The position numbers and the translations under genes are program-made. A DNA stretch of 64,000 bases from a plasmid: the sequence record CP071152.1; one strand, written 5' to 3'. Positions 1 through 64,000 of the stretch are shown here, piece after piece. The notes beneath the pieces are model-generated. The model made no database searches, was not told the origin of the DNA, and saw nothing but the letters and a program-made list of their open reading frames with translations. Within the stretch, counting starts at the first letter, position 1. The number at the start of each line of letters is the position of its first letter.

Positions 1-242
1 CTGCACTGACGGTTGAATAGCGCCGAGGTTGATGTTGAATGAGGTATTTTGCGCCCCACCAGCCAACACAATGGCCCCATCATCACTCCGAGGCTGACCG
101 TAGAAGATCATGTCCACGCCATCCTGCACCTTGCCATTGGCATAGAGGCGGAAAGCCGAGACATCCACGTCAGCGCCCGAGAGCACCCGCACGATCAGCG
201 GCTGGGTTGGAACGGGGGCGTTGCCCCCTTGGATGAGTTCCA
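1..242 (-). CDS. TerD-domain protein, N-terminal portion; the gene runs off the window start. Its start codon directly follows the stop of the downstream TerD gene.
   Basis: The minus-strand translation begins MELIQGGNAPVPTQPLIVRVLSGADVDVSAFRLYANGKVQDG, which is TerD/TerA-like. The ATG at 242..240 abuts the TerD stop at 245..243. Confidence 0.5.
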
Positions 243-842
243 TTACTGCACCAGTTGCGCGAGGATCTGGATGTACATGTCATCGATGGTGCGGCCAGTA
301 CAGGCCATACCTTGAGCGGTAAAGGCCCACTCGCCGCCCTTGCGTTCGAGCGAGGCGATCAGAACCCCAGTGTGGCTACCTTGTTCGGTCAACTTGAACT
401 TCGCCAGCTCTTTGCCATTCTGGTCAACGACGCGGCAGTAGGCATTTTCAACCTCATTAAAGGTTTGACCACGGAAGCTGTTCACGGTGAATGCGAGGTG
501 TTCCACATTGCTCGGCAGCTTGGTCAGGTCAACGTAGATGGTTTCATCGTCGCCATCCCCCTCACCTGTCAGGTTGTCACCGCTGTGCTTGATAGAGCCG
601 CACTTGGACTTGGTTTGACGGAACCAGACGGTATCGATTTTGTTGCCACGCGCATCCAGCAGCACGACGCTGGCATCCAGATCGATTGAGTCGCTGCTAC
701 CGCCACCGAACATCTTGCCGAAGAAGCCGCTCTTTGCCTTGGCCGGATCCCAGCCCAAACCGAATTCGAGCTTGGTGAGCGCCGCGCCAGACTGCTTTGC
801 CAGCGAGATGGTTTGGTGTTTTGCAAGAGATACTGAATTCAT
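243..842 (-). CDS. terD: TerD-family tellurium-resistance protein (TerD/TerE/TerZ-like)
   Basis: The 199-aa ORF carries the GLGWD motif and the TerD-domain Ca-binding-like region GDNLTGEGDGDDE. Its size and motifs are typical of TerD/TerE. Confidence 0.85.
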   Translation of the reverse strand: MNSVSLAKHQTISLAKQSGAALTKLEFGLGWDPAKAKSGFFGKMFGGGSSDSIDLDASVVLLDARGNKIDTVWFRQTKSKCGSIKHSGDNLTGEGDGDDETIYVDLTKLPSNVEHLAFTVNSFRGQTFNEVENAYCRVVDQNGKELAKFKLTEQGSHTGVLIASLERKGGEWAFTAQGMACTGRTIDDMYIQILAQLVQ

Positions 843-994
843 CTGTTACTCTTCCTTATCTGATTTAAAAATATCGTCATTGTTCACAAGACGACATACC
901 GAGCTTCGAGCAATACCTTTTAACACTTGCAGCAACTCTTGTCTCGGATGGGTATGAACCGAATGCGTCTATTGTTAGCCATCCCACAGATTGA

Positions 995-1287
995 GGTCAA
1001 TCATAATCTGACCGAGTTTTTTGCAATTTTTCACGTTTTGAATTCATTTTTTTTAATTTTACAACTTGATGAATTTTTAAAAAAAATGCGTTACTCAAGC
1101 TGATATATCAAGCGAACGGCAAGTTTACTTAAGCTTTCACTAATAAATGGCTGGACATCATCTTTAGGAAGTAAGGCATGTTGCACCATCGTCAACATTA
1201 AAACCTAACGCCCTACCATCTGCCCTTCCTCTGCTTTATATAGTCGTCATGTCTCCAAGATGAAGTCAATCAAAATATGATTGACTT
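995..1287. promoter_or_regulatory. AT-rich divergent promoter region between the ter genes and the biosynthetic operon, containing two related inverted-repeat operator candidates
   Basis: GGTCA-N9-TGACC lies at 995..1013. A perfect 10-bp-arm palindrome AAGTCAATCA-aaatat-TGATTGACTT lies at 1263..1287. Both share a GTCAATCA core and both sit in the 517-bp intergenic region. Confidence 0.4.
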
Positions 1288-1359
1288 TAATCATCAGCAA
1301 GCATACAGTAACCCCACGAAAAGAACTTTCTTACTTTCTGCTTTTTAAAGGTCAACGCA

Positions 1360-2448
1360 ATGCTCAAGTCTATTTGGTTCATGGAGGGATTGTCCTCCCA
1401 GCGAGATATTGTCCTTGCTGTAACGGATATGCGTGAAAAACTAGGTCATGCATTTAAGGTGATAGCTTCACATCGAGGCAATCGTCCCGAAATCACCTCG
1501 GTAGCCGATGTTTCTTTGACTGAGCCAAAACAGGATTCAGAGCGTCTGGAGTTTATTAAAAATGTAGTGGCGAAGTTTAACGTCGCTGCAATTCATACTG
1601 GCCGTAATTGCCATTGGTTTGAAGAGCGCCGTCAGGAGATCGAATCTCTGGGGGTTTCTCTCACCACTGGCTCGATGGATCTCGATATGATTTCACTGGC
1701 CGACGACAAAGTACGTTACGCCCATTTCATGGAGCAATATAAGCTGCCTGTCGTGCCATCCGTGCAGATCAATGACGTCTCCGAGCTGGAAAGCCAAATC
1801 AGCTCGAAGCTCGTTGAGGGGGAGCTGTCCTGTATCAAGCCGGTCGTCGGCATTTACGGGATTGGTTTCTGGATCCTTGACCCTTCGGTTGGCCCGATGG
1901 CCGCTTTCAGCAACCCTGACAATCGTCGTGTTCATCCTCACACCTATGTCTCGGCGATGCGCAGTGAAACCCCGAACAAGCTGCCCGAGTCCATGGTGAT
2001 GATGCCCTATCTGGTCGGCCCGGAGCGCTCGGTCGATATGTTGGTCGAGCAGGGCAAAGTCATTGCGGCGGTAAGTCGTCGTAAAGAAGGCCCCCTGCAA
2101 TACATTGAGCAATCCGGCGAAGCTTTCGAGTTAGCTAAAGCCTGTGCCGAACTGATGCGAGCTGATGGGCTGGTCAACGTCCAAACTCGCAACAACAGCG
2201 AGGGCAAGCCCTTGCTGCTTGAAATCAACATGCGCCCATCTGGCGGGATCTGCTATTCCCGCTCCTGCGGAATCAACCTGCCCGGCATCTTTGCCCTGCG
2301 CAAACTGGGGCTGATTGACCAAGAGACTGCGATTGCCATGGGCAAAGACGGCTTTACTCCTACGGTCGTGCGCTCTGTGAGCAGCGTTATTGCGCTCCCT
2401 GTGCAACAGGGTTCCGAAATTAAAGAAATCGAAGGCACTCAGGCATGA
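1360..2448 (+). CDS. ATP-grasp family amidoligase of the Ter-linked biosynthetic module
   Basis: 362-aa ORF with ATP-grasp-like glycine-rich and Mg-binding regions (LLLEINMRPSGG). It is the first gene of a five-gene operon with 4-bp gene overlaps. Confidence 0.75.
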   Translation: MLKSIWFMEGLSSQRDIVLAVTDMREKLGHAFKVIASHRGNRPEITSVADVSLTEPKQDSERLEFIKNVVAKFNVAAIHTGRNCHWFEERRQEIESLGVSLTTGSMDLDMISLADDKVRYAHFMEQYKLPVVPSVQINDVSELESQISSKLVEGELSCIKPVVGIYGIGFWILDPSVGPMAAFSNPDNRRVHPHTYVSAMRSETPNKLPESMVMMPYLVGPERSVDMLVEQGKVIAAVSRRKEGPLQYIEQSGEAFELAKACAELMRADGLVNVQTRNNSEGKPLLLEINMRPSGGICYSRSCGINLPGIFALRKLGLIDQETAIAMGKDGFTPTVVRSVSSVIALPVQQGSEIKEIEGTQA

Positions 2449-3578
2449 GTAATCACGAGCAAGTTTTCCAGCGCAAACTGTCAACTGGCACAGTGACCGT
2501 TGTCAGTCAGCAATCTGCGCCGCTGGACGATTTATTTGAAATTGCCGAGCGTCGTAATCCGAAGCGGGCGTTTCTGTTTGTCAGCAAATTGCTGGGTCGC
2601 CATATCCCCATCAAGCCAAACGTGATGCGAGACAGCTACAAGACGCTCGCGTCTCAAATGCCTGATGATCTGCCTGAGCCTGTCCTGTTTATCGGGATGG
2701 CCGAAACCGCTGTCGGCCTTGCTGCCGGGGTATATCAGGAAGCCAGCGCTTCCCTGTCTGAATCTGTGTTTCTGACATCAACCCGCCATCCGGTTGACGG
2801 TGATCTGCTGTGCGAGTTTAAAGAAAATCACTCTCATGCGACCGATCACCTTATCTACTGGCCGGAAGACCCGACACTGGCTGAACGTGTAGAAGAAGCG
2901 AAAACGCTGGTACTGATCGACGACGAGGCTACGACGGGCAACACCTTTGCCAACCTCTATGCCGCACTGGTGGATGCGGGACTGGATGGCATTGAACATC
3001 TGGTAGCCGTCACCCTGACCGACTGGAGTCAGGATGCCCTGATGGATAAAGTCGATGTACCTGCACTCACTTCCATCTCTCTCGCTCAAGGCAAATGGTC
3101 GTGGGAAGCAGATCCGCAAGCCAGCAGTCCTGTCATGCCGAGCGTGAATGTAACAGCCAAGGGAGCGGTTGATATCGTCGGCCCTCAGTGTTGGGGCCGT
3201 TTGGGAATGGATGAGACCTTCTGCCGGATTGGTTTGCATATCGAAGCCTCCCCGACTGACAAGGTGTTGGTACTTGGCACCAGCGAATTTGTCTGGCAGC
3301 CCTTCTTGCTGGCTGAAAAGCTGGAAAAACAGGGTGCTGACGTCTATTTCAGCTCAACCTCGCGTTCCCCTATTGCGATTGGTCACGCCATCAAATCTGC
3401 AATCACTTTCACCGATAACTACGGTCTGGGGATCCCGAATTTTGCCTACAACATCGCCCACCAGCGATTTGACCGAATTTATCTGTGTTGCGAGACACCT
3501 GCCTACAGCCTCGATCCGCTGCTGCTGACAGAACTGAAGGCTATCGCAAACCACGTTGAGATCATTACCTATGAGTAA
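2445..3578 (+). CDS. Phosphoribosyltransferase (PRTase) domain protein
   Basis: The PRPP-binding motif VLIDDEATTGNT is present. The start overlaps the ATP-grasp stop (ATGA). Confidence 0.75.
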   Translation: MSNHEQVFQRKLSTGTVTVVSQQSAPLDDLFEIAERRNPKRAFLFVSKLLGRHIPIKPNVMRDSYKTLASQMPDDLPEPVLFIGMAETAVGLAAGVYQEASASLSESVFLTSTRHPVDGDLLCEFKENHSHATDHLIYWPEDPTLAERVEEAKTLVLIDDEATTGNTFANLYAALVDAGLDGIEHLVAVTLTDWSQDALMDKVDVPALTSISLAQGKWSWEADPQASSPVMPSVNVTAKGAVDIVGPQCWGRLGMDETFCRIGLHIEASPTDKVLVLGTSEFVWQPFLLAEKLEKQGADVYFSSTSRSPIAIGHAIKSAITFTDNYGLGIPNFAYNIAHQRFDRIYLCCETPAYSLDPLLLTELKAIANHVEIITYE

Positions 3579-4368
3579 CCCAGCCATGACCAATACCATC
3601 GTTCGACCTGTTGTTCTTCCCGATCTGGACGACACACTGTTTCAGACCAAACGCAAAATGGTCAATGAGCTGGCACAAGAGCCCTTCCGTGTCGGGGCAC
3701 TGGATCGCAGCTTGAGCCCGCGCAGCTACATGAACGAAGAGCAAGCCATGCTGGTCGATTGGCTGCTGGCAAATGCCGAAGTTATCCCCGTCACTGCCCG
3801 TGGTACTGAAGAATTTTCGCGTGTGCAGATCCCCTTTACCTCTTGGGCGATCACCACCCACGGCGCGGTCATCCTGACCCCGGAGGGCAAGTGCGATCCA
3901 GAGTGGCAAGAGCACATCACAACCGCTCTACAACCCTATCGTCAGCGCCTGCTGGACATGCAGGAGGCCATTACGGAATTGATGGCTGAGCGCGGCATCG
4001 CAGCATGGGCACGTATCAATTATGAATACGACGATATGCCCATCTATCTGGTAATGAAGCATACCGACAGTACAAAGCTGCATGAACTCAACGCCATTGG
4101 CGATGAGGTTGAAGAAATTCTCGGGACAGATGGTTTCTATGTCCACCGCAATAGCAACAACATCGCGTGGCTACCGACTTGCATTGAAAAAGGACTCGCA
4201 GCTCAACACCTGTTGACCAAGTTGCGGGCAGAGCGCGGCACCTTCCCCACCATCGGCCTTGGCGACAGCCTGACCGATTTCAGTTTCCTTCGCCTCTGTT
4301 CTTGGTTTGGTATGCCGAAGCAAAGCCAGTTTGTTGATGCCATCAAGACCAACGTTTTTGGAGAGTAA
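3571..4368 (+). CDS. HAD-superfamily phosphatase
   Basis: HAD motif I (LPDLDDTLF) lies near the N-terminus. The ATG overlaps the upstream stop (ATGAGTAA). Confidence 0.7.
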   Translation: MSNPAMTNTIVRPVVLPDLDDTLFQTKRKMVNELAQEPFRVGALDRSLSPRSYMNEEQAMLVDWLLANAEVIPVTARGTEEFSRVQIPFTSWAITTHGAVILTPEGKCDPEWQEHITTALQPYRQRLLDMQEAITELMAERGIAAWARINYEYDDMPIYLVMKHTDSTKLHELNAIGDEVEEILGTDGFYVHRNSNNIAWLPTCIEKGLAAQHLLTKLRAERGTFPTIGLGDSLTDFSFLRLCSWFGMPKQSQFVDAIKTNVFGE

Positions 4369-4371
4369 CCT

Positions 4372-5454
4372 GTGACCACTAAACCCGTTTTTACCGGCTC
4401 TTACCGTGAAGGTGATGTCGAATTCCTGTTGACTCCTGTCACCATCGAACTGACCTCCGTTGAGGAAAAAGAGGCCCTGATCCAGTCGGGCAAAAAGCAC
4501 TACTCAGACATGCTGAGTCAAGAGCCTGCCCCGACCGCCTACCACCTCGATCTGTTCAGCAAGGCGACCACCATCGGAGCCAAGCGTCTGGCGACCGAAG
4601 TGATGATGCTGGCTGTTTCGCTACTCAAAGAGTACGGTAACACCCCGATTGTACTGGCAAGTCTGGTGCGAGCCGGTGTGCCGCTCGGGGTCATGCTGCA
4701 ACGCGCTCTGACCATGCTGGGTAAGGAGTCTTATCACTACGGCATCAGCATCATCCGTGATCGCGGGATTGACGAAGCGGCCCTCTCTGTTATCGAGCAG
4801 CGCCATGGCACTGAAGGCATCGTCTGGGTCGATGGCTGGACAGGCAAAGGCGCCATCACCAAAGAGCTGACCAAGGCCCTGTCTGGCCGCGCTGGCTATC
4901 CAGCTCAACCCCGGCTTGTGGTACTGGCCGATCCGTGCGGCTGCGCGTGGATGTCTGCCACTGAAGACGATTGGCTGATCCCGTTCGGTATCATGGGGGC
5001 GCCCGTATCTGGCATGATCTCCCGCTCTCTCTACAGCGAAGAAGGGTTCCATCAGTGCATGGTGTGCAACCATCTGACCGAGTATGAATGCGGTCTGGCG
5101 CTGGCTGATGCGGTTGAGGAATGCTGCCGCTCTGACAAGATGCTCGTCTCCCCTATCGATGTCGCTGCACTGGCCCCGGTGAAGGCTCAACTTTGGGAGC
5201 AGAGCAAGGTCGTCATTGCAATGCTGGCCGACCGATTCGAAATTTCCAGCATGAACCGCATCAAGCCGGGGATCGCCGAAGCGACCCGTGCTGTCCTGCG
5301 CCGAGTACCAGACCATGTGCTCGTGCGTTCCATCAATGACCCCGATGTCTCTCTGTTGGTCTATCTCGCCAAAGAGAAAGGCATTGAAATCACAGAAGTC
5401 GGTGATCTGATTGGTCAGTATCGCGCCGTGACCATTATTAAAAAGGTGATCTGA
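4372..5454 (+). CDS. PRTase-like protein (StiP-family style annotation) of the Ter-linked module
   Basis: GTG start. The PRTase-like motif IVWVDGWTGKGAI is present. The gene is tightly packed in the operon. Confidence 0.6.
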   Translation: MTTKPVFTGSYREGDVEFLLTPVTIELTSVEEKEALIQSGKKHYSDMLSQEPAPTAYHLDLFSKATTIGAKRLATEVMMLAVSLLKEYGNTPIVLASLVRAGVPLGVMLQRALTMLGKESYHYGISIIRDRGIDEAALSVIEQRHGTEGIVWVDGWTGKGAITKELTKALSGRAGYPAQPRLVVLADPCGCAWMSATEDDWLIPFGIMGAPVSGMISRSLYSEEGFHQCMVCNHLTEYECGLALADAVEECCRSDKMLVSPIDVAALAPVKAQLWEQSKVVIAMLADRFEISSMNRIKPGIAEATRAVLRRVPDHVLVRSINDPDVSLLVYLAKEKGIEITEVGDLIGQYRAVTIIKKVI

Positions 5455-6411
5455 ATGAAAAAAGGAATCTCTGCTTATGGTCTTGGGGCGACGCTGTACA
5501 TGCCCGCGACCCGCCATGACATCGTTGATACCATCGTGACCGGTAAAATTGTCGGACTGCGTTCACTGGTTTTCTGTCTTGAGGATGCTGTGACCGAGCA
5601 GGACTTAGCTGCTGCCATGGAAAACCTCAAGGGGATGCTGGTGGCCCTGTCGAAGGAAAAGCAGTGCCACAGCCTGATCGGTTGGCCGCTGATCTTCATC
5701 CGGCCTCGTAACGAGAAAATCGGTCAGCAGTTGGTCGATGAATACGATCTGAGCGCTGTAGATGGCTTTGTGCTGCCCAAGTTCACCCTTGCTAGCTTGG
5801 CAGACTGGTCAGCCGTGCTGGCGAATACTCACCTTCACTGGATGCCGACACTGGAAACTGAAGATGTTTTTGATGTCAATGCCATGCAAGAGCTGGTGGC
5901 TGCACTGGAAACCCATGAATGCCGTGACAAGATCATCGCATTGCGTATCGGCGGCAACGACCTGATGAACTGTGTATCGCTGCGTCGGTCTCGCGAGTTC
6001 ACCCTCTATGACGGCCCCATGGGGTATGTCATCAAAATGCTCGTCGCGGTATTTGGCCCCAAAGGGTTTGCCCTGACTGCACCTGTTTGCGAGCACATTG
6101 ATGACCACCGTCTCTTGGAGAAAGAGCTGGCCCTTGATGTCGCCCATGGCTTGGTCGGGAAGACTGCTATTCATCCGAATCAGATCGGGATTATTCAAAA
6201 AGCCCTGATGGTCAGCTCCCTTGACCACGAGGACGCTTTGCGTATTAATAATTCCTCCAAGGCCGTCTTCAAAGCTGGTGGTGCCATGTGTGAACCGGCG
6301 ACACATCGCCGTTGGGCACAAAGCATTTTGGATCGCGTCCACTACTTCGGTGTGGCTCAAGCACCTTCACCTGCCGCAGCTTCACCCTCGATGCAGGCTC
6401 AACACGGGTAA
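5455..6411 (+). CDS. HpcH/HpaI aldolase / citrate-lyase beta-subunit-like TIM-barrel lyase
   Basis: The 318-aa ORF follows the StiP-like gene by one base. It has a citrate-lyase-beta-like composition, with IALRIGGNDL and KTAIHPNQI motifs. Confidence 0.7.
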   Translation: MKKGISAYGLGATLYMPATRHDIVDTIVTGKIVGLRSLVFCLEDAVTEQDLAAAMENLKGMLVALSKEKQCHSLIGWPLIFIRPRNEKIGQQLVDEYDLSAVDGFVLPKFTLASLADWSAVLANTHLHWMPTLETEDVFDVNAMQELVAALETHECRDKIIALRIGGNDLMNCVSLRRSREFTLYDGPMGYVIKMLVAVFGPKGFALTAPVCEHIDDHRLLEKELALDVAHGLVGKTAIHPNQIGIIQKALMVSSLDHEDALRINNSSKAVFKAGGAMCEPATHRRWAQSILDRVHYFGVAQAPSPAAASPSMQAQHG

Positions 6412-6416
6412 CATCA

Positions 6417-7631
6417 ATGGGCTTTCGATTTCGTCGCAGCATTACCATTATTCCGGGCGTTCGACTGAACCTCAGTAATGGTAGCCCTAGCTTAAGTGTC
6501 GGCCCGAGGGGAGCGTCCATCTCCTTTGGTAGTCGCGGCACCTACGCAAACATAGGGCTAGCTGGCACGGGTCTGAGTTATCGAACCAGACTTGATAAAG
6601 CTGCTGCCTCATCAAACAACGCGGCAAGAGCTAGTGCCGAAACGAAAGAACAGTTACGTAGTTCGCTGCTGGCCTCTGCCGAGCAGATGAATACCGTGAT
6701 TGAGCAGGTGATCAATGTCCATACCATGACCCCGGATCCGACACTTGGGCATAGCATGGACGAGCTGCGCGAACATTATTTAAAAGCAGCCAGTCAGCCA
6801 TACTCCGTCGAGGCTCCTATCCGGCCAGCAAAGCCGGAGATCCCCCCTTCCCCTGTTCAACCGACAGGCGAAGAGGGAGCTGGTTTTTTTAAAAAGCTTT
6901 TCGAGTCCGATGCGGATAGACAAGAGAGGCAGACGCTTGCTCTCGCAAACTGGGAGCGAGCTGTACAGGACTGGGAAAGAGAGAAAAAGCTGACAGAGCA
7001 GCGCTATCAAAGCCAACGCGCTGCATGGGCCGAGCAGTATGCACTTTGGCAGAGTGAATCAACCCGTCACCAAGAAACGATGAGTGCATCCGTAGCGCAG
7101 GCAGGTATTCGCTTCGCCAGTGACACAGCCTTTTTTGAGGCGATTTTGGATGAAGTATTGAAGCAGATGGATTGGCCTCGGGAGACCGTCATCTCTTTCG
7201 AAGTAAATCCAGAAGAGTCCCTGACCCGGATCGATGTTGACCTGCCAGAGATTGAAGATCTGCCGCAAGCGACCTTTGCTCTGAATCGCCAAGGTACTCA
7301 GATTGTCGAGAAGGAAATGACTCAGAAGGCAATCAGGGAGGCTTATGCCCGTCATGTGCATGGCATTTTACTTCGGCTGATTGGAGCGACCCTGTACGCA
7401 CTACCTTTCGAGAACGTCAGCATCTGTGGATTTACTCAGCGGATCAGCAAAGCCACCGGTTACTTGGTCGATGACTACATTATCGAATGCATGGCAGACC
7501 GGGCTCGTTTTTTAAATATTAATTTTTCTGCACTGGACTCGATAGATCCGATAGAGGCAATAAATGCATTCAGCCCAAACCGGAAAATGACAGCAACATT
7601 TATTTTTCAGTCAATCATCACAACACAGTGA
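6417..7631 (+). CDS. DUF4236-like protein (conserved N-terminal domain, coiled-coil middle)
   Basis: The ORF starts MGFRFRRSITIIPGVRLNLSNGSPSLSVGPRGASISFGSRGTYANIGLAGTGLSYR at ATG 6417. The track ORF at 6312 is an upstream extension overlapping the aldolase gene. Confidence 0.65.
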   Translation: MGFRFRRSITIIPGVRLNLSNGSPSLSVGPRGASISFGSRGTYANIGLAGTGLSYRTRLDKAAASSNNAARASAETKEQLRSSLLASAEQMNTVIEQVINVHTMTPDPTLGHSMDELREHYLKAASQPYSVEAPIRPAKPEIPPSPVQPTGEEGAGFFKKLFESDADRQERQTLALANWERAVQDWEREKKLTEQRYQSQRAAWAEQYALWQSESTRHQETMSASVAQAGIRFASDTAFFEAILDEVLKQMDWPRETVISFEVNPEESLTRIDVDLPEIEDLPQATFALNRQGTQIVEKEMTQKAIREAYARHVHGILLRLIGATLYALPFENVSICGFTQRISKATGYLVDDYIIECMADRARFLNINFSALDSIDPIEAINAFSPNRKMTATFIFQSIITTQ

Positions 7632-7663
7632 TCCTCAAGCTATTTTAAAACGGTAATTTACGA

Positions 7664-8095
7664 ATGATGTTAAGCGCAAAACAGAAACGGGCATTCACTT
7701 TAGCGATATCGCTTTTTTCAGAAAAACATGTTTCTGCAACAAAAATCATTGAAGATCTTGGATGTTCTGAGGCGACGCTAACCCGCAGCCTTCGAGATCT
7801 GCGCGAAACCTACAATGTTACTATCAAGTACAGCAAAAGCACCCACTCATATCAGCTTACAGACACGGGGAACTTAACAAAGAAAGATATCTCCCATATG
7901 AAAACGGCTATCGAAAAACACGATGCATCTGATATAAACGATGAAACAGTCAGCCTCACGAAAATCAGGAAACGAGCAGTTACCCTCTCCCTGACCAACG
8001 CTGCAATTTCCGAGCTGGATAAGCGAGCTGCTGCCGAGGGGAAAACACGCAGCGATATTGTTGAATCGTTGATAAAAAATTCTGCAATCATCTAA
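7664..8095 (+). CDS. Small DNA-binding protein with an N-terminal HTH-like region and a C-terminal ribbon-helix-helix (CopG-like) region
   Basis: 143-aa ORF. The C-terminus RAVTLSLTNAAISELDKRAAAEGKTRSDIVESLI looks like an RHH. Confidence 0.45.
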   Translation: MMLSAKQKRAFTLAISLFSEKHVSATKIIEDLGCSEATLTRSLRDLRETYNVTIKYSKSTHSYQLTDTGNLTKKDISHMKTAIEKHDASDINDETVSLTKIRKRAVTLSLTNAAISELDKRAAAEGKTRSDIVESLIKNSAII

Positions 8096-8339
8096 AATAT
8101 TCGACTCCGGGCAAGCACCGCGTGGCCTCTGAAGTGTGCGTTTTGCTGCTGTCGAAGTAAACGCTTCTCGATGTTTCAGATAGTGATGGATAAGGAAAGT
8201 GCGAATAAGCAGGTCATTTCTTCCCAAGCTGGCTCGCTGATTAAAATTTCGCGGATCCGGGCCGATTGTTCTCCCGTAAACACCTCGAATTAGCCTATTT
8301 AGGCCGTTTTTTCGCCATTCCTGGCGTTATTTCCGGTTT

Positions 8340-8450
8340 TTAGTGAGATCTCTCCCACTGACGTATCATCTGGTCCACCCGAAACAGGTTGGCCAGGGTG
8401 AATAACATCGCCAGTTGGTTATCGTTTTTCTGTAGCCCCTTGTATCTGGC
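8340..8450 (-). pseudogene. 3' remnant of a DDE transposase, truncated by the IS3-family insertion
   Basis: The minus-strand translation ...[36 protein letters not shown]-stop resembles IS4/IS5-type transposase C-termini. It ends at the IS3 left inverted repeat. Confidence 0.3.
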
Positions 8451-8477
8451 TGTAATGACCCAGCCGTTCCTGCACAA

Positions 8478-9140
8478 CTAAGCGGCTTCGGCATAGGCCT
8501 GCGCCGGTGTTTTCATCTTTAGCGCCTGGTGAGGACGCTTCTGGTTGTAAAACTGGATCCAGTCGCCAATCACCCGACTGGCATGCTGCAAGGTCTCGAA
8601 CCTCTGCCGATGGGCACACTGCTCCTTGAGCGTTCTGATCACCCGCTCGACCATGCCGTTTTGTTCCGGCGTGTACGGCGTGATGAACTCCTGCTGCAAC
8701 CCATAGCTCTTCACCAGTGCTGTGTAGTTGCGGCTGGTAAACACCAACCCATTGTCGCTACGTAACAAAAACGGCGATGCAACTCGTCCCAAGCTGCCGA
8801 AGCGAGCAATTAAGGCTTGCTCCAGCGCTGCCTCGGCCGTTTTCGATTTACCACTGCGCGAGAGATGCCATCCCAGTAGTTCACGGGTATGGCAATCAAT
8901 CACCAGCGCCAAGGAACACCAGCCATCGCGACCAGCCCAGATCCGGCATAGGTCCGTCGCCCAGCGTTGGTTGGGCGCTGAGGCCACCGAAGGCAGGGCC
9001 TGGATCCGGGGGCGAAACCCAACCGGACGCTTGCGAACTTGCCAGCCCTTGAGCTGGAAGATGCGCTGTACCGTGTTCTTGTTGAACCCCAACAGGGCTG
9101 CAACCGTCCGGTAACCGAACGATGGGTTCTCCTCAATCAT
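8478..9140 (-). CDS. IS3-family transposase OrfB (integrase-core DDE). The N-terminal part is expected to be supplied by a -1 frameshift from orfA.
   Basis: rve-domain motifs: WATDLC, LRSDNG, YTPEQNGMVERV. Confidence 0.8.
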   Translation of the reverse strand: MIEENPSFGYRTVAALLGFNKNTVQRIFQLKGWQVRKRPVGFRPRIQALPSVASAPNQRWATDLCRIWAGRDGWCSLALVIDCHTRELLGWHLSRSGKSKTAEAALEQALIARFGSLGRVASPFLLRSDNGLVFTSRNYTALVKSYGLQQEFITPYTPEQNGMVERVIRTLKEQCAHRQRFETLQHASRVIGDWIQFYNQKRPHQALKMKTPAQAYAEAA

Positions 9141-9255
9141 GTTTTTGATCGGGGTGACCAGATGCTCCTGAAGCTTGGGCGCGGCCTTGACGCTGCGGTA
9201 GTACCAACTACGACGCGGCAGGCCAAACCAGCGGCAGAGCTTGCTGACGGAGACA

Positions 9256-9627
9256 TCAATACCTTCTGCGCGTAATCCCTGCTGAACATCGGCGACTATC
9301 TGTCGTCCTCGCCCAGCAGGGAGGCCAGCTTTTTTCTGGCGCGTAACTCCAGCATGGCCTCGCCATAAGCTTCCTGAAGTTCCTTGAGCTGCTTCTCGTA
9401 CTGCTCGCGAATATCCAGTGGCTTGGCCCGTAAGGCGTTTTCCATGCCCCGTTTGGCGTCACATCTACCCATTCTTCAATCTCGGAGGGCGGCAAATCAA
9501 AGGCTCGAGCCGCTTCGGCGACGGTGGTCTTGCCCTGAATGATTTCCATGACCAAGGCGGACTTGCGCTTGGCCGTCCAACGTTTGATTTCTTCGTCCAT
9601 CGTGATGCTCATGTCTGTGATCTCCAC
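9256..9627 (-). pseudogene. IS3-family OrfA with an internal frameshift separating its HTH N-terminus from its leucine-zipper C-terminus
   Basis: The N-terminus reads MEITDMSITMDEEIKRWTAKRKSALVMEIIQGKTTVAEAARAFDLPPSEIEEWVD. A canonical C-terminus (DAKRGMENALRAKPLDIREQYEKQLKELQEAYGEAMLELRARKKLASLLGEDDR-stop) sits in a different frame, implying an indel near 9465..9480. Confidence 0.55.
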
Positions 9628-9665
9628 TCATTATGACCTGAGCAGGATTTCAGTGGGTCATTACA

Positions 9666-9964
9666 AGACTGTTGGGTCAACTGCAAGGATAGAGCTGCTG
9701 ATCCTGGATGACTGGGGACTGGAGGCGGTGAATGCCGAACAGCGCAACGCACTGCTGGAGATCATGGATGATCGGTACGGGAAATACTCGACGATAGTGG
9801 TCAGTCACCTGCCAACTGAAGAGTGGTACGCGAGCTTGGGTGACAACACCCTGGCAGATGCGATCCTGGACCGGCTGATGCACAACGCTCACCGGCTGCC
9901 ACTGAAGGGAGAATCGATGAGGAAGAGGAGAAGTGAGTTGACCCAATCTGAACAGTCGAGTTAG
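9666..9964 (+). pseudogene. IS21-family IstB helper-ATPase, C-terminal fragment cut by the IS3 insertion
   Basis: ...ELLILDDWGLEAVNAEQRNALLEIMDDRYGKYSTIVVSHLPTEEWYASLGDNTLADAILDRLMHNAHRLPLKGESMRKRR matches the IstB C-terminus. There is no upstream N-terminal part. Confidence 0.7.
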
Positions 9965-10096
9965 AAACGAGATGACGTGAGCGCGTTAAGGATCAGGGTG
10001 TTCACGTTGGCCGGAATGGCTGTTCAACTTCGCCGGAATACGCACTGACGGCGCTTACTGCTGAATTCACTGTCGGCGAAGGTGAGCTGATGACTC

Positions 10097-11230
10097 ATGA
10101 TGAACCCTTTTTCATGGCTCCAGATGACAAACATGATCTCATATCAGGGACTTGTTCGCACCTTCCCTAGCAGCGATGCGAAAGAGCGGGTAGCTCGGCT
10201 TCAACGCAAACTGGCAAACAGGGAACCACTGACGGTGTGTTCACTGTTCCATGGAGGCGGTGTACTTGACACAGCTATGCACGCAGGACTGGCACGTTCT
10301 GGAATTGATAGCTACTGTAAAGTGGCTGTGGAACTTGAAGGGAAATATCTGGACAGTTCCTTGCAGAATAACCCCCAGTTATTCCGTAACGATAGCGTTT
10401 TATTCGAAGGATCGATCGAACACTTTAATCCCAGAGGTGTGCGAGTAGAGTGCCTTATTGCCGGGATCCCATGTACAGGGGCCTCATTATCAGGAAGAGC
10501 AAAGAACGGCTTGGAATTTGCGGAAGCACATTCCGATGCCGGTCATTTGTTTTATTACTTCCTTAATGCGGTAATTGCCCTTAACCCAGCTATTGTCATA
10601 ATTGAAAACGTTTTGCCATATTCTGCTACTGCGTCTATGGCAGTAATTCGCTCAGTTCTACGTTCGCGTGGATATGAGTTGGAAGAAACCAACCTGGATG
10701 CCAGTAAATTTGGATGCTTGGAGAAACGGGAGCGGCTTTGTGTCGTTGCCTCTACCCCAAGTGCCATGACTACCGGTGTGCTGGATAATTTGGTTTCAAC
10801 CAAACAGAAGGAAAGTTGCGTTGGCGATATTCTCGAAGACATCCCCGAGGATTCACCTTTGTGGAGATCATTCGATTACCTCGCTATCAAAGAGCAACGA
10901 GACCTCGCAGCAAAAAAAGGCTTCAAACGGCAACTTATAACTGCTGAATCTGAATCCTACGGAGTTATAGCAAAAGGCTATAACAAGTGTAGGAGCACCG
11001 AGCCGTTTATTGCTCATCCTACCAACCCCAACCTGTCACGGTTGCTAACCCCGCTGGAACATGCACGCGGGAAAGGTGTGCCTCCCTGCGTGATCGACGG
11101 ACTCTCCGATACGGTTGCGCATGAGGTTCTCGGGCAAGGTGTGTGCTGGTTACCGTTCGAGTCTGTAGGCTTTGCCATCGGGACTCATATGCAGGCAGCC
11201 ATGCAACAAACGTCACAAGCCGCAGCGTAA
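10097..11230 (+). CDS. DNA cytosine-5 methyltransferase
   Basis: Motif I LFHGGGVLD, motif IV GIPCTGAS (PC dipeptide) and motif VI IIENV appear in canonical order over 377 aa. Confidence 0.75.
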   Translation: MMNPFSWLQMTNMISYQGLVRTFPSSDAKERVARLQRKLANREPLTVCSLFHGGGVLDTAMHAGLARSGIDSYCKVAVELEGKYLDSSLQNNPQLFRNDSVLFEGSIEHFNPRGVRVECLIAGIPCTGASLSGRAKNGLEFAEAHSDAGHLFYYFLNAVIALNPAIVIIENVLPYSATASMAVIRSVLRSRGYELEETNLDASKFGCLEKRERLCVVASTPSAMTTGVLDNLVSTKQKESCVGDILEDIPEDSPLWRSFDYLAIKEQRDLAAKKGFKRQLITAESESYGVIAKGYNKCRSTEPFIAHPTNPNLSRLLTPLEHARGKGVPPCVIDGLSDTVAHEVLGQGVCWLPFESVGFAIGTHMQAAMQQTSQAAA

Positions 11231-11327
11231 ACCTGCTGGCCATCTGAGTGACCCATTCGTGGGTCACTTTTATTTGTTCCCTCGGGAATGGAGCCTTAGG
11301 GCATGAAGTAATGATAAGGAGCAATCA

Positions 11328-11822
11328 ATGAACGTCAGCACAATGGATACTGTCAGGACAATGGCAATCACCCATATGTCGTATGAAACCAAAAGATATA
11401 CTGAGGCGGATTATGACACTGCTGTTGAATACAGCGTGATGAACATCATGGACGAGGAATATCTGTTTAGCCTTCATCTAGGTGAGTTTGAGGTGCTGGT
11501 GGAAATTGACACTAGCCTTACCAAAACATCACATTTCTACATCTTGCAAGAGTACGGCAACCGCCACGAGCATGATGTGGAAAAAGGTGATTGCACTTCG
11601 TTCAAACGGGCCATCCGTGCCACTGTGTTTGCTCGAAAAAGCAAACTGCAATTTGATGTCAATCATTTTGACCCTGATGAAATTGCACTCAATGAAATAT
11701 TGGCTGGTTGGAGCAATGCGTGTCATAGAGCTGGGGAAGTGTTCGCTGTTAATCCACAGCGCCTTTCACACCTTTTTGATGCCGTACACTCCGCTTACCA
11801 TGCCTGTCAGAAAAAACAGTAA
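11328..11822 (+). CDS. Hypothetical protein (164 aa) downstream of the methyltransferase
   Basis: Clean ORF with a plausible RBS (AAGGAG). No recognisable motif. Confidence 0.45.
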   Translation: MNVSTMDTVRTMAITHMSYETKRYTEADYDTAVEYSVMNIMDEEYLFSLHLGEFEVLVEIDTSLTKTSHFYILQEYGNRHEHDVEKGDCTSFKRAIRATVFARKSKLQFDVNHFDPDEIALNEILAGWSNACHRAGEVFAVNPQRLSHLFDAVHSAYHACQKKQ

Positions 11823-11929
11823 TAGCGTTTAACCCTCCGCAGCAATCACCCTGAATTAAACGGGTGATTCGCCTGCTTTAAATATAAATCCTTCGGGATC
11901 ATGAGCCCTTTGGGCAAGGAAACATTATC

Positions 11930-12307
11930 ATGTGTATCGCAAAATATTCTCAATTAAATCCAGAAACCCTGCTTAGCTTTGGTGGCACTGCTACCATTTC
12001 GCCGGAACTTGCAAAAGCAATAAAGTATCAGCGTCGCTGCACGCTCGATACTGAGCAGCAGATATTCCGTGAGGGTGATGGTTTTGAATATAAGGTTGAT
12101 ATGACGAAAAATCTGGTCACGTTGTTGAAAGGTACAATTTGCACTGCCGACAACACAGGCTTCGTTAATATTAAATCTGCCCCAATGAAGGGCTATTCTG
12201 TAGTGGAAGTGGTTAAGTTCAACGATGCGCCTGCGAATACCTCCGCAAGTGGCAAGTTGTTCCGTGACCTGCGTTCACTGGCAGAAATAACCGGACTTAT
12301 TTTCTAA
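11930..12307 (+). CDS. Hypothetical protein (125 aa)
   Basis: ORF followed directly by a strong hairpin plus T8 terminator. Confidence 0.4.
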   Translation: MCIAKYSQLNPETLLSFGGTATISPELAKAIKYQRRCTLDTEQQIFREGDGFEYKVDMTKNLVTLLKGTICTADNTGFVNIKSAPMKGYSVVEVVKFNDAPANTSASGKLFRDLRSLAEITGLIF

Positions 12308-12314
12308 CTTACAA

Positions 12315-12352
12315 GGCCACTCACCCACATCGGGATGCGTGGCCTTTTTTTT
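12315..12352 (+). terminator. Rho-independent terminator
   Basis: GGCCAC ... GTGGCC stem followed by a TTTTTTTT run. Confidence 0.6.
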
Positions 12353-12622
12353 GGCCTTCGCTTTCCTAACCGATTTTTTTAACCATTCGCATACAAACCT
12401 GAACACCAATGACTGGATATTGCCAATTATTTATACGCGGGAAGCAAAATAGTTATTGGCTTACTTAATTATTTTTAAACGCCGTTTACTCCGAGTGAAT
12501 AACTTGGTAGTTTTATAATAGAAATGGCCTTTAGGAGTGACGTTCTTGTTGAGACCAGGTATTGCTGTTCTTGCCTTTATTCTGCCCATGGCCAGCGGAC
12601 TATGGACAGCCAAGCAAGCCCA

Positions 12623-14011
12623 CATGTACAGAACCTTAAGCGGCAAGCGAATTAATAATACCGTCTAACGTGTTGTTTTGCTTGGATTTTCTCTGCCTAC
12701 TCTTTTTGCCGTTTTTGGATAAATACACCATTGCCCACTCCAACTTCTCTGTTATTTCCTGCCACGCACCATGGATGATGCTCGCCAATATCGGCATTAA
12801 CCAAAGCGCGCTGTTTTTGGCAATCTTCAGCATCGATAACTCCGCGCTGCCAATCAGCGTCAGCGCCAGCCGACGTTTGACCAGCAAGGCCAGCAAACTA
12901 GCCCAGATCAAGCCTTCCGCTATCGCTTTTTGTCGTGTCGCGAACGCCTTCAACCGGTTATGTGATTTCAGCTCTTTGAACAACAGTTCGATCTGCCAAC
13001 GGCAACGATACAATGCCATCACCTTCTCGGCTGGCCATCGCTCACGCGGAAGATTGGTCATCCATATACAGAACCGTTTTTCCTCTGCAAACCAACGTCT
13101 TATGAGTCGATATTTATACTTTCCCGAACTCACATCCAGATCCAGAACCTCGGCTCTGCAGCTTCTCCGATCGATATCCTTGAGCTTTTTTCCGAGTAAC
13201 TTGGGCATTTCCCTGCCGTCCTGTCGGTAAGCTGCCTGTACTTTGGGATTGAGATTTTGACTCCCTCTGACCAGATAGCTTCCTTTGGCTTTGGTCACAT
13301 CAGCAAAGTACTCGCGGCTGATGTAACCGGCATCCGCCAATAACAGTTTGTTATTTAACGAATTTGCGGCCGGAAGATGCTTGCGCTCCGATTCGGTATC
13401 CGCCGTGATACTCATCGATATCGGCGACTGGTCCAGCAAGGACATGGTCATATGACACTCTACCGCAGCGGGGCTGTGCTTATTGAATCGGCCCGGGAAA
13501 TGTTCTGCCAATTGCGGATGTAACGCGAATGACGACCCGTCCTGCAGCAGTACCTGCTCAAAGCCTGCCAGTCCGTGGGCGTCCGGTAGACACTCCTTGA
13601 GGCGTAAGGCGATGGCTCGTTCAACCAGTGCGCGCATGAACAAGGGAAAACCCTGCTTGCGTAACTGGTTGTGAAAGGGTTTATACGCTATTTGATCAGT
13701 ATCATGGAGCTGCAACGCATTGAAATGGCGATGCAAACCAGCAATACCATCCACCTTGTCGCAACCAAGCCCTGAGAGCAGAGCCGGGAGTAGTCTCGCA
13801 GGCTGGATATCCCGGAGTCGCTGACAAAAACCGGTAAATTTACCGATCCGGTTGAGTTCAGAAGAGCTAAGAAGTTGCTTGAGGTACTGGGTTGCATTGA
13901 TAATAGTCATGGCTTCGGGCGTGTCGGTTTTTTTTTGCGATTAAATCAGATCACAAACGAAGCCTTTTTTCTATCTATTTCAATTGGTTGTAGCTAAAGA
14001 TCCTGTACATG
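12623..14011 (-). mobile_element. IS4-family insertion sequence, copy A (about 1389 bp)
   Basis: Terminal inverted repeats CATGTACAGAACC (12623..) and GATCCTGTACATG (..14011). The transposase stop codon abuts the left inverted repeat. Confidence 0.75.
12636..13910 (-). CDS. IS4-family DDE transposase (424 aa)
   Basis: About 65% identical over its full length to the second copy at 14756. Motifs LLLADAGY and YRCRWQIELLFKELKS are present. Confidence 0.8.
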   Translation of the reverse strand: MTIINATQYLKQLLSSSELNRIGKFTGFCQRLRDIQPARLLPALLSGLGCDKVDGIAGLHRHFNALQLHDTDQIAYKPFHNQLRKQGFPLFMRALVERAIALRLKECLPDAHGLAGFEQVLLQDGSSFALHPQLAEHFPGRFNKHSPAAVECHMTMSLLDQSPISMSITADTESERKHLPAANSLNNKLLLADAGYISREYFADVTKAKGSYLVRGSQNLNPKVQAAYRQDGREMPKLLGKKLKDIDRRSCRAEVLDLDVSSGKYKYRLIRRWFAEEKRFCIWMTNLPRERWPAEKVMALYRCRWQIELLFKELKSHNRLKAFATRQKAIAEGLIWASLLALLVKRRLALTLIGSAELSMLKIAKNSALWLMPILASIIHGAWQEITEKLEWAMVYLSKNGKKSRQRKSKQNNTLDGIINSLAA

Positions 14012-14066
14012 ACAGGTCACTGCAGCGGCCAAACTGTTGCCACATCTCAGTTCAGGAGGAAACGCA

Positions 14067-14438
14067 ATGACTCAGGAAAGGATCCAGACCCGCTACCCAC
14101 TCGGCGGCCCCTTCGCCACCCAGGCTGAGCTGGAGCAGGCCATCACCCAGGCCATAACGACCCACAGACAAGATTTCTTCCCTCTGCTGGAACGGCTGGT
14201 GGACGTGGGGGACACCCGGGTCAACCTCAGTCAGGAGAACCCGCTGCGGGTGCTCAGCATCGAACTCGCTGACGGCCGTGAAGGAGTGGCCCATATCAAC
14301 TACGAGTCCAACTTCGCCGAGAGCTGCCTGATTATCAACGAATACGACCAGCACCAGACCAGCCTGGCCTTTCGCCTCGACGGGGATGCACTTATCTTCG
14401 ACGTCGAACTGCCGATCGCGTGGAATTTCAATAACTGA
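14067..14438 (+). CDS. Hypothetical protein (123 aa) captured between the two IS4-family copies
   Basis: An AGGAGG RBS lies 7 nt before the ATG at 14067. The ORF ends before the GC-rich hairpin. Confidence 0.5.
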   Translation: MTQERIQTRYPLGGPFATQAELEQAITQAITTHRQDFFPLLERLVDVGDTRVNLSQENPLRVLSIELADGREGVAHINYESNFAESCLIINEYDQHQTSLAFRLDGDALIFDVELPIAWNFNN

Positions 14439-14500
14439 AGATTCAGCGGTGTAATGCCGCCTGGTTGCTACACCCGGTCAGCCAGCTCCCCTCACCCTAA

Positions 14501-14521
14501 CCCTCTCCCAAAGGGAGAGGG
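14501..14521. other. GC-rich stem-loop (CCCTCTCCC-aaa-GGGAGAGGG) downstream of the passenger gene; possible terminator or REP-like element
   Basis: Perfect 9-bp stem. No T-run follows. Confidence 0.3.
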
Positions 14522-14653
14522 GATCAGACCGTGCCAACCTCCAGCCGTGGTAGTCACTCCATACTCTGCTGTTATTTCAGGCGCCTGTAATCTTCCCCAT
14601 ATGGCTGTCATCTGAATAGCAATATCCAGCATATAGCCACCATAACCCTCACT

Positions 14654-16038
14654 CATGTACAGGATCTTTAGCGGCAACCAATTGAAATAGATATAAAAAA
14701 GGCTTCGTTTGTGATCTGATTTTATCGCCAAACAAAATCAACACGCGCGAAGCCTATGACTATTATCAACGCTAATTACTATCTGGAGCAACTCTTGGCT
14801 CCCGCCGCACTCGAGCGCATTGCTCGGCTCTGCAAGTTTTGTCTGCGTCAGCGTGCCATTACCCCAGCCATGCTCGTACCTGCACTGCTGCGGGCCATGG
14901 GAGGCGACCAGGTCAATGACATTGCCGGTTTACACCGCCATTTCAATGCCTTGCAACTGGTAAACACCCATCAGGTTTCTTACAAACCGTTTCACAATCA
15001 GCTGCGCAAAGAGAGCTTTGCCCTGTTTATGAAAGCCCTGGTCGAGCGGGCCATCGCCTTGCGTATCGACCATCAACTCAAAGCAGCCTCCCTCGGCGCG
15101 TTCAAGCAGGTGTTACTGCACGATGGCACCTCCTTTGCGGTGCATCGGCGCCTTGCTGCTGATTTTCCCGGCCGGTTCAAGACCATCAGTCCGGCAGCTA
15201 TCGAGTGCCATATGACCATGTCACTGTCGGAGCAGAGCCCGTTGTGCATGAGTGTGTCTGCCGATACCGCAGGGGAACGGCAATTTCTGCCTGAAGCCCA
15301 CACGCTGACCAACTGCCTGCTGCTGGCTGACGCAGGTTACATTGACAGGGCTTGGTTTGAGCAGGTGAACGACGCTGGCGGATTTTATCTGGTGCGCGGC
15401 ACGAAAAGCCTGAACCCCAAGATAATCCAAGCCTGGCGCGGTGATGGACGGGAAGTACCCAAGCTGGCGGGACTATCTCTGAGAGAGGCCGGACGGCGAC
15501 GCTGTCGGGCCGAGGTACTGGATATGGTGGTGAAGTCCGGCCAGGTCGAGTACCGGTTGATCCGGCGCTGGTTTGCTGAGGAAAAGCGGTTCTGTCTGTG
15601 GATGACGAACCTACCGCGAGCAGCATGGTCAGCAGAGCAGGTGATGAGCCTGTATCGCTGCCGTTGGCAGGTGGAGTTGTTATTTAAAGAGTGGAAATCG
15701 CACAACCGGCTCAAGGGGTTTGTGACGGGCGAGAAAGCGATTGCCGAGGGGGTTGGTGTGGACGAGCCTGCTGTCGCTGGTGATGAAGAGACGGGTCGCG
15801 CAGAGTGTGATGAGTGGGGCGCTATCGATGCTGAAAGCGTCGAAGAACAGTGCGACGTGGTGGCTACCGCTATTGGAAGCAGTGGCCCATAGGGCGCTGA
15901 CAGAAATAAGGGAAAGATTGGAATGGGCTGCCGATTATTTGGCCAAGAACGCCTGCCGAACCAAGCAGAGAAAGTCGATACAGAACAGGACCTTGGAAGG
16001 CGTTTTAAATGGACTCGCCGCTTAAGGTCCTGTACATG
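14654..16038 (+). mobile_element. IS4-family insertion sequence, copy B (about 1385 bp), inverted relative to copy A
   Basis: Ends CATGTACAGGATC (14654..) and GGTCCTGTACATG (..16038). Its inner ~60 bp mirror the inner end of copy A. Confidence 0.75.
14756..16025 (+). pseudogene. IS4-family transposase with a +1 frameshift in a G5 run (15748..15752)
   Basis: ORFs 14756..15892 and 15741..16025 join in a different frame at ...KAIAEG | LVWTSLLSLVMKRR. Removing one G restores the full-length protein. Confidence 0.7.
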
Positions 16039-16049
16039 AGCAAGCCCAT

Positions 16050-17531
16050 ATGAACGAACTCATCCAGCTCAGCGAGACAGCTGGCGCACGCTCTGTTGAG
16101 CTCGTAGACGACCTCATTGATTTTGCCTCTCAGGCCAACCAGGCGGCCCTGCTTCACCGCGACCTTTCATGCGATCTAGCGTTCCCTGAGCTTCGTTCCA
16201 TCGCCGCCTTCAAACCATTCTTGTCGTCGGTCAACCTGGTCAAGGAGGGGAGGAGCGTCAACTGCTCATCATTGCTGGGCTCAACGCAACTCACCGACGT
16301 AGGGGCCTTCACCGGCGGGCAGCTCTCGCTCGTATCAGGAGGGTTTGTTCGGTCCAATGTGCCCCTCTTGATCGTGCGCAGCACCAAGAGCACCACTGCC
16401 GCGCTTGCCGTGATCGAGGGGTCAACCATTCAATACATGTTGAAGCTGACCGGTAGCCGTACACAGGGCTGGCTGCACATCGGTAATGCCTGGCTCGATG
16501 CCAACGGCGAATATCGCACGACTCCCCCGCTTACTACCTATTCCACGATTTCCACCACGGACTCTAAGAAATACCCCTATGCCGTTCACACCGGCGTGAA
16601 CACCACCGCCTCTTGGTATGAGGTAATGGAGGACCAACGCTACCTGTTGCAAACCTGCCTGCTCCTCTCGTTGTTGCTCGCTGGGGCGGTGTACAGCAGC
16701 GTCGGCAGACCCAGATCTCTCTACACAGAGTTGGCGCATGGGTTGCGGGCGGCGGAGTTTGTGCCCTATTTCCAACCCATCATGGACCGCGACGGTAAGC
16801 GGATCATCGGCACCGAAGTGCTGATGCGCTGGCAGCGCCCATCTGGGGTACTGATCCGCCCTGACCAGTTCATTCCCCTGGCCGAGGAAAGTGGCCTGAT
16901 CTGCGACATGACGGTACAGATGATGAGGAAGGTCGCTGACCTGCTGGTGTGTCGTATCGAACTGCTGCCCAAGGGCTTTCATGTGGCCTTCAATATCAGC
17001 GCCACGCATTGCAAAGACAATGCGCTGCTGCATGAATGTACCCGCTTCCTGAGTCGCTTCCCGACCGGTTCTGTACAGCTGGTGCTGGAACTGACCGAGC
17101 GGCAGTTGTTCATGGATGATGACCACGTTCTCACCTTGTTCAAGCGACTAAATGAACTAGGCGTGAAACTGGCCATAGACGATTTCGGCACCGGCAATTC
17201 CACTCATGCCTATCTACAATCCTTCCACATTGATTTCCTCAAGATTGATCGCTCCTTTGTAAACCTCATCGGCAAGGAAAGCGTGTCGAGCCACATCATC
17301 GAAAACCTCATAGATTTGGCCAACCGGCTGAACCAGGTGATTGTGGCGGAAGGCGTGGAGACCCGTGAACAGGCTGAGTATCTGGCCAGCAGAGGTGTCC
17401 ACCTCTTGCAGGGGTATCTGTTCGGTAAGCCAGTTCCGTTTGATGTGTTCATCAAGGAGCACAATCTGACGGATCTGTACTCATCGGGCCGGGCCTCGGA
17501 AAGGGTGCTTAACCAAGCTACGCCTGCGTAA
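16050..17531 (+). CDS. EAL-domain c-di-GMP phosphodiesterase with a CSS-motif-type periplasmic domain; N-terminus apparently truncated
   Basis: CSS motif (VNCSSLL); a single TM segment LLQTCLLLSLLLAGAVY; EAL-domain motifs EVLMRW, DDFGTG and KIDRSFV. There is no N-terminal TM1. IS copy B ends 12 bp upstream. Confidence 0.75.
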   Translation: MNELIQLSETAGARSVELVDDLIDFASQANQAALLHRDLSCDLAFPELRSIAAFKPFLSSVNLVKEGRSVNCSSLLGSTQLTDVGAFTGGQLSLVSGGFVRSNVPLLIVRSTKSTTAALAVIEGSTIQYMLKLTGSRTQGWLHIGNAWLDANGEYRTTPPLTTYSTISTTDSKKYPYAVHTGVNTTASWYEVMEDQRYLLQTCLLLSLLLAGAVYSSVGRPRSLYTELAHGLRAAEFVPYFQPIMDRDGKRIIGTEVLMRWQRPSGVLIRPDQFIPLAEESGLICDMTVQMMRKVADLLVCRIELLPKGFHVAFNISATHCKDNALLHECTRFLSRFPTGSVQLVLELTERQLFMDDDHVLTLFKRLNELGVKLAIDDFGTGNSTHAYLQSFHIDFLKIDRSFVNLIGKESVSSHIIENLIDLANRLNQVIVAEGVETREQAEYLASRGVHLLQGYLFGKPVPFDVFIKEHNLTDLYSSGRASERVLNQATPA

Positions 17532-17612
17532 AGAGGGGCTTTGACCGCGGTCGATCTCCTCCGAGGACGGTGAGGCCTGCTTGCACGCTGCGGCTGCTCG
17601 CCCACCGTGATA

Positions 17613-17632
17613 TACTGGATATAAACCCAGTA
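17613..17632 (+). promoter_or_regulatory. LexA (SOS) box-like operator upstream of umuD
   Basis: TACTGGATATAAACCCAGTA has the CTG-N10-CAG spacing of the CTGT-N8-ACAG consensus. It lies about 15 bp upstream of the umuD start. Confidence 0.5.
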
Positions 17633-17646
17633 ATCAGTGTCCCGTC

Positions 17647-18060
17647 ATGACCTCAAGTGAACATCCCCTTTTGCCTTTGCCCCTCTTTGCAGATCGGGTC
17701 AGTTGCGGGTTCCCCAACCCCTGTTCGACATTTTCCGATCACTCAATTGACCTCAATCAGCTCTGTGTTCGTTCTCCTGCCTCGACGTTTTTCGTCCGGG
17801 CATCTGGCGACAGCATGAGGGATAAGGGGATCCTGGACGGCGACCTACTCATCATCGATCGCTCCGTGTCCGCCGTGGATGGCGACATTGTCCTGGCCGT
17901 GCTCGATGGCGAGTTCACCGTTAAGTGCCTCCAGACCAAGCCCTGCCCTGCCCTGGTGCCCGCCAATCCCGCGTACTCCACCATCTATCTGACCGAGGAA
18001 ATGGACTTCCAGGTGTGGGGGGTGGTGACGTTCGCGCTGCACCAAACGTGGTGCCGATAG
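17647..18060 (+). CDS. umuD: UmuD-like translesion-synthesis protein (S24 LexA-like self-cleaving peptidase)
   Basis: ASGDSM Ser-protease motif and the cleavage-site region CG. 137 aa. Confidence 0.85.
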   Translation: MTSSEHPLLPLPLFADRVSCGFPNPCSTFSDHSIDLNQLCVRSPASTFFVRASGDSMRDKGILDGDLLIIDRSVSAVDGDIVLAVLDGEFTVKCLQTKPCPALVPANPAYSTIYLTEEMDFQVWGVVTFALHQTWCR

Positions 18061-18061
18061 G

Positions 18062-19342
18062 ATGGGACAGAAGTTGATCGCGCTGGTGGAGCTAAACTCA
18101 GCCTATTGCGAGATGGAGCGCCTCTTCCGTCCAGATCTCAAAGGACGAGCGATTGTAGTCTTGTCGTCTTCGGATGGTTGCGTTGTATCGCGTTCTGCCG
18201 AAGCCAAGAAGCTGGGCGTCAAGATGGGCGAGGTTTATTTCAAGATTCGAGAGTGGTATGAGCACCAGGGCGGCGTGGCATTTAGTTCAAATTTCACGTT
18301 GTATGGAGACCTTTCAGCCAGATTCATGGCCATTCTCAGTACAATGACCTACCAATGTGTCCCTTATTCAGTCGATGAAGCTTGGGTAACGATTGACACC
18401 GCTTGGGCTGGTGATCCCACGGAGTATGGCCGCGCCATCCGGGCCAAGGTGCTGCAATGGATCGGGCTCAGCTCGGGAGTTGGCATTGGCCCTACGAAAG
18501 TTATTGCAAAGCTAGCCAGTGCCGCCAGCAAGCGGTGGCCCAAGACCGGGGGGGTCGTGGATCTCAGCGACCCCGCCCGCCTGGCAAAGCTGATGGCGAT
18601 CACCCCCGTCGATGAAGTATGGGGCATTGGCCGCAAGCTATCCGCAAAGCTGGTGGACCAGGGCATCCGAACAGCGGCGGACCTCGCCGCAGCCGACCCA
18701 AAGATCCTGCGACGGCGCTATGGGGTGCTCGTGGAGCGCACGGCACTGGAGCTGCGGGGGATCCCCTGCGCAGGCCTGGAGGAGATGGTCAAGTGCAGGC
18801 AGCAAGTCATCGTGTCACGCACCTTCGGTGAGCGGATTTCGAACAGGGACGTTATGCGCCAATCCCTCGCCGTGTTCATCGAGTTGGCGACAGAGAAATT
18901 GAGGCGCGAAGGAGTCTGTTGTCAGCACATCAGCATCTTCATGCAGACAAGCATGTTTGACACCAAAGGGCCGCAATACGCCAATCAGGCAAGCACCGGC
19001 CTGGTCGTGCCAACTGATGACCCCCGTGTGTTGCTGGCCACCCTTGAACCCCTGCTCACCGGCACATGGCGTGATGGCTACCCGTTCAGCAAAGCAGGCA
19101 TCATGCTCTCTGACATCCAGCCAAAGGGCCTACGTCAGGGCGATCTGTTTGCAGCGGACCACATCGACCCCCGCCGCGAGGCCCTGATGAATGTGGTCGA
19201 CGCCATCAATCACAGCGGCAAGCTGGGGAAGGTGTACTTCGCCGCCCGGGGCCATCGAGACCTGTCCTCCATGATCAAGCGTGAGCGGTTGAGCCCCAGG
19301 TACACTACCAACCTGGCGGAATTGCCGGTAGTTAAGGCTTAA
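18062..19342 (+). CDS. umuC: UmuC-like Y-family DNA polymerase (Pol V catalytic subunit)
   Basis: The N-terminus reads ALVELNSAYCEMERLFRPDL. 426 aa. It starts 1 bp after the umuD stop. Confidence 0.85.
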   Translation: MGQKLIALVELNSAYCEMERLFRPDLKGRAIVVLSSSDGCVVSRSAEAKKLGVKMGEVYFKIREWYEHQGGVAFSSNFTLYGDLSARFMAILSTMTYQCVPYSVDEAWVTIDTAWAGDPTEYGRAIRAKVLQWIGLSSGVGIGPTKVIAKLASAASKRWPKTGGVVDLSDPARLAKLMAITPVDEVWGIGRKLSAKLVDQGIRTAADLAAADPKILRRRYGVLVERTALELRGIPCAGLEEMVKCRQQVIVSRTFGERISNRDVMRQSLAVFIELATEKLRREGVCCQHISIFMQTSMFDTKGPQYANQASTGLVVPTDDPRVLLATLEPLLTGTWRDGYPFSKAGIMLSDIQPKGLRQGDLFAADHIDPRREALMNVVDAINHSGKLGKVYFAARGHRDLSSMIKRERLSPRYTTNLAELPVVKA

Positions 19343-19390
19343 CGCTTATTGGCTTTCCGGCTCAATGGTGGTTCATCGCCAGAAAGACAA

Positions 19391-19426
19391 AGGCCACCCG
19401 AACGATACGAGTGGCCTTTATTTAAT
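19391..19426. terminator. Hairpin terminator between the convergent umuC and traG
   Basis: AGGCCAC ... GTGGCCT stem followed by TTTATTTAAT. Confidence 0.5.
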
Positions 19427-19503
19427 TCCCAGCGATGACTGGATTACTATCTGTGACTTCTCCCCGCCGCTGCGAGGGCGAGGCCCCCAGTTCTAAGTGG
19501 GAA

Positions 19504-22500
19504 CTACCTTTTCCACAACGGCAACTGTTCATCAGGCGTTACTGGTCTCTTGCCTTCTTGCACACCTGCTGGCACATCGGTGTTGACCATCCCCTGATCA
19601 GACCCTTTCCCCTCCCCAGTCGGTGTTTGTGGTGCTTCACCTGGATAGGTCAAGTTCATTACAAAACTTGCCACGTTCGTTCCACTACCTTCGGGGCTCG
19701 CAGCATATTGGTGGCCTTTCAGCTTGCGATCCGCTGTTTCTTGCAAATTATTTGCATCAACACGGGTCTGATGCCCATCTGTACCTGTTTGTTCAATCGC
19801 GGCTTTGACCGAATCCTGATTTCGGTTCAAGAGTAACGGTGGAACGTCCTGCCTACCGTTGTCGTATGCGTGATCGCTAGCGACCGTCCCCCTATGCCCC
19901 TGATGCTCTCCCGGTATTCCGCCAGCACCCGCCGTGATAGCTCCCTCTGCACTTGCCTGATTAGCCTCAACCTGACCTTGCAGCGTACTCATGCCACTGC
20001 TGGTTTGGCCTTGGGCACCTCCTATTACCTCGTTGACATTGCCGACACCGGCGTGCGCGGTAATTTCGTCATGATGAGACGTTGTTTCGAGCATCTTGAT
20101 CATCTGTTGTAAACCAACATCTGGATTGGATTTGTCCAGTCTGGTCAACATCTCGTGGGCCACATTCCTATCATCATTGTCCAAGCCACCAACCAACTTA
20201 AACGCCGTTTCGCCAAGCAAACTTGCACTTGCAACGGACCAGGCTGCAACCTCGCTCAAGGTATGATTGGAGCGGCTCATCGCATTTTCATAATAACCTT
20301 GTAGCGATTTCTCCGCGTCCTTTGATAACGTCCCATCACTCTCTATGACGCCAGCCTTGACCAAGGACTCACGATTTGTCGGGTCAGAGGCCATATTCTG
20401 TAAGAAGGCCGCTGCATTAATTTTTTCACCTGTTTGCCCAAGTCGGCCAAAGTCGGTCTTAGCAGCTAACGCGCCTGACTGCACGTAATCCCTAGCCTCT
20501 CGCATTTGCTCGGTCGTCGACCGATTCTCTGCATAGTTCTCAGACGCCGTCGCAACTCTGGTCGCTGCATTGCGATACTCAGCACTATTCGAAAGTGTTT
20601 CTCCTCTGAGGAATTTGCTGGCCTCGTTTAATGTCGCTTGCTCACTGGCTGTCAGGTCGGTGGATTTTGCTGTCGACCTATCGTAACCCGTTGTTCTGGT
20701 GGTACCGGTGGACTCACTGGTGGATTCGCTATATTTATCCCCGGAAGATGTTTTGTACCCACCTCCCGTGCCTGCAATGTTGAAACCCAAGAACCCTTGC
20801 AGTGCTGATTCATAGCCTTCGCTACCATTCATGGCAATCTGAGTGGCTTGCTCCTCACTGACACCCAACCGCTCCTGAATGATTTTTTTCGAATTAGCCA
20901 AGGCAGCTGCCCCATGTTGTAGCTGCTGGCCTTCTTCTCTTGAGAACGATTGATTACTACCAGCCGTATTAGCCATGGCGACCATTTCTTGGACGCTATT
21001 CTGGAATTGGGCTGCCGAGGTTCGCTGCTGAGCAACAGCAGAACCATATGACCTATCTAACGACTGTTTTACAGACCCGCCTATGTCTGCGGTAAGCCCC
21101 AGGTTCTCAGCACCGCCCACCACGCTACCTGCGAACGAATTGGGATCCCAGGACGCAGTTTGCTCGCCCATGGCAGTCTTGCCGTTATCCGGCGCACTGC
21201 TGATGTTGGGTGCGACATAGTGTGAATTGACCGGTGCCTCTGGGGAGGCCTTGGACGCAACCCCAGCCATCCCTTGCACCCCTTTGTAGAGGACAGCCAT
21301 GGCCAACGATGGTATGGCGGCCATCATCATTGAACCAACAGCCAGATAGGTTTGGGCCTTTTCTGCGACCCCTGGCGTCCCGTTCCAGCTCAATGCTGCC
21401 GGGCCAAAATCTCCAGACGTACTCATGTCTGAGGACAGCGCGTAGTTGATGTACGATTCCACCCCCACCGCAATCAGGGGCCACAGATTCGTGAAGAGCA
21501 CAAACATCACATAGGATCCCGCCGCCTGGAGGCCATAGCTACCGGTGACGAGCATGAGAAGCATGACCGGGGCGACGAAGATGGCAAAAAACTCGAAGAA
21601 GGTGATCAACGCGGGGGCGAGTTCGTTGAACATTTCGTATGAGGAGGCCATTTTCACAAGGCGCTGTTCGCTCGCTGTGTACTGCATTTCTGCGGTTTGA
21701 CGACCGACCGAGTCTTGCGCTTCTCGCGTCCCTTTCTTCACTTGGGACCAGACCAAGCGTTGTAGCGACATCTCGTACATGCCGATACCCGAGCCTGTGA
21801 ACATCCTGGTGGCCTGCTGGACAGCCTCATCCTTTATCCCCATGGCCGTGTTGTATCTAGTAACAGCAGCCTTGAACTCGGGACTTTGCAATTGGTTCAC
21901 CAAGTACGTCCACATGTCAGCGCAGGTTTTAACAGCGGGGGTACCGGATTTGACCACGGTCTGCGTCTGCCAAAACGTATTGGTGCTCTTGACCGAGAGC
22001 AACGCATCGGTTGGCGGTGAGTTCAGGATTTTGGTCCATGTGATTTCCTGAGCTGGCCCTCCGGTGATCATGTCCCGACCGACGCAATCACGCATGTAGT
22101 TATTGAGTGACCCACACAGATCCAGGTTGCCGTTCATCATGCAAACCACAGCGGTCGCATAATCCTCCTGATTCAACTTCATCAAGGACCGCAACGGGTT
22201 CAGCCCACCATGACCACTGTCAGATGCGTCGTAACCGTTTAGTGGCGTCACGACACTAAAGGCGGTGCGAAAATCGTCGGTTATCCGTGACAGCAGCGTG
22301 GTCGCCACGCTGCCACTGATAGCTACCAGCAGCGGTACGTTGTCGATAGTCTGTACCTGGCTGGTGATCCGGCTCTCGACTAGCACCGTGACCCGCGTCT
22401 GTGGGCCAGTGAGAATGATAAAAATGATGAGGCCAAAGAAGAAGTTGTGAACCGGTTTTTGTTGGTCGTCGACCACCTTTTGCAGCGCGGTAATGAGCAG

Positions 22501-22659
22501 TTTGAGCAGCGCAAGAACCGCTGCCCCGTAGTAGATGTTATGACCGTCCGAAAACATCATTGCCAGCGCGTTGTATGCCGCAACGATCATCTCAAAATTG
22601 CCAGAAACGTATACGTCCCACATAACCCGATCCTTATTTACCCTGGCCTTGAATTTCAA
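19504..22659 (-). CDS. traG: F-type conjugative transfer protein TraG (mating-pair stabilisation / entry exclusion), 1051 aa
   Basis: Large polytopic N-terminal half and a Gly/Ser/Thr-rich periplasmic C-terminal half. It directly follows traH in the traF-traH-traG order. Confidence 0.75.
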   Translation of the reverse strand: MKFKARVNKDRVMWDVYVSGNFEMIVAAYNALAMMFSDGHNIYYGAAVLALLKLLITALQKVVDDQQKPVHNFFFGLIIFIILTGPQTRVTVLVESRITSQVQTIDNVPLLVAISGSVATTLLSRITDDFRTAFSVVTPLNGYDASDSGHGGLNPLRSLMKLNQEDYATAVVCMMNGNLDLCGSLNNYMRDCVGRDMITGGPAQEITWTKILNSPPTDALLSVKSTNTFWQTQTVVKSGTPAVKTCADMWTYLVNQLQSPEFKAAVTRYNTAMGIKDEAVQQATRMFTGSGIGMYEMSLQRLVWSQVKKGTREAQDSVGRQTAEMQYTASEQRLVKMASSYEMFNELAPALITFFEFFAIFVAPVMLLMLVTGSYGLQAAGSYVMFVLFTNLWPLIAVGVESYINYALSSDMSTSGDFGPAALSWNGTPGVAEKAQTYLAVGSMMMAAIPSLAMAVLYKGVQGMAGVASKASPEAPVNSHYVAPNISSAPDNGKTAMGEQTASWDPNSFAGSVVGGAENLGLTADIGGSVKQSLDRSYGSAVAQQRTSAAQFQNSVQEMVAMANTAGSNQSFSREEGQQLQHGAAALANSKKIIQERLGVSEEQATQIAMNGSEGYESALQGFLGFNIAGTGGGYKTSSGDKYSESTSESTGTTRTTGYDRSTAKSTDLTASEQATLNEASKFLRGETLSNSAEYRNAATRVATASENYAENRSTTEQMREARDYVQSGALAAKTDFGRLGQTGEKINAAAFLQNMASDPTNRESLVKAGVIESDGTLSKDAEKSLQGYYENAMSRSNHTLSEVAAWSVASASLLGETAFKLVGGLDNDDRNVAHEMLTRLDKSNPDVGLQQMIKMLETTSHHDEITAHAGVGNVNEVIGGAQGQTSSGMSTLQGQVEANQASAEGAITAGAGGIPGEHQGHRGTVASDHAYDNGRQDVPPLLLNRNQDSVKAAIEQTGTDGHQTRVDANNLQETADRKLKGHQYAASPEGSGTNVASFVMNLTYPGEAPQTPTGEGKGSDQGMVNTDVPAGVQEGKRPVTPDEQLPLWKR

Positions 22660-23968
22660 CGAGGAAGCGCATCGTAGCGAGATTGTTTGCCAACCGTTGT
22701 TGGGCCAAGGCAGTCTCGCCCGTCATCGCCTCCATTTGTTGACCCAGGTCGTCCATGGCTTTGTTGAGCTGATCGATATAGGCCACTTGTTTGTCCAGCG
22801 CATTCGTTCCCATCCAGTGCTTTAACCGCACGATGAAGCTCTTGATGGAGCTGCTGATGACTTCATTGGCAATCACCTTTGAGAACAGCTCAATGTTGTG
22901 AGTTGCCAGTCCCGGAGGGGTTTTTTCGAGGTACGTCAAAAATTCGACGGTGAGAATGCTGAGGAACTTTTGATCGCTCGGGGTAAGGGGCTGGCGGGTG
23001 TGCAAGGCGGGGTGCAGCAGGATAAGCCGTTCAGAGATGGTTTGAGCCAGCCCCTTCCAGTCAGCAACAGTCACCGGACCCGGGTTCATACATTTAACGG
23101 CCTCATCACACCTGAGAACAGTTACCTGGTCAGCGGAAAGCAACAAATCCCGAGCTGTCATGGTGGCCGTCTTGGGCGTAGCTTTGATGACTTTCTCGCC
23201 ACTCGAATCAGCCTTGACGCTGACGATCATGGTGCCTAATAACGATTGGATCAGCTCTCTCCAGTTGTAGCTGACCCCCTCAATGGCCCAGTTTTGCACT
23301 GTCTGTTCGTTAAGCTGGTCCCAGACCAGGTTGTACTCCATATCTTTTGCCACTTGTGGGTTGGCTGTAACTACTGCATTGGTTTTGTTGCCGGTGAAGG
23401 TATCGGCCTCGCCCTGGTCACTAAAGAAACCACCGAAAATTGCCTGGGGGTTGATGAGGGAGTTCTCACGTACCTGGTTCATCGTCTCCTTACCCAGCTT
23501 ACTGTTCGACAGCATATCGTTGGTGGCGGTACAGGCATCACGCGACTTGGCGTTGAGCTCGTTGAGCGTATCGGACAACGATTCCAGCGTGGACATACAG
23601 GTAGCGCACACTGCCTGCATCCCGACTGAAAATGCGTATGTGGCTGCACCGTTAGCAATGCCACGCATCACTTGCACCATCTGGTCCTTGTTGATAATCG
23701 AGAACGAGCCAGTGAAAAAGTCGATACCACCGCAACCCACATTGAGCTTGGGTGGCACGACCGAGATGATGTTCGGGGTAACACGCGGGATACGAGCTGA
23801 AAACCCGCCCCCGGTGGCTCCGAACCGTTTGGCTGTGTTGAACGTGGTGGCCGAAGTGCTGTTGCTCATCATGTCCCCAAACACCGTTTTCATGGGGTTT
23901 TCCGCAAATGCGGAGCTACTGGCCACACAACTGATGATCAGCAGTAGCGCACGTATAGAGCGTTTCAT
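22634..23968 (-). CDS. traH: F-type pilus-assembly protein TraH
   Basis: Signal peptide; conserved GCGGIDFFTGSFSIIN and GGGFSARIP blocks. Confidence 0.8.
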   Translation of the reverse strand: MKRSIRALLLIISCVASSSAFAENPMKTVFGDMMSNSTSATTFNTAKRFGATGGGFSARIPRVTPNIISVVPPKLNVGCGGIDFFTGSFSIINKDQMVQVMRGIANGAATYAFSVGMQAVCATCMSTLESLSDTLNELNAKSRDACTATNDMLSNSKLGKETMNQVRENSLINPQAIFGGFFSDQGEADTFTGNKTNAVVTANPQVAKDMEYNLVWDQLNEQTVQNWAIEGVSYNWRELIQSLLGTMIVSVKADSSGEKVIKATPKTATMTARDLLLSADQVTVLRCDEAVKCMNPGPVTVADWKGLAQTISERLILLHPALHTRQPLTPSDQKFLSILTVEFLTYLEKTPPGLATHNIELFSKVIANEVISSSIKSFIVRLKHWMGTNALDKQVAYIDQLNKAMDDLGQQMEAMTGETALAQQRLANNLATMRFLVEIQGQGK

Positions 23969-25098
23969 TGTTCAACTCCTTGTGGTTGCGCCGAGTTAAC
24001 CTGCTGCGTGGTGTAGCTGGGATAATTCAGACGGGTTTCAAATTGCGCGATAAGAGCATCAGGACTGCGCTCAAGGTCGGACTTGGACACTTCAATCAGG
24101 CTGGAGGCGTTTACGCCCGGCTGGCTGCCCTCAGCACGGACAAGCTCACCGGAGGGTGATATTGAGGCCTCATCCGTCATCAGGAATTGGCGCACATCGC
24201 GGGAGTCTTGCAGCTCTTGCTCAGTGATGAATCCAGCGCCCCTTGCCACATAGAGGATGGTTTCCAGAAGTTCATCCATGGGTACCAGCCCCTCACTGAC
24301 CTTGTGGATCTTGGAGCCATCATTGGAGACCAGGAACATGCTCGGGGTCTTCTCGACGCTTAGCTTAGCCGCCATCACTCCGCCCTCATCCACAACCACA
24401 TCGGCAAACTCGCTACCAGGGAGAGGCAGGCCATCCATGGAGACGGCAAGGATGTTGACGTTGTACAACCGTTCCAAGAAATTGAGGATCGGGCCTTCCT
24501 TGATGCAATACTGGCAAGTGCTGGAGTAGAAGAACCACAGACCCGCCTTGTCGAACACCTTCTGGACTGCCGCCGCTTTGCCCGCCTTCACCTGTTCGTT
24601 ATGCGTCGTCAGCTGGAACTGGGTGTCTGGCCGACGGCTGTCTTCATTCAGCTGCGGATTGGCGATATACATCCGCCTGGTTTCATCTTGGAATTTCGTG
24701 GCCATATCCACGGCCATTTTTTGGGCCAGCCAGTACAGCTTCACCTTCTGCATGTCGCCCGGGTTGTTCATGGCGTCGTCGAGCATCTTGGGAAGGTTCT
24801 CGCGTAGCCACTTAACGTCGATTTGCACCATTTCTTCATTGGGTGCGGGAGTCGGTTGTGCCGGTGCTTCTTCATCGGGTGCCGCTTCATCAACCTCCTG
24901 CTCGGCGGGATCCTGGTACCAATGCCAACCCAGCGTGGCCGCATTGCTTTGTCGCTCCAAGCCCTGCATGTAGGCCTCACGCTCTTTCTCTAGCTGCGCT
25001 TGGCGTTCCGCCATCGGATCGGCTGATACCTGCATCCCCGATATGGCTAACAACACGCTCAAAGCCACCATGCCGACTTTTTTCATAATTGCTCTCAT
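23965..25098 (-). CDS. traF: TraF/TrbB-like thioredoxin-fold periplasmic pilus-assembly protein (contains CxxC)
   Basis: Signal peptide; an acidic linker; a thioredoxin-like block FFYSSTCQYCIKEGPIL. It overlaps the traH start by 4 bp. Confidence 0.55.
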   Translation of the reverse strand: MRAIMKKVGMVALSVLLAISGMQVSADPMAERQAQLEKEREAYMQGLERQSNAATLGWHWYQDPAEQEVDEAAPDEEAPAQPTPAPNEEMVQIDVKWLRENLPKMLDDAMNNPGDMQKVKLYWLAQKMAVDMATKFQDETRRMYIANPQLNEDSRRPDTQFQLTTHNEQVKAGKAAAVQKVFDKAGLWFFYSSTCQYCIKEGPILNFLERLYNVNILAVSMDGLPLPGSEFADVVVDEGGVMAAKLSVEKTPSMFLVSNDGSKIHKVSEGLVPMDELLETILYVARGAGFITEQELQDSRDVRQFLMTDEASISPSGELVRAEGSQPGVNASSLIEVSKSDLERSPDALIAQFETRLNYPSYTTQQVNSAQPQGVEQ

Positions 25099-25468
25099 CT
25101 CACCTGATAGGATAGTTTCTATTATATTCAGTTCAGGGGATCCGCCTAGTGCTAGAAGGTGATTTTTGCGGCATTATTGGCTGGATTGACGTAGGAAGGG
25201 CAGGAAAATGGCTGCGGAGTTGCTGGTGGCCTGACGGTGCCAGCGGGCGTTCTGGGGCTGTGGAGCCGTAGAGGGACTGGAAAAGTTGCCTTCTCTACCG
25301 TTGGCGTACCGCTCTCACAGAGCGGGTCGTTTGGAGCAACTGGAGGGTTACGATCTGGCGGGGCGGGTCATGGTGCAGTTCGAAAGGGCGAAGATCGGCT
25401 GTTCTCGCTGGATGAGGTCGCGCGACCTTGCCCTGAAAGAGCGAACGGAGGAGACGGCTCGCAAGCCA

Positions 25469-26026
25469 CTACACCCGATGGGAATCCCAAGCAAAGGATA
25501 AGCTGATCCCCCCGTGCATCAGCCGATCAACGCAGGACGGGCCCAGTGCATCCGGCAATTCCGAACTGTTCAGATTGGTAATGACCACCGTCGGCAGCAA
25601 CTTGTTATACCGCTCGGAAATTAGGTCGAAGAGAATCGACCTATCCGAGTCGCCACTCAGTCCCACGCCGATTTCATCGACCACAAGCAGATCAACCCCG
25701 GCATAGAAGTCGATCAGCTGTTGCTCTGTGATCTCGGCATCGTACCGGCGACCCGACCTGATGTTGCGAATGACCTTGGGCGCAGTCGTAAACACAACGG
25801 TATGCCCCCGCTCTTCTAGAGCTCGACACAACGCATACCCCAGGTGAGTTTTGCCAGTCCCGGCACTCCCTGTGAAGATCATGCCTACCCCCTCGGCAAG
25901 CCGATCTTGGAAGGTGGCGACATAACGGGAAACCACATCTTTCACCCGCTCTTGCTTCTCATCTTTCGCCTCAAATGAAGCAAGAGTGGCGGATTTGTAG
26001 CGCGGAGGTATCCTCAGAAATTCCAT
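25469..26026 (-). CDS. DnaC/IstB-like AAA+ ATPase
   Basis: Walker A FTGSAGTGKTHL and Walker B LLVVDEIG. 185 aa. Confidence 0.65.
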   Translation of the reverse strand: MEFLRIPPRYKSATLASFEAKDEKQERVKDVVSRYVATFQDRLAEGVGMIFTGSAGTGKTHLGYALCRALEERGHTVVFTTAPKVIRNIRSGRRYDAEITEQQLIDFYAGVDLLVVDEIGVGLSGDSDRSILFDLISERYNKLLPTVVITNLNSSELPDALGPSCVDRLMHGGISLSFAWDSHRV

Positions 26027-26033
26027 GTAGTCG

Positions 26034-26771
26034 TCACCGAAGCGGGTTATCGAAGAAGGTGGGAGTGAAGACGTAGGCCTCGCTCAAATCCGAAGCGTAA
26101 AGCTTGTTGATGAACACCGGCACCTCAACCTGATGCTGCCCGCGTACCAGGAACAGACCGGACACGGCACTCCCTTCACTGCGACTCACCATGGCGAAGG
26201 AAGGCATCGTTTCAAGAAAGAAGTGGCCATTGCGTACCAGATGAATACTGCGCTTCGCCTCTACCAGCCATGGGACTTCACCAATGCTGCCAATCGAGCT
26301 CATGAACACCGCATCGAGCGTTCCACCATCGCAATAATCACTGTTCACGCCAAACACGGTGCCATAACGCCCGGGGGTTTCCGCGAAACGCATCTGCATC
26401 GGTGAGCCGTCGACATAGAACTGAACCTCTGGCACCCCTACAACAGGGTTGCGTTTGGTCGAGCCAGAACCGCAAACCAGATCGGTTAGCTCCTCTAAGT
26501 TGCCGGGCGCATAGGCGTGGGAGAGATAGTCGAAGTCCGCATCCGAGACGGCTTGATCATAAGAGAGGGCCGTCACGCCGAGTTCCGCCGTTGAAGAGGC
26601 AATCGAACGCGCACCCAGCAGGGTAACGCTATCGGCCACCCGTTCGTACTGGGCGCTATAACCCGTCTCAGAACGGTTGTACTGCATCGACGGGCCAGAA
26701 GAACACCCAACCAGACCTGCCCCAAACAGGGATAGACACACCCCTTTCACCATGCCGCCAACACTATACAT
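26034..26771 (-). CDS. Lipoprotein of unknown function
   Basis: Signal peptide with lipobox LVGC (MYSVGGMVKGVCLSLFGAGLVGCSS). The start is chosen at the internal Met of the 285-aa ORF. Confidence 0.5.
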   Translation of the reverse strand: MYSVGGMVKGVCLSLFGAGLVGCSSGPSMQYNRSETGYSAQYERVADSVTLLGARSIASSTAELGVTALSYDQAVSDADFDYLSHAYAPGNLEELTDLVCGSGSTKRNPVVGVPEVQFYVDGSPMQMRFAETPGRYGTVFGVNSDYCDGGTLDAVFMSSIGSIGEVPWLVEAKRSIHLVRNGHFFLETMPSFAMVSRSEGSAVSGLFLVRGQHQVEVPVFINKLYASDLSEAYVFTPTFFDNPLR

Positions 26772-27089
26772 AGTCGACCTCACACTCCCGTTAAGTGCCC
26801 CATAACCACAGATATTGATATTTATCTTGCTAAATTCGAGTATACGCCTAGCCAGTTTGTAATCAATAGTGGTCTGTTGCTTAACCAGCAAGAAGCCCGA
26901 AAGAGCACTACTGCACTCGCTTGGTTTCCTTTAAGGACATTGCATGAGGCGTATAGAAGGCCTATCTGGTTAGTCAGCTAACCGCTTTAAACTACATTGT
27001 GGCTTGACAACCAACCGCGCATAGCAGGAAAATTCACATAGCAACCAAATGGAATATCACACACGCACGCACGAACGGAGTTTAAGAAA

Positions 27090-28118
27090 ATGAGAACAGT
27101 CCACTTCAAACCAGACCTTTGCGCCGTCACAAATAGTCGTGACCCGATAGAACTCAAAAACTCGATTGTCCTCGTAGAAGGAAATTCAGAATATCTCATT
27201 GGTGATGATGCTAAGGATTATGGTGGATCTGGTCAACGCCTCATTGGTGGGTCCATTCAAGACAAACATTATCAGCGGTATATTCAAGCGTTATTGGCCA
27301 AAGGCCTTGGCCCAGGTGACCACACCATCTCAATCGGCTTGTCGGCAGCAGCAAACTACATCGACGAGTTTCGCACAGATAAGAGCAGCAACGTATTGAA
27401 TCAGGAAGATCACAAGCTGCTCGCCGGGTTAGTGGCTGAGATTAGGTTCCGTAGCGGCAGAACCGATGCGCCTATTCAACTTTGCCGTGTGAAATTAAAG
27501 CCGGAGGATGTGCCGGTACTGTACGAAACAGAAGCGGTCCGCAACGTCATACCTAATACCGCAATGACTTTTGGCATATTCCAGATTGGCGGCGGTGACT
27601 GGCAAAGTTTGCTGGTAGTCGACGGCGAAATTAAGCGTGACACTCATGCTCGCGTCGCTGGTATCAGACATTGCATTAGCAGAATGAAAGAGCAGTTCGG
27701 CCTCCAACCAGATACCGCAGAAAAAGCTTGGCATACCGAAACAGCACCGAGCTGGGGCAAGAACCTCTACGCCAGCGAATGGGAAAGCTGCGTCGACGCC
27801 AAGAAAGAAATCGTCCAAAGCTATGTGGCAACGTATTTCCCCGAGTTGGTGAACAAGTTCCAGGGCTATCAGGACCGCATTAAAGCGATTGTCCTCAGCG
27901 GCGGTGCCGTACACGATGCAACGTTTGTAGATGCGCTGATTGCTGAAATGCCTTCTCGCTATTCCATTTACACCATTGACCAGTTCCAAATCATGGAGCC
28001 GGATGGTTCGAAATTAATGGATCCGTCCTTTACCTGTGCGTTTGGCATACACTCTACGGGTGTTAATGTCGGCCTCGATATTGGGAACGCCTATCTCAAA
28101 GGGGTATTCGATGTCTGA
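27090..28118 (+). CDS. parM: Actin-like segregation ATPase (ParM/Alp family)
   Basis: Actin-fold phosphate-2-like motif FQIGGGDWQSLLVVDG and adenosine-like motif IVLSGGAVHD. The downstream small RHH gene overlaps its stop. Confidence 0.6.
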   Translation: MRTVHFKPDLCAVTNSRDPIELKNSIVLVEGNSEYLIGDDAKDYGGSGQRLIGGSIQDKHYQRYIQALLAKGLGPGDHTISIGLSAAANYIDEFRTDKSSNVLNQEDHKLLAGLVAEIRFRSGRTDAPIQLCRVKLKPEDVPVLYETEAVRNVIPNTAMTFGIFQIGGGDWQSLLVVDGEIKRDTHARVAGIRHCISRMKEQFGLQPDTAEKAWHTETAPSWGKNLYASEWESCVDAKKEIVQSYVATYFPELVNKFQGYQDRIKAIVLSGGAVHDATFVDALIAEMPSRYSIYTIDQFQIMEPDGSKLMDPSFTCAFGIHSTGVNVGLDIGNAYLKGVFDV

Positions 28119-28482
28119 TTTTACCGATTCCGATCGCCGCATCCAAATAAGAGTAGCGCCTGACGCCGTAGTGAAACATCTGACGGACCCGGCGATGGGT
28201 TCGAAACTACGATTGGCACTCAACGGCAAGATTGAAATTCCGCCGGTGCTGGAATATCTGCTCAACGATGCAACAAAGTCGAAAAGGGTAATCGCCCTCT
28301 TGCAGATCATGTTCAGTTATATTGACGACTTCGAACGAAATAACCCGGAAGGATCCTCGGCCCTTGAAAAGGCCACACAAGAAGTAGCCAAGAAAGCGGA
28401 GGCTGGAAATCAGCAGAGTGGTAAGAGTTCCACCCGTAGCAGGCCGACGATGACCTCGAATGACCTTGCAAATTTCAAGTAG
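28111..28482 (+). CDS. parR: ParR-like adaptor (small RHH-type DNA-binding protein) of the type II partition pair
   Basis: The ATG overlaps the parM stop (ATGTCTGA). The N-terminus RRIQIRVAPD is beta-strand/RHH-like. 124 aa with a Lys/Ser-rich tail. Confidence 0.5.
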   Translation: MSDFTDSDRRIQIRVAPDAVVKHLTDPAMGSKLRLALNGKIEIPPVLEYLLNDATKSKRVIALLQIMFSYIDDFERNNPEGSSALEKATQEVAKKAEAGNQQSGKSSTRSRPTMTSNDLANFK

Positions 28483-28508
28483 TAAGTCGTAAAACCAGTA
28501 GCACGAGA

Positions 28509-28531
28509 GGGGCCAACGGGCCCCTTTTTTT
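28509..28531 (+). terminator. Rho-independent terminator after parR
   Basis: GGGGCC-aacg-GGCCCC followed by TTTTTTT. Confidence 0.6.
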
Positions 28532-28639
28532 CGCCTTGGCGACCCGCCATACCTTCCCCCCTCCTCACCCAAATCACTTTCCAAAACGCAAGAGTGACCT
28601 CCCTCAAGCCGCAGCAAGGTAGGGCATTAAAATCGAATT

Positions 28640-29180
28640 TATTCACACAAATTTGTGCGAAGGATTTTTTATGATTGCTCTGATGAGGACATTTGAGACC
28701 CACCCGAAACCGCGGCAGTATTGAAAAGCGCCGAGGAATCCAAATTATTCACACAAATTTGTGTGAAGGATTTTTTAGGTATGGACTCATGTCGATTTGT
28801 GCGACCCATATGACACCCTAAACTGTGTCGAACAGCGAAGAGGTATCCAAATTATTCACACAAACTTGTGCGAATGATTTTGCCGATCGTTCGCCAGATG
28901 CAGTTCTGACGGCTCATCTGGCCAGAAAATTGCCCCGGGCGTGAAGTTACAAGGATGCACTACCAACTCCCCCGGTTAGCAAAAATCATCACACAAATTT
29001 GTGTGAAGAATTTGGCACTTTGGCGCATAGTAAAACGCCTTTAACTATCCTGTCGAATCAGGTATTGTTACTTGGCTGGATCGAAAACTGACCTTTGGAC
29101 CGGCTTCTGGCATACCGGGCACGCCGAAAACCAATTGCGTTTGTGTGAATAATCCAAAGTTTCACACAAATATATTTAGG
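28640..29180. repeat. Five spaced copies of a roughly 30-bp repeat with an 18-bp palindromic core TCACACAAATTTGTGYGA. This is a candidate centromere, oriT or operator array.
   Basis: Cores at 28643..28660, 28749..28766, 28856..28873 and 28989..29006. A split, reversed version lies at 29143..29170. Flanks ATTATT..AAGGATTTT are conserved. Confidence 0.7.
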
Positions 29181-29198
29181 AAAATCAGGGGTAACAAA

Positions 29199-29801
29199 AT
29201 GACGGATTTTGATGATGTCTCTGGGGCTTGTGAGGCAATCGCCATTGAGGTTCAGGGTACTGTCATGCAAACCTCGGATGCACTGTACGACCTGGCACGG
29301 GCAGTGTGTGACCGGTACTGGGCCAAGTTCCAGATGAAAAACCGTAGCCAGGCACACCTCCCGGAAGACAAGCGCCAGCTTGGGAGGTTTGCCCCTTTCG
29401 TGCGTCGGCACCCAGCAAATGGGAAAATTTACATTCGTTGGCGGAATTATCACCCGAGTCGGACTGGCGCTAGGGGGAAAAAGGTTTTTGGTGTGGACGT
29501 ACCCCCATTAAAAACTGGGCACTACCAGCCATCGCAATTTGGTCATCTGGCCCAAGTATGGGAGTTGGAGCTAATTATCAAAACTGAGCAGCAATTAGCT
29601 CAAATCCGGTCTTTGCAAGACCACCTGCACGACATGAACGTTCAATTGAAAAAATCACAGAGGAAGTACCAATGGCAACTGAACAGCAGCAGCAATCTGC
29701 CAATAAACTCAACGGCGCAGCAAATACAGGACGAAGCGGAGAAAATATCGCAGCTCGACCCGCTGCTGGAGCAGTTTCTAAACCAGCCGGGCGCTATGTG
29801 A
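29199..29801 (+). CDS. Hypothetical conjugative-element protein upstream of the relaxase gene (possible relaxosome accessory or MobI-like factor)
   Basis: ATG 29199 follows an AGGGGT RBS. 200 aa with a coiled-coil C-terminus. The last repeat copy overlaps its promoter region. Confidence 0.4.
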   Translation: MTDFDDVSGACEAIAIEVQGTVMQTSDALYDLARAVCDRYWAKFQMKNRSQAHLPEDKRQLGRFAPFVRRHPANGKIYIRWRNYHPSRTGARGKKVFGVDVPPLKTGHYQPSQFGHLAQVWELELIIKTEQQLAQIRSLQDHLHDMNVQLKKSQRKYQWQLNSSSNLPINSTAQQIQDEAEKISQLDPLLEQFLNQPGAM

Positions 29802-30457
29802 GAGCGAGCAACGAATTTAAACCGGATGCCGGTATGGCTGTGCTCAATCTCAACGCCAAGAGCTGGATGGTGAGCCGATTTGTCTCGGGTAGCTTCCAGA
29901 AAACGCATTATGCGTTCCTGCGTGTCGGCACCCTGTTGCGCATGACGGCATCAGACCCGGCCAACCAGAAGAAGATTCTCGACTGGCTGGACTTTCTCTT
30001 CAAGAACGCCAACGACAGCGTAGAAGCAGATCGCGCTTCGCTCAAAGTGTTGTCCAAATCCCCAGATATTGAGGGGCTGGATATTGTTTTCAGTGAACGA
30101 GACGATGTGTTTAAGTTTTATATCAACCATCCGAAGATGGTGCGTTTCGTCAAACTCATCCCAACCATCGACGATTTGGCACTCGAAACTGATCGTCTAT
30201 GGTATGCAGGGGTTGTCCCAGATGAGCAGCGAGAAATGACGTTCAAGAAGTTGATGTATCCCATCAATGCCATCACTGAACATTTTAATTACGTCACCAA
30301 CGTAGCGCGGCGGCAGGGCCAGCCCTACTCAGCCGAATTGTTCCTGACTCTGCTTTCTGAACAAGCGACGATGCGCGATTTCATCATGCACCATTTTAGT
30401 GATGAAGATACCAAGCTCTTTGCTACCACGGTGAAGAGCATTGCCGGAATAGTGTAA
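29672..30457 (+). CDS. Conserved hypothetical protein immediately upstream of traI (ICE/plasmid backbone gene); the start is uncertain (29672 or 29834)
   Basis: An AGGAAG RBS lies 5 nt before ATG 29672 but creates a 130-bp out-of-frame overlap with the upstream ORF. The alternative ATG 29834 has no RBS. A hairpin plus T8 terminator follows at 30476..30505. Confidence 0.45.
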   Translation: MATEQQQQSANKLNGAANTGRSGENIAARPAAGAVSKPAGRYVRASNEFKPDAGMAVLNLNAKSWMVSRFVSGSFQKTHYAFLRVGTLLRMTASDPANQKKILDWLDFLFKNANDSVEADRASLKVLSKSPDIEGLDIVFSERDDVFKFYINHPKMVRFVKLIPTIDDLALETDRLWYAGVVPDEQREMTFKKLMYPINAITEHFNYVTNVARRQGQPYSAELFLTLLSEQATMRDFIMHHFSDEDTKLFATTVKSIAGIV

Positions 30458-30515
30458 TGTTGAAAGTTTTCTGTGTGGGGCTATTGGGGTAGCCCCATTT
30501 TTTTTGAGGTGGCCC

Positions 30516-33416
30516 ATGAAGGAATTGGCATTTAAACTCGTAGCCAAATGTATTAGGTTATTTCCGAAATCGAAAAAGGTAACCCGTAGCGATCTGCTCA
30601 CGGAGGTGAAAACAGTCTCCGGTAAGACGGTCGTCCCGAACGGCGTATATTATTCCCCGATGCCAATCATTGGGATCCAGCTGTTATCCATCGACGATGT
30701 TCTCGCCCCGCACGCGAAGACCATTAACGACATCGTTAAACGCTCTGGGCTATCGGACGGACACCCGCAATTCAATCCAAACAAACTTATTCACGGGGTT
30801 ATTTGGCGTACCGCTGAATATGTTCATTTGCTGCCTGCCAGCGAAGACTACCACCACATCGAAGCAGGCGGACTACTGTCGCATAGCCTGGAAGTTGCGA
30901 AGACGGCGCTGGGAGCTGCCTACAACACCGACCTCCCTGCAAAGACGCATTCCGATCTTGAAACCATCCGACGCTCTCGCTATTTCTACGCCGTGTTCAT
31001 CGCCGCCCTCCTCCACGACATCGGCAAAGTCTTCATGGACGTTCGCGTATACAGCGTCGACAACGGCAACCTGATGTGGGAGCCGCGCCTGGAGTCTTTA
31101 ACGGCCTGGGCGCTCAAGCACGGGGTTAACAGCTATCGGGTAGAGTACCGGCCAGGCCGAGCCAAGAGCCACGAGCGGGCCGCAAACTACGTGTTAAGCG
31201 CCGTGCTGACCAACGAAGCCAAGGAATACCTGCTCGCCTGCAAGACCGACGACATGTTCACGGAAATCGACGAGGCAATCAGCCATTACGCCGAGCGAGA
31301 CAGCTACATCGCTCAAGCACTGCGACAGGGCGATAGCTACTCGACGTTGCAGGACATCAAGGGCCGCCACTCACGCGATACGGGCCGCCGCAACTACTCC
31401 CTCGCAACTCATTTCATCCATGCCTGCCAACGCTTAACGCCGAATTGGAAGATCAACCAGCGCAGCGGGATGGTGTGGACGATTGGCGGGGATGCGTATT
31501 TGGCCTTCCCGAATGCCCTCAACACGATCATGCAGGACATCGCGGTGCATGGCGTGAAGGCACCCAAGGATGTCCATGAGGTCTACAACCTGCTCGTTGA
31601 GCAGCACATCGTAGAGGCTACCGACAGCACGACCCGTTGCTCGTTTTGGATGCCTGGGGAGTACACCACTGAGCAGGCCTTCACAGCGCAAGAGAACATC
31701 GCGATCAAGCGCGTGGGTCAAGACTGGATTGCCGTTGTAAAGCTCAAGTCCGTCCATTACGCCTTCGGATCTGGCGTGATGCCGGAGTCCAGACCTGGAG
31801 TGCTGTTGTTGAGTCGAGAAGGCAACATGCTGCACTTCGAAAAGGGCAAGCTTTACCAGCCGACTGCACACACCGCTAAGGAGATGCAGGCGAGGGTCAA
31901 GCAGCGCGAAGAGAAAGCGAAGGAGGAAGAGGCCAAGCTGGAGCGGTTGAAAGTCGAGCGTGAAGAACAAGCGATCAAGGAGGCCAGGGAGAAGGCCGAA
32001 GCGCAGGTTGCGCTGGAGCGACAGCAACGGGCGGCAGCGGCAGCCAATGAGCAGGTCGAGACACCGGCAGAACAACCCCCCATCGCTACAGAACCACCAG
32101 GAGCCCAACCCGCTACTGCCGAATCAAGCGAAGAGGCTCAGGTGGAGGCCGAAGTGCCATGCGACCCGCGAGAGCCAACAGAAGACGACGCTATGGCCCA
32201 TGGTGATGCGCAGGAGAGCGTTCTGGCTGGCGCGAGTACCAATGCAGCCACTTTGGTAGCCGATGCAGCACAGGGCGTTACAGGGGGCGAAAATGAAAGT
32301 GCCACGGTGGTGAGTGACAGTGCCGTTGAAGTCGCCAGCGTTGAAACCACCGCTGACTCTGTCGAGACGCCAGCAATCGACCAGCAACGCCAGGACACCA
32401 GCAGCGGAGTGCAGGCGGTAACACCGGGAGGCAACGCTTTTAGCGGCGGGCCAAATCGTCTCAGGAACAAGCACGTGCCGCCGGTAGCAGCTCCAGCAGT
32501 GCAACCACAACCTGATACCACAAGCGAAAGCCGTCAGCAGCCCAACTCACCGCAATGGTCAATGTCAAAACGGCAGAGACGTTTAACGGAGGCACAGACC
32601 GCACCAGCACCACATCAGGCTCCCGAATCTGTACGTGATGAAGCTCAGTCGAACACAGGCGAAACGGAAAAAGCGACAGCATGGATCGAGTGGGTGGGCA
32701 ACCAGCGCGGTGAGGGGAAGGTACTCTACCACCAGGTAGAGGGCGCAACGTATCTTCGTCTTACGCCGTTGAGCCAGCAGTTGATGCAAAGCCCGGATGC
32801 CGTACTGCAAACGTTGAATCTGGCCGGGACGCTGGCACGGTCTCAAGACAAGGCAGGCTTGCCCGTCGTCGTCCAGCACGAGGTAGCCGAAGGGGTGTTT
32901 GAAGCGCACTGCAAGTTGAGTGCAAGCGGAGAAGCGATTCTCAATAAATCAACTGGGAAAGTGTGGGGTGGCGACGAGTTTAAGGGCGTGTTCTGGCGCT
33001 CAGAGCGAGACGCAGAACGTGCGAGAAAGACCGAAACCCCGCTTACCGAGATGGATGCCTCGACTCCTGACACCGCAACGGCCATGCCTACCCAGCAAGA
33101 GGGGGATCCGGCCCCTCAACAGTTGGATACCCATGACCACGAGCAGATAAACCTTGAGGCACTGGGTTCGGCATTAGACTCCTCGAACCATCGCTTATCT
33201 GAAATCCTTCGCGTTCATGACGTTCTCAAACACAGGAAAACCCATCGAGACAACAAAAAGGCCACTGTGATCCTTGACGACAACTCCACAGCATACGAAG
33301 CAGCGTTTTTTGAGGCCTGTGCCGATGGTGTCGTTTCCTGCCACATGAAGGAACTCAAAAGCTTCCAACGAAAAATCGAGGGCACCTTGTACTACGTTGT
33401 TCCGCCAGAGTTTTAA
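30516..33416 (+). CDS. traI: MOBH-type conjugative relaxase TraI with an HD phosphohydrolase domain (970 aa)
   Basis: HD-domain signature HHIEAGGLLSHSLEV ... LLHDIGK. Charged coiled-coil and low-complexity regions lie in the C-terminal half. Alternative TTG start at 30504. Confidence 0.7.
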   Translation: MKELAFKLVAKCIRLFPKSKKVTRSDLLTEVKTVSGKTVVPNGVYYSPMPIIGIQLLSIDDVLAPHAKTINDIVKRSGLSDGHPQFNPNKLIHGVIWRTAEYVHLLPASEDYHHIEAGGLLSHSLEVAKTALGAAYNTDLPAKTHSDLETIRRSRYFYAVFIAALLHDIGKVFMDVRVYSVDNGNLMWEPRLESLTAWALKHGVNSYRVEYRPGRAKSHERAANYVLSAVLTNEAKEYLLACKTDDMFTEIDEAISHYAERDSYIAQALRQGDSYSTLQDIKGRHSRDTGRRNYSLATHFIHACQRLTPNWKINQRSGMVWTIGGDAYLAFPNALNTIMQDIAVHGVKAPKDVHEVYNLLVEQHIVEATDSTTRCSFWMPGEYTTEQAFTAQENIAIKRVGQDWIAVVKLKSVHYAFGSGVMPESRPGVLLLSREGNMLHFEKGKLYQPTAHTAKEMQARVKQREEKAKEEEAKLERLKVEREEQAIKEAREKAEAQVALERQQRAAAAANEQVETPAEQPPIATEPPGAQPATAESSEEAQVEAEVPCDPREPTEDDAMAHGDAQESVLAGASTNAATLVADAAQGVTGGENESATVVSDSAVEVASVETTADSVETPAIDQQRQDTSSGVQAVTPGGNAFSGGPNRLRNKHVPPVAAPAVQPQPDTTSESRQQPNSPQWSMSKRQRRLTEAQTAPAPHQAPESVRDEAQSNTGETEKATAWIEWVGNQRGEGKVLYHQVEGATYLRLTPLSQQLMQSPDAVLQTLNLAGTLARSQDKAGLPVVVQHEVAEGVFEAHCKLSASGEAILNKSTGKVWGGDEFKGVFWRSERDAERARKTETPLTEMDASTPDTATAMPTQQEGDPAPQQLDTHDHEQINLEALGSALDSSNHRLSEILRVHDVLKHRKTHRDNKKATVILDDNSTAYEAAFFEACADGVVSCHMKELKSFQRKIEGTLYYVVPPEF

Positions 33417-33523
33417 TCAATTACCCACAGATTCCGGCATGAGTTGTCCAGCGTTTCTGTGGATAACATTCCACCACCTACCAACCAACTACAGGGCCCC
33501 TGACGGGGCCTTGTGCATTGTGG

Positions 33524-33690
33524 CGCGAGCCACGCGGCCAACGGACGCGCATCAGTGCTGGCGAGTCTCCGAGCCACGCGGCCAACGGACGCGCATCAGT
33601 GCTGGCGAGTCTCCGAGCCACGCGGCCAACGGACGCGCATCAGTGTTGGCGAGTCTCCGAGCCACGCGGCCAACGGACGCGCATCAGTCG
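33524..33690. repeat. 44-bp tandem direct repeat, about 3.7 copies
   Basis: The unit GAGCCACGCGGCCAACGGACGCGCATCAGTGCTGGCGAGTCTCC repeats at about 33524, 33568, 33612 (one mismatch) and 33656 (partial). Confidence 0.85.
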
Positions 33691-33779
33691 GCTAGCCCCC
33701 CGAGTCACATGGCAAAGAACACCAGTTGCAGGCTGCCCTAGCGTCCCTCGGGGACAACACAAAACCCATGCCGCTCATC

Positions 33780-34750
33780 GCCGACAGTTCTGGAGTTGCA
33801 GCCAGGCAGATCCCGGGCTCTTGGCCGAACCTGAGATGTCCTTGATGGAAAATGTGGGTCTTGAGCAACCTCGCCGAAGGGTGCGGAGGCCTGCGTTGAT
33901 TACCAGGTACGAATGACCAGCAGTGGATGTCCCTCGTGGAGATGCTGAACATATTCGTTGTGAAGCCCTCATCACCTCCAGTCCCCTCCTGTTCTCTCAT
34001 CCTGTGTCAGCCCCTCCCGTGGCCAGCATTGCCGATCGGACATCTGAATTTGGTGCGCTCCTTCGTGGACTGTGACATGCCGCATCTCTTGGGACGCGAC
34101 GCCTGTGGCCAGCGTTTTGTGGTTGGGGTACCAGGTTCCCCAGGGCAGATGTCCTTCATGCAGTGCGAGGTGTCAGTTTCAGCCGCGTCGCCCAGAGGAG
34201 CACCCGGGTGGCCAGCGTCGTCGACCTGGGATCATGGATCAGCCCAGCGGGTGGTTGTCCTTGGTGTACTGAGGGTCGGTTCACCTGGCCGGTGTTCCAG
34301 TGGCCAGCGATGCCGCGTTCCCGGAGCTCATGACCGGGCACTGTGTCCTTGTCCTTCGAGGAGTGTGTGCGGCACCTATCCCCCCATGACGCCGATCGGC
34401 ACGCCAGTGGCCAGCGTCGTCGACCGGGGATCAGATCGCCTCAATGCAGGTGGCGGTAGATGGAGGACAGGGAGGCTCCCGCGACTGCGTCGCACGCCTC
34501 CAGTCACGCCAGTCAGCGGTGTCTCACCCTGGTATCTCGGTACTCCTCGGTACGACGTTGTCCTTGGTGGAGCTGGTGGCGCTATGCCTGGCCGGAGCTG
34601 GAGTGGCCACGACGGATGTCGTTCCTGGAGCTGGCGTTCAGCCGGATTGTGTTGATGTCCTTGAGGGAGTGCAGCCTCCCCCACTCCGCCGGTGTGAAGC
34701 CGACCTCGCCGAGCCGTGAGACCAGGACAGCTGGAGAACGAGCGAGGGGA
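33780..34750. repeat. Array of about 10 degenerate ~100-bp GC-rich tandem units; no convincing coding frame
   Basis: GTGGCCAGCG anchors recur at 34021, 34098, 34204, 34292 and 34399. GWTGTCCYTSRTGG motifs recur at 33838, 33927, 34150, 34252, 34345, 34556 and 34657. Period is 77-107 bp. Confidence 0.7.
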
Positions 34751-35041
34751 TCCTGACTTCCACCGAGGACTTTGACGTTGGCAAAGGCGACCTGGTCCGG
34801 CTGAGGAGATGCAGCACGCTGGGTGTCGCAGTGGAGTAGGTCGAGCCCCCTTATCCGGTGAGCATCATTGGGGTCGGTATCTGTTACGCAGCCATTCCAA
34901 GAATCGACGGGGCGATAACGCGAGGATGGAGAAAGAGATGGTAGAAAACCAAAGAGATTATTAAATGCTTGAGACTATCCCATGGGGATTATATATTGCA
35001 TTTATCAAATGACCGCACATGACCGCCACTTGGAGATAGCC

Positions 35042-35338
35042 ATGACCACAATGCCCACAATGGAAAAAAAGGCTCTGCTTGATGCTCTTTTAACCACGAA
35101 TATGTCCCCACTCACTACCTTTCGCTTCGTGGAGTTGTTAAACGAGATGGAGGCTTGCCAGTCCGAGCAATCGGCGTGGAAACTTCGCTATGAGTTGCTG
35201 GGCATGTGCAGCGTGCTGTGCTCTGAGGAAGTGATCTCCGACGATGAGCTGACGATGCTAAACGATGCCATAAGCCTCTTCTGGAAACCCCAGGCCCGCG
35301 CATTTACTCTAGCCCGACTGAGCGCCCTTGAAGCCTAA
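35042..35338 (+). CDS. Hypothetical small protein (98 aa)
   Basis: A GGAGA RBS lies 8 nt before ATG 35042. It is the first gene of a three-gene plus-strand cluster. Confidence 0.4.
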   Translation: MTTMPTMEKKALLDALLTTNMSPLTTFRFVELLNEMEACQSEQSAWKLRYELLGMCSVLCSEEVISDDELTMLNDAISLFWKPQARAFTLARLSALEA

Positions 35339-35351
35339 GAGAGAGGTAGTC

Positions 35352-35621
35352 ATGCGTAAGAAAGACGTATCGCTGAAACCCAACGCGATTGTGACCCCCT
35401 GCCCGCAGTGCGGTAACAACACCGACTTTCGGGTTGTCGCTGAGCGGGTGGCTGTGGATGGCTGCGAGGTCTATGTGGAATGTTGCTGTGGCTTCGACCC
35501 GACAGCGGAGAACACAGACTATCGGTTAGAGGACGCCATGGGCTATGTGGATCTGGGCAACATCCAGCAAGCGTTGCGGTGCTGGAACGAGGCCCTGGCG
35601 CATACCGTCGTCATCCACTGA
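35352..35621 (+). CDS. Small zinc-ribbon-like protein (89 aa; CPQC ... CCC)
   Basis: A GAGAGG RBS lies before ATG 35352. Cysteine pairs CPQCGNN and EVYVECCCGF are present. Confidence 0.45.
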   Translation: MRKKDVSLKPNAIVTPCPQCGNNTDFRVVAERVAVDGCEVYVECCCGFDPTAENTDYRLEDAMGYVDLGNIQQALRCWNEALAHTVVIH

Positions 35622-35793
35622 GTAGAACCCGCCCTCTCCCTCTCCCTCCCCTCACACTTATCCTGTGCTTGTCCCACCACCGGCGTGATCTCTTTGCTGG
35701 TGATGGGTTGAGCACGCTCATGTGCCTGTTAGTGCCAGACCTTCTCATCCTGACCCGCCTCGTGCCACACTGAGTCCCCTCACACTGCTGGAG

Positions 35794-36281
35794 ATGGCTA
35801 TGAGTGCAAGGTTGGAGTTTGAGATTATCGAAAACGAAGGCAGGTTTGTGTTTCCTGCGGCAGCTGAGCAACCCTACCGATCGCTGCTCGATTCATTGGT
35901 GAGTGAGTCCACCACGGACAACGAGTTCGTCTGGTCTCTCCAAGCACTGCACCGGGAAGAGCCGCAAAACCTTGGCGTGATCGCCTCTCTGGCCGCGCAC
36001 TACGCTTCCGACGAGCCGGAGACTGCCCTGGAGTACGCCGAGAAGGGTCTGGCCCTCGCCGCTGCCCTCAACCCACCGACTTCACAGGCACCATGGACTG
36101 GAGGGAGGAATCCAACCACACCTACTTCGCGCTGCTGCACAGCGCCATAGTGGCCAACATGTTCATGGGGGACAACGACGAGGCATGGCGGCTGATCAAT
36201 CACTCGTTCACCCTCAACCCGCGCGATCACCTAAGCGTGCGCTTGTTTCGCGACCAGTTGCCCGCGTATGTCGCTCATTGA
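35794..36281 (+). pseudogene. TPR-like helical protein split by a frameshift near 36090
   Basis: ORFs 35722..36150 and 36093..36281 are adjacent in different frames. Their N- and C-terminal parts read like one about 160-aa protein. Confidence 0.4.
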
Positions 36282-36425
36282 GCGAGCGAAGCCCTTGGAC
36301 CGGCAGGCGGGTATTAGCGTCGTGCCAGTCTTTTCCCTTTCTCGGGTTGTTTAATGCCTGTCTTGCTCGCCGGAAGGGAATTGCGCTGCTCTGGGTAGCG
36401 AGGTGCAAGGTCTGGGGATCAGCTC

Positions 36426-37676
36426 TCATCCGTTCGGCTCGCAATGCTCACACCACCAACCTCGAACCCCCTTCCCCTTGTCACCACCGCAGTGCGGACA
36501 ATCGTTACTGCGGTCACGCGGGGGATCGGGGTCTTCTGCCCAATCGGTCCAGTGCCTACTGGCATAGCGAGCCTGCCCATACTGATAACGGCTGGTGGCA
36601 ACCGACGCGGGCTTGGGACTACGCGACTGCACGCAGAGCTCGCGGTAGCAGAAACCCTGTTCATCGAGGCCGCTGTTGTTGGGGGGAAGCCGACAGTAGC
36701 GGCAGTATCCCAAGGACATTGATCCCTGTGGTTGGGGCGTGACAGTGGGTGCGGCGTCCGGCGGCGGCGCTCTATCCATGATAGATTGTTCGCGCTCTTC
36801 ACGCAGCAGGGCCTCTTCCTTCATGCGCTGGAGTTCTACTGGATCCCGCGCCCGCCGTTCACGTTCCAGTCGCTCTTGCTTCTGCTTCTTTCGCCAAGCC
36901 CAAATCCGATCTTGTTTAGCGCGTTCTTCCCGCTGCCGCGCCTCCAACTCCTGTTGCCACTGTGCCTGACGCTCAGCTTGACGCTCTGCCTCCTGCTGCT
37001 CACGGGCCAGCTTCTCGGCCTGCCACTGAGCCAATTTGTGCTGATCGTGGGGATGATATATCCAGGAAAGGCAACTGCTTTGCTGCGACAGGAGGGTGAA
37101 CACCCAGGAGATGGTATCCATGCCTTCCGGGCGCTCATCGGAGTTGAGGTGCCACGCGAACTCGGCGTAATCCACGGCCAGCACACCACAGCCGGGGTGC
37201 TGGGCGACGAACTGATCTAGCCAGTGTGGGGTCAGGGGATCCTCCACTGCCGGGAAGTGCAGGGCAAGATGATGTTTTGGACTATTCACCACCTGGAAGA
37301 GACCGGCTGCGGTACCTTGGCTGGTGGCTTGAGGAACATGGCGGACAATGATACCCGAGCGTCGTTCTGAAACCTGCCTGCGCTCGTTGCCAAACGGGAG
37401 GGTGCGGGATGGCGTGCTGATGGAGGTCAGGGTATCGAGCCGGGAGAGCAGCATCAGCCGGACGCTGGTCTCGAAGGCCAGCTTACAATCCTTGCCGCTA
37501 TCATCGTGATGAGCAAAATAGTGAGTTCTCTTCTCCCCCTTCCTCGCAACCAGAAGGGCATTGCAGCTCGGGCAGCGACATCCACAACGGAGTCCGCGAT
37601 CGACTTCATCTACCGAGACAATGGCCCCTGTGCTTACCTGGATGGCGAAGGGGATTTTTACACCTGAATCGAACAT
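36426..37676 (-). CDS. CoiA-like zinc-finger protein with a long charged coiled coil and a Cys-rich C-terminus (416 aa)
   Basis: The N-terminus RGLRCGCRCPSCNALLVARKGEKRTHYFAHH matches the C-x-C ... HFAH pattern of competence-protein CoiA-like nucleases. The middle ER/EQ-rich stretch is a coiled coil. The C-terminus carries CxxC ... CPHCGG ... CEHC. Confidence 0.45.
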   Translation of the reverse strand: MFDSGVKIPFAIQVSTGAIVSVDEVDRGLRCGCRCPSCNALLVARKGEKRTHYFAHHDDSGKDCKLAFETSVRLMLLSRLDTLTSISTPSRTLPFGNERRQVSERRSGIIVRHVPQATSQGTAAGLFQVVNSPKHHLALHFPAVEDPLTPHWLDQFVAQHPGCGVLAVDYAEFAWHLNSDERPEGMDTISWVFTLLSQQSSCLSWIYHPHDQHKLAQWQAEKLAREQQEAERQAERQAQWQQELEARQREERAKQDRIWAWRKKQKQERLERERRARDPVELQRMKEEALLREEREQSIMDRAPPPDAAPTVTPQPQGSMSLGYCRYCRLPPNNSGLDEQGFCYRELCVQSRSPKPASVATSRYQYGQARYASRHWTDWAEDPDPPRDRSNDCPHCGGDKGKGVRGWWCEHCEPNG

Positions 37677-37699
37677 CTAGTCCTCGAAGGAGATCCGCA

Positions 37700-38110
37700 C
37701 TACCAATCGGAGTCTAAACCGCCGCCAATACTCCCAGAACCCATGTCTAATGATCCGTCGAAGCTGTTGAAGCTGTCGAACGAACTGCCAGCAGATATAT
37801 CCGCCCAATCGTCGTTGCAGTAACTCTGGATAGGTTCTTCGTGGTTGTCATACAACGGACTCATGGCGTTATCGAACATGTTGTCCCGGTGCATCATCGC
37901 GGCGTCAAAATCATCGTCCATCGAAGTGCGTTCATGCCGTACCTTCTCGTCGAAGAAGTTGGAGAAGTCGTCGTTATTGAGCCAGTCGTTGAGCCATTCT
38001 TCGTCAGTCATGCTGCTGCGCGACTTATTCTCAGCCCTTTGGGCAACCGCTGGTGGGTCGGTGAGCTGGCTGTCTACGAGGGTGTAGGCCTTTGTGAGCA
38101 ACGAGAACAT
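37700..38110 (-). CDS. Highly acidic small protein (136 aa, rich in D, E, S and F); possible DNA-mimic or anti-restriction-like protein
   Basis: A GGAG RBS lies before ATG 38110. The sequence contains DDDFDAAMMHRDNMFDNAMSPLYDNHEEP ... DSFNSFDGSLD. Confidence 0.4.
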   Translation of the reverse strand: MFSLLTKAYTLVDSQLTDPPAVAQRAENKSRSSMTDEEWLNDWLNNDDFSNFFDEKVRHERTSMDDDFDAAMMHRDNMFDNAMSPLYDNHEEPIQSYCNDDWADISAGSSFDSFNSFDGSLDMGSGSIGGGLDSDW

Positions 38111-38132
38111 GGCTGACTCCTTAACTGCTAGA

Positions 38133-38369
38133 TCACACTTCGGTGGAACCAATCCACTCCATACCAAGATAGGCGTCGGCGCAGGCCCGCTCGGGCAAGC
38201 CCAGATGCAGGTCGCAGAGCTGCTGGTGTGTCCAACCGCCTTCCGGTGCCGGGAACTCGATGGGCGGATAATCGGACACCGATTGCACGATGATGCGCAG
38301 GGTTTGGGTGGCCAATGAAGGGGTCAGCAGCTCTGGCTCATTGCCTTGTACGTCGGTGATGAAGTGCAT
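38133..38369 (-). CDS. Hypothetical small protein (78 aa), first gene of the minus-strand cluster
   Basis: The ORF lies directly downstream of the palindromic operator region. Confidence 0.35.
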   Translation of the reverse strand: MHFITDVQGNEPELLTPSLATQTLRIIVQSVSDYPPIEFPAPEGGWTHQQLCDLHLGLPERACADAYLGMEWIGSTEV

Positions 38370-38424
38370 GTTGTACCTCGCGGTTCATGAGCGGGTGGCT
38401 CGCGGCGGAAAAAACAACTTTGAT

Positions 38425-38487
38425 TTATTACACCTGTATTTATTATACTAAACCCTGATGCCGATGCAATTTTTACAGGTGTAATAA
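38425..38487. promoter_or_regulatory. Perfect 14-bp inverted repeat TTATTACACCTGTA-N35-TACAGGTGTAATAA in a divergent promoter region
   Basis: Arms at 38425..38438 and 38474..38487. The right arm abuts the ATG of the RHH gene. Confidence 0.6.
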
Positions 38488-38712
38488 ATGCAAGAATCTG
38501 ACAGCAATCGGAGGCGTGGTGCCCCCCATAAACCCGATGAGATGAAGCGCACGGCCCGGTTGGGCGCGGTCCAGCTCACGGAAGAACAGCTGGCTACCTA
38601 TGAGCTGGTGGCCAAGATGGAAGGCAAGAGTAAGTCGCAGTGGATAAGGGACACTCTGGATGCTCGGTGCGAGCTGGCACTGCTCTTTGCGAAACAGCCC
38701 AAGCCAGAGTGA
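38488..38712 (+). CDS. Ribbon-helix-helix (CopG/Arc-like) small DNA-binding protein
   Basis: 74 aa; KSKSQWIRDTLD is typical of an RHH helix. Confidence 0.45.
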   Translation: MQESDSNRRRGAPHKPDEMKRTARLGAVQLTEEQLATYELVAKMEGKSKSQWIRDTLDARCELALLFAKQPKPE

Positions 38713-38866
38713 ACCCCAGAGCCGTCGCTCCCACGGGCAGGCCACGGGTTCCTTCAAGGACTGGCAGATGAGTAGCCATGTTCGCAGTCTAGCGGCATGG
38801 TCTGACAGGTTGCGGTGTGGGCGAACGCCCTCTGTGCCGGTGAGCAAGATTTGGATTAGGTAACCG

Positions 38867-39781
38867 TCAAATAAGCGGTAGAGACACCTCACCTACCTCG
38901 ACAAGCGATCCGTTCTCCCACGGTATGACGGCCACCTGCCGGTCTTTGACTATCTGGATGTAGCCGCCTTGAATTTTGTCGATGTCACGGGCTGAGAAAC
39001 CGACCAGCGATATATAGGGGGAGCCGCCTCTCAGGAACTTCTTTACCTTTGCATATTCGTCCTTTCCCGTGGCGATGAAATAGATGTGCTCGCCTTCGGT
39101 CACCATGTCAGGGGAGTCAGGGTTTTGCGTGTATTTGCACACGAGGTCGATGTCACCCACATCAGGAGCAGTGGTGATGAGGCTGCCGTAGAGCCACACA
39201 TCCTGAACCCAGACGTATGGCTCGCAGGCATTCCACTCCTCCACCCGCTCAAGGAACTCTTCGAGCTTTTGCACTGCCTTGGCCCGAGGCAATCGCTTGA
39301 TGAGCTTGTGGCGACTCAGCTCAGCGCCTTTGGCTGTTACCTGATACCAAGCAAAGCCATTGTGATCGGTTATTCCCATCACTGTGAGATAACCCTCATC
39401 AAGCATTTTCTGGATGAGGTCGGGCGCGAGGGCAACCGCATTGGGATTCAGTTCGGTCAGGGAATACCCCATACCGCATCGCTGCTTCTCCTTGGTCAAC
39501 ACTATCTCGCCAATGGAGCGAACCTCCGTGACATAGTTTATGTCGTCGGTAGGGTACATCTGAGCGTAGTGGCGCAACCGCTTCACCAGATCGCGACCTG
39601 TCTTGAGGTCGAGCCCGAAAATTTTGCTCTTGGGGTCAATCGTCAGTCCCATGATCTCACCTGCTGTGGGATGAAAAGTCATAAAGTTATTCCCCCCAAC
39701 TAGGGATACATCGTAGAGGCTTCCAAGTTGTAATTTCCATTGAATGCCCCTCTTTCCGGGGCTTTTCTTGACCTTAATCAT
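38867..39781 (-). CDS. Fusion protein: unknown N-terminal domain + winged-helix + minimal nucleotidyltransferase (Pol-beta superfamily)
   Basis: The wHTH-like segment reads LIQKMLDEGYLTVMGITDHNGFAWYQVTAKGAEL. The NTase motif is YGSLITTAPDVGDIDLV (hG[GS]-x9-DhD). Confidence 0.5.
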   Translation of the reverse strand: MIKVKKSPGKRGIQWKLQLGSLYDVSLVGGNNFMTFHPTAGEIMGLTIDPKSKIFGLDLKTGRDLVKRLRHYAQMYPTDDINYVTEVRSIGEIVLTKEKQRCGMGYSLTELNPNAVALAPDLIQKMLDEGYLTVMGITDHNGFAWYQVTAKGAELSRHKLIKRLPRAKAVQKLEEFLERVEEWNACEPYVWVQDVWLYGSLITTAPDVGDIDLVCKYTQNPDSPDMVTEGEHIYFIATGKDEYAKVKKFLRGGSPYISLVGFSARDIDKIQGGYIQIVKDRQVAVIPWENGSLVEVGEVSLPLI

Positions 39782-39999
39782 CGAGAAGCTACTCCATAAT
39801 TAAACATTTCATGTAGGGACAATGTGACGATAGATTGTAGTGTAAGCAGGGCAAGCAGCTGGCTTTCCATGAAAGCTGAGTAGCTTGAGCAGAGGGGGCA
39901 AAATGCTGATGTTCGAGGAAGCTGAACTACACCGACGGTGTGCATTCTCGTCCAATAGACTACTGATGTGGCTTGCCACCTTTTTAAAGTTGTGACCAC

Positions 40000-41433
40000 T
40001 TGATTACGTTACTTGGGGAGATAGGTGATGGAATGTTCGTAACTGTCAAAGCCCGTGTTTATACCGATGTCACGGGTGCCTACACTGAGCTCCCCGCCTT
40101 GCTGACGCCGGCGGGAGTGCTGGAGTCGTTGCTTGACTACTGCCTCTATCGCAGCCACGACCGCAGTCTCACCTGGATGTCGAAGGTGAGCCGCTCTGTG
40201 CGGATGTTTCTTGAATATCTCCAGACCAACCCTGCCGAGCGTGATACCTACCACCTGTTCCAGAATTTCGCTCAGCGGCTCTACTCCGGCACCTTCGACC
40301 GTGAGATAGGGCTCGACCCCAGCGGGCTCTGCTGGGCGCCGCGGTCGCCGCAGGACGCCTCACACATCATCACCCACCTATCCGACTTCTTCGACTGGTT
40401 GGGCGAAATGCGTCCCGCATCGGCACAGGTCAATCCGCGCTACGCCGGTGGAGCTTTCGACCGGCAAACCGATGAAGCTGCCTACCAGTATCGGCGCAGC
40501 AAAGCGTTCTTAGGACATACCTGGGCGGCCAATGCGTCACCGAGCCAGACCAGGCATCGAATTAGAGGGCGGCGTCTGCCTAAGGTTGAACGCGGCGAGC
40601 CGCCAGCCTTTCCGGAGGCGCGTTTCGAGGAGCTCCTGGTTAAGGGATTCTGTGCTGCCGGACGCCAGGATTATCGGGGCATGCTTATCACCTTGTTATT
40701 GCACGGAGCTGGCTTCCGAGAGTCGGAGCCTTTCCACCTGTACATTCAGGATGTGTTGCCTGACCCTGCCAACCCAAATCAGGCCCTGGTTCGCATCCAC
40801 CATCCAAGTCATGGTGCTGCGCCAGCTGATTGGCGTGACGCGCAAGGACGCCCCCGCAAGGGCAATCGGGCGGAGTACCTCTCCCAGCAGTTTGGTCTGG
40901 CCCCTCGCACAGATCTTCTAGACCGTCGTCATGCTGGCTGGAAAGGCGGCATGCATGATGGGGCCTATTACAAGCAGGCGTACTGGCTCCTGCCGGAGTA
41001 TGGCGAGTGGTTTCTACAGCTGTGGCACCGCTATCTGGAGCAGGTGGCTCGCAGTGAACGCGGCCATCCCTTTGCTTTCATCAATCTCGTCCGCGAGCCT
41101 GTCGGTGCCATGTGCACACTCAACCAGTACAACAAGGCCCATGCAGCTGCCTGCGAACGTATCGGCCTCACGGTGAGCAAAGCTCTGGGTACAACGCCGC
41201 ATGGCCACCGCCACGCCTACGGTCGCCGACTCATGAACGCCGGTATCGACAAGGCTCTTATCCGTCGCTTTATGCATCACGCCTCCCTGGATAGTCAGGA
41301 GGTCTACACGCAAGCGAATAGCCGCGAGGCCTTGGCTGCATTGGATGTGGCTGCGCAGCGGCTACGAGGCGCGAAGGTGGGAGCTGCCGCTACGCCGAGC
41401 CTGTTGCCCGCGGACATCTTATTGAATGACTGA
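40000..41433 (+). CDS. Tyrosine recombinase, Tn554 TnpA-like (first of two tandem recombinases)
   Basis: Catalytic HGHRHAYGRRL (HxxR) and EVYTQ (Tyr) motifs lie near the C-terminus. TTG start at 40000; alternative ATG at 40033. Confidence 0.6.
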   Translation: MITLLGEIGDGMFVTVKARVYTDVTGAYTELPALLTPAGVLESLLDYCLYRSHDRSLTWMSKVSRSVRMFLEYLQTNPAERDTYHLFQNFAQRLYSGTFDREIGLDPSGLCWAPRSPQDASHIITHLSDFFDWLGEMRPASAQVNPRYAGGAFDRQTDEAAYQYRRSKAFLGHTWAANASPSQTRHRIRGRRLPKVERGEPPAFPEARFEELLVKGFCAAGRQDYRGMLITLLLHGAGFRESEPFHLYIQDVLPDPANPNQALVRIHHPSHGAAPADWRDAQGRPRKGNRAEYLSQQFGLAPRTDLLDRRHAGWKGGMHDGAYYKQAYWLLPEYGEWFLQLWHRYLEQVARSERGHPFAFINLVREPVGAMCTLNQYNKAHAAACERIGLTVSKALGTTPHGHRHAYGRRLMNAGIDKALIRRFMHHASLDSQEVYTQANSREALAALDVAAQRLRGAKVGAAATPSLLPADILLND

Positions 41434-41442
41434 GGATTTGCC

Positions 41443-44040
41443 ATGCCCAATAAGAAGAAAACAACTGCGGCCAGTGTATCTACGCGCCCTGTAACAAGGA
41501 AACCAGGGGTAAAGCGCGTCACGGACACATCCCTCGGCTGGGTTTCACGGGAATATCCGCAGCTCGAACCCTGGCGCATCCTTGCGATGGAGTGGCTAAA
41601 AGGGGAAACTCGCGGGGTCAGTTCGAGACTGCAAGCTCTATCGTCCTTTTTCGAGCGCTACCTTATCCAGCAGAGCCTACCGCTTGACCCGGCAGTGCTG
41701 CTGACGCGCGGCACGGTTCTGCCGGACTATTACCAGACCGCCTGCCCAGATTCGAGGGCTGGCATCACGTACAACAACTGCATCAACTCCTTCCTGCACT
41801 TTGTGCTGCTACGTGAGTTCAGTGTGCCCGGTGATGACGGTCAGCCGGTCATTTCGCAGGCCTTCCGGAACCCAGTGCTCTGGATGTCTAAGGGCGGCTT
41901 GCCTTGGCGCGACGAGAGCGTGCATTCGCCACTACCCTACGGCTACATTGATGAACTGCGCCAGATGTTGGCGGCGGGACCACACTTCCGGGACTGGTTG
42001 TGGGCACAAAACGCATTGGGTGCAGAAATTGGTCAGCGGGGACCCGGCGCTCCTGACTGGTTCGAGGTAACCGAAGCGCAGATTGACCGGAACGACCCGG
42101 ATTGCGTCTGGCGTGAACGCCCAATGCGGAACGGGGCGCGCCTGGAAATGTGGAGCCCGGTGCGCTGGGTCGCACTACTGGTGAAGCTCATACTGCCACT
42201 GCGTACTTCTCAGGTCCGCATGCTCGACTCAGGCGAGGCGGATACCTGGCGCTACGCAGACGGCGTGTGGGCATTGAACCCAAGCCGAATCGCACACGGT
42301 AGTGAGCGGCGCCCACTACACCAGGGGGTGTTTCGCCGTAGCGCCGCTCTGGCTGATGGCGAGGCGGTTTCGACTGTGCTCTACATCAACACTAACAAGA
42401 CCGCCGATATCACCAAGTCAGGCCCCGAGAAAGGCTATGTCCTACCTTGGTCCTCCGGCGGCCCGGCGCATCAGGATGTGTTCTACTGGCTGGAAAAACA
42501 GCGTAACTGGCAGGAAAAATACAATCCGGTATCGCGGCGTACATCTTGGTCTTCACTGGATGGACGCCACATCCAGGCGAAGAGCGAGGTGCAACTCGCA
42601 AGCTATCCGGATACTTGCTTCCTGTTCCGATCGCCGGAAGCCCGTGAGGGTGAACGTTATTTCCCACTTTCGGATAAAGTAATGTTCTCCAGTTGGTTTG
42701 CCCTGCTGGAAGCACTGGAATGGCGGCTAGCTGACCGAGGTGAGACTCATCGCAATGGCACGAAAATCCGCTTCCTTCCACCGCAAGAAGAGCGGCTCAG
42801 CTATCAAAGAACTCTCTTCCCCTTACACAGTCTGCGCGTCTCCCTCGTCACCGCGCTGGCCCTAGAAGGCCAAGTGCCGTTCCCTATCCTACAAAAGCTC
42901 GTCGGACACAGCCGCCTATTGATGACGCTGTACTACACCAAGCCCGGTGCAACACACATCCGCGACGTATTGCTCGGCGCTGCGGAACGGTTGGAGGCGG
43001 CCAAGGAAGAGGGCATTCAGACCTTCCTGCTAGACACCGAGTATGGGGTGCTCCTCGAACAGGCTATTTGTAACAGTGTGCCATCTCTGGCTGCCGCTAT
43101 TCCGCAACATCCCGCTGCACGTAACCCCGTGGGCTGGATGCCGATGCACCACGGTCTGTGCCTGGTCGGTGGCAACACCAGCGAAGGGGGAGACAATGGA
43201 GCTGTGGGCGGCTGCTACAACGGGGGCGCAATTATTATCAAGAGCACGACAAATGTTAACGCCAAATACGGGCCTGTCCCTGGCGGCAGTCGCAACTGTG
43301 TACGCTGTCGTTGGTTCGTAACTGCTCCGCAGCACCTACCAGCCTTGGCGGCCCACTTCAACACGCTGGCCTACCACTTCGACGAGACGCGCAACGCCTG
43401 CCTTGCCCGAGAAAACGACCTCCAGGCCCTGAAAAAGGACAGGGCTGAAGCAGAAGCGGCTGGCCAGTCATTCACCCGGCTAGATGCTGTCAGGCAAGCA
43501 GAGCGGCTTTGGGAGAGCACCATGAGGCGCTTTAGTGATTCGGCGGAAGACCTGGTTGCCTGCTGGCGGCTCATCGAGCGCTGCAAGGCTCTACTCGAAT
43601 CGCGCACTGGCGACAGCACGCAATTGGTGGCGGCTGGCACGTTATGCGATGTGCAGGCCGTCTTCGAGGAAACCGAGTCGGAGCTTCTGCAACTGGCTGG
43701 TGTCTGTGAGAGCGTCGAACTCTATCCAGACCTAGAGCCAGGCAAGGCGGTGTTTCGACGCAGCCAGTTGCTGGATACCGTCCTCTACCGCGACAAGTTG
43801 CCTCCTGTGTTCATGCTGCTGAGCGAACAGGAACAACTCCTCGCTGGTAACGCCTTTATGCGCCACCTAGCGCAGCAGATGAACCCGTCGAATCCGGCGA
43901 TCGGCCAACGTGAAGTTATTCGTCTGATGGATGCCGGTGAGCGTCTCAGTGCATACCTAGATCTCAACCTTGCAGCGCAGTTGCCTACATCCCGTCACAC
44001 CGCCGCGTTCCGGTCCGGGCCGACCCTGAAATGGAATTAA
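41443..44040 (+). CDS. Large tyrosine recombinase, Tn554 TnpB-like (865 aa)
   Basis: PLHSLRVSL (HxxR) and VGHSRLLMTLYYTK (catalytic Tyr) motifs. It starts 10 bp after the first recombinase. Confidence 0.55.
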   Translation: MPNKKKTTAASVSTRPVTRKPGVKRVTDTSLGWVSREYPQLEPWRILAMEWLKGETRGVSSRLQALSSFFERYLIQQSLPLDPAVLLTRGTVLPDYYQTACPDSRAGITYNNCINSFLHFVLLREFSVPGDDGQPVISQAFRNPVLWMSKGGLPWRDESVHSPLPYGYIDELRQMLAAGPHFRDWLWAQNALGAEIGQRGPGAPDWFEVTEAQIDRNDPDCVWRERPMRNGARLEMWSPVRWVALLVKLILPLRTSQVRMLDSGEADTWRYADGVWALNPSRIAHGSERRPLHQGVFRRSAALADGEAVSTVLYINTNKTADITKSGPEKGYVLPWSSGGPAHQDVFYWLEKQRNWQEKYNPVSRRTSWSSLDGRHIQAKSEVQLASYPDTCFLFRSPEAREGERYFPLSDKVMFSSWFALLEALEWRLADRGETHRNGTKIRFLPPQEERLSYQRTLFPLHSLRVSLVTALALEGQVPFPILQKLVGHSRLLMTLYYTKPGATHIRDVLLGAAERLEAAKEEGIQTFLLDTEYGVLLEQAICNSVPSLAAAIPQHPAARNPVGWMPMHHGLCLVGGNTSEGGDNGAVGGCYNGGAIIIKSTTNVNAKYGPVPGGSRNCVRCRWFVTAPQHLPALAAHFNTLAYHFDETRNACLARENDLQALKKDRAEAEAAGQSFTRLDAVRQAERLWESTMRRFSDSAEDLVACWRLIERCKALLESRTGDSTQLVAAGTLCDVQAVFEETESELLQLAGVCESVELYPDLEPGKAVFRRSQLLDTVLYRDKLPPVFMLLSEQEQLLAGNAFMRHLAQQMNPSNPAIGQREVIRLMDAGERLSAYLDLNLAAQLPTSRHTAAFRSGPTLKWN

Positions 44041-44702
44041 TCATGAGTAAAACAACAGATATTCACCCTGACGTCGTGTTGGAGTCGCTGCTTGCCAAGG
44101 CTGAGCGCTCGAACCGTCGAAACAACCTCATCAAGATGCATGAACTGTGTCGCAAGCAGCACGAGGTTGGGTCGCGTGACTTCTCCGTGTCAACCATCGG
44201 CCGTCTGGCTGAGGCCGATGGCATCATGAAAGGCCGTGCGCTCTACAACACCCAATCCGCCGACTACAAGGCTCTCATAGAGGTCTGGGCTGCTTACGCA
44301 GGTCCACCTGCCCCCAAGCCCACCAAGACGCTGGCCAGCCACGACTACCTGATGCGCATCGATGATCCGGCCATTCGTTCTATCATGCAGGCCATCGTCA
44401 CAGAGCGTGACAAACTCAAGGCGCAGCTCAACACCCTCAAGGCACACACACTGGTGAACGTGGACCGGCGGCCGTTAGGGGCAACTGTCACGTCCGCGAC
44501 TGGCACGCCGGTGGTTGTGCTTAAATTGTCCGCACAACTGACTCCATCTGAACGCGAGGCACTACAGAAAGCGGTGTCAGCAGACTACCTCGAAGATCGG
44601 GGTTTGAAGGAAGGCAGCCACGGTGAAATCGTTAACGAGCGCGGTCGCACAATATTCGAGGTTGGCTTTGCTTGGGCAATTCGCAAGGTGTTGGGTGACT
44701 GA
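44031..44702 (+). CDS. Tn554 TnpC-like small third protein (223 aa)
   Basis: Its start overlaps the TnpB-like stop. It is the last GC-rich gene before the AT-rich cargo. Confidence 0.4.
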   Translation: MELIMSKTTDIHPDVVLESLLAKAERSNRRNNLIKMHELCRKQHEVGSRDFSVSTIGRLAEADGIMKGRALYNTQSADYKALIEVWAAYAGPPAPKPTKTLASHDYLMRIDDPAIRSIMQAIVTERDKLKAQLNTLKAHTLVNVDRRPLGATVTSATGTPVVVLKLSAQLTPSEREALQKAVSADYLEDRGLKEGSHGEIVNERGRTIFEVGFAWAIRKVLGD

Positions 44703-45044
44703 CCCTTTGTGGGAGAGCAATAGATAATCATATTGAGAATTAAAGTACCATACTAAAATGGCAGTGCTCTCATCGGTACGCTGCCTTTTCTAAAACGTTC
44801 ATACCCCAAAACCATTCAGAGAAAATACTCATTCATTACCTGTTAGTGTGACTTTACCTTATAAAAGGTGATCTGAAAGTGTGTAGTGGGTTTCTGTCGT
44901 ATTAGATGGTTTGACTGCATTCTAATTCATGGGCTTTTGATTCAAGTGATGGAATAATTGTAAATTGCAAGCATATGAAATATGGCGCATCATGTGTGTG
45001 GAAGGTTACTCTGCGCCGTATAGGTAGGCATACAAAACTGGAGA

Positions 45045-46100
45045 GTGCTAATGCTTGTAAAGTATTATGGTTTGGTTTTCGTTCATAGAACCAATCGTTG
45101 GTCACCAAGAGTAGAATTTATATCAAACGGTTTATTTCGCATGACTCAGCCTAAATACCTTAATGATAAAGGGAGCGAGGCGAGACTATGGCCATATTTT
45201 AATGAGTTTTCACCTGCAGATTATGCATGGGCCAAAAAAGAACATGATAAAATGCAAACCGATCCTTCCTATGTCCCATCAAATGAAGAATTAGAAAACT
45301 TCTTTCTAAAACCGTGTGGCTCGCGCTATGGAGACCATTTCCCGCATATGCTAGATCAAGAAGGCTTCAACTCAATGGAAGATTATGATCGGGAGCAATT
45401 GACTCAAGCGGCTGAAAGAGTCAACTCATTTTTAGTGGAGGCATTAAGCTGCCAGTTAGGCATTTTATCTCTTTCAAAGTCTGACACAAATGAACTTATG
45501 TGGACATATTATGCTAGCGAAGGTAAGGGACTAGCTGTTACTTTCAATGAGAATCATGCATTTTTCAACCAGCTTCCCCCGAAAGATGTTAGTTATACTC
45601 CAGATAAAAGAGCTTCTCTTACATATTATAAAGGTATGATACGAATAAATGGTGCTCCGATAAAAAGCTTCCATGCTGCAGATTTAGGTAATCCATTAGG
45701 AGTTATGCGCTCTCTTAGTAGCAATGGTATTGATATAGTTGATTTTTCGGATCGACTGCTATATTCGAAAGCCAAACAATGGTCTTTTGAAGATGAGACT
45801 AGAATTGTATGCCCCCTTATGTTATGTGAAGAGAAAGTAGGGCCACTAGTACAACCAGACTTTGGAGTTGAATTACCTAATGAACTCTCCCCAATGTTCA
45901 AGAGCTACTCTGAGGTCAATCTAAAACGAATACCATTCGAGGCATTTGAGTCTATCATTTTTGGTTACAGTATGAGTGAATTAGACAAGTCTACTATCAC
46001 TGAACTGGTAAGGAAAAATGAAAACTTGTCCCATATAAAGTTACGCATAGCCAAACACAATATTTATGGCAACATTGAGATCAATGATCTCGTTGTGTAA
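45045..46100 (+). CDS. DUF2971-like protein (AT-rich cargo gene 1)
   Basis: 351 aa; about 38% GC against about 60% in the flanks. General DUF2971-like composition with no catalytic motif recognised. Confidence 0.35.
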   Translation: MLMLVKYYGLVFVHRTNRWSPRVEFISNGLFRMTQPKYLNDKGSEARLWPYFNEFSPADYAWAKKEHDKMQTDPSYVPSNEELENFFLKPCGSRYGDHFPHMLDQEGFNSMEDYDREQLTQAAERVNSFLVEALSCQLGILSLSKSDTNELMWTYYASEGKGLAVTFNENHAFFNQLPPKDVSYTPDKRASLTYYKGMIRINGAPIKSFHAADLGNPLGVMRSLSSNGIDIVDFSDRLLYSKAKQWSFEDETRIVCPLMLCEEKVGPLVQPDFGVELPNELSPMFKSYSEVNLKRIPFEAFESIIFGYSMSELDKSTITELVRKNENLSHIKLRIAKHNIYGNIEINDLVV

Positions 46101-46142
46101 GATGCTACTTTATTAGCAGAAATTTATCATATTTGAGGTGCT

Positions 46143-47150
46143 ATGTTTTATATTTTCCTTGATACCTGTGTTCTTTTAGATATTTCAACAAAAAAATATG
46201 ACCTTCCTTTGGTTTCTGCACTGGAAGAGTTGGTTGCATCGGGTGTGATTACACTTATACTTACCGACCTAGTTGTGGAAGAGTACGAGAGGAATAAGGA
46301 AGACGTAGCAAACAAGACTGCCAAAAGGTTGTCTCAAGAATTTAAACAAGTAAAAGTAATAGTAAGTGAATTTGCAGGCGATAAAAAAGCGGACACAATA
46401 GACGTATTAAATGACATCAATGCGCGTTTACCCCTGCTAACTGATGCCAACTATGCGACCATTCACAGAGTTGAAAGGCTTATCGAATCAGCAAAAAAAA
46501 TCAGTATTAGTGAACGTTCTAAAATAGCCGCAGTTCAGCGGGGCCTAGATAAAAGAGCGCCATTTCACATTAGTAAAAACTCTGTAGCTGATGCGGTCAT
46601 CATCGAACAATTTTATGAGTTCTCGCAGGGTGTCGATAGTGAGTCTGGTTGTTGTTTTTTCATAACCCACAATCACAATGACTTTTCTGCAAAGGATCAC
46701 CGTCAACCACATTCTGATTTTGGTAATATTTTTAACGACACGAGTGTTCTTTATTTCAATAATCTAGCATCAGCAATTAATGAAATTGACGAGAATTTTT
46801 TAGATGGTATTGAATTTGAGTATGACCACACAGAGGAAACCAGAGGCCTAAGAGAAATCCTAGATGCGATGGACGAACTAGTTGACAAAGTTTGGTATAA
46901 CAGGCACCAGAATCGCATGTGGGCTATTGAAAATGGCGAGATCGAAATTGTTCCTGAGGGTACTGAACGTTATGGTAATAATGTCATTCACGAGAATATC
47001 CTTAAAGGTGCTATGAAGTCTGCAAAACGTGTTGAAGACACCTATGACAACGTAGGGCCTTGGAGCGACTTTGAGTGGGGTATGATTAATGGAAAATTGT
47101 CTGCATTACGTTGGGTGCTAGGTGATGAATGGGATATGTTAGACACCTAA
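46143..47150 (+). CDS. PIN-like domain protein (DUF4935-like), AT-rich cargo gene 2
   Basis: The N-terminus FLDTCVLLD is a PIN-type acidic motif. 335 aa. Confidence 0.4.
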   Translation: MFYIFLDTCVLLDISTKKYDLPLVSALEELVASGVITLILTDLVVEEYERNKEDVANKTAKRLSQEFKQVKVIVSEFAGDKKADTIDVLNDINARLPLLTDANYATIHRVERLIESAKKISISERSKIAAVQRGLDKRAPFHISKNSVADAVIIEQFYEFSQGVDSESGCCFFITHNHNDFSAKDHRQPHSDFGNIFNDTSVLYFNNLASAINEIDENFLDGIEFEYDHTEETRGLREILDAMDELVDKVWYNRHQNRMWAIENGEIEIVPEGTERYGNNVIHENILKGAMKSAKRVEDTYDNVGPWSDFEWGMINGKLSALRWVLGDEWDMLDT

Positions 47151-47779
47151 GATATACTGGATCAATAACTAACTAAGGCTTCAATATACATTTTCTCATC
47201 TGAGGGTAGCGCGCTAGATCTTTAGATCTAACGCATTTCTATCCAAAATCGAGTTATGCTGAGTATGATAATTTATTCCTCTCCCCCCACTCTGTGGAGC
47301 TTACGAAGATCAGACTGTAATGCAATTGCTGGATTAGAAGCTGATCACTCCCAGATTGGCAACACCACCCTACAGGCCTATCAGAAAAATTTCGCGTTCC
47401 TAGAAGGTCTTCCTCTGACCGACCCGCAACGAGTGTGTTTATTGGGCGTGCGGGCCGACACACGCCAAAAGTTCAGGGATAATCGGTAACGCAGCGCCAG
47501 AACCACTCATCTGTCAGCCAATTAAACCTTAATAGAGCGCAGGTCAAGTATCGGAGAGCTTATCTTGGAAGACCTGCTGCAGGTTATCCGCGAAGAGGCA
47601 GGCTTTTACTCGTTTGGTCAGTAGCTAAAAACCGGGCTTGGCTTTGTAAGGTGACAGAATAACCATCGCTGCGATCACATTCGTAGCAAACACCAAACGG
47701 TAAGCTCATCTGATCGTGACGAAGAACCATTGCATAATTATTTTTTCGAGTTGGACCTTGACAAGGAAAGTAGAAAAAG

Positions 47780-50377
47780 ATGTCTGAACCAGCGAATGAA
47801 ACAGCCGGAATGAATGATTTTGAAATGTGGTTGAACGACCGTAATGGTTGGCTTCAGACCGCAGCCAGACAACTCATCGACAACAAGAGGTTACCGAATG
47901 GGGGCGAGCTTGCAGAGCTGGTTCGACTTTGCAAACTGGAGGCCATCAAGCAGAGTGACCCTGGATTTCTGAAGGTGGCCCCAGGAGCATTATCTGCTGG
48001 CGCGGTACGACGGGTTGTGCGGGTCGAAGAAGTAACCCAAGTCTTCGGGGTTAACGCGATTAAGCATGGAGCATCTCTACCATTCGGAACGGGCAGTCTG
48101 ACGGTCATCTACGGGCAAAATGGTTCGGGGAAAAGTGGTTTTGCTCGTCTGCTCAAACAGCTGTGTGGATCTCGTTCACGGGACGAAATCCACCCCAACG
48201 TATTCAACGATAAAGAGCATGCTTGCAGTGCTCAATGCCGAATCACTATTGATGGCAATTCCCGAGATATCAATTGGCATCCTGGTGCAGAGCCCCATGC
48301 GATGCTCAAGTACGCCCAAGTATTTGATTCGAAGGCAGCAACTCAGTACATGGGGCGCACTGAGTCAAGCTATGAGCCGAGCAGCATGCGGTTCATCTCC
48401 ATGCTCATTCAAATTTCGGGCATGGTTTCTGATGAGCTGGGGCGGGAGAAGGGAAAGCTCGTTAGGGCACTTCCACAGTTCCCGGGTGATCTCTCAGAAA
48501 CCGCTGAGAAAGCCTGGTTCTCCTCTCTCAAAGCCTCCGTTTCTGCTGAGCAGGTCGAGGCGTATTGCCGGTATGGGAAAGATTTGGACGACGAGCGGGT
48601 CAAGGCTGAGGCTCTGCTTGCGGAAAAAGACATCGCGGGTCGCTTGGTTACCATTGGCAAGGAAAATGTTGCCACTGAAAGCATCAAGCAGGCAATGAAA
48701 CTGTTGAAAGAAGGTCTAACCGACGAGAAGGCTGATGAGTTGTCGAAGGCGAGAGTGTCGGCGGTTGCAGCGAGAAAGGCGGCCAACGAAGTTGCACAGC
48801 AGGCATTCGCGAATGTTCCTCTCCAAGGCGTGGGTGATACGGCCTGGAAACTTATGTGGGAGCAGGCGCGCGCCTATTCCGTTGCTCATGCATACCATGG
48901 TCACGAATTTCCCGTTACTTCAGACGGTGCGCACTGCGTGCTCTGTCAGCAAGAACTTACGGCTGAGGGCGCCACTCGGCTCAAAAGCTTCGAGGCTTTC
49001 GTCACCGCAGGTCTCGAGACTGCGGCGAAAACTGCGGAGGCCATCAGTTCGGCACTGATCGCGAAGGTAATTCAGGTGCCTTCGATTGAAGACTGGATTG
49101 CGCGCCTGGCTCAGTTGCAGTTCGACGAAGCCACGGCCCGTGCTTGGTATGAGTCGTTGAAGTCTAGGCGAGCACAGTTTGTGGCGTGCGCTGCCGTGGG
49201 AGATATCTCTGCGTTCGATTGGGTTCCTATCGATCAGGCACTGGAAAAACGAGCTGCCGACTTGCTTGCTGAGAAGACCAGCCTCGCCCAGCTGCAGCAA
49301 GATGGGCAGCGGCTGCAGGTCGAGAAGCGAGTGAAGCAACTCAAAGCACTTCAGTGGCTGTCCCAGAACAAACCTGCGATTCTCGCAGAGCGTGAGCGGC
49401 TAGTAGCTGTCGATCTTCTGGATAAAGCTACTAAGTTAACGGCCACCAATTCGTTGACAACCAAGCGCAACGAGCTTGGACGTACCGAGCTTGATGCTGG
49501 ATATCAGGCCCGCTTTGATGCGGAGTTGAAGTCCCTTGGTGGACGGCGGTTGCCAGTTGTGCCGCAGAGCAGGGCTCAAGGAAAGGGAGTTATCACATTT
49601 GGGCTCGCCCTTGTCGGTGCTCGGGCTGGCTTCACTCCTGATGTCGTACTCAGTGAAGGCGAAACCCGCATTGTTGCACTGGCGGCATTCCTGGCCGACA
49701 CAACTGGTTCGAACCAGCTTGCCCCCTTCATCTTTGACGACCCGATTTCGTCTTTAGATCAGGATTTCGAGGAGAGGGTTGTTACCCGGCTTGTCGAGTT
49801 GGCGAAGACCCGGCAGGTCATCATCTTCACTCACCGCCTCTCGTTGATTGCACTCGTTGAGGCTGTAATCAAAAAACACGGTGAGAATCCGGCTAACGAG
49901 AAAATTACCTACACCGTGCAGTCGCTTCGACGGCTGGATAAGGTTTCGGGAATTCTGGCGCAACACAGTCTGCGGGATGCCAAGCCCGATAAGGCACTTA
50001 ATGCGGTTAGAGATCACGTCATCCCGAGGCTCAAAAAACATCAGGCCGATGCCGACGCCGACGGTTATGACCTCACCGTGAAGAGCGCCTGCAGTGATTT
50101 CCGGATCATCTTGGAACGAACAGTGGAGCTCATCCTCTTGAATGACGTAGTTATTCGTTTCAGACGGGACGTCATGACTAAAGGAAAGCTGAGAGGTGTT
50201 GCCAAGGTGATGGCAGAGGACTGCGATTTTATCGACCGGTTAATGACCAAGTATTCAGTCTATGAGCACTCGCAGGCAGATGAGCTACCTCAGGTTCCGG
50301 TCGAACTCGATGAGTTCGAGCGAGATGTATTGGAACTCATTGCATGGATGGCTCAATTCAAGGAGCGATCAAGCTAG
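47780..50377 (+). CDS. RloC-like ABC/SMC-type ATPase with a coiled-coil CxxC zinc hook and a C-terminal putative nuclease region (865 aa)
   Basis: Walker A GQNGSGKSG near residue 115; HCVLCQQEL near residue 390 within predicted coiled coil; D-loop/H-loop IIFTHRLSL near residue 690; C-terminal RFRRD ... YEHSQ. Confidence 0.5.
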   Translation: MSEPANETAGMNDFEMWLNDRNGWLQTAARQLIDNKRLPNGGELAELVRLCKLEAIKQSDPGFLKVAPGALSAGAVRRVVRVEEVTQVFGVNAIKHGASLPFGTGSLTVIYGQNGSGKSGFARLLKQLCGSRSRDEIHPNVFNDKEHACSAQCRITIDGNSRDINWHPGAEPHAMLKYAQVFDSKAATQYMGRTESSYEPSSMRFISMLIQISGMVSDELGREKGKLVRALPQFPGDLSETAEKAWFSSLKASVSAEQVEAYCRYGKDLDDERVKAEALLAEKDIAGRLVTIGKENVATESIKQAMKLLKEGLTDEKADELSKARVSAVAARKAANEVAQQAFANVPLQGVGDTAWKLMWEQARAYSVAHAYHGHEFPVTSDGAHCVLCQQELTAEGATRLKSFEAFVTAGLETAAKTAEAISSALIAKVIQVPSIEDWIARLAQLQFDEATARAWYESLKSRRAQFVACAAVGDISAFDWVPIDQALEKRAADLLAEKTSLAQLQQDGQRLQVEKRVKQLKALQWLSQNKPAILAERERLVAVDLLDKATKLTATNSLTTKRNELGRTELDAGYQARFDAELKSLGGRRLPVVPQSRAQGKGVITFGLALVGARAGFTPDVVLSEGETRIVALAAFLADTTGSNQLAPFIFDDPISSLDQDFEERVVTRLVELAKTRQVIIFTHRLSLIALVEAVIKKHGENPANEKITYTVQSLRRLDKVSGILAQHSLRDAKPDKALNAVRDHVIPRLKKHQADADADGYDLTVKSACSDFRIILERTVELILLNDVVIRFRRDVMTKGKLRGVAKVMAEDCDFIDRLMTKYSVYEHSQADELPQVPVELDEFERDVLELIAWMAQFKERSS

Positions 50378-50501
50378 ACGGAGTGATTTTGCTCAAGCAA
50401 AGGGGCCAGCGGCGTTTTTCAAGATAGTTGTCGCGCAAAGCTGTTTTAAGCAGCCTCTTTTTGCTCCGGCTCGGGTTTCTCGGGCCGCTCCGGATTTAGC
50501 A

Positions 50502-51714
50502 TCACGGCACCGATAGGTGTCCAGTCTCGCGTCTTGCCACTCCACCTCGCTGGGTGTTGTGCTCGGGCGGCCTGGTACACAGCATCCCGTTTCGCCAGCA
50601 GGGCTTTATCGTCACCCGATGCCGCTCGTTGGGTGTGACGAAGCGGATACGGCTATGCCGGTGCTCTTCGTTATACCAGGCCATAAAGTCGCGCACCCAC
50701 TCCCTGGCCGCTTCCAGACTGGCAAAGCCGTCTGATGGCCACTGCGGACAGTACTTCAGCGTCCTGAACAATGACTCCGAGTACGGATTATCGTTGCTGA
50801 CCCGAGGCCGTCCCCCGCGAGGGCGTGACACCCAGGTCATGCATCTTGGTCAGCAGCGTGACTGACTTCATTGGCGCGCCGTTGTCCGAGTGCAAGACCA
50901 GCGGCTGCTTCCAGCACTGCTCGCGGATGATGCTCCGTTGCAGCAACGCCGCCGCCCGTTCACCGCACTCTTGCTCATGCACTTCCCAGCCCACCCCTTT
51001 GCGGCTGTAGATGTCCTCTATCAGATAGAGGTAGTAATACTGGCCGCGCACGAGTGACGGCAAGTAGGTGATATCCCAGGACCACACTTGATTGGGCCCA
51101 GTCGCGGTATGGCTGGTTGGTACCGGCACATGACGCGGTGGCTGGCTCCGGCCACGCCTGTGCTGCTGGTCAGCCGCCCGCAAGATGCGATAGAAGCTCG
51201 ACTCACTGGCCAAGTAGCGCCCCTGGTCGGCCAGCCGTGGCACAATTTGACTCGGCGGCAACGAGGCGAACTCCTGGCTATTGCAGACGTCCAGCACGGC
51301 CTGCCGCTCCTCTGGGCTCAATGCATGAGCAGGTATGGAACGAACCGCATCCGGTCGCCTATCGGCACTCAGCTCAGGGCCGGCCAACCAGCGCTGGAGC
51401 GTGCGCAGACTCAGCCCCAACACCTCGGCCGCAGGATGCTTGCGGGCGCCAGCTTCAAGCGCTTCGCGCCACCATGCAACGTATTGCTGCCGCTCTGGCA
51501 ACGAGGTCAGTTGTCCTCGTCGACGTTGCTCCAGTAGGCATCGAGCTTTTTTTGCAATATCAGCAGAGCTGCCGCCTCGGCCAGGGCCTTGTCTTTGCGC
51601 CGCAGCTCTTGCTCCAGTTGCCGGATACGCTTCTTGTCCGCTTTGGCCTGTGCCTTCTCCGCCTGTTGTAAGGTACGAGCGGATTGCTGGCCCAGAATAC
51701 AGGCTTGGCGCCAT
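50502..51714 (-). pseudogene. IS3-family OrfB (DDE integrase core) with a +1 frameshift in a C5/G5 run at 50822..50826
   Basis: ORFs 50788..51714 (DITYLP ... LHSDNGAPMKS) and 50502..50840 (NPYSESLFRTLK) belong to one rve protein. Removing one G gives the contiguous GVTPSRGRPRVSNDNPYSE. Confidence 0.7.
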
Positions 51715-52007
51715 TGCTGGACTTGCTCGGGATAGAGACCCTTACGGCGGCAGTACTCACTGAGTTCAATCTCGGAAAGCGCAGCGGTTTCCAGCACGAC
51801 GGCGAACTTGGCCTCGGCGGGCCATTCATCGGTCAGTTTGTTGTCCCCGGGCACAGGAGACCCTCCGTCTTTGGCGTGTTTGCGCCAATTATACAGAGTG
51901 ACCTCGCTGATGTTTTCCTGCCGAGCCAACTCGGCCACCGACATATTGATGGGCGGCAGCAGCTTCTTGAGCAAAGCAGCCTTGCGCTCACTTGAATAAC
52001 GAGCCAT
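51507..52007 (-). CDS. IS3-family OrfA (HTH + leucine zipper) ending at an A-AAA-AAG slippery site
   Basis: MARYSSERKAALLKK ... ISEVTLYNWRKH; the C-terminus ...LILQKKLDAYW is encoded over CAAAAAAAGCTC. Confidence 0.75.
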   Translation of the reverse strand: MARYSSERKAALLKKLLPPINMSVAELARQENISEVTLYNWRKHAKDGGSPVPGDNKLTDEWPAEAKFAVVLETAALSEIELSEYCRRKGLYPEQVQQWRQACILGQQSARTLQQAEKAQAKADKKRIRQLEQELRRKDKALAEAAALLILQKKLDAYWSNVDEDN

Positions 52008-52384
52008 TCGACACTCTTTATCCGCCCCCGGTCTTCACATTTAGATTATTCAGATTAGGCGACAACTATTCTGACACCGGGGGCCAGTGATAACTAGATC
52101 TATATATGCGATACGGGCCGAGAAAAGCGCCGACAATGCCGTCGGCGCCTGAAAGTTATGATGTATTAAAATGCATTTTTACATATACAGATAAAGCGTA
52201 GGAAACTCTTTGGTAGCAAGTCTTCTGGCTGACATATCTCCTAACTATGCTCAATTAGGGTATAAGTTTCATCCTTGCAAATAAAGTGTCATCCCAACGG
52301 GATGAAAGCATTGAATTTGCTGGGCTGTAGCCGTTCTTACTGCTCAAATCACTACCCAGCTCAGGGTTCCACTGGCCAGTTCGA

Positions 52385-52570
52385 GCCACCCCGGTGTACT
52401 TGGCGCTTGGCCACCCCGGTTTACCTGTTGAGAGACATCTCAAATGCCGCGGTCAAAGTCCCCGAGGGAGATCCAGACGCCATGCCGGGAGTTTCAGCAC
52501 CGTCGGTTGACCTGGCCAGCACCGGTTTTGGGGATGAGTTCCGGGGTTGAGCAGCTGGTTGATTTCCACC
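52385..52570. repeat. Dispersed copy A of the GC-rich ~180-bp repeat family (same family as the 33.8-34.75 kb array)
   Basis: About 80% identical to 53640..53810 (GAGACATCTCA..TGCCGCGGTCA...GGGAGTTTCAGCAC/GCGTC.GTTGACCTGGCCAG...GAGYTCCGGGGTTGAGC). Confidence 0.7.
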
Positions 52571-52762
52571 AAGGACATCGGTGCTCGAGAGCGGACATAA
52601 GTACCCAGGTCAGCCTGCTGGCCACATCCCGGTACCAACCTACTCACGGAATTTGGCCTCTGTCGCAAATTCATCAAGAGGGCCCCTCTACTCATTGCGT
52701 GGCAGTGGGCAACGCGGGTACACATGAGTCGCCCACCACTGCGACCTACCAAGGACTGCGCT

Positions 52763-53521
52763 ATGACGATGTTTGTCTCCTACCCTTTCCGAGTCCCCGC
52801 CACCAATGCACCGCTGTACTGGCAGTCAGCCTATGAGCCGACCCATCGCTTCACCTATCTGCAATTTCATCCCGAACCGAACGAAGATGGAATTGAGATA
52901 GATGCCTCTTACGCTATGGAAGAGGATTTCTCGGTATCGGTCTTCAACGAACGCTATCAGGGCACCTCACTGTGCTTCCCGATAATCCCGAATGCCTCCC
53001 TGCCCAGCATCAAGGCGTTGGCCCACGACGCCAAGCTGGAGGCCATGCTACAGCGCATCAGCGATGCTTACCTTTCGGAGTTCCATGAAGGTCAGTGGAG
53101 GGGAAGTTTCCCCGGTCTGCCGGAGGGATTTGAGAAAGAGGTGATCGACCATCTGGCCGAGGTGCTATCGGAAGATGCGCTGAAAATAGTCCCAGCCAGC
53201 CAGTACGTCCGAGGTGGTAACCTGGAACTGTTTATTTTATGTGATCTGCTGTCCTTTGAGGACTATGCAGAAAAGCTGGTTCATCTGGCTGAGCATGAAG
53301 GGGTGCTCCTTGTGGGGGATGTGGTGGATGAAGTTGCCAAGTGGTGCGCCGAAGAGGTCGAATATGACATTGAGACGTACCTAGAACCAGACGAGACGCT
53401 GCACCTGTTGATCTTCCTCCTGAAACGGCATGACAAGGCGAAATACGGGTACCTGCTCGATCTCTTCAAAGCCCACTACCCCGAAGTAGAAGTGCCGTTG
53501 TTCGCTAAGACCTACTCATAG
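52763..53521 (+). CDS. Hypothetical protein (252 aa) flanked by the two dispersed repeat copies
   Basis: An AAGGA RBS lies 7 nt before ATG 52763. Coding-like composition with no motif recognised. Confidence 0.45.
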   Translation: MTMFVSYPFRVPATNAPLYWQSAYEPTHRFTYLQFHPEPNEDGIEIDASYAMEEDFSVSVFNERYQGTSLCFPIIPNASLPSIKALAHDAKLEAMLQRISDAYLSEFHEGQWRGSFPGLPEGFEKEVIDHLAEVLSEDALKIVPASQYVRGGNLELFILCDLLSFEDYAEKLVHLAEHEGVLLVGDVVDEVAKWCAEEVEYDIETYLEPDETLHLLIFLLKRHDKAKYGYLLDLFKAHYPEVEVPLFAKTYS

Positions 53522-53559
53522 GCACTCGTCGAAGGCCTGGCGACCCAGGTTACCTGGCG

Positions 53560-53830
53560 ACACGCCGGGCTGATCTGGTGATGGTTGTCCTCGGTGGAAT
53601 GCCACCTCCCGACGGCGGGCACGGGTCCGGCTGAGGAGGTTGGCCACCGCCGGTGTACCTGGTGAGGAGACATCTCAGTGCCGCGGTCATTGTCCTTCGT
53701 GCAACTCAAGAAGCCCTGCAGGGAGTTTCAGCAGCGTCAGTTGACCTGGCCAGTGCCCGTTTTTTGGATGAGCTCCGGGGTTGAGCGGCGGGTGGATGTC
53801 CCTCATTGGCCCTGAAAGTCCCAGATGTCA
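53560..53830. repeat. Dispersed copy B of the GC-rich repeat family
   Basis: See copy A. It also contains GGTTGTCCTCGGTGG and GGATGTCCCTCATTGG motif variants. Confidence 0.7.
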
Positions 53831-53947
53831 TGGGCAGCTGCGTGCGAGCTGCACCTGGCTGGGCCCGGCGACGCGGGATCCCGCCCCTCCCGGTCCTTCA
53901 AGGACAAATTGGTGGTCGGCCCGGCGCTCCAGTATCCGCCCACCTGG

Positions 53948-53986
53948 GTGCCGGTGCCGGTGCCGGTGCCGGTGCCGGTGCCGGTG
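53948..53986. repeat. Hexanucleotide microsatellite (GTGCCG) x6.5
   Basis: Perfect tandem GTGCCGGTGCCG... run. It lies in a region without a convincing ORF. Confidence 0.85.
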
Positions 53987-54350
53987 GACGATAGTCGACC
54001 TGTTGGTGGTTCGACATGCCGGTTGTCCGGCACCTCTTTGAAAATATGTGGGTCGCCGCGCAGAAATGATGATGAGTCTTGATTTACGTTGTCGCCGAAG
54101 CCGCGTCGCCGCGCCATATGAGGTCGAGTGACGCCGGTTGCCTCCGCCAGAATTTGATCCAGCTGTAAGGATTCGAAGATGAAAATCAAAGTGATCTGCG
54201 AGTACGCTTGGGAAGTAGTGAGATCGAAAAAGAGAGCACTCTTCACCGCTGAGATGTTTCGTAAACAGGGGTACGGACATTCCACCTTCCAGATCATGGA
54301 TGACGATGGTATGGTATGGGTAATCACAGGTATTACCTTGGAGTACCACC

Positions 54351-54638
54351 ATGCCCACACAATCCAAACCGGTCTCGATCAAACTCGACGCCGATACCCA
54401 GGAACGCATCAAACGCCTGGCAACCTCCCGCGAACGCTCAGCCCATTGGCTCATGCGCGAAGCCATCAGCCAGTATGTCGAGCGCGAAGAACTGCGCGAG
54501 ACCTTCCACCGCGACACTCTGGAGGCCTGGCAGGAGTTCCAGGAGACCGGCCAGTATGCCACCGCTCAAGATGTGGATCAGTGGCTAGCCTCTTGGGGCA
54601 CTGATGCCGAAGGAGCGCCTCCTGCATGCCACCAGTGA
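54351..54638 (+). CDS. Type II antitoxin, ParD/CopG-like RHH
   Basis: MPTQSKPVSIKLDADTQERIKRLATSRERSAHWLMREAISQYVERE is an RHH antitoxin N-terminus. It overlaps the toxin start by 13 bp. Confidence 0.7.
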   Translation: MPTQSKPVSIKLDADTQERIKRLATSRERSAHWLMREAISQYVEREELRETFHRDTLEAWQEFQETGQYATAQDVDQWLASWGTDAEGAPPACHQ

Positions 54639-54919
54639 TCTTTGCCCCTGCCGCCCTGCGAGACCTGCAACGCCTACGTGAATTCCTGCGCCCTAAAAGC
54701 CCGCAGGTCGCACAGCGGGCCGCAACAACAATCCAGCTGTCCCTACGCCAGCTCGCAGCCCAACCCTCAATGGGCCGCCCCATAGAAGGACTGCCAGAGG
54801 CGTTTCGTGAGTGGGTGATCCCCTTTGGTGACAGCGGCTATTTAGCCCGCTATCGCATTGAACCGGATGTCATCGTGGTGCTCGCTGTCCGCCATCAACG
54901 CGAAGTTGGCTACTCATGA
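54626..54919 (+). CDS. Type II toxin, ParE/RelE family
   Basis: 97 aa; ...REWVIPFGDSGYLARYRIEPDVIVVLAVRHQREVGY is a ParE/RelE-like C-terminus. Confidence 0.7.
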   Translation: MPPVIFAPAALRDLQRLREFLRPKSPQVAQRAATTIQLSLRQLAAQPSMGRPIEGLPEAFREWVIPFGDSGYLARYRIEPDVIVVLAVRHQREVGYS

Positions 54920-55131
54920 TGTAAGAGACAACGTCAGGCCAAACACCTCGTTCCGCAATGTGTACCAGGGGCGTCCGATTTGGGATGTTATTGGCTGATC
55001 GATTTGACATCCTCCCCCACCTTAGCGCTTCGCGTCACAGGAGGGGGATTCCCATTACTGGGTGATAGCTGCTCGCGCAGTACCGGGTTCCTGCTTCATC
55101 GGGCGGCCTGATTGCACCACGCCTCCACAGG

Positions 55132-56275
55132 CTAAAACGGCGTGTCCGCCGCTAAAATATTGCGAGCGCCGTTCACATCGGCGTTCGCCTCATAACCACA
55201 CGCAGCGCATTTAAACTGGCTTTGCGTCTGGCGGTTATCCTTCGCAGTATGCCCACAACAGGCGCACTGCTGGCTCGTGTAGGCCGGGTTTATCGCCAAC
55301 ACCTGACCGCCTCGCCATGCCTGCTTATATTCGAGCTGGCGGCGCAGCTCAAACCAGCCCTGATCTAATATCGAACGATTCAGCCCTGATTTTGCCCGGA
55401 CGTTGCGCCCCGGCTGGCTGGTCGTGCCCGCTGCTGATTTTGACATGCTGGCAACCTTCAAATCCTCAATGACGATCATCGCGTGGTTTTTGCTGATAGT
55501 CGTTGTGACCTTGTGAAGGTAATCGCGGCGGGTATTGGCGATATGTGAGTGCAGCCGCTGGATCTTGGCTTTTGTTTCTTCCAGTTGCTGCTGAACTTTA
55601 CCTTTTGCTCAACTGGCGTTGGAGCCTTGCCAGCTTGGTCTGATTGGTTTTGAAGCTGTTGACGGGCTCAAACACCGTGCCATCTGACAGGGTTGCGAGC
55701 TTGGCGATCCCGCATCTAGCCCGACCATTGAGCCGGAGGGTGAATTGGCTCAAGCGTCTCCTGCTCGACCTGAAAGGAGATATACCAGTGCCCGGCTGCT
55801 TGGCTGACGGTCGCGTTTTAATTTTCCTTCAACTGGCTGGGACTGACGGAACTTGACCCACGCCAGCCCGGCAGGCAGCTTCACTCGACCCTTTTCAAGG
55901 CGGCAATACTTGTCGAAGTTGACGAACCGGATAGCGTCGCGGTTGTCGCTTTTTTCTTGAATACGGGTGCCTTGGCGGCGAGTTTCTTATCAAAGCAGCG
56001 CATCCACGCGCCATGCAAATCCTTGAGCTTCTGCTGGAGGTTGTCGGTATATGCCTCGGCCAGAAAGGCCATTTCTGGGTCTTTCTTCCAACTGGTGAGC
56101 ATCCTGTTCAGCTCAAAGGCAGAAGGCAGTTTTCGCCAGCATCCAGAATGCGTTTGGTTTCTGCCAGCCCGTGATTCCAGACATAACGAGCACAACCGCC
56201 CAACTGGCGCAGGCGTTGCGCTTGTTGTTCGGTCGGTTCGAGTCGGAATTTGTAGGCTTTCAGAATTTGCATTTA
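55132..56275 (-). pseudogene. IS200/IS605-family TnpB (RuvC-like, zinc finger) decayed by several frameshifts
   Basis: The C-terminal piece NPAYTSQQCACCGHTAKDNRQTQSQFKCAACGYEANADVNGARNI lies at 55132..55479. The N-terminal piece at 55881..56195 is in a different frame. The gene is divergent from tnpA. Confidence 0.6.
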
Positions 56276-56317
56276 GCGCTCAGTGTGTAGCATTATTGCC
56301 ATATCTATTAAGCCCGA

Positions 56318-56968
56318 TTGAGTGACAGAATGCAATTCACTAAAATTAATAAATCACGCCATGCGGCCTACGTTTTGCACGTACATTTGGTGTTTATCAC
56401 CAAGTATCGAAAGCCGATATTGGGGGATCTACATCACGCTTCCTTCGGTCAGTGTGCGGCAGAGGTTTGCAGAGATTTTGGTGCGGAACTGAAAGAGTGT
56501 GACGGAGAGGCTGATCATGTTCACATGCTGATAGAGTACGCGCCAACGGTGCAGCTATCGGTACTGGTGAACTCGTTAAAGGCGGTCACATCAAGGCGAC
56601 TGCGTAATGAATTTCTGGACTTGAGAGGTGCTTACAGCAAACCCGTACTCTGGTCACGCTCTTACTTTGCGGGCTCTTGCGGCGGAGCACCGTTGGAGGT
56701 GATCAAGCAATACATTCAAAACCAGCGGGCTGACGCCCGGCGAAATTCCCCTTCCACCTACGTCGGAGGGAGTCCCCTTTCGCATTTAAGATGGCCCGTC
56801 GCTATCATGTGGGCAGTGGAGTTCCACAAGATGATAGCCAGTCGGTGGCTTGGCTCAACAAGGCCGCCGATCTCGGCCACACCGAGGCCCAATACGCAAT
56901 GGCCGTGCGCTATTTCAACGGCACCGGCGTTCCTCAGGACTACCTCCATGCAAGGTACTGGTGCATGA
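56318..56968 (+). CDS. tnpA: IS200/IS605-family TnpA (Y1 HUH transposase) with an aberrant 3' extension beyond about 56719
   Basis: HUH motifs HVHLVF and HVHMLIEY, plus SRSYFAGSCGG. Residues 1-134 are identical to the copy at 63685. The other copy ends QYIQRG-stop, whereas this one reads on (QYIQNQRADA...). Confidence 0.7.
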   Translation: MSDRMQFTKINKSRHAAYVLHVHLVFITKYRKPILGDLHHASFGQCAAEVCRDFGAELKECDGEADHVHMLIEYAPTVQLSVLVNSLKAVTSRRLRNEFLDLRGAYSKPVLWSRSYFAGSCGGAPLEVIKQYIQNQRADARRNSPSTYVGGSPLSHLRWPVAIMWAVEFHKMIASRWLGSTRPPISATPRPNTQWPCAISTAPAFLRTTSMQGTGA

Positions 56969-57327
56969 AGGCTGCCGAAAACGGGGTCGATGAAGCCCGT
57001 CTGTTAATGGCGAGATTCTACCTAGAGGCGCTGGGCGTCGAACGCGATGAGGCCGAAGGCGTGGCGTGGGTGGCGGAGGCAGCCGTGCAAAAGGGCAAGA
57101 CCGCCCGCCAAGCCCAAGCGATGCTGGGCTCTCTCTTCCAACGTGGGGTCGGGGTCGAGCGTGATCTCAAGATGGCCTACGTCTGGTATTCCGTGGCGGC
57201 GGCCAATGGCGACGGCGGAGCGCCGATCAGTCGCGACCTCGTCGCCAAGGGGCTGAGTGCCGATGAACTGGATGAGGCGCAAGCACTGGCTGGCCAGTAT
57301 TTCGAGCGTTTTAATACCAAGTCCTAG
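56791..57327 (+). CDS. Sel1-repeat (SLR/TPR-like) protein, apparently 5'-truncated by the IS200/IS605 insertion
   Basis: Repeated A.W..KAA..G...AQY.LA..Y..G.GV..D motifs. The ORF begins inside a repeat. Confidence 0.55.
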   Translation: MARRYHVGSGVPQDDSQSVAWLNKAADLGHTEAQYAMAVRYFNGTGVPQDYLHARYWCMKAAENGVDEARLLMARFYLEALGVERDEAEGVAWVAEAAVQKGKTARQAQAMLGSLFQRGVGVERDLKMAYVWYSVAAANGDGGAPISRDLVAKGLSADELDEAQALAGQYFERFNTKS

Positions 57328-58329
57328 TCCTGCTCTTGACCCGGTTCATACCCCAAAGCCCTGTGGCTGGCCTCCATGAGGACAGTAGGGCTTAACCGGC
57401 GAACGTCGCACGCCCTAGCGACCAGCCGCACATTTGGGCCGGTACAAAGACGCACCAGGTAGTCCCCACCCCCCTGAAAGTCTTTACCCCCAAATGATCT
57501 TCCCTCAACAAAGCCGGGGATCCCCATTCTTCCAAAAGCGTTAAACCCAACTCGGGGCCGCCACGCGCATCCGGTTGCGCTCCCGCTCGTCGAACACCTG
57601 GCCACCGAGGTCGTTCCCGGAGCCTGGTGCCAAAGCCGCGGTGAATGTCCCTAGTGGAGAAGATGAGCTCCAAGACGGGTCTGCACGCCGCCGTCGTACT
57701 GGCCACTGCCGGTGTACCAGGAGCCGGTCAGGTAGAGACGCACCTTAAATGTCCACCGAGGAGATCACCCCGCCAATGCCCAGGACTGGTGTGCGTGCTG
57801 CCCAGGGAGGGTCGTCCGGCGGAGGAGACACCCGTTCTGATGGCCTCCCCGTCCATCAGGGACAGCAGGGATGTCGGCCAGGTGCTCCAGAGCAACCGCC
57901 ACCTGGGTGCCGCCCAGTGCCGCCCCCAACATCGAGGTGATCGCAAGTGGAGTACCAGCGTAAGCGGGAGGTGAGCTGCGCCAGCTGCGCTGCCCTCCTC
58001 TTCGGCGAGCGGGAGTGCCTTTGGCCTGTAAAAGACAGGGGAAGAGAGCTCTAGTGCAGTGAGGTATGCAAGCGGCTGATGTCCTTAGGCGGACAAGGAG
58101 GCTTGCGCGACTTGGGTCGCACCCTCCGAGGAGCTGGCCACACCGGCGGTGCTCCAGGTAAAACCGTGGAGGTTGGAGTCCTCCGTGCAGATTGAGGGCC
58201 CTCAGCGATGTCGTTTGCCAGGTGTTGACCAGGGTAGCGTCGGCACCTGCGTTCTGGAGTGGGCCCTGTTATTGACCACAAGAAACAGCAGTAATTACTG
58301 GAATACCAGCTACTTACACAACACCTCTG

Positions 58330-59199
58330 CTACTGCTTTCCGCGCTTTCGATTCTTGATGATCACGCAGCGGTCTTTACCTTTGCCACCTGGGGTCAATG
58401 CGTAATCCAGGTAACCAATCTTCTCCAATTCGGCCAACCCGTTGACGATTGAGCGATTCACCTCTGCTTCGGTGCCGGTCAAGCACAGACGCGATCTGAT
58501 CCGGCTAAACGCCAACGGTGCCGGATTCTTTGGCAGGGCATGAATGAACATATAAAGGCATTGTGCGGTCTCCCGCCTCTGGAGTGCTTCCTGAGTGTCT
58601 AGGGACAACAGGATCTCGTGGTCAATCCGGTACAACTCCCACAGTCGCTCGTCAGGCACGAGCTTGATTTTATTGGCGTCAATGTCATAGGTGGCGCTCT
58701 GGAGCAAGTGCGTCTTATGGGTTTTGGTCCCGGCGGAAAATGTTATCACCTGACTCATGATGCGGGTAAGGCTGGTATCCACTCGTGTCTTTAATACCGT
58801 GCTCTGCGCCGAACTCGGATACCCGCACAACCGCGAAAACTCCGAAAAGCTCATTTCCAGACCGTTGGGCTGAAAACCATACTGTTCAAACGCCCGCACG
58901 ATCCCCGTCCAGATCTTGAAATCTGTGTCGATGTTGAGCCGTGACCCGAAGATTTTCACATCAACATACCCTTCGGTACGGGCAAACGTAATCTCGCGCA
59001 TGGCGGAGGAGAGATCTGCAACACGCCCCTTCGCTCTCGATGTACGACCCACCGGCGTGAAGATCGGAGTCCGTAAAATCAGGTTTGGGTGAACTGTGGA
59101 TTGCCTGTGATGACGCAGCGTGGACAATGAAGATCCAGCCTTGATTGGATGCTCTAACAGCTTTGATTTTTCAGGATTTTTTGAATCATCGTTAGTCAT
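58330..59199 (-). CDS. repA: Plasmid replication initiator (RepA-like, iteron-binding type)
   Basis: 289 aa. Five 22-bp iterons, a DnaA box and an AT-rich GATC cluster lie immediately upstream. The winged-helix-like blocks are basic. Confidence 0.5.
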   Translation of the reverse strand: MTNDDSKNPEKSKLLEHPIKAGSSLSTLRHHRQSTVHPNLILRTPIFTPVGRTSRAKGRVADLSSAMREITFARTEGYVDVKIFGSRLNIDTDFKIWTGIVRAFEQYGFQPNGLEMSFSEFSRLCGYPSSAQSTVLKTRVDTSLTRIMSQVITFSAGTKTHKTHLLQSATYDIDANKIKLVPDERLWELYRIDHEILLSLDTQEALQRRETAQCLYMFIHALPKNPAPLAFSRIRSRLCLTGTEAEVNRSIVNGLAELEKIGYLDYALTPGGKGKDRCVIIKNRKRGKQ

Positions 59200-59225
59200 G
59201 CTGCCCTGCCGCTCTCTTGTTCACT

Positions 59226-59480
59226 ACTCGCTGATTTAGGCCACATGAATCGCTCATATAGACCACACGAAATGCTCACATAGACTACATGAACCTGCTA
59301 GTACAGACCACAAGAATCGCTAATTTAGACCACATGGAACGAGTTATGCACAGGGCGCAAAGCCCCGTGGCACATGAGATGAAACGTGATTTTGGTATGG
59401 CGGGGATCTTTTGGATCTTAGATATGGATCTATAGGGGATCGTTATGGTTAAGGGCGACCAGATCTGTGGATAACTGGTA
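59226..59480. other. Candidate oriV: five direct 22/23-bp iterons, a DnaA box and an AT-rich GATC-rich segment
   Basis: Iterons (T)AGACCACAYGAA.. at 59238, 59260, 59282, 59305 and 59327. The DnaA box TGTGGATAA (TTATCCACA on the rep strand) is at 59466..59474. Four GATC sites lie in 59405..59465. Confidence 0.6.
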
Positions 59481-60227
59481 CCCCGAAGTATAACAGCGAG
59501 GCTTTCCAAGTTGTGGCTGACACCCAGATTGTGCTCAACACCCGGCTGGGAGCTGGCCACACCGGCGGTGCGCCAGAGCGAGGTCAAGGTCGAGCTGGTG
59601 GCTCGGGTACACGAAGGACACTGAGACCCATGCAGATGTCGGGGCAGCGATGTCCCCGGATAGGGTTCGTCATCTGGCTGAGGCGCAGGACTTGGCACCG
59701 TAGCCGATAGACATCATCCCCGGCTAGGCGAGGGATCTTCTGCTAGGCTGGAATGGTTAACCGCCGAAATGGCAGCCAAGAATGGAAGTTATCAGCCAAG
59801 CGTTGGTACTCGTTTTTGATCCGCCGAACAGGCAGCCAAACACTTCATGCGACCTGATGGCGGGGCAAACTCAGCAATGAGCGCCCCGCACCTTTTTACA
59901 TTCCCCTTCCCTTCCCTATCGTGGTCGGCCCCAACGCGCAGATGCACGACGGCTGATACTTGTCCTTGGTGGAGTGGCACCACCCGGCAGCCTGGTACAC
60001 CCGGTTGAGGAGATGACCCCTGTTCTCGATGGTGCTGCTCGATGTAGCGGGCGACGGCGGGCCTGTGACTGAGCGCAGAGCTGCCCTGTGGCTGGTGGCC
60101 TGTGTCAGACCCGGTGCTGGGCATCCTTTCCGGTGAGCATCTTGGGCTCAATTCGAGGCAACGCGAAGGAATGGAAAGGTAGAGAGAAAGCCCCGATATG
60201 TTAACCGGACGGTTCGGGGCTTTGATT

Positions 60228-60632
60228 TTAAAACTGGTCAGTGGCGGTGGCCACCGCGCCCCGAAGAGCGCCTAAGTTGACCAGCCCAATCACATCCAAG
60301 GCAGTTTGGGTCAGCTCAAACGGGTCTGCACGTAGGCCAACAACACTCAGATGTTCGCTCATGCCGTTCACCTCACCGATGTGCTCTATGAAGTAATCGA
60401 CGCAGGCTTGCAGGCCACCCCTTACAGCGCAGTCGTGCATCTGTTTGTGATGGTCGCCGTTGAGCACGAAGAAAACCCGACCATCCAGCACAAGGGCCGT
60501 GGTCACGCTGCCGTAATCGGCCACACTGGGTAGGAAACTGAGGTGGAAGCGATCAAACGGCACCGACATGTTGGGGGACTGGGCATTGATGACCGGGATT
60601 ACATGATGCTTGTAAGCGGGGTGAGCTTGCAT
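60228..60632 (-). CDS. Hypothetical protein (134 aa)
   Basis: Clean ORF in a region otherwise poor in convincing genes. Confidence 0.35.
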   Translation of the reverse strand: MQAHPAYKHHVIPVINAQSPNMSVPFDRFHLSFLPSVADYGSVTTALVLDGRVFFVLNGDHHKQMHDCAVRGGLQACVDYFIEHIGEVNGMSEHLSVVGLRADPFELTQTALDVIGLVNLGALRGAVATATDQF

Positions 60633-61024
60633 ATCGCCTCCGAAGGCTGATGTTTTGGCGGGTTTGATCTACCCGTCCATTCGACAATCCGTATTAAGCC
60701 GTCAGCTCCACAACATCATCGGAGCGAGTAAGGCCATCGTTGGTGCCGGACGCCGGTGAATATGTCCAGCCGTACACCTCCGTGTCGCAGTATTCCTGTG
60801 CGGCTACAGCCTCACACGCGGCGTTATTGTTGCCCTCGATTGCGCCACTACCTCGTTGGTCTCGGCGTTATAGACATAAAGAATCATGCTCGACCTCTCA
60901 CCGCTTGTAGTTCATTTGTAATTCATTGACGCCCTGCAACACCGATTACAGCAGGGATTGAGACTGACTCCTTGAAGGACAATGCCACCAAGTAGATGGT
61001 GGACATCGAGCTGCCATCAGCGCG

Positions 61025-61303
61025 TCACAGTCGATGTTTGAGCTTGTTGATGCGACTCCGATACCGGGCATCACAACTACTCCAGATCACCCGTTGGCCA
61101 GCAGCCTCCATCAGTGCGGTGGTCACGAGGCGGGGTATTTCCAGATGAACCCCGTCCCAGTCGGAGAGATCAAGAGCGCCTTGTTTGACCAACTGTTGGA
61201 TCTGTTCCTCCAGCCGGTTGTTGAGCTCCAGCACGATGAACTCTTCCACATGCTGCTTGAGGGCAACGATGGCTTCTTCGGTGGACAATGTGCTGGTAGT
61301 CAT
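61025..61303 (-). CDS. Hypothetical small protein (92 aa)
   Basis: The start is set at an internal Met so that it abuts the upstream gene's stop. Confidence 0.3.
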   Translation of the reverse strand: MTTSTLSTEEAIVALKQHVEEFIVLELNNRLEEQIQQLVKQGALDLSDWDGVHLEIPRLVTTALMEAAGQRVIWSSCDARYRSRINKLKHRL

Positions 61304-61752
61304 TGTTTTGCTCCCTCGTTGCTCAAGAGTGGATCCGGCCATTGAACGTCCAACTCGTCATCCTCGTCAGCGCCGTTGAGACCATTGCACTTCACGCACC
61401 AGTAGATCGCGGCAGCTTCGGTCGGTTCGGGCTTATCGCTAAAGCCAAGGGCATTGACGCAGCGATAGCCAGCGTCCGTTTTCTCCACGGTGTATCCGTG
61501 TTCAGCCAGATAAGCCCGCATCACTAGCATCTCTTCATGCCATTCTGCGTACTGCACCCAGAACCCGGCATCCACATTGCCGCTCTTGCAGATCGTGATC
61601 TCTGCGTCCGGCGCGACACAGGCAATCAGGTTCCACGCCAGATGGCGGATGGCCACATGGGTAAACGCCGCATCAACGCTCTCTGCCTCGACCTCGACCC
61701 GCTCCACACACAGAGCGCCTTGGTTGTAAGCCAATACCTGATAACGATCCAT
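61300..61752 (-). CDS. Hypothetical protein (150 aa), a weak paralogue of the next gene
   Basis: Shared N-terminal pattern VEAESVDAAFTHVAI versus VQAANSTDAFTLVAL. Confidence 0.4.
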   Translation of the reverse strand: MDRYQVLAYNQGALCVERVEVEAESVDAAFTHVAIRHLAWNLIACVAPDAEITICKSGNVDAGFWVQYAEWHEEMLVMRAYLAEHGYTVEKTDAGYRCVNALGFSDKPEPTEAAAIYWCVKCNGLNGADEDDELDVQWPDPLLSNEGAKQ

Positions 61753-61834
61753 TTCTGACCTCTCGTAACGCCGATGTTCTGGATAGCGGGTAAGGGTGGA
61801 GGCCGCGATCAGCCTCCATGTCCGTGGTGGAAGT

Positions 61835-62302
61835 TCACTTCATGAGGGCGGCCTGGGGATTGAAGACGAACTGATCGTCATAATTGCTCAGGTTGACCTG
61901 ATTCTCTCTTACACAATCCGCCATCGCGCCCCACAGAGTCATGAACTCGAACGGGCAGCTTTCACCGTTGGGGGCGATCCAGACGTAGCGGTTGTTCTCG
62001 GTCTGGTGCAGGAAGTAGCCCAGCACTTCGAGGTACTTGCCAAGGCTCTCAAGGTCGGCCTCATTCGGCTGGCTAACGTCATCGAGCCATTGGCTGCAAC
62101 TGCACGTACCCCCGCCGGGGAACGCCACACCCTGCCCTTCACACAGGTTGCCTTCGAGGCACACCACCAAATCGCATTCGCCGTTGCGTTGCAGGGCAAC
62201 GAGAGTAAAGGCATCAGTTGAATTGGCCGCCTGCACAACATCCATGAAGGTGTGGTTGTTGTCGAAGTCGGTTGAGATAACGGTAAACGCTTGGTGGGTC
62301 AT
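61835..62302 (-). CDS. Hypothetical protein (155 aa)
   Basis: Palindrome copy 1 lies 57 bp upstream. Confidence 0.4.
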   Translation of the reverse strand: MTHQAFTVISTDFDNNHTFMDVVQAANSTDAFTLVALQRNGECDLVVCLEGNLCEGQGVAFPGGGTCSCSQWLDDVSQPNEADLESLGKYLEVLGYFLHQTENNRYVWIAPNGESCPFEFMTLWGAMADCVRENQVNLSNYDDQFVFNPQAALMK

Positions 62303-62358
62303 GGCAGCCTCCGGTGTGTGGCGCAGAGCGTTTCTGCTCTCTTTATGAAACCATCATA

Positions 62359-62599
62359 TTATCCGTTTGGGATAGTTGCAAGCGTTTTACAGATGTTTAT
62401 TTTTAACGGGTCTATCCTGGCGTTCAGCCGGGCTTTCGGGCCGATACAAACGGACTTCTACCGCGCCATCCTACAATCATTGTCCATGAAGGAATGACAC
62501 TGCAAACCGCGCCAAGCATGGGGTTCGGGGATAATCTGGGGTTCGAAAAAGAATTTTATAGAACGCATTTGACTATCCGTTTGGGATAGTTCAAGATGA
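62359..62599. promoter_or_regulatory. Divergent promoter region with two copies of the inverted-repeat operator (C/T)TATCC-GTTTG-GGATAG
   Basis: Copies at 62359..62375 and 62583..62599. They share a 24-bp context ATCCGTTTGGGATAGTT.CAAG. Each lies 40-57 bp upstream of one of the divergent genes. Confidence 0.55.
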
Positions 62600-62638
62600 T
62601 TTCAAGAGCAGCGAAATCCCAACCTCTGAGAGGCCGCC

Positions 62639-63067
62639 ATGAGCAAGACCTATATCGCCCAAGTGCATCACCAGAATGAGTTCAGCAGCAGCGAGATCGC
62701 TACGTTCGTCAATACCCTGACCGGCGTGGACATTGCCCGCATCAAAGCACTGGCAAACGTGTGTAGCGTAACCAAGGCGGCGTATATCGAAGATTGGTAC
62801 TACGGAGGGAATTGGTCGGAGGTGAGCTATGAAGACCTGCGCAGTGAGGGGAAGAGTCATGACGAAGCACTGGATGAGGTCGAAGATCAATGTGCCCGCG
62901 TTGAGTGCGTGAAGCTGCGCGTCTGCAAGGATTACTTCTACTTCACGGCCATCCCCAAACACTATGACTCGACCTGTGAAATGCACACCGCATGGACGAG
63001 CGTCGCCGACCTCGATAACGACGACCCGCTGATCCTGTTTGACATAGAGTTTGAGGAGGCCAAGTGA
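62639..63067 (+). CDS. Hypothetical small protein (142 aa), paralogue 1
   Basis: Paralogous to the next gene (IARI..LA..C ... L+V.K+YF.FT.IP.H pattern). Confidence 0.45.
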   Translation: MSKTYIAQVHHQNEFSSSEIATFVNTLTGVDIARIKALANVCSVTKAAYIEDWYYGGNWSEVSYEDLRSEGKSHDEALDEVEDQCARVECVKLRVCKDYFYFTAIPKHYDSTCEMHTAWTSVADLDNDDPLILFDIEFEEAK

Positions 63068-63144
63068 TCGCCATCACCCCAGCTAGGCGACTACCCAACC
63101 CGATCATTTAATGCCGCGACCACGACCACTGAGAGAGCTGAATC

Positions 63145-63567
63145 ATGCCAAAAACTCTGATTGCCGATGCTTATCACCTTAACGGCTTTGGCACCTGTGA
63201 GATCCAAACACTGCTGGCCCTGTTGAGCGATACCAAGATCGCCCGCATCCGAGAGTTAGCTGCCGCTTGCGCGTCCCTCGATGTGAGCTGGATTGAAGTC
63301 GAGGATGACGACATCATTTGGTCTTCCGAGCAACTTGATGGGCTGGAGGCTCAATGCGAGGACATAGAGCACGTTATGGAGAGCCTGGCGGATAATGAGG
63401 TGCCCACCCAAAGTAGCCAGCTCAGGGTCAGCAAAGAGTATTTTCAGTTCACCTGCATCCCGGAGCATCCGTGCTTTGGTGGCGAGGTGTATATCGAGAG
63501 CCACCCCATCTCAGACCTCGATAGCCAGCCGACGCTGCTCACCTGCCTTGATAGCCATGACGCTTAA
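63145..63567 (+). CDS. Hypothetical small protein (140 aa), paralogue 2
   Basis: See paralogue 1; this gene has its own RBS. Confidence 0.45.
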   Translation: MPKTLIADAYHLNGFGTCEIQTLLALLSDTKIARIRELAAACASLDVSWIEVEDDDIIWSSEQLDGLEAQCEDIEHVMESLADNEVPTQSSQLRVSKEYFQFTCIPEHPCFGGEVYIESHPISDLDSQPTLLTCLDSHDA

Positions 63568-63684
63568 TCCCACGACCACCAATCCCACCGACCGATGCAG
63601 GCTTCGGCCTGCCATAAGGATGACCATCTTAAATGCGAAAGGGGACTCCCTCCGACGTAGGTGGGAGGGGAATTTCGCCGGGCG

Positions 63685-64000
63685 TCAGCCCCGCTGAATG
63701 TATTGCTTGATCACCTCCAACGGTGCTCCGCCGCAAGAGCCCGCAAAGTAAGAGCGTGACCAGAGTACGGGTTTGCTGTAAGCACCTCTCAAGTCCAGAA
63801 ATTCATTACGCAGTCGCCTTGATGTGACCGCCTTTAACGAGTTCACCAGTACCGATAGCTGCACCGTTGGCGCGTACTCTATCAGCATGTGAACATGATC
63901 AGCCTCTCCGTCACACTCTTTCAGTTCCGCACCAAAATCTCTGCAAACCTCTGCCGCACACTGACCGAAGGAGGCGTGATGCAGATCCCCCAATATCGGC
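63685..64000 (-). CDS. tnpA: Second copy of IS200/IS605 TnpA (inverted relative to the first); its 5' end runs off the window
   Basis: The protein ...GDLHHASFGQCAAEV ... HVHMLIEY ... QYIQRG-stop is identical to the 56318 copy. Confidence 0.7.
   Translation of the reverse strand, partial: PILGDLHHASFGQCAAEVCRDFGAELKECDGEADHVHMLIEYAPTVQLSVLVNSLKAVTSRRLRNEFLDLRGAYSKPVLWSRSYFAGSCGGAPLEVIKQYIQRG

Follow-up and report, generated by a model that had tools for sequence, protein, structure and literature searches.

What occupies the unannotated DNA beside the relaxase gene of a large Aeromonas plasmid, and what might it do there? The window analysed here, the whole stretch of 64,000 nucleotides taken from sequence record CP071152.1, belongs to an Aeromonas MOBH megaplasmid of ~240 kb and is 99% identical to pMCR5_045096 and pK520-KPC. 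A 1.58-kb gap without annotation lies past mobH, and inside it sits an array of degenerate, GC-rich tandem units.

The locus

The mobH gene, called traI in the first-pass annotation of this DNA, and the features of the gap that follows it are listed below.

30504-33416, plus strand: MobH-family relaxase gene (from the ORF list; mobH in the annotations of both reference plasmids)
33458-33466, minus strand: perfect DnaA box (TTATCCACA), 42 bp past the mobH stop codon
33494-33518, plus strand: GC hairpin GGGCCCC-TGAC-GGGGCC and then TTGTGCATT, read off the sequence; probable mobH terminator
33526-33688, plus strand: perfect 44-bp tandem repeat, 3.7 copies, immediately 5' of the degenerate array (Tandem Repeats Finder score 319, 99% matches)
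33744-33758, minus strand: core motif in inverted orientation, bordering the array on its left (position weight matrix, PWM, 12.4 bits)
33790-34700, plus strand: the whole degenerate array, nine head-to-tail units in one orientation (autocorrelation, nhmmer, alignment)
34969-34997, plus strand: sigma-70-like promoter match, the only one in the gap, just 5' of the next gene (35042-35338, its start taken from the reference-plasmid annotations)

The hairpin behind mobH was not called by the consensus terminator scan because its T tract is weak. The 44-bp repeat, which is absent from the first-pass account, was found at this single plasmid locus and is present in 1-4 copies among relatives of >99% identity. 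It was considered as the RNA repeat of a type III toxin-antitoxin system, in which tandem repeats of ~36-44 nt precede a terminator and a gene for a ToxN/AbiE-like toxin, and this was rejected, as the noncoding array comes next and none of the ORFs in it matches Pfam.

Structure of the array

The tandem array of ~1 kb reported downstream of traI is real, lies where the first-pass annotation had placed it, and has a period that survives a formal test: 5-mer autocorrelation of positions 33780-34750 gave peaks at lags of ~102, ~195 and ~304 (z = 9-12 against shuffles), a periodicity of ~100 bp. A nhmmer profile recovered nine consecutive units, and the original count of about ten copies therefore holds for the core motif, present ten times, but not for the units. 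Tandem Repeats Finder and blastn self-comparison, the kind of check originally proposed, are both blind to the array, so that profile and autocorrelation methods were required. The units, all on the plus strand, are as follows.

33797-33885: unit 1; block 1 degenerate, core 33835-33849 (nhmmer, PWM)
33886-34018: unit 2, the longest (133 bp); core 33926-33940 (nhmmer, PWM)
34019-34104: unit 3; GTGGCCAGCA, core 34055-34069 (nhmmer, PWM)
34105-34207: unit 4; GTGGCCAGCG, core 34148-34162 (nhmmer, PWM)
34208-34299: unit 5; core 34254-34268, 35-bp stretch at its head 89% identical to the head of unit 7
34300-34406: unit 6; core 34348-34362 (nhmmer, PWM)
34407-34509: unit 7; decayed core (GGCGGTAGATGGAGGA, about 34455-34470) (nhmmer)
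34510-34602: unit 8; block 1 degenerate, core 34557-34571, Chi octamer 34572-34579
34603-34700: unit 9; GTGGCCACGA, two cores, 34615-34629 and 34654-34668 (nhmmer, PWM)

The units share a plan in which GTGGCCAGCG is followed by a block containing CCNGG and then by the core, G(A/T)TGTCCYTSRTGGA. They are 86-133 bp long, rather than the 77-107 bp given previously, and their lengths are mostly not multiples of three; spacing between blocks varies by up to ~15 bp, and site-to-site distances run from 39 to 129 bp. They have also diverged further than the 60-80% identity first claimed, since pairwise identity of whole units is only 43-64% (median 56%, against 49 +/- 3% for shuffled units), and the similarity is restricted almost wholly to three short blocks. 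Within the window GWTGTCCYTSRTGG occurs 12 times with at most one mismatch, where 0.5 would be expected, whilst GTGGCCAGCG occurs four times exactly and once with one mismatch, every one of these within the array. The GC content (62-66%) is higher than that of the surrounding DNA. Two resemblances, to a Chi site and to an ops-like element, are limited to one unit in each case and were judged coincidental.

With a CRISPR array the locus shares the regular period of a repeated noncoding array, but the resemblance ends there, in agreement with the earlier rejection of that class. CRISPR arrays consist of near-identical direct repeats of 23-50 bp with unique spacers of similar length, whereas here the period is ~100 bp, there is neither an invariant repeat nor a unique spacer, the units (86-133 bp) are 43-64% identical, and Tandem Repeats Finder shows no such array; the annotation of the reference plasmid lists no cas genes.

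Coding potential and RNA features

The array is noncoding, as had been proposed: codon log-odds are negative in all six frames, whereas real genes show one positive frame. A 242-aa ORF (33927-34655) does cover most of the array, and together with the ~102-bp period, equal to 34 codons, and the presence of TPR-protein genes in the neighbourhood of unit clusters (at 56791-57327 of the window, and next to mobH in the A. media plasmid pAeme3), it raises the prospect of a decayed or mis-sequenced gene with internal repeats, for example one for a 34-residue (102-bp) repeat protein. This is largely refuted, and we regard it as very improbable. The long ORF with database homologues that would have contradicted the noncoding interpretation was not found: no ORF of the array matches a Pfam family, a search of 5.8 billion proteins with the 242-aa ORF yielded only five pseudo-proteins, all from this plasmid lineage, and a six-frame tblastn against the whole plasmid gave no match beyond the array, for which reason a decayed TPR or Ig-like repeat gene was rejected. 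Unit lengths mostly indivisible by three and codon log-odds that are negative throughout speak against it too, as do independent assemblies of >99% identity, which share the sequence without differences that would restore a frame.

Another reading gives the element a role at the RNA level, in which the unit is, or stems from, a translation-initiation or leader region, a small RNA or an RNA-target motif. Read in codons as (A/T)TG-TCC-YTS-RTG-GAN, the core would spell Met-Ser-Leu-Val-Glu, and its 3' half resembles a Shine-Dalgarno sequence (GGAG/GAGGA). Among the bases of these putative codons the middle ones are best conserved, with a mean of 1.26 bits where first bases have 0.86 and third bases 0.72. 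The third codon, YTS, varies as Leu TTG, CTC, CTA or CTG or as Phe TTC, and at two real genes the core provides the Shine-Dalgarno sequence, the start codon lying 5-7 nt past its end. However, conservation ceases past the five "codons", the spacing of blocks changes the frame between units, and the ORF of unit 5 stops after five codons; codon log-odds are negative, and 18 of 27 dispersed sites are not aimed at a downstream gene start. We consider it improbable that the unit works as RNA.

The suggestion of an sRNA cluster, or of one structured RNA per unit, fared no better. An Rfam covariance search returned nothing relevant even at E <= 10, RNAalifold on 14 units gave an empty structure on both strands, folding z-scores against shuffles (-0.67 on the plus strand, -0.10 on the minus strand) revealed no excess stability, and consensus scans detected neither promoter-like sites nor convincing terminators inside the array. 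A tRNA or pseudo-tRNA array was rejected since ARAGORN found none, as was a ssDNA-promoter or attC-like element, since folding of the single strand showed no excess structure. As far as sequence analysis shows, the RNA and coding readings are excluded.

Distribution of the core motif across the plasmid

The first-pass annotation had framed the array as a satellite standing by itself; instead it forms the largest cluster of a dispersed family, with units and cores elsewhere in the window. The core is a 15-bp motif carrying ~17 bits of information, and it is asymmetric, as its strongly negative PWM scores on the reverse strand demonstrate. With a PWM trained on 14 sites, all from this plasmid, 32 core sites of at least 12 bits were found in the window against 2.75 +/- 1.5 expected, and 18 of these 32 lie outside the training set. 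In an 85-kb stretch of the pMCR5_045096 backbone there are 47 sites where 4.2 would be expected; 37 of them are intergenic, against 1.0 expected, intergenic DNA making up 23.6% of the stretch. Besides the array, the core is present at about 30 further intergenic spots on the plasmid, and those in the window outside the array include the following.

35908-35922, minus strand: lone core motif (PWM 17.5 bits)
37681-37695, minus strand: lone core ending 5 bp before the ATG of a 416-aa gene (36426-37676, minus strand), its GAGGA being the Shine-Dalgarno sequence of that gene
52452-52627, minus strand: two dispersed units 5' of the hypothetical gene 52724-53521 (nhmmer E = 3e-9 and 1e-6; PWM 23.1 and 17.8 bits)
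53584-53818, plus strand: three cores, or two units, 3' of the same hypothetical gene (nhmmer, PWM)
57597-57866, mixed strands: unit cluster 3' of repB with cores at 57644 (plus), 57752 (minus) and 57852 (minus) (nhmmer, PWM)
59540-59973, mixed strands: units beyond oriV with cores at 59608 (minus) and 59959 (plus) (PWM)
60969-60983, minus strand: lone core motif (PWM 16.7 bits)
61817-61831, plus strand: lone core motif (PWM 15.7 bits)

The unit at 57597 was recovered independently of the training set. Cores cluster on both sides of oriV/repB, of a hypothetical gene and of the par operon, an array of units of ~500 bp lies 3' of the parA operon, and core sites also flank a gene of the hns family. 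GTGGCCAGCG often lies ~45 bp to either side of the core; TGGCC co-occurs with 17% and 29% of sites, against a background of 13% and 14%, and many cores stand alone. The sites occur in both orientations, and their placement bears no consistent relation to where genes start or end (of 27 dispersed sites, 9 face a downstream gene start), which fits a role at the level of DNA. Some of the dispersed matches overlap Shine-Dalgarno regions and may be present for that reason.

Replication, partition and transfer

The true RepB iterons of this plasmid are five 22-bp repeats of the TCGCTAATATAGACCACATGAA type at 59228-59336; they are dissimilar to every block of the unit, and the array was accordingly rejected as a set of RepB iterons. 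The promoter of the parA operon and its 3' flank carry a different repeat, of the TGTATTACA type, although GC-rich units flank this operon too. Because of that different repeat, a partition centromere (parS) is not our primary reading of the array and seems unlikely.

The gap as a whole may alternatively be part of a cis region for replication or transfer, for instance an auxiliary origin, a site for loading the primosome or DnaA, or an accessory site of the relaxase, of which the degenerate units would be the GC-rich component and the 44-bp repeats the iteron-like part; we give this reading a low probability. There are only two perfect DnaA boxes in the 64-kb window, the one at the mobH stop and one at oriV, and both have the same orientation and are followed by repeats and then by GC-rich units. 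The box past mobH is kept in two diverged lineages of A. media plasmids, being also present after the mobH stop in L004 and L005, and the 44-bp repeat stays perfect while its copy number varies. On the other hand, the gap offers no AT-rich unwinding element, GATC cluster or adjacent rep gene, the RepB iterons are unrelated in sequence, and units also occur far from DnaA boxes. The oriT of MOBH plasmids is, from IncA/C and SXT, expected upstream of mobI rather than 3' of the relaxase gene.

Relatives of the array and turnover of its units

The element is confined to one lineage of Aeromonas MOBH megaplasmids, represented by two plasmids in PLSDB and by a few contigs from metagenomes. A scan of genome contigs for tandem GTGGCCAGCG-N80-110-GTGGCCAGCG gave at least 120 loci, but the matches listed were all chance occurrences in GC-rich genomes, and none of them fits the unit profile. 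A 24-base composite pattern hit 85 metagenome loci and one viral locus, of which only four are real (L135, L148, L192 and L210), each >99% identical to the window; no relative of intermediate divergence was found in these metagenome and viral scans. Further afield, GC-rich noncoding gaps adjoin mobH in pAeme3, whose MobH is ~60% identical. They contain ten copies of WTGTCCY, all pointing the same way, at a density roughly 11-fold that of the remaining 48 kb examined. In two related A. media plasmids, pE31A and pMC64A, a cold-shock/excalibur gene takes the place of the array, and pASP-135, whose RepB is distantly related, proved to be a compact phage-plasmid that lacks long GC-rich gaps. The titles and abstracts on pMCR5_045096 have resistance genes as their subject, and nothing relevant came out of a general literature search on plasmid repeats of this kind.

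The number of units changes by homologous recombination. Variants with seven and with nine units exist among the relatives, and two contigs (L013 and L014) are without 199 bp, units 5-6, by way of the 35-bp homology between units 5 and 7. Such turnover speaks for the main rival to a cluster of binding sites, a satellite that is selfish or neutral. On this view a segment of ~100 bp would have been duplicated in tandem, recombined into other intergenic gaps and would now be decaying, persisting since intergenic DNA is tolerated on a 240-kb plasmid, whilst the blocks would reflect gene conversion or a favoured substrate for duplication and recombination. The near-random identity of whole units and the narrow, single-lineage distribution are in keeping with this, as is the position of the gene 52724-53521 between direct copies of ~170 bp (53631-53801 repeats 52406-52576 at ~75%). 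Nor is polymorphism depleted in the blocks among relatives of >99% identity, where blocks hold 2 of the 13 variable positions and 3.4 would be expected, small numbers in which no purifying selection is detectable. However, uniform neutral decay should not spare a 15-bp block at ~17 bits in an otherwise randomised unit (56% identity against 49%), which argues for constraint on the blocks. Many cores stand alone with the rest of the unit absent, and the co-occurrence of TGGCC is modest; the high GC content is the opposite of the usual outcome of relaxed selection, and the half-motif recurs beside the distant mobH of pAeme3. In our judgement a satellite is possible but on the doubtful side.

Discussion

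The reading that we favour, tentatively and ahead of a decayed satellite, is that the array gathers at high density a cis-acting and putatively protein-binding motif found plasmid-wide; it is the enrichment of the core in intergenic DNA across the plasmid, and its recurrence at some 30 other such spots, that tips the choice. The noncoding array would act at the DNA level; its ten same-orientation core sites in 900 bp form the densest cluster, and a sequence-specific DNA-binding protein encoded by plasmid or host may recognise the core. The single sites and small clusters scattered through intergenic DNA in the maintenance region (repB/oriV, the par operon, the hns-like gene) would then be the working ones, whilst the ten-site array by the relaxase gene might build a large nucleoprotein complex or serve as a high-capacity sink for the factor, a role akin to that of auxiliary site arrays which titrate or organise plasmid control proteins. 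Both the concentration of sites around oriV/repB, the parA operon and the hns-family gene and the similar WTGTCCY gaps beside mobH in pAeme3 speak in favour of such a cluster.

This interpretation should be considered with some caution. The small genes near the array have no match in Pfam, PHROGs or NCBIfam, and a candidate binder was not found among these neighbours; the spacing of blocks and sites is loose for a cooperative complex; and the core is asymmetric, unlike most sites of dimeric regulators, which are symmetric. The lack of detectable purifying selection on the blocks, albeit at few positions, counts against binding as it counts for a satellite, and the natural variants lacking two units show that the exact size of the array is not essential. 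Several known sites were compared with the motif by eye through their consensus sequences and set aside for misfits of spacing or sequence: sigma-54 and sigma-32 promoters, the NifA UAS (TGT-N10-ACA), the lux box and the resolvase half-site (TGTCY).

Three kinds of known system bear some likeness to these repeats. The REP/BIME elements of enterobacterial chromosomes, which bind gyrase, IHF and Pol I, are likewise extragenic (37 of 47 sites here), GC-rich, found in both orientations and gathered in tandem clusters of variable copy number (7 and 9 units here), with cluster units of roughly 80-100 bp. REPs, however, are imperfect palindromes of ~35 bp with stable hairpins, whereas the present blocks are short, asymmetric and show no excess folding, and the family is specific to a plasmid rather than chromosomal, with no RAYT-type transposase evident. 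The CUP repeats of IncN plasmids (e.g., pKM101) are noncoding, ~100-150 bp long and near transfer genes, carry a regulator-binding site and undergo recombination and deletion between copies; as a plasmid-specific noncoding family scattered over one backbone, with recombination between copies, they come close to the present one. Yet CUPs lie upstream of genes in a fixed orientation and with a promoter, whereas the array has no promoter-like site, only a third of the dispersed sites (9/27) face a downstream gene start, and nine copies stand head to tail without intervening genes. The P1 incA iterons, F sopC and the KorB operators of IncP-1 are short protein-binding sequences, as is putatively the core, clustered and/or spread near replication, partition and transfer genes. 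Their sites, unlike those described here, are well conserved or palindromic, with short regular spacing and a known binder; here the spacing is a loose ~100 bp, the RepB iterons and the parA-flanking repeats differ from the units, and no ParB or KorB homologue is annotated.

A bolder and rather unlikely extension is that the core defines a previously unrecognised plasmid-wide system of cis elements on Aeromonas MOBH megaplasmids, with the mobH array as its nucleation or titration centre. A putative backbone protein would bind ~40 intergenic sites in the neighbourhood of the modules for replication, partition, hns and the relaxase; a candidate, named for testing only, is an XRE-type HTH protein encoded outside the window, whose gene has a 20-bit core site 71 bp 5' of its probable start. 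The system would be KorB-like in function, controlling or organising the backbone globally, though assembled from unrelated parts.

On either reading the practical consequence would be modest and specific to the lineage. If the array is a satellite only, it accounts for the 1.6-kb gap in the annotation and provides a recombination substrate that alters length between isolates. If the core is a true binding site, the array could be used as bait for the factor, or as a titrator in trans for effects on plasmid stability and transfer, and there would be a global layer of control or organisation on a family of large Aeromonas plasmids whose backbone genes are mostly unannotated and whose many resistance genes include mcr-5 and KPC.

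Position and structure of the array

The window is part of a roughly 240-kb Aeromonas megaplasmid. Over the 1.6 kb around the array it shares 99.2-99.5% identity with pMCR5_045096 (A. hydrophila) and pK520-KPC (A. allosaccharophila), both MOBH by typing. The gene at 30504-33416, labelled traI in the first-pass annotation, in fact encodes a MobH-family relaxase, with mobI upstream of mobH. Both reference records annotate nothing in the 1.58 kb that separates the mobH stop codon from the following gene (35042-35338). The features of this gap are:

33458-33466, minus strand: perfect DnaA box, 42 bp past the mobH stop codon
33494-33518: GC hairpin with a weak T tract, probable mobH terminator
33526-33688: perfect 44-bp tandem repeat, 3.7 copies (TRF), 3' of the terminator hairpin and 5' of the degenerate array
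33744-33758: inverted copy of the core motif (block 3 of the unit)
about 33790-34700: degenerate array
34969-34997: sole promoter-like match of the gap, within an AT-richer stretch 3' of the array

The GC content of the array is 62-66%, against about 46-60% in its flanks. The 44-bp repeat has no further occurrence on the plasmid outside 33526-33688, and is present in 4, 3, 2 or 1 copies among relatives otherwise >99% identical.

TRF and blastn self-comparison detected the 44-bp repeat alone, thus placing the array beyond the reach of standard repeat tools. That the tandem array is nevertheless real was established by motif counts, alignment, profile search and autocorrelation. With at most one mismatch, GWTGTCCYTSRTGG occurs 12 times in the window (0.5 expected), six of these within the array, whilst four exact copies and one single-mismatch copy of GTGGCCAGCG all lie inside it. 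Hand-cut units aligned with MAFFT gave a clear three-block consensus, an nhmmer profile found nine consecutive units, and 5-mer autocorrelation peaked at lags of about 102, 195 and 304 bp (z = 9-12). Each unit comprises block 1, GTGGCCAGCG; block 2, CGAYCNGGNAYC-like and about 14 bp further on; block 3, G(A/T)TGTCCYTSRTGGA, a variable ~20-25 bp past block 2; and an unconserved 3' tail of ~40 bp. The earlier count of about ten units holds for the core motifs, of which there are ten, but the units number nine. They are 86-133 bp long rather than 77-107 bp, and their whole-unit identity, put at 60-80%, is 43-64% (median 56%) as compared with 49 +/- 3% for shuffled units; almost all likeness between units is confined to the blocks.

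Coding and RNA tests

The ORFs of the array overlap on both strands and give translations rich in R, G, P and S. The longest (33927-34655, 242 aa) has no Pfam family, and its five matches among 5.8 billion proteins are all pseudo-ORFs called on copies of the same plasmid lineage; six-frame tblastn of the array against the whole reference plasmid found no match beyond the array. With backbone genes as its training set, a codon log-odds model gives real genes one positive frame (+0.08 to +0.28 bits per codon), whereas every one of the array's six frames scores below zero (-0.14 to -0.32). The majority of unit lengths are not divisible by three, and independent assemblies at >99% identity contain no frame-restoring differences. 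As no long ORF with database homologues was found, the noncoding status first proposed is borne out and a coding origin is essentially excluded.

The suggested sRNA cluster or structured RNA fared less well. The array has no Rfam match even at E <= 10, there are no tRNA-like genes in the searched sequence, RNAalifold returned an empty structure on both strands for 14 aligned units, and the 971-nt region folds no better than its shuffles (z = -0.67 and -0.10 for the two strands). Neither promoter-like sites nor convincing terminators were found inside the array. As far as these sequence analyses go, the array is not a structured RNA or ssDNA element.

A dispersed motif family

The array belongs to a dispersed family, and matches to the unit profile, together with units recognised by eye, occur elsewhere in the window:

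52452-52627: two units (profile)
53639-53818: two units (profile)
57597-57665: one unit copy (profile), outside the training set
57.6-58.2 kb and 59.5-60.1 kb: more units (by eye)

They flank both repB/oriV and a hypothetical gene (52724-53521) whose 265-aa product matches no family. Direct repeats of ~170 bp (52406-52576 and 53631-53801; 70-77% identical), made up of two units each, enclose this gene in a cassette-like layout.

Sites of the core were counted with a 15-bp weight matrix of block 3 (threshold >= 12 bits):

Core motif sites, observed and expected
Window, 64 kb: 32 (18 outside the training set); 2.75 +/- 1.5 expected
pMCR5_045096 backbone, 115.4-200.1 kb: 47; 4.2 expected
Intergenic 23.6% of that backbone: 37 (10 in the array); 1.0 expected

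Further clusters lie beyond the window, among them units that extend over ~500 bp downstream of the parA operon and core sites surrounding an hns-family gene. A TGGCC block at unit distance accompanies only some dispersed core sites, so there are also cores that stand by themselves. The core is an asymmetric motif with strongly negative reverse-strand scores, and its sites face either way without any regular placement relative to the starts or ends of genes. Ahead of two real genes, the motif's 3' half (GAGGA/GGAGGA) stops 5-7 nt short of the ATG and doubles as the Shine-Dalgarno sequence. In a piece of pMCR5_045096 that lies outside the window (L010, 17150-17240), the XRE-type HTH protein WP_148248208.1 has an annotated GTG start that spans a 20-bit core motif; an ATG 88 bp downstream, preceded by GAGG, looks the more plausible start and would leave the motif 71 bp ahead of the gene.

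That the element works at the RNA level appears improbable. Conservation of the core does show a three-base periodicity (means of 1.26 bits at second "codon" positions, 0.86 at first and 0.72 at third), and it can be read as Met-Ser-Leu-Val-Glu; however, nothing downstream of it is conserved and its orientation relative to genes is inconsistent.

Replication origin and other plasmid features

The origin of replication lies elsewhere in the window:

58330-59199, minus strand: repB
59228-59336: five RepB iterons of 22 bp, upstream of repB
about 59395-59445: GATC site cluster of oriV, after the iterons
59466-59474, minus strand: DnaA box of oriV, after the GATC cluster

The units were considered as RepB iterons and rejected, since the true iterons, the GATC cluster and the oriV DnaA box are separate sequences. 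This DnaA box and that at 33458-33466 are the only perfect ones in the window, and two diverged A. media plasmid lineages carry one at the equivalent position after mobH (L004 ~10085; L005 ~10488). Both the conserved box after mobH and the 44-bp repeats suggest a role for the array or gap in replication or transfer, but the gap is devoid of other origin features and we consider such a role improbable.

The Chi octamer GCTGGTGG occurs 17 times in the window (3.2 expected) with a strand bias of 15:2, and of 27:3 on the whole of pMCR5_045096; there, the three copies on the minus strand are found at 47-60 kb, close to an integron and Tn3-type resistance genes. The bias is independent of gene orientation and points to selection linked to one fixed direction of replication or of DNA entry. 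In two metagenome variants (L135, L148), position 39677 is connected to 52264 through about 2 kb of other DNA. The intervening segment of the window, which is therefore an insertion into the backbone, carries gamma-mobile-trio genes (gmtY, VPA1269-family, gmtX), DUF2971, PIN and AAA-ATPase cargo, and a copy of the IS3-family ISAs20 (50406-52089) that is missing from the corresponding position of pMCR5_045096. The latter has an IS21-like ISAs27 near 136-138.4 kb, which pK520-KPC and, it appears, the window lack. A perfect hexanucleotide microsatellite, (GGTGCC) x 6.7, at 53947-53986 overlaps minus-strand ORFs 53803-54360 and 53828-54562.

Distribution and dynamics

Among the collections searched, the array is known in one lineage only: two PLSDB plasmids, four metagenome contigs at >99% identity, a noisy ENA contig of 173 kb (about 93%) and short Logan contigs. 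When one genome per species was scanned for the pattern, the matches listed were all due to chance. Two Logan contigs lack 199 bp (units 5-6), and the junction falls within a 35-bp homology shared by the heads of units 5 and 7; recombination between units therefore occurs, and the array varies in length. In close relatives 13 array positions vary, 2 of them in blocks against 3.4 expected, which is uninformative.

In the A. media plasmids compared (MobH ~58-60% identical), a cold-shock/excalibur gene follows mobH in pE31A and pMC64A, whilst in pAeme3 GC-rich noncoding gaps with repeats of their own adjoin mobH. These gaps hold ten WTGTCCY motifs, all facing the same way, at about 11 times their density in the other 48 kb examined; pAeme3 has no detectable unit-level homology to the window. 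It also has unannotated multi-kb stretches of 74-80% GC (1-2, 7-8 and 35-39 kb) and noncoding 302-bp repeats (24.9-25.4 kb).

Discussion

Rate heterogeneity is the central observation: whole units are near-random in similarity, yet the 15-bp core can still be recognised at about 40 places, nearly all intergenic, and so, less clearly, can block 1. We read this decay of units around a retained core as constraint on a DNA-level recognition sequence. The main rival, a functionless lineage-specific satellite which spreads and shrinks through recombination, is supported by the narrow distribution, by the loss of units and by close relatives that show no measurable selection, and we regard it as possible although rather unlikely.

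Of known systems, REP/BIME arrays are closest in behaviour, sharing intergenic sites, a dispersed and tandem layout and variable copy number, but the family fails their defining hairpin test. IncN CUP repeats are likewise plasmid-specific, recombinogenic, noncoding and near transfer genes, but have a promoter and fixed orientation, both lacking here. Auxiliary site arrays (P1 incA, F sopC, KorB operators) resemble the action proposed; the array sequences, however, differ from the plasmid's own iterons and par-flanking repeats, and the cognate protein is putative. Within the reach of the sequence tests run, the family belongs to none of these.

The array is real, noncoding, lineage-specific and part of a plasmid-wide intergenic motif family, its function being putative. 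Our tentative reading, drawn from sequence and held at a little short of even confidence, is that it is the densest cluster of binding sites for a candidate sequence-specific protein. The conserved motif would be bound by this putative protein, binding would lead to titration or organisation, and the array would form a large nucleoprotein assembly or sink adjoining the relaxase gene. More widely, these Aeromonas MOBH plasmids may in general carry large noncoding blocks rich in GC.

Follow-up and report, generated by a model that had tools for sequence, protein, structure and literature searches.

What kind of element carries the three co-oriented core genes and the stretch of AT-rich cargo that interrupt a large Aeromonas resistance plasmid, and where does it begin and end? 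We followed this up in a 64,000-nucleotide stretch of the plasmid (accession no. CP071152.1; "the window"). A sequence-only reading had proposed a site-specific mobile island with horizontally acquired cargo, the three genes being its recombination module, and our analysis supports that core idea. With a probability of roughly 0.93, positions 39687 to 52267 of the window are a Gamma-Mobile-Trio (GMT) island of 12,581 bp in a large MOBH plasmid of Aeromonas (10,903 bp when the ISAs20 insertion is subtracted). The trio lies at the 5' border, and the cargo, made up of candidate antiphage genes, fills the space between the trio and the 3' border.

The three open reading frames have the lengths first reported for them (477, 865, and 223 amino acids [aa]). 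The first, at 40000 to 41433, reaches 477 aa when read from a TTG codon; an ATG at 40033 is the likelier start and yields a 466-aa tyrosine recombinase (gmtY, 40033 to 41433, plus strand; NCBIfam NF040693, 525 bits against a cutoff of 340). The second is gmtZ (41443 to 44040, plus strand), encoding a large integrase of 865 aa (NF047926, 981 bits against a cutoff of 600). Its Integrase_2 domain is N-terminal, its catalytic box is central, and its C-terminal half is conserved and rich in Cys. The third, at 44031 to 44702, has its annotated start at 44043 and so encodes a small protein of 219 aa (gmtX, 44043 to 44702, plus strand; NF040692, 234 bits against a cutoff of 40), for which neither Pfam nor a sequence search of the PDB gave a match. 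The GC content of the trio is 0.56 to 0.61. A search for the integrase fold, which the sequence-only reading had recommended, was clear for the first protein (PF00589, 37 bits against a gathering score of 27.1; 3.7e-9). In GmtZ it returned PF13009 (1.7e-119), with an additional PF00589 stretch only below the Pfam threshold, and the catalytic box gave weak profile-search matches to the XerC-like structure 4A8E and to Tn1549 Int. The catalytic motifs quoted earlier (HGHRHAYGRRL, EVYTQ, PLHSLRVSL, and GHSRLLMTLYYTK) are all present. These four motifs and the first catalytic Arg (GFRESE in GmtY and PLRTSQ in GmtZ) are invariant in 22 to 23 relatives, as are the R..HxxR..H..Y residues of GmtY, and the R-H-R-H-Y set is complete in both recombinases.

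All three core proteins are NCBIfam GMT equivalogs, with scores far above the cutoffs. Since NCBIfam names the trio GmtY, GmtZ, and GmtX, the element is a GMT island and not a strict member of the Tn554 family, as had been suggested from the TnpA/TnpB/TnpC-like layout. The parallel in layout itself holds: a strict Tn554-family transposon, with TnpA, TnpB, and TnpC homologues, one att site, and one orientation, would also encode two tyrosine recombinases, one short and one long, and a small protein, all co-oriented. Nevertheless, NCBIfam places none of the three proteins in a Tn554 model, and they are much larger than the Tn554 proteins, which have 361, 630, and 125 aa. Relatives of the island are found at many sites and in both orientations. 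The hosts are Proteobacteria, compared to Staphylococcus and Enterococcus for Tn554 (PMC10214605, Table 1), and no Staphylococcus was among the 10 commonest genera listed when plasmids were searched with GmtY by tblastn. We consider true Tn554 membership very unlikely.

To place the ends of the island, we compared it with about 25 related islands and with one metagenomic contig that holds a true empty site. The left end, at 39687, lies inside an annotated minus-strand coding sequence (38867 to 39781) and 346 bp from gmtY, not in the gap at 39782 to 39999 to which it had been assigned. An IS3-family element does follow the ATPase gene, as noticed earlier. This is ISAs20 (50410 to 52079, minus strand; its open reading frames match NF033516, rve, and HTH_Tnp_1), which sits in the cargo region 32 bp past the ATPase stop codon and upstream of the right-end module. 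It is flanked by an 8-bp target duplication (50402 to 50409 and 52080 to 52087), and sister plasmids lacking it are collinear across the insertion site. The right boundary, thought to be obscured by this element, is intact: the island resumes beyond ISAs20 and ends at 52267, 188 bp past the insertion.

Both termini carry conserved structures. The left terminal repeat (39687 to 39716, plus strand), TTATTCCCCCCAAC-N5-ATACATCGTA, is built of an outer and an inner box and is kept in about 30 related loci with unrelated flanks. Its counterpart on the right (52243 to 52267, plus strand), AACTATGCTC-AAT-TAGGGTATAAGT, is conserved in relatives with unrelated flanks beyond it, and similarity to the related island on Aeromonas salmonicida plasmid pA stops at 52267. 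Inverted repeats had been expected to be lacking; instead, imperfect ones of about 27 bp stand at the two termini and share the box AACTATGTAT. Within the left end, a hairpin of the form CCCCT-N5-(A/G)GGGG followed by a T run (39747 to 39766, plus strand) is conserved in position and form across 21 aligned left ends and may be terminator-like in function. The right-end module (52120 to 52242, plus strand) comprises a hairpin, GCGCCGAC-N6-GTCGGCGC, and then subterminal CGATGYAT-type repeats; it is conserved in 21 relatives and lies directly 3' of gmtX in cargo-less islands.

The island is inserted in a palindrome, GGATGAAA-N6-TTTCATCC, at the start of a plasmid gene. Three empty sites (L069, L070, and L071) read GGATGAAA-ATAAAG-TTTCATCC; the naive site thus contains an inverted repeat. 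Contig L071, from a metagenome, fuses window positions 39605 to 39688 directly to 52264 to 54480 at 99.8% identity, its alignment stopping at 39688 on the left and starting at 52264 on the right. The sequence-only reading had said that its proposal would fail if homologous loci always held the same genes with no empty site; L071 is a true empty site, and the proposal thus withstands that check. The right half of the target (52268 to 52353), with TTCATCC as the right palindrome arm, is seen in these three sites. It belongs to a patch of 90 bp found repeatedly on Aeromonas plasmids, among them pK520-MPH (L064). In the literature, the borders of this island were set 0.94 kb and 0.35 kb outside the conserved ends, owing to a larger deletion in the contig used as the reference. 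The base-exact ends and the true empty site amend them.

The cargo begins with a gene for a DUF2971 protein (45045 to 46100, plus strand; PF11185, 8.8e-5; PADLOC candidate PDC-S31, 7e-18) and one for a PIN_12-domain protein (46143 to 47150, plus strand; PF16289, 1.3e-28), both with a GC content of about 0.38. A third gene (47780 to 50377, plus strand) encodes an 865-aa AAA_13/SMC-like, RloC-like ATPase (PF13166 and PF02463; PADLOC PDC-S06, 1,117 bits) with the Walker A sequence GQNGSGKS and a CxxC motif within a long insert. The reported drop in GC content is real (0.36 to 0.40 at 44.75 to 47.25 kb), but it covers two genes and a 630-bp spacer rather than three genes. The ATPase gene was said to return to host-like values; at 0.51 to 0.57, it stays below the trio, and the return is thus incomplete. 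What had been described as a three-gene AT-rich cargo is at least two separately acquired modules, the AT-rich DUF2971 and PIN_12 pair and the RloC-like ATPase. PDC-S06, PDC-S31, and the PIN_12 gene are candidate defense genes and presumably act in defense. Row 188 of Dataset S3 of the preprint that defined the GMT class flags RloC, in a column that we identified by counting (bioRxiv 10.1101/2023.03.28.534373).

The ATPase gene is also found, at 94.7% identity, in Pseudomonas aeruginosa pPAD8, there behind a different, four-gene recombinase module of the GInt or strand-biased circularizing element (SE) type. This raises the question of whether the island in the window is itself a GInt or SE. 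The general logic is similar, and such elements occur in Aeromonas (PMC10214605). However, they have four core genes, one of them for a recombinase-fold protein without catalytic residues (PMC10214605), compared to three here, and both recombinases here keep the full catalytic set. An assignment to GInt or SE is accordingly so improbable that it can nearly be neglected, and one RloC-like candidate defense gene is carried by two unrelated classes of recombinase islands.

Is the GMT island still mobile? The same island, 99.95% identical and with a different right flank, is an independent insertion in A. salmonicida pA, and Aeromonas caviae pKAM339_1 holds a 45-bp relic of its right end. The island's GmtY falls in a mainly betaproteobacterial clade. 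In this clade, one genome has 100% identical copies at two sites (L011 and L045), and a chromosomal and a plasmid copy share 99.7% identity (L018 and L019). Judged by sequence, such near-identical copies at separate sites indicate recent activity of the clade. Relatives occupy more than 25 different flanks in proteobacterial hosts, and two of them (L041 and L058) lie in opposite orientations in the same gene, at odds with the single insertion orientation first assumed.

The copy in the window could alternatively be a fixed remnant, GMT by descent and immobile in this plasmid lineage. The locus is identical, at the same site, in three plasmids, the window copy contains an insertion sequence, and in pMCR5_045096 ISAs27 interrupts gmtY at the position corresponding to 40094 of the window. 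In the window itself, however, the trio is full length with invariant catalytic residues, both termini are intact, and ISAs20 sits within the cargo, 5' of the conserved right-end module. The 99.95% identical island at another site in A. salmonicida pA also argues against fixation. We regard a remnant as possible but rather unlikely; the window copy may still be mobile.

A mechanism can be proposed by analogy with VPaI-6. A circular intermediate, a need for all three genes, and replicative (copy-and-paste) transfer have been reported for VPaI-6 and one other Vibrio island (bioRxiv 10.1101/2023.03.28.534373). Here, GmtY and GmtZ, with GmtX, all encoded at the left border, would synapse the imperfect terminal inverted repeats, and the trio would copy the island out as a circle. 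The circle would then insert into a short target containing an inverted repeat, in this case the palindrome described above, with the cargo held between gmtX and the conserved right-end module of about 150 bp. The identical copies at several sites in the clade lend such a mode some indirect support. The GmtY of this island shares only about 36% identity with the VPaI-6-type proteins, including those of the experimentally tested islands, and the mechanism is thus an extrapolation.

The junctions may offer a clue as to how the target is chosen. Seven bases, CATAAAG (39680 to 39686), abut the left end of the island and are a candidate for a travelling coupling sequence. They are not contiguous in the empty site, which reads ..GGGATGAAAATAAAGTTTCATCC.., whereas the window reads ..GGGATGAAAAGTCATAAAG and then the island; the left flank differs from the empty site by 4 nucleotides (nt). 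On A. salmonicida pA, the 99.95% identical island (L003) has CATAAAG next to its right end. The window junction could consist of a foreign 7-mer plus a 4-nt deletion, or it could come from a plain crossover in a common AAGT(T) core in a target allele containing GTCA.

Across the clade, 7-mers of the same locus matched at 6 or more of 7 positions in 6 of 24 islands, compared to 5 of 921 cross-locus pairs. Among junctions for which the naive site is known, exactly 7 foreign nt stand at the right junction in C. campinensis, a 6/7 copy is seen in C. metallidurans, and an 8-bp direct repeat occurs in B. glumae. Dropping 8 nt restores an open reading frame of 533 to 540 aa in L041 as well as in L058. 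In the clade, then, the 7 to 8 nt at one junction are foreign or a copy of the opposite target 7-mer and so behave as coupling (overlap) sequences able to travel, similar to what has been reported for Tn554 and SEs; for this clade the behavior may be new. We lean slightly toward the view that this mainly betaproteobacterial GMT clade moves with a 7-nt coupling sequence that is taken from the donor flank and left at either junction, perhaps biasing target choice to the centers of palindromes (terminator hairpins and operator-like repeats) with a similar 7-mer. The resemblance to Tn554-related elements, in which a new insertion shows a few bases of the donor flank at its junction (PMC10214605), speaks for a Tn554 relationship. 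The preprint reports the GMT circle without flanking repeats, does not mention coupling sequences, and describes neither terminal inverted repeats nor 7- to 8-nt junction sequences (bioRxiv 10.1101/2023.03.28.534373). If true, a coupling sequence would put GMT islands in one mechanistic group with Tn554, SEs, and Tn916 and would answer a question left open by the GMT paper, namely, how "each system finds its own site."

The GMT class and this island are both already known. The class was defined by Mahata et al., whose datasets list the same island, as found in pMCR5_045096, in row 188 (bioRxiv 10.1101/2023.03.28.534373), and gmtY and gmtX are already annotated in sister plasmids (gmtY in two of them). 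With class and instance described, the island by itself adds little. What we establish here is where the island begins and ends, what its target and cargo are, and which class it belongs to. It offers a clean case of a GMT island carried by MOBH plasmids together with mcr-5 or KPC, and it ties phage defense cargo to clinical resistance plasmids.

Compared with VPaI-6 of Vibrio parahaemolyticus, the type GMT island, the island shares the gmtY-gmtZ-gmtX order at the 5' border with cargo downstream, a defense-rich cargo including RloC, an inverted repeat in the insertion site, and, with GMT islands in general, an occurrence on conjugative or mobilizable plasmids. It differs in the distance from the left end to gmtY, 346 bp compared to about 127 bp in the VPaI-6-type rows. 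SEs and GInts, which show copy-out behavior and 6-bp footprints (PMC10214605), are likewise proteobacterial islands with several tyrosine recombinase-fold proteins and a small protein, and they have the ATPase cargo gene in common with this island, but their proteins belong to other families by NCBIfam and BLAST. Tn554 also has imperfect inverted repeats as termini (PMC10214605), and site-specific insertion is shared as well; donor-flank bases at the junction (7 to 8 nt here) may be a further parallel. In the GMT clade, unlike in Tn554, the candidate travelling bases can lie at either junction (the right one in C. campinensis and apparently the left one in the window), the proteins are larger, the targets are many and used in both orientations, and the hosts are Proteobacteria. 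The likeness seen here is one of layout and, apparently, of behavior, and the idea that the island works like Tn554 is partly right. Tn916 and Tn1549 carry along a nonhomologous 6- to 7-bp overlap from the donor flank that ends up at either junction; they encode a single integrase with Xis, together with conjugation functions. The travelling overlap and the weak profile match of GmtZ to Tn1549 Int at the catalytic box are points of similarity, whereas GMT transfer is reportedly replicative. Taken together, the junction data suggest a coupling sequence like that of Tn554 and Tn916.

The six forward ORFs named in the sequence-only reading are all present in the window, and its observation was largely right. 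The first three (ORF1 to ORF3; GC content of 0.56 to 0.61) had been taken for a Tn554-like recombinase trio. When compared with Pfam, ORF1 matched Phage_integrase above the gathering score, and ORF2 matched Integrase_2 (PF13009; 1.7e-119), with a weak Phage_integrase stretch at residues 461 to 501; the Pfam search with ORF3 gave no match. The identity of the trio was settled by NCBIfam, where the models for GmtY, GmtZ, and GmtX are "gamma-mobile-trio" (GMT) equivalogs and each of the three proteins matched its own: ORF1 is GmtY (525 bits; cutoff of 340), ORF2 is GmtZ (981 bits; cutoff of 600), and ORF3 is GmtX (234 bits; cutoff of 40). Across 22 to 23 relatives, there is no variation in the catalytic residues originally quoted for the two recombinases or in the first arginine of each (GFRESE for GmtY and PLRTSQ for GmtZ). 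What stands of the Tn554-like reading is an island of site-specific recombinases that has acquired cargo and follows a Tn554-like logic; the family is GMT instead, and the supposed lack of inverted repeats and single orientation do not hold. A tblastn search of plasmids with GmtY gave no staphylococcal signal among the 10 commonest genera.

Profile searches of the PDB with GmtZ returned only weak matches to XerC-like 4A8E and the Tn1549 Int, both at the catalytic box. The C-terminal half of GmtZ (residues about 540 to 850; window positions 43000 to 44000) is highly conserved without a Pfam domain and contains Cys motifs (GGCYNGG, RNCVRCRWFVT, and ACWRLIERCK) that look like metal-binding sites. 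GmtX has been described as StbA-like on the basis of HHpred (Mahata et al., bioRxiv 10.1101/2023.03.28.534373). In our searches of PDB sequences, neither GmtX itself nor a profile of it gave a match, which neither confirms nor refutes that claim.

To locate the ends of the island, we scanned representative genomes with GmtY and aligned the 59 related loci (mostly Burkholderiales; 41 to 91% identity, mostly 70 to 91%), looking for where conservation begins and stops. On the left, this gave TTATTCCCCCCAAC-N5-ATACAT(A/C)GT as the end, at window position 39687, and on the right AACTATGTAY-N3-TTAGGGTATAAGT, at position 52267. The two ends form imperfect inverted repeats, each about 27 bp long, and the DNA outside them is unrelated from locus to locus. 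Both boundaries proposed earlier, one in the gap at 39782 to 39999 and the other probably obscured by the IS3-family element at 50417, were misplaced. At 60 bp inward from the left end there is a conserved hairpin with a T run, and the right end is preceded by a module of about 150 bp with a hairpin (GCGCCGAC-N6-GTCGGCGC) and CGATGYAT repeats. Rfam contained no RNA family matching 38.5 to 53.5 kb. In cargo-less islands (about 5.4 kb), the right-end module directly follows gmtX, which places the cargo between gmtX and this module.

In some relatives, cargo is found between gmtY and the left end, besides or instead of after gmtX (L068, positions 1229 to 6500, as well as L026, L036, L037, and L055). 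In Burkholderia glumae, this cargo is an ars operon; in L026, L036, L037, and L055, the left end lies 2.4 to 2.8 kb upstream of gmtY. Near each end there is one copy of a subterminal repeat, TA(C/T)GATGTAT, the two being inverted relative to each other (39706 to 39715 and 52157 to 52166), and the right ends of relatives have two direct copies and one inverted copy. The repeat includes GATGTA, the att554 core of Tn554; this sharing may be a coincidence.

An empty site in relatives had been proposed as a check, and a search with a pattern built from the two flanks found it in three metagenome contigs. In L071, window positions 39605 to 39688 are joined to positions 52264 to 54480 at 99.8% identity, and in L069 and L070, 9.8 and 13.4 kb of left flank are followed by the right flank's first 90 bp. 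The naive sequence (..CACCTGCTGTGGGATGAAAATAAAGTTTCATCCTTGCAAATAAAG..) contains the palindrome GGATGAAA-N6-TTTCATCC; besides GGGATGAAAATAAAGTTTCATCC, the target may have a GTCA-containing variant. The palindrome overlaps a minus-strand ATG (MKLYFHPT..), where the gene now ending at 38867 starts. We rejected the annotated 304-aa coding sequence (38867 to 39781, minus strand) as the native form of this gene: its first 32 codons lie inside the left end of the island, which makes the annotated version a chimera. Its product has a weak DUF6932 match. Where the site is empty, the start of the gene is either in the palindrome or further downstream, at an ATG that AGGTGA precedes.

A patch on plasmid pK520-MPH (L064) was also considered as an empty site and discarded, as no more than about 100 bp of it is common to the window; L071 provides the real one. 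The 90-bp patch (52264 to 52353) recurs on Aeromonas plasmids before different genes (L064, 6001 to 6090; L069, 3760 to 3849 and 1627 to 1716), with a gene of about 2 kb between two copies in L069. It contains the GGATGAAA/TTTCATCC palindromes and the start codon (MKLYFHPT..) and looks like a shared promoter/operator cassette or a recombination hotspot.

The island class and this instance are already known, as the class has been defined and the copy on pMCR5_045096 is catalogued (Dataset row 188; borders at record positions 134644 and 149474). According to the same study, GMT islands have the trio at the 5' border, insert into a naive site usually with an inverted repeat, have a circular form, require all three genes, transfer by copy-and-paste, and can be spread by plasmids; their cargo is rich in defense systems and T6SS effectors (bioRxiv 10.1101/2023.03.28.534373). 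Tn554 is not mentioned in this preprint, whose Dataset includes roughly 360 islands with naive sites. Its cargo table flags one system for row 188, which is RloC by column counting checked against the row of the type island VPaI-6. The published borders exceed the conserved ends by 0.94 and 0.35 kb. They are too wide because the reference contig (A. caviae KLMC4) lacks window positions 38746 to 52619, i.e., the flanks (38746 to 39686 and 52268 to 52619) as well as the island. The KLMC4 junction has GGCCAC microhomology (38740 to 38745 and 52620 to 52625).

GC content falls to 0.36 to 0.40 at 44.75 to 47.25 kb, is 0.45 to 0.47 in the next 600 bp, and reaches 0.51 to 0.57 over the ATPase gene. 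The cargo ORFs matched DUF2971, PIN_12, and AAA_13/SMC_N in Pfam. PADLOC assigned the ATPase to PDC-S06 (1117 bits) and the DUF2971 protein to the candidate system PDC-S31. The ATPase gene alone (47779 to 50351) is 94.7% identical to a gene on Pseudomonas aeruginosa pPAD8 (L065, 9001 to 11573), so the cargo is a mosaic of at least two modules. On pPAD8, this RloC-like gene directly follows a four-gene integrase module (405, 504, 663, and 145 aa), which looks GInt-like because its first two proteins match PF00589 and the second also matches NF041502. Found behind both the GMT trio and a GInt-like module, the ATPase gene is thus cargo of two different classes of recombinase islands and moves between them. 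The two cargo modules of the window are separated by a 630-bp spacer of intermediate GC content (47151 to 47779) with only a 77-aa ORF without a family match. This spacer is probably the seam, since the similarity to pPAD8 begins 1 nt before the ATPase start codon.

Two MOBH plasmids, each about 240 kb in size, have a region identical to that of the island, A. allosaccharophila pK520-KPC and A. hydrophila pMCR5_045096, and gmtY and gmtX are annotated in both. ISAs20 (IS3 family; 50410 to 52079, with an 8-bp duplication) is absent from these two plasmids; it sits in the cargo zone, leaving the right-end module untouched. In pMCR5_045096, ISAs27 (IS21 family; L002, 10096 to 12723, equivalent to window position 40094) interrupts the 5' end of gmtY, so this copy is probably immobile. 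In two A. salmonicida plasmids (pA and NZ_CP050188.1), the island is present from within gmtZ as far as the same right end (99.95% identity), with a right flank different from that of the window, the left part having been lost to IS110 elements. A. caviae pKAM339_1 retains a 45-bp relic of the right end. Within the clade, identical or near-identical islands also occur at different sites in one genome (L011 and L045; 100%), on a chromosome and a plasmid (L018 and L019; 99.7%), and in the same gene in opposite orientations (L041 and L058; 98.9%).

Most relatives are inserted between the two halves of terminator-like hairpins, the pattern also seen at published naive sites (bioRxiv 10.1101/2023.03.28.534373). 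The 7 nt adjoining the left end matched those adjoining the right end at 6 or more positions in 6 of 24 islands, and two further islands matched as 8-mers. Among 921 cross-locus pairs, only 5 matched this well. At the naive site of C. campinensis MJ1, CCGGCCGGTG is joined to CGGGGCG; the occupied site reads GGTG, the island, CCAATTG, and CGGGGCG, with 7 foreign nt on the right and no duplication. In C. metallidurans Ni-2, the right 7-mer (CCACAAG) is a 6/7 copy of the left (CCACAAA), and in B. glumae p68s4p, an 8-bp copy of the single target sequence leaves CCACAAAT on both sides. When 8 nt are removed on the right side of L041 and L058, both regain an ORF of 533 to 540 aa reading ..CFDTVCNMKKVAA.., and the additional nucleotides are the left flank's reverse complement, as would be expected had the two types each acted as donor to the other, in opposite orientation. 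Two cross-locus matches are perfect: the left 7-mer of L007 equals the right one of L009, and the left 7-mer of the window, CATAAAG (39680 to 39686), equals the right one of pA. Hairpin reconstruction was mixed, favoring a foreign right 7-mer at eight loci and a foreign left one at four. A strict rule by which the donor's left flank is copied to the recipient's right junction was dropped, as the right flank of the window is pure target when compared with the empty site.

In the left flank of the window, CATAAAG comes after the target prefix, which makes the flank differ from the naive allele by 4 nt. It is possible that CATAAAG is a travelling 7-mer that here lies on the left, together with a deletion of TAAA. 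It is also possible that the recipient had a GTCA-containing allele and that crossover took place in a shared AAGT(T) core. As a general mechanism, a fixed shared core is ruled out by the relatives. If the adjoining 7 nt do travel with the element as a coupling sequence, the circle junction would read ...GGGTATAAGT, then CATAAAG or TTCATCC, then TTATTCCCC....

The junction behavior as a whole is a side result that we infer from these comparisons, and it is the sole part of the analysis that may go beyond the literature. Tn916-type elements carry coupling sequences, to which the behavior of the island junctions is close. Strand-biased circularizing elements (SEs) and Tn554-related elements have a 6-bp footprint that it likewise resembles closely (PMC10214605).

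Follow-up and report, generated by a model that had tools for sequence, protein, structure and literature searches.

The three co-oriented genes located downstream of a recombinase trio in the plasmid DNA analyzed here (sequence record CP071152.1; a window of 64,000 nucleotides) are, with a probability of about 0.75, a stack of three independently mobile single-gene candidates for anti-phage defense or abortive infection, and not one system. The region is best explained as the cargo that a Gamma-Mobile-Trio (GMT) island carries on a MOBH megaplasmid of Aeromonas. Its three genes are ordinary defense-island cargo, the families of which are already catalogued: gene 1 belongs to PDC-S31 and gene 3 to PDC-S06, both listed in PADLOC as single-gene candidates, and validated single-gene relatives exist in Aristaios and Cosus. 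The first-pass annotation had considered the three genes plausible defense or abortive-infection genes in mobile-island cargo, which holds, but also an undescribed system, which does not. The literature search found no experiment on these three genes or on any PDC-S06 or PDC-S31 member.

Island setting, module boundaries and co-occurrence

40054..41433, plus strand: gmtY, tyrosine recombinase of the Gamma-Mobile-Trio (NCBIfam recomb_GmtY equivalog, E 1.7e-157; start taken from the PGAP annotation of an identical plasmid)
41443..44040, plus strand: gmtZ, VPA1269 family integrase (NCBIfam integrase_GmtZ, E 2.6e-295; Pfam Integrase_2, E 1.7e-119)
44043..44702, plus strand: gmtX (NCBIfam GmtX equivalog, E 8.2e-70; gmtX also in the annotation of an identical plasmid)
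44719..47280, plus strand: low-GC (~38%) two-gene cassette with genes 1 and 2, ~330 bp upstream and ~130 bp downstream (contiguous blastn matches, GC profile)
45051..46100, plus strand: gene 1, DUF2971 protein, 349 aa (Pfam PF11185, 24.2 bits; PADLOC PDC-S31, E 7e-18; phrog_1762, E 1.4e-51)
46143..47150, plus strand: gene 2, PIN_12/DUF4935 protein, 335 aa (Pfam PF16289, E 1.3e-28, full model)
47151..47280, plus strand: 3' region conserved with gene 2 (alignment of seven loci)
47281..47740, no strand: 460-bp spacer, junction of two modules (blastn breakpoints)
47780..50377, plus strand: gene 3, RloC-superfamily (PADLOC PDC-S06) SMC/Rad50-like ABC ATPase with zinc hook and C-terminal four-helix domain, 865 aa (PDLC04893, E=0)
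50405..52090, minus strand: ISAs20, IS3 family (Pfam rve and HTH_Tnp_1; 99.6-99.8% identical copies on many Aeromonas plasmids)

The three co-oriented genes (349 or 351, 335 and 865 aa) are thus placed, as first described, between a recombinase trio, GmtY/Z/X, and an insertion sequence, ISAs20. The stretch from GmtY/Z/X to gene 3 is 100% identical in Aeromonas megaplasmids (e.g., pMCR5_045096), where the annotated order is gmtY, VPA1269 family, gmtX, DUF2971, PIN and AAA ATPase, and the island with all three genes is common to four Aeromonas plasmids at 99.9-100% identity. The GMT island is recognizable on its left side by gmtY, and toxin-antitoxin pairs neighbor all three genes on their plasmids or islands. 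ISAs20 begins 27 bp after the stop codon of gene 3, is lacking at the corresponding position of pMCR5_045096 and A. salmonicida pA, and is a recent insertion outside all modules.

Base composition changes abruptly within the cargo, from a GC content of 0.38-0.39 over 45-47 kb to 0.54-0.56 over 48-50 kb, or, by gene, from ~38% in genes 1 and 2 to ~55% in gene 3. In blastn searches, the low-GC cassette matches marine metagenome contigs (88.6%), a Vibrio cyclitrophicus plasmid (90%) and Shewanella HN-41 (81.5%), while the breakpoints around gene 3 delimit a module of about 47741/47779-50361. The 630-bp gap between genes 2 and 3 contains the conserved 3' region of gene 2, with an 11-nt inverted repeat at 47211-47234, and the spacer, which has no blastn match in any related cassette locus and no Rfam match. 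GC content and DNA homology breakpoints together indicate two independently acquired modules. Genes 1 and 2 would have arrived jointly as a 2.5-kb cassette from a Vibrio/Shewanella-like gene pool, and gene 3 separately from a Pseudomonas-like pool.

Each of the three genes has hundreds of full-length homologues and is therefore real, and these homologues rarely keep the same company. Among ~90 related loci, 50 contain gene 1 only, 17 gene 2 only, 16 gene 3 only, five genes 1 and 2, and two all three, both being the same Aeromonas island. In a set of 21 genome and 23 viral loci, gene 2 stands beside a gene 1 homologue only in Shewanella HN-41, and gene 3 beside a gene 1 homologue in none. Gene 2 orthologues (~64-87% identity) have unrelated neighbors on four plasmids, in a Tn7-like element and in Vreelandella. 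Gene 3 homologues of 53-95% identity are solitary in P. mandelii, E. coli, P. protegens, V. cholerae, E. coli A38 and pPAD8, and never have DUF2971 or PIN_12 neighbors; in pPAD8 of P. aeruginosa the homologue follows a different three-integrase module. The neighborhoods of the homologues are defense-island-like, with PDC-S15/FRG, HEC-04, restriction enzymes, a PLD anti-phage protein and a type IIG R-M system.

Predicted activities of the three proteins

The open reading frame of gene 1 extends from a GTG (45045-46100, 351 aa), but the true start is likely the ATG at 45051, since PGAP chose this start in the identical plasmid and homologues begin there as well. The DUF2971 likeness noted from its composition is borne out by a narrow pass of the Pfam model (24.2 bits against a cut-off of 22). 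DUF2971 proteins are predicted ADP-ribosyltransferases with a conserved Tyr and an ExE motif (PMC12522546), and Y156, E249 and E251 of gene 1 are invariant in 30 homologues. Gene 1 is thus predicted to encode an ADP-ribosyltransferase-like effector, possibly a toxin of the DarT/AbiGi-related HYE type that uses Y156 and E249-x-E251 and that, as proposed for Aristaios, would modify nucleic acid or protein upon sensing of infection. Its relatives are frequent in prophage-like contigs, which is typical of defense morons.

Gene 2, which begins with MFYIFLDTCVLLD, is a PIN-type protein as first assumed, with an N-terminal PIN nuclease domain followed by a conserved C-terminal domain of ~150 residues. 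Two acidic residues, E47 and D150, do not vary, and two more, D7 and D180, are kept in at least 90% of the sequences. By analogy with Cosus, these four residues may serve a metal-dependent nuclease and the C-terminal domain may act as sensor or regulator. Genes of the DUF4935 family are mostly single, being "usually mono-cistrons" (PMC5499597).

Gene 3 matches the PDC-S06 sub-model PDLC04893 over its full length (E=0, 1118 bits), and AAA_13 and SMC_N in Pfam. The conservation of the following elements was checked in 34 and in 96 homologues.

48113..48136, plus strand: Walker A (G-Q-N-G-S-G-K-S), residues 112-119 (G112, N114, G117 and K118 in at least 95% of 96 family representatives)
48935..48946, plus strand: CxxC zinc hook, C386-V-L-C389 (both Cys 100% invariant in 96 sequences)
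49652..49834, plus strand: ABC signature S625-E-G-E628, Walker B D653-D654 and H-loop H685 (invariant columns)
49871..50374, plus strand: C-terminal domain, residues 698-865, four-helix HEPN-like bundle (invariant R775, E779, E783, R793, D814, S826 and H830)

The motifs on which the first-pass annotation had based its reading of gene 3 are all in place (GQNGSGKSG 111-119, HCVLCQQEL 385-393, IIFTHRLSL 681-689, RFRRD 793-797, YEHSQ 828-832), but the D of RFRRD is unconserved, and the candidates for a catalytic triad are R775, E779 and H830. The coiled coil, thought to comprise about 270 residues, corresponds to a helical insert of ~385 (201-585). In the AF2 model (pLDDT 81.7) the CxxC lies at the midpoint of the insert, in a short beta-knuckle between H354-371 and H395-409, and Foldseek, as had been suggested, retrieved the heads of SMC, Rad50 and LmuB. 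The C-terminal domain has no Pfam match. Its four-helix fold matches HEPN no better than designed helical bundles, and the position of the canonical HEPN Rx4-6H Arg (824) is K, R or E in the family, i.e., unconserved. However, identity within the family falls to 28%, and yet R775, E779 and H830 do not vary in any member (100%), which favors catalysis over a structural role. The domain is predicted to be an RNase effector. In such a mechanism, the zinc hook would dimerize the protein and the ATPase would sense a phage-induced DNA or nucleotide signal and then free the C-terminal domain, which may be an RNase that needs no metal and probably attacks tRNA anticodon loops, so that translation stops.

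Alternative readings of the cargo

The reading of genes 1-3 as one co-functional undescribed defense module, in which a DUF2971 protein, a PIN protein and an RloC-like ATPase act together, draws on their adjacency and common orientation in mobile-island cargo and on the fact that all three families are defense-associated. It is highly improbable, as the triplet occurs in a single island shared by four Aeromonas plasmids, gene 2 is set apart from gene 3 by the gap and by a rise in GC content from 38% to 55%, and relatives of gene 3 lack both partners. The first-pass annotation had itself made the module depend on co-conservation; the three genes are not co-conserved elsewhere, which by that test refutes it. 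Somewhat less remote, but still doubtful, is a genuine system of genes 1 and 2, beside which gene 3 would be a single-gene system of its own. The ART-like DUF2971 enzyme would then cooperate with the PIN_12 nuclease, e.g., in the roles of sensor and effector or of toxin and modulator, and the promoter of gene 1 would serve both genes. The order of gene 1 and gene 2, with a 42-45 nt spacer, recurs in four independent contexts (the Aeromonas GMT island, the Vibrio cyclitrophicus conjugative plasmid, the marine metagenome contigs and Shewanella HN-41), in all of which the gene 1 clade (85-89% identity) is paired with gene 2, although the gene 2 partners fall into two sub-lineages mutually only 80% identical. 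Moreover, the conserved gene 2 module starts 16-23 bp before the gene 2 ATG and hence would lack a promoter of its own, which, together with the constant pairing, makes functional or transcriptional coupling possible. This recurrence of the 2.5-kb cassette is weak evidence for a pair, however. Gene 1 homologues of 74% identity or less (~50 loci) are all without gene 2, and the remaining gene 2 orthologues (17 loci) are all without gene 1. In the Shewanella pair, gene 2 is an allele with 94% identity to one that a Photobacterium toruni plasmid carries without gene 1, and the homology breakpoint lies inside the intergenic spacer, which points to module shuffling. In addition, a promoter-like site (46075-46103, a weak consensus match) lies shortly upstream of gene 2, and both families have validated single-gene members.

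It is also unlikely that the genes are not anti-phage at all but addiction or stabilization toxins of the plasmid or island, or that gene 3 is an SMC/Rad50-like DNA handler acting against plasmids or in repair, without RNase activity. The resemblance of gene 3 to SMC, Rad50 and Lamassu LmuB heads, its weak matches to the LmuB and mad3 models, the motif-only basis of the nuclease assignment and the location of all three genes beside toxin-antitoxin pairs would fit this possibility. Against it stand the defense-related neighbors of the homologues, the prophage-like contigs of gene 1 relatives and the full invariance of the gene 3 triad. The stack of three single-gene candidates remains the preferred reading.

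Comparison with known systems

GMT islands have GmtY/Z/X at one end and defense cargo downstream, and the Aeromonas island is built alike, differing from those described by its location on an Aeromonas plasmid. According to the part of the GMT paper available (Mahata et al.), defense systems occur in ~40% of GMT islands and RloC in one, VPaI-6, a likeness to the present island with gene 3; the same part reports none of GAPS1-13 as DUF2971, PIN_12 or AAA_13. Gene 1 resembles Aristaios, a single-gene DUF2971 Abi system of a Lactococcus plasmid (PMC11381338; 316 aa versus 349 aa in gene 1), compared here by description, and keeps the Tyr and ExE of this ART-like family, as in the Aristaios/PDC-S31 kind. 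It differs in host phylum and in that its clade is always followed by a PIN_12 gene. For gene 2 the counterpart is Cosus (Brc24), a validated single-gene PIN12 defense against T7 from mobile integron cassettes. Both are mobile single genes in short cassettes and match the full PF16289 model (E 1.3e-28 for gene 2 and 1.9e-27 for Brc24 as reconstructed by us, ~210 residues, to which the comparison applies); they share the Pfam family only, with no direct BLAST or family-HMM similarity, and gene 2 is not followed by an established attC site.

PrrC, a tRNA-Lys anticodon nuclease associated with EcoprrI, a type Ic R-M system, shares with gene 3 an ABC-type NTPase, a C-terminal RNase domain (predicted in gene 3), an Arg-Glu-His triad and an abortive-infection logic (proposed for gene 3). 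Unlike gene 3, it is short (341-416 aa), without coiled coil or zinc hook, and always inside an hsd locus. With the PADLOC PrrC model, gene 3 gives a match confined to the Walker B region of its ATPase part (E 4e-4). RloC, a wobble-nucleotide-excising anticodon nuclease (Davidov and Kaufmann, 2008), is closer. The proposed RloC architecture stands as regards the split ABC ATPase, the central CxxC insert and a C-terminal helical domain with a triad, but not as regards homology of that domain: neither sequence nor profile comparison detected a likeness to the nuclease domain of RloC/PrrC (hhalign against RloC-type proteins, 0.4% probability). Gene 3 also differs in the residue before the triad His (Glu; Ser in RloC), in its hook (CVLC[QH]Q versus H-x6-CxFC) and in having ~75 additional, helical residues at its N-terminus that match no family. 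Nevertheless, both have ABC ATPase motifs and, in the middle of a long helical insert, an invariant CxxC, and both are monocistronic and found in mobile or defense contexts. The RloC triad is Arg-X3-Glu-X36-52-His in proteins of 658-897 aa (PMC2610378), and gene 3, at 865 aa and with R775-x3-E779-x50-H830, falls within both ranges. Against five RloC-type proteins, gathered with the hook region of G. kaustophilus RloC as query, residues 383-695 of gene 3 align with 97.8% probability (hhalign, E 7e-13) and keep register as far as the H-loop, the alignment beginning exactly at the CxxC of the hook, which is set against the CxFC of RloC. PDC-S06 includes classical RloC-type proteins: all five belong to it in PADLOC (E down to 0), in sub-models that gene 3, whose own match is PDLC04893, hits only weakly.

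Separate distribution of the three cargo genes

The Gamma-Mobile-Trio (GMT) island studied here carries three cargo genes behind its recombinase genes gmtY, gmtZ and gmtX. These three genes are not one system, and the triplet is a juxtaposition. The first-pass annotation had proposed them as a single undescribed defense module; its three open reading frames are present as described and the sequence motifs it quoted were all found.

Features of the island cargo and of the region downstream (window coordinates)
45045-46100: gene 1, DUF2971 protein, 351 aa from a GTG start
46143-47150: gene 2, PIN_12 (formerly DUF4935) protein, 335 aa
47780-50377: gene 3, ABC ATPase with a predicted zinc hook, 865 aa
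50405-52090: ISAs20, IS3 family, 27 bp past the gene 3 stop codon
53800-59200: downstream cargo or backbone, with a CopG/RelE toxin-antitoxin pair and a TPR protein (from the pMCR5_045096 annotation and domain matches)
within 53800-59200: tnpA of ISAs26 (IS200/IS605) and a TnpB gene
58330-59199: RepB/Rep3 replication initiator

The GC content is 0.38-0.39 over genes 1 and 2 and 0.54-0.56 over gene 3, with a plasmid background of ~0.55, and a gap of 630 bp separates gene 2 from gene 3. In blastn searches, the segment 44719-47280 was matched without interruption by cassettes on marine metagenome contigs (88.6% identity), a conjugative plasmid of Vibrio cyclitrophicus (90%) and Shewanella sp. HN-41 (81.5%), while the DNA match of gene 3 is confined to 47779-50361 in P. 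mandelii (92.6%) and to 47741-50349 in E. coli (77%). The 460-bp spacer at 47281-47740 has no match in the related cassette loci and none in Rfam. It is of intermediate GC content, contains only short open reading frames (69-77 aa), and may be a junction or what is left of an earlier cargo gene.

Each gene is also found without the others. Homologues of gene 3 are monocistronic and have unrelated neighbors in P. mandelii (93% amino acid identity), E. coli (80%) and E. coli A38, further solitary homologues occur in V. cholerae (77%), P. protegens (53%) and the P. aeruginosa plasmid pPAD8 (94.7% at the DNA level), and a conserved neighbor, sought in eight contexts, was found in none. In pPAD8 (NZ_CP061074.2, 1684-9599) the homologue is the sole gene directly downstream of a non-GMT three-recombinase module, formed by a 405-aa tyrosine recombinase, a 504-aa integrase_1 (NF041502), a 663-aa integrase and a 145-aa open reading frame, and the same defense gene is thus carried by two unrelated multi-recombinase elements. 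Among 21 genome loci with a gene 1 homologue, gene 2 is adjacent only in Shewanella HN-41 and gene 3 lies within 6 kb in none, and in the IMG/VR viral loci gene 1 stands alone in 23 of 23. The copy of gene 1 in K. pneumoniae adjoins an unrelated HEC-04-type ATPase. Other gene 2 orthologues (~64-87% amino acid identity) have different neighbors at each place, never a DUF2971 gene; these unpaired sites include plasmids of P. damselae, V. coralliilyticus, S. xiamenensis and P. toruni, a Tn7-like element and Vreelandella. In a tally of ~90 loci, some of them not independent of one another, gene 1 alone was counted in 50, gene 2 alone in 17, gene 3 alone in 16, genes 1 and 2 in five and all three in two, and both of the latter are copies of one Aeromonas island. 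Co-occurrence across unrelated genomes, on which the first-pass annotation had itself staked its proposal, is therefore contradicted: outside this single island none of the ~90 loci holds the three families together.

At shallow depth genes 1 and 2 do travel together: their pairing, with 42-45 nt between them, recurs in four contexts that are independent. Paired copies of gene 1 fall into one tight clade (85-89% identity, the closest unpaired ones reaching at most 74%), and carriers of this clade may benefit from a downstream gene 2. The paired gene 2 sequences, in contrast, are not monophyletic: that of Shewanella HN-41 is 94% identical to the unpaired gene 2 of the P. toruni plasmid and 80% identical to the other paired ones, and the trees of the two genes are discordant. 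The homology between Shewanella and P. toruni starts within the intergenic spacer (46120-46143), 23 bp ahead of the gene 2 ATG, which indicates exchange of a gene 2 module without its own promoter. Judged from these alignments, the pattern is consistent with a short gene 2 module, devoid of a promoter, having been shuffled, and we consider it unlikely that genes 1 and 2 are a true functional pair.

Carrier plasmid and island flanks

The products of gmtY, gmtZ and gmtX, upstream of gene 1, match their NCBIfam models with E-values of 1.7e-157, 2.6e-295 and 8.2e-70, respectively, and the carrier is an Aeromonas MOBH megaplasmid of the pMCR5_045096 kind. The segment 44719-47280 is 100% identical to Aeromonas hydrophila pMCR5_045096 and to one A. 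allosaccharophila plasmid, and 99.9% identical to two A. salmonicida plasmids, and the flanks (37000-39990 and, without ISAs20, 47281-53000) are 99.8-100% identical to pMCR5_045096 and the A. allosaccharophila plasmid. The annotation of pMCR5_045096 lists, in order, gmtY, a VPA1269 family protein, gmtX, a DUF2971 domain-containing protein, a PIN domain-containing protein and an AAA family ATPase. For gene 1, an ATG start at 45051 gives 349 aa, in agreement with the lengths of its homologues and with the PGAP annotation of an identical plasmid. ISAs20 has no counterpart at the same site in pMCR5_045096 and A. salmonicida pA and is therefore a recent insertion. An IS3-family element also lies ~240 bp downstream of the E. 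coli gene 3 homologue, probably by coincidence.

The gmtY-gmtZ-gmtX trio is present in the window, and homology to A. salmonicida pA stops at ~52267. In that plasmid gmtY and gmtZ are not annotated, gmtX is preceded by two IS110-family transposase genes and the three cargo genes are intact. pMCR5_045096 has the IS21-like ISAs27 directly upstream of gmtY (6824-9167 of that plasmid), an element missing from the window (~39800-40000). An empty island site, sought through the left flank, was not found, this flank occurring only in island-bearing plasmids. On the other side, the 45-bp segment 52223-52267 (within 52223-52353) is also found on other Aeromonas plasmids, adjoining the IS4-like ISApu2, and this region may mark the right-hand end of the GMT island or be a scar left by some other element. 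A scan of 44-53 kb with Rfam gave zero matches, and a promoter/terminator scan gave counts not above those of shuffled sequence.

Domain architecture and invariant residues of gene 3

Gene 3 matches the PADLOC model PDLC04893 of the defense candidate PDC-S06 over nearly its whole length (E=0, 1118 bits; residues 11-864 on model positions 5-860 of 862), and Pfam AAA_13 and SMC_N. The AlphaFold2 (AF2) model, with a mean pLDDT of 81.7, comprises ~75 helical residues at the N-terminus, a split ABC head, a helical insert and a four-helix C-terminal domain (C-domain, residues 698-865). The insert (201-585) is all-helical with C386 and C389 at its midpoint, in a short beta-knuckle, in agreement with the putative zinc hook that had been read from the sequence. 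Searches with the whole model in Foldseek returned the heads of SMC, Rad50 and Lamassu LmuB proteins (E 1e-9 to 1e-6), and a PDB sequence search returned generic ABC heads only. Residues 1-77 (47780-48010), which precede the ATPase head, are helical with conserved W17 and W24 and are kept across the 865-aa clade; they have no Pfam match and no counterpart in the aligned RloC-type proteins, and may be a sensor or partner-binding module.

C386/C389 and the positions of the Walker A, signature, Walker B and H-loop motifs are all invariant among 34 homologues of 47-93% identity. A profile of the C-terminal 166 residues, searched against 1.8 billion cluster representatives, retrieved 1249 proteins at E<1e-3, and in nearly all of them the domain is C-terminal in a protein of 840-880 aa. 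Within 96 representatives (28-45% identity to gene 3), C386, C389, R775, E779, E783, R793, D814, S826 and H830 are 100% invariant, G112-K118, S625-E628, D653-D654 and H685 are conserved in at least 95%, and position 824 is K, R or E. The RFRRD...H motif quoted in the first-pass annotation was rejected as the catalytic triad because D797 varies among S, A, D and E, whereas no variation was seen at R775, E779 and H830. The 865-aa clade is common across Pseudomonas, with scattered members in E. coli, Vibrio and Klebsiella. A phage origin of gene 3 was considered and dropped, with no tblastn match among 50,697 phage records.

RloC, an anticodon nuclease, has been defined (PMC2610378) by ABC motifs, a coiled-coil/CxxC insert, a length between 658 and 897 aa and, near the C-terminus, an Arg-X3-Glu-X36-52-His triad, and gene 3 shows all four, the last as R775-x3-E779-x50-H830. 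With the hook region of the G. kaustophilus RloC (from a supplementary alignment) as tblastn query against plasmids, five full-length RloC-type proteins of 737-827 aa with H-x6-CxFC and R-x3-E-x40-S-H were obtained. All five fall in PDC-S06 (through PDLC04887, 04897 and 04894, with E-values down to 0), which makes PDC-S06 the PADLOC label for the RloC superfamily, and four of them match the model of the anticodon nuclease PrrC (best E 8e-15), with the nuclease domain included in at least one of them. An HMM of the RloC hook block, made from an OCR'd supplementary alignment, scored gene 3 at 0.3 bits, a value equalled by 29 of 2000 shuffles, and was superseded by a full-length hhalign comparison. 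This aligned the gene 3 family with the five RloC-type proteins at 97.8% probability (E 7e-13) from the CxxC (residue 383) as far as the H-loop, taking in the second arm, the signature and Walker B and placing CxxC on the RloC CxFC. On these sequence comparisons, homology of hook and ATPase to RloC is demonstrated, and gene 3 is assigned to a distinct clade of the RloC superfamily.

The resemblance to RloC claimed in the first-pass annotation thus held for the hook and the ATPase and did not extend to detectable homology of the C-domain. This domain has no Pfam match, lies outside the only part of gene 3 that the PADLOC PrrC model matches (residues 641-697), and gave 0.4% probability in hhalign against the five RloC-type proteins; these alignments are shallow, so that a distant relationship to RloC/PrrC may still exist. 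Modeled alone (pLDDT 77), it gave nothing significant in Foldseek, with HEPN proteins making up 13 of the 50 top weak matches. The C-domain would be an RloC/HEPN nuclease that has diverged very far, or else a replacement in which the Arg-Glu-His arrangement is retained. The bolder form of the second option is that the RloC nuclease may have been replaced by an unrelated four-helix RNase domain with a convergent R-E-H triad, in which case an RloC-like sensor would have gained a new effector or target. A comparably bold proposal for genes 1 and 2 is an undescribed, interdependent two-enzyme defense system, in which an ADP-ribosyltransferase (ART)-like protein and a PIN nuclease may be mutually dependent and gene 2 alleles may serve as interchangeable partners. 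To these two proposals, judged jointly, we assign a low probability.

Predicted activities and known counterparts

Gene 1 matches Pfam DUF2971 (PF11185) narrowly (24.2 bits, cut-off 22), the PADLOC single-gene candidate PDC-S31 (E 7e-18) and phrog_1762 (E 1.4e-51), and has no relative in a PDB sequence search. DUF2971 proteins have been classified as ART-like, related to DarT and AbiGi, and described as carrying an ExE motif together with a Tyr that is strictly conserved (2025 survey, PMC12522546). Y156, E249 and E251 are invariant across 30 gene 1 homologues, and would correspond to the motif II Tyr (Y156) and the motif III ExE (E249-x-E251) of the predicted ART core (PMC12522546); gene 1 would then ADP-ribosylate a nucleic-acid or protein target. 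Relatives of gene 1 (48-74% identity) are common on IMG/VR viral contigs, many of ~30-37 kb, where they match phrog_1762 and always occur without gene 2. The family behaves like a prophage-borne moron.

Gene 2 covers the whole Pfam PIN_12 model (PF16289; E 1.3e-28, positions 1-172 of 172). E47 and D150 are invariant in its family, and at least 90% of sequences keep D7 and D180. Conservation is also strong over the C-terminal half, for which no family model gave a match of its own, and a PDB sequence search with gene 2 gave no matches. A PIN nuclease activity gated by the protein's own C-terminal domain is predicted. A 3' region of ~110 nt (47151-47280, alignment A5) accompanies gene 2 in most loci, with a variable stem (here an 11-nt inverted repeat, 47211-47234) followed by a TTTTGTCCAAAA-like motif. 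This element may represent a terminator, or alternatively a degenerate site resembling attC. On the idea that gene 2 may be an integron cassette, attC was sought in 47151-47280; the search returned the 11-nt inverted repeat alone, with no convincing R''/R' boxes.

For gene 3, the domain architecture, the invariant residues and the single-gene mobility are demonstrated, and a mechanism can be proposed by analogy with RloC/PrrC biology (PMC2610378, PMC3710099). The hook would dimerize the protein, the ATPase would sense a DNA or nucleotide signal generated by infection, and it would then license the C-domain to cut tRNA or another RNA, so that infection is aborted. For the cargo genes taken together, the neighborhoods of homologues are defense-island-like, with PDC-S15/FRG, HEC-04, restriction enzymes, a PLD anti-phage protein and a type IIG R-M system. 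Mutational targets for the tRNA-nuclease question in the 865-aa clade are K118, C386/C389 and R775/E779/H830.

All components belong to catalogued families (PDC-S06/RloC superfamily, PDC-S31/DUF2971 and PIN_12), and since the triplet is a juxtaposition the finding is an ordinary one. Its novelty is modest and consists of the proposed equation of PDC-S06 with the RloC superfamily, the delimitation of the 865-aa clade with its invariant catalytic candidates, and the recurrent DUF2971-PIN_12 cassette. PADLOC's unexplained PDC-S06 candidate includes classical RloC-type proteins, and in the 865-aa clade the hook is retained and the divergent C-terminal domain bears an Arg-Glu-His triad that is invariant. 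For annotation, the label of likely single-gene defense modules can be given to three genes listed as "hypothetical" on an Aeromonas megaplasmid of the mcr-5 type, which is clinically relevant. More generally, neighbors within a defense or GMT island need not form a system, which guards against over-reading adjacency.

GMT islands are a described type of element known to stockpile defense genes, and RloC is carried in one case. Each cargo gene has a single-gene counterpart or relative among known systems. For gene 1 it is Aristaios, a 316-aa DUF2971 protein from a Lactococcus plasmid validated as a single-gene abortive-infection system (PMC11381338). For gene 2 it is Cosus (Brc24), reported in a preprint as an integron cassette of one gene whose PIN12-domain product blocks T7 and loses this protection when the domain carries point mutations (10.1101/2024.07.02.601719). 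About 210 residues of Brc24, rebuilt from OCR'd supplementary DNA, match PF16289 (E 1.9e-27); direct similarity to gene 2 was sought in the OCR-damaged brc24 DNA by tblastn and with an HMM of the gene 2 family and was not detected, and the two proteins are linked by matching PF16289 independently. For gene 3 it is RloC, whose Arg-X3-Glu-X36-52-His arrangement gene 3 matches at the motif level only.
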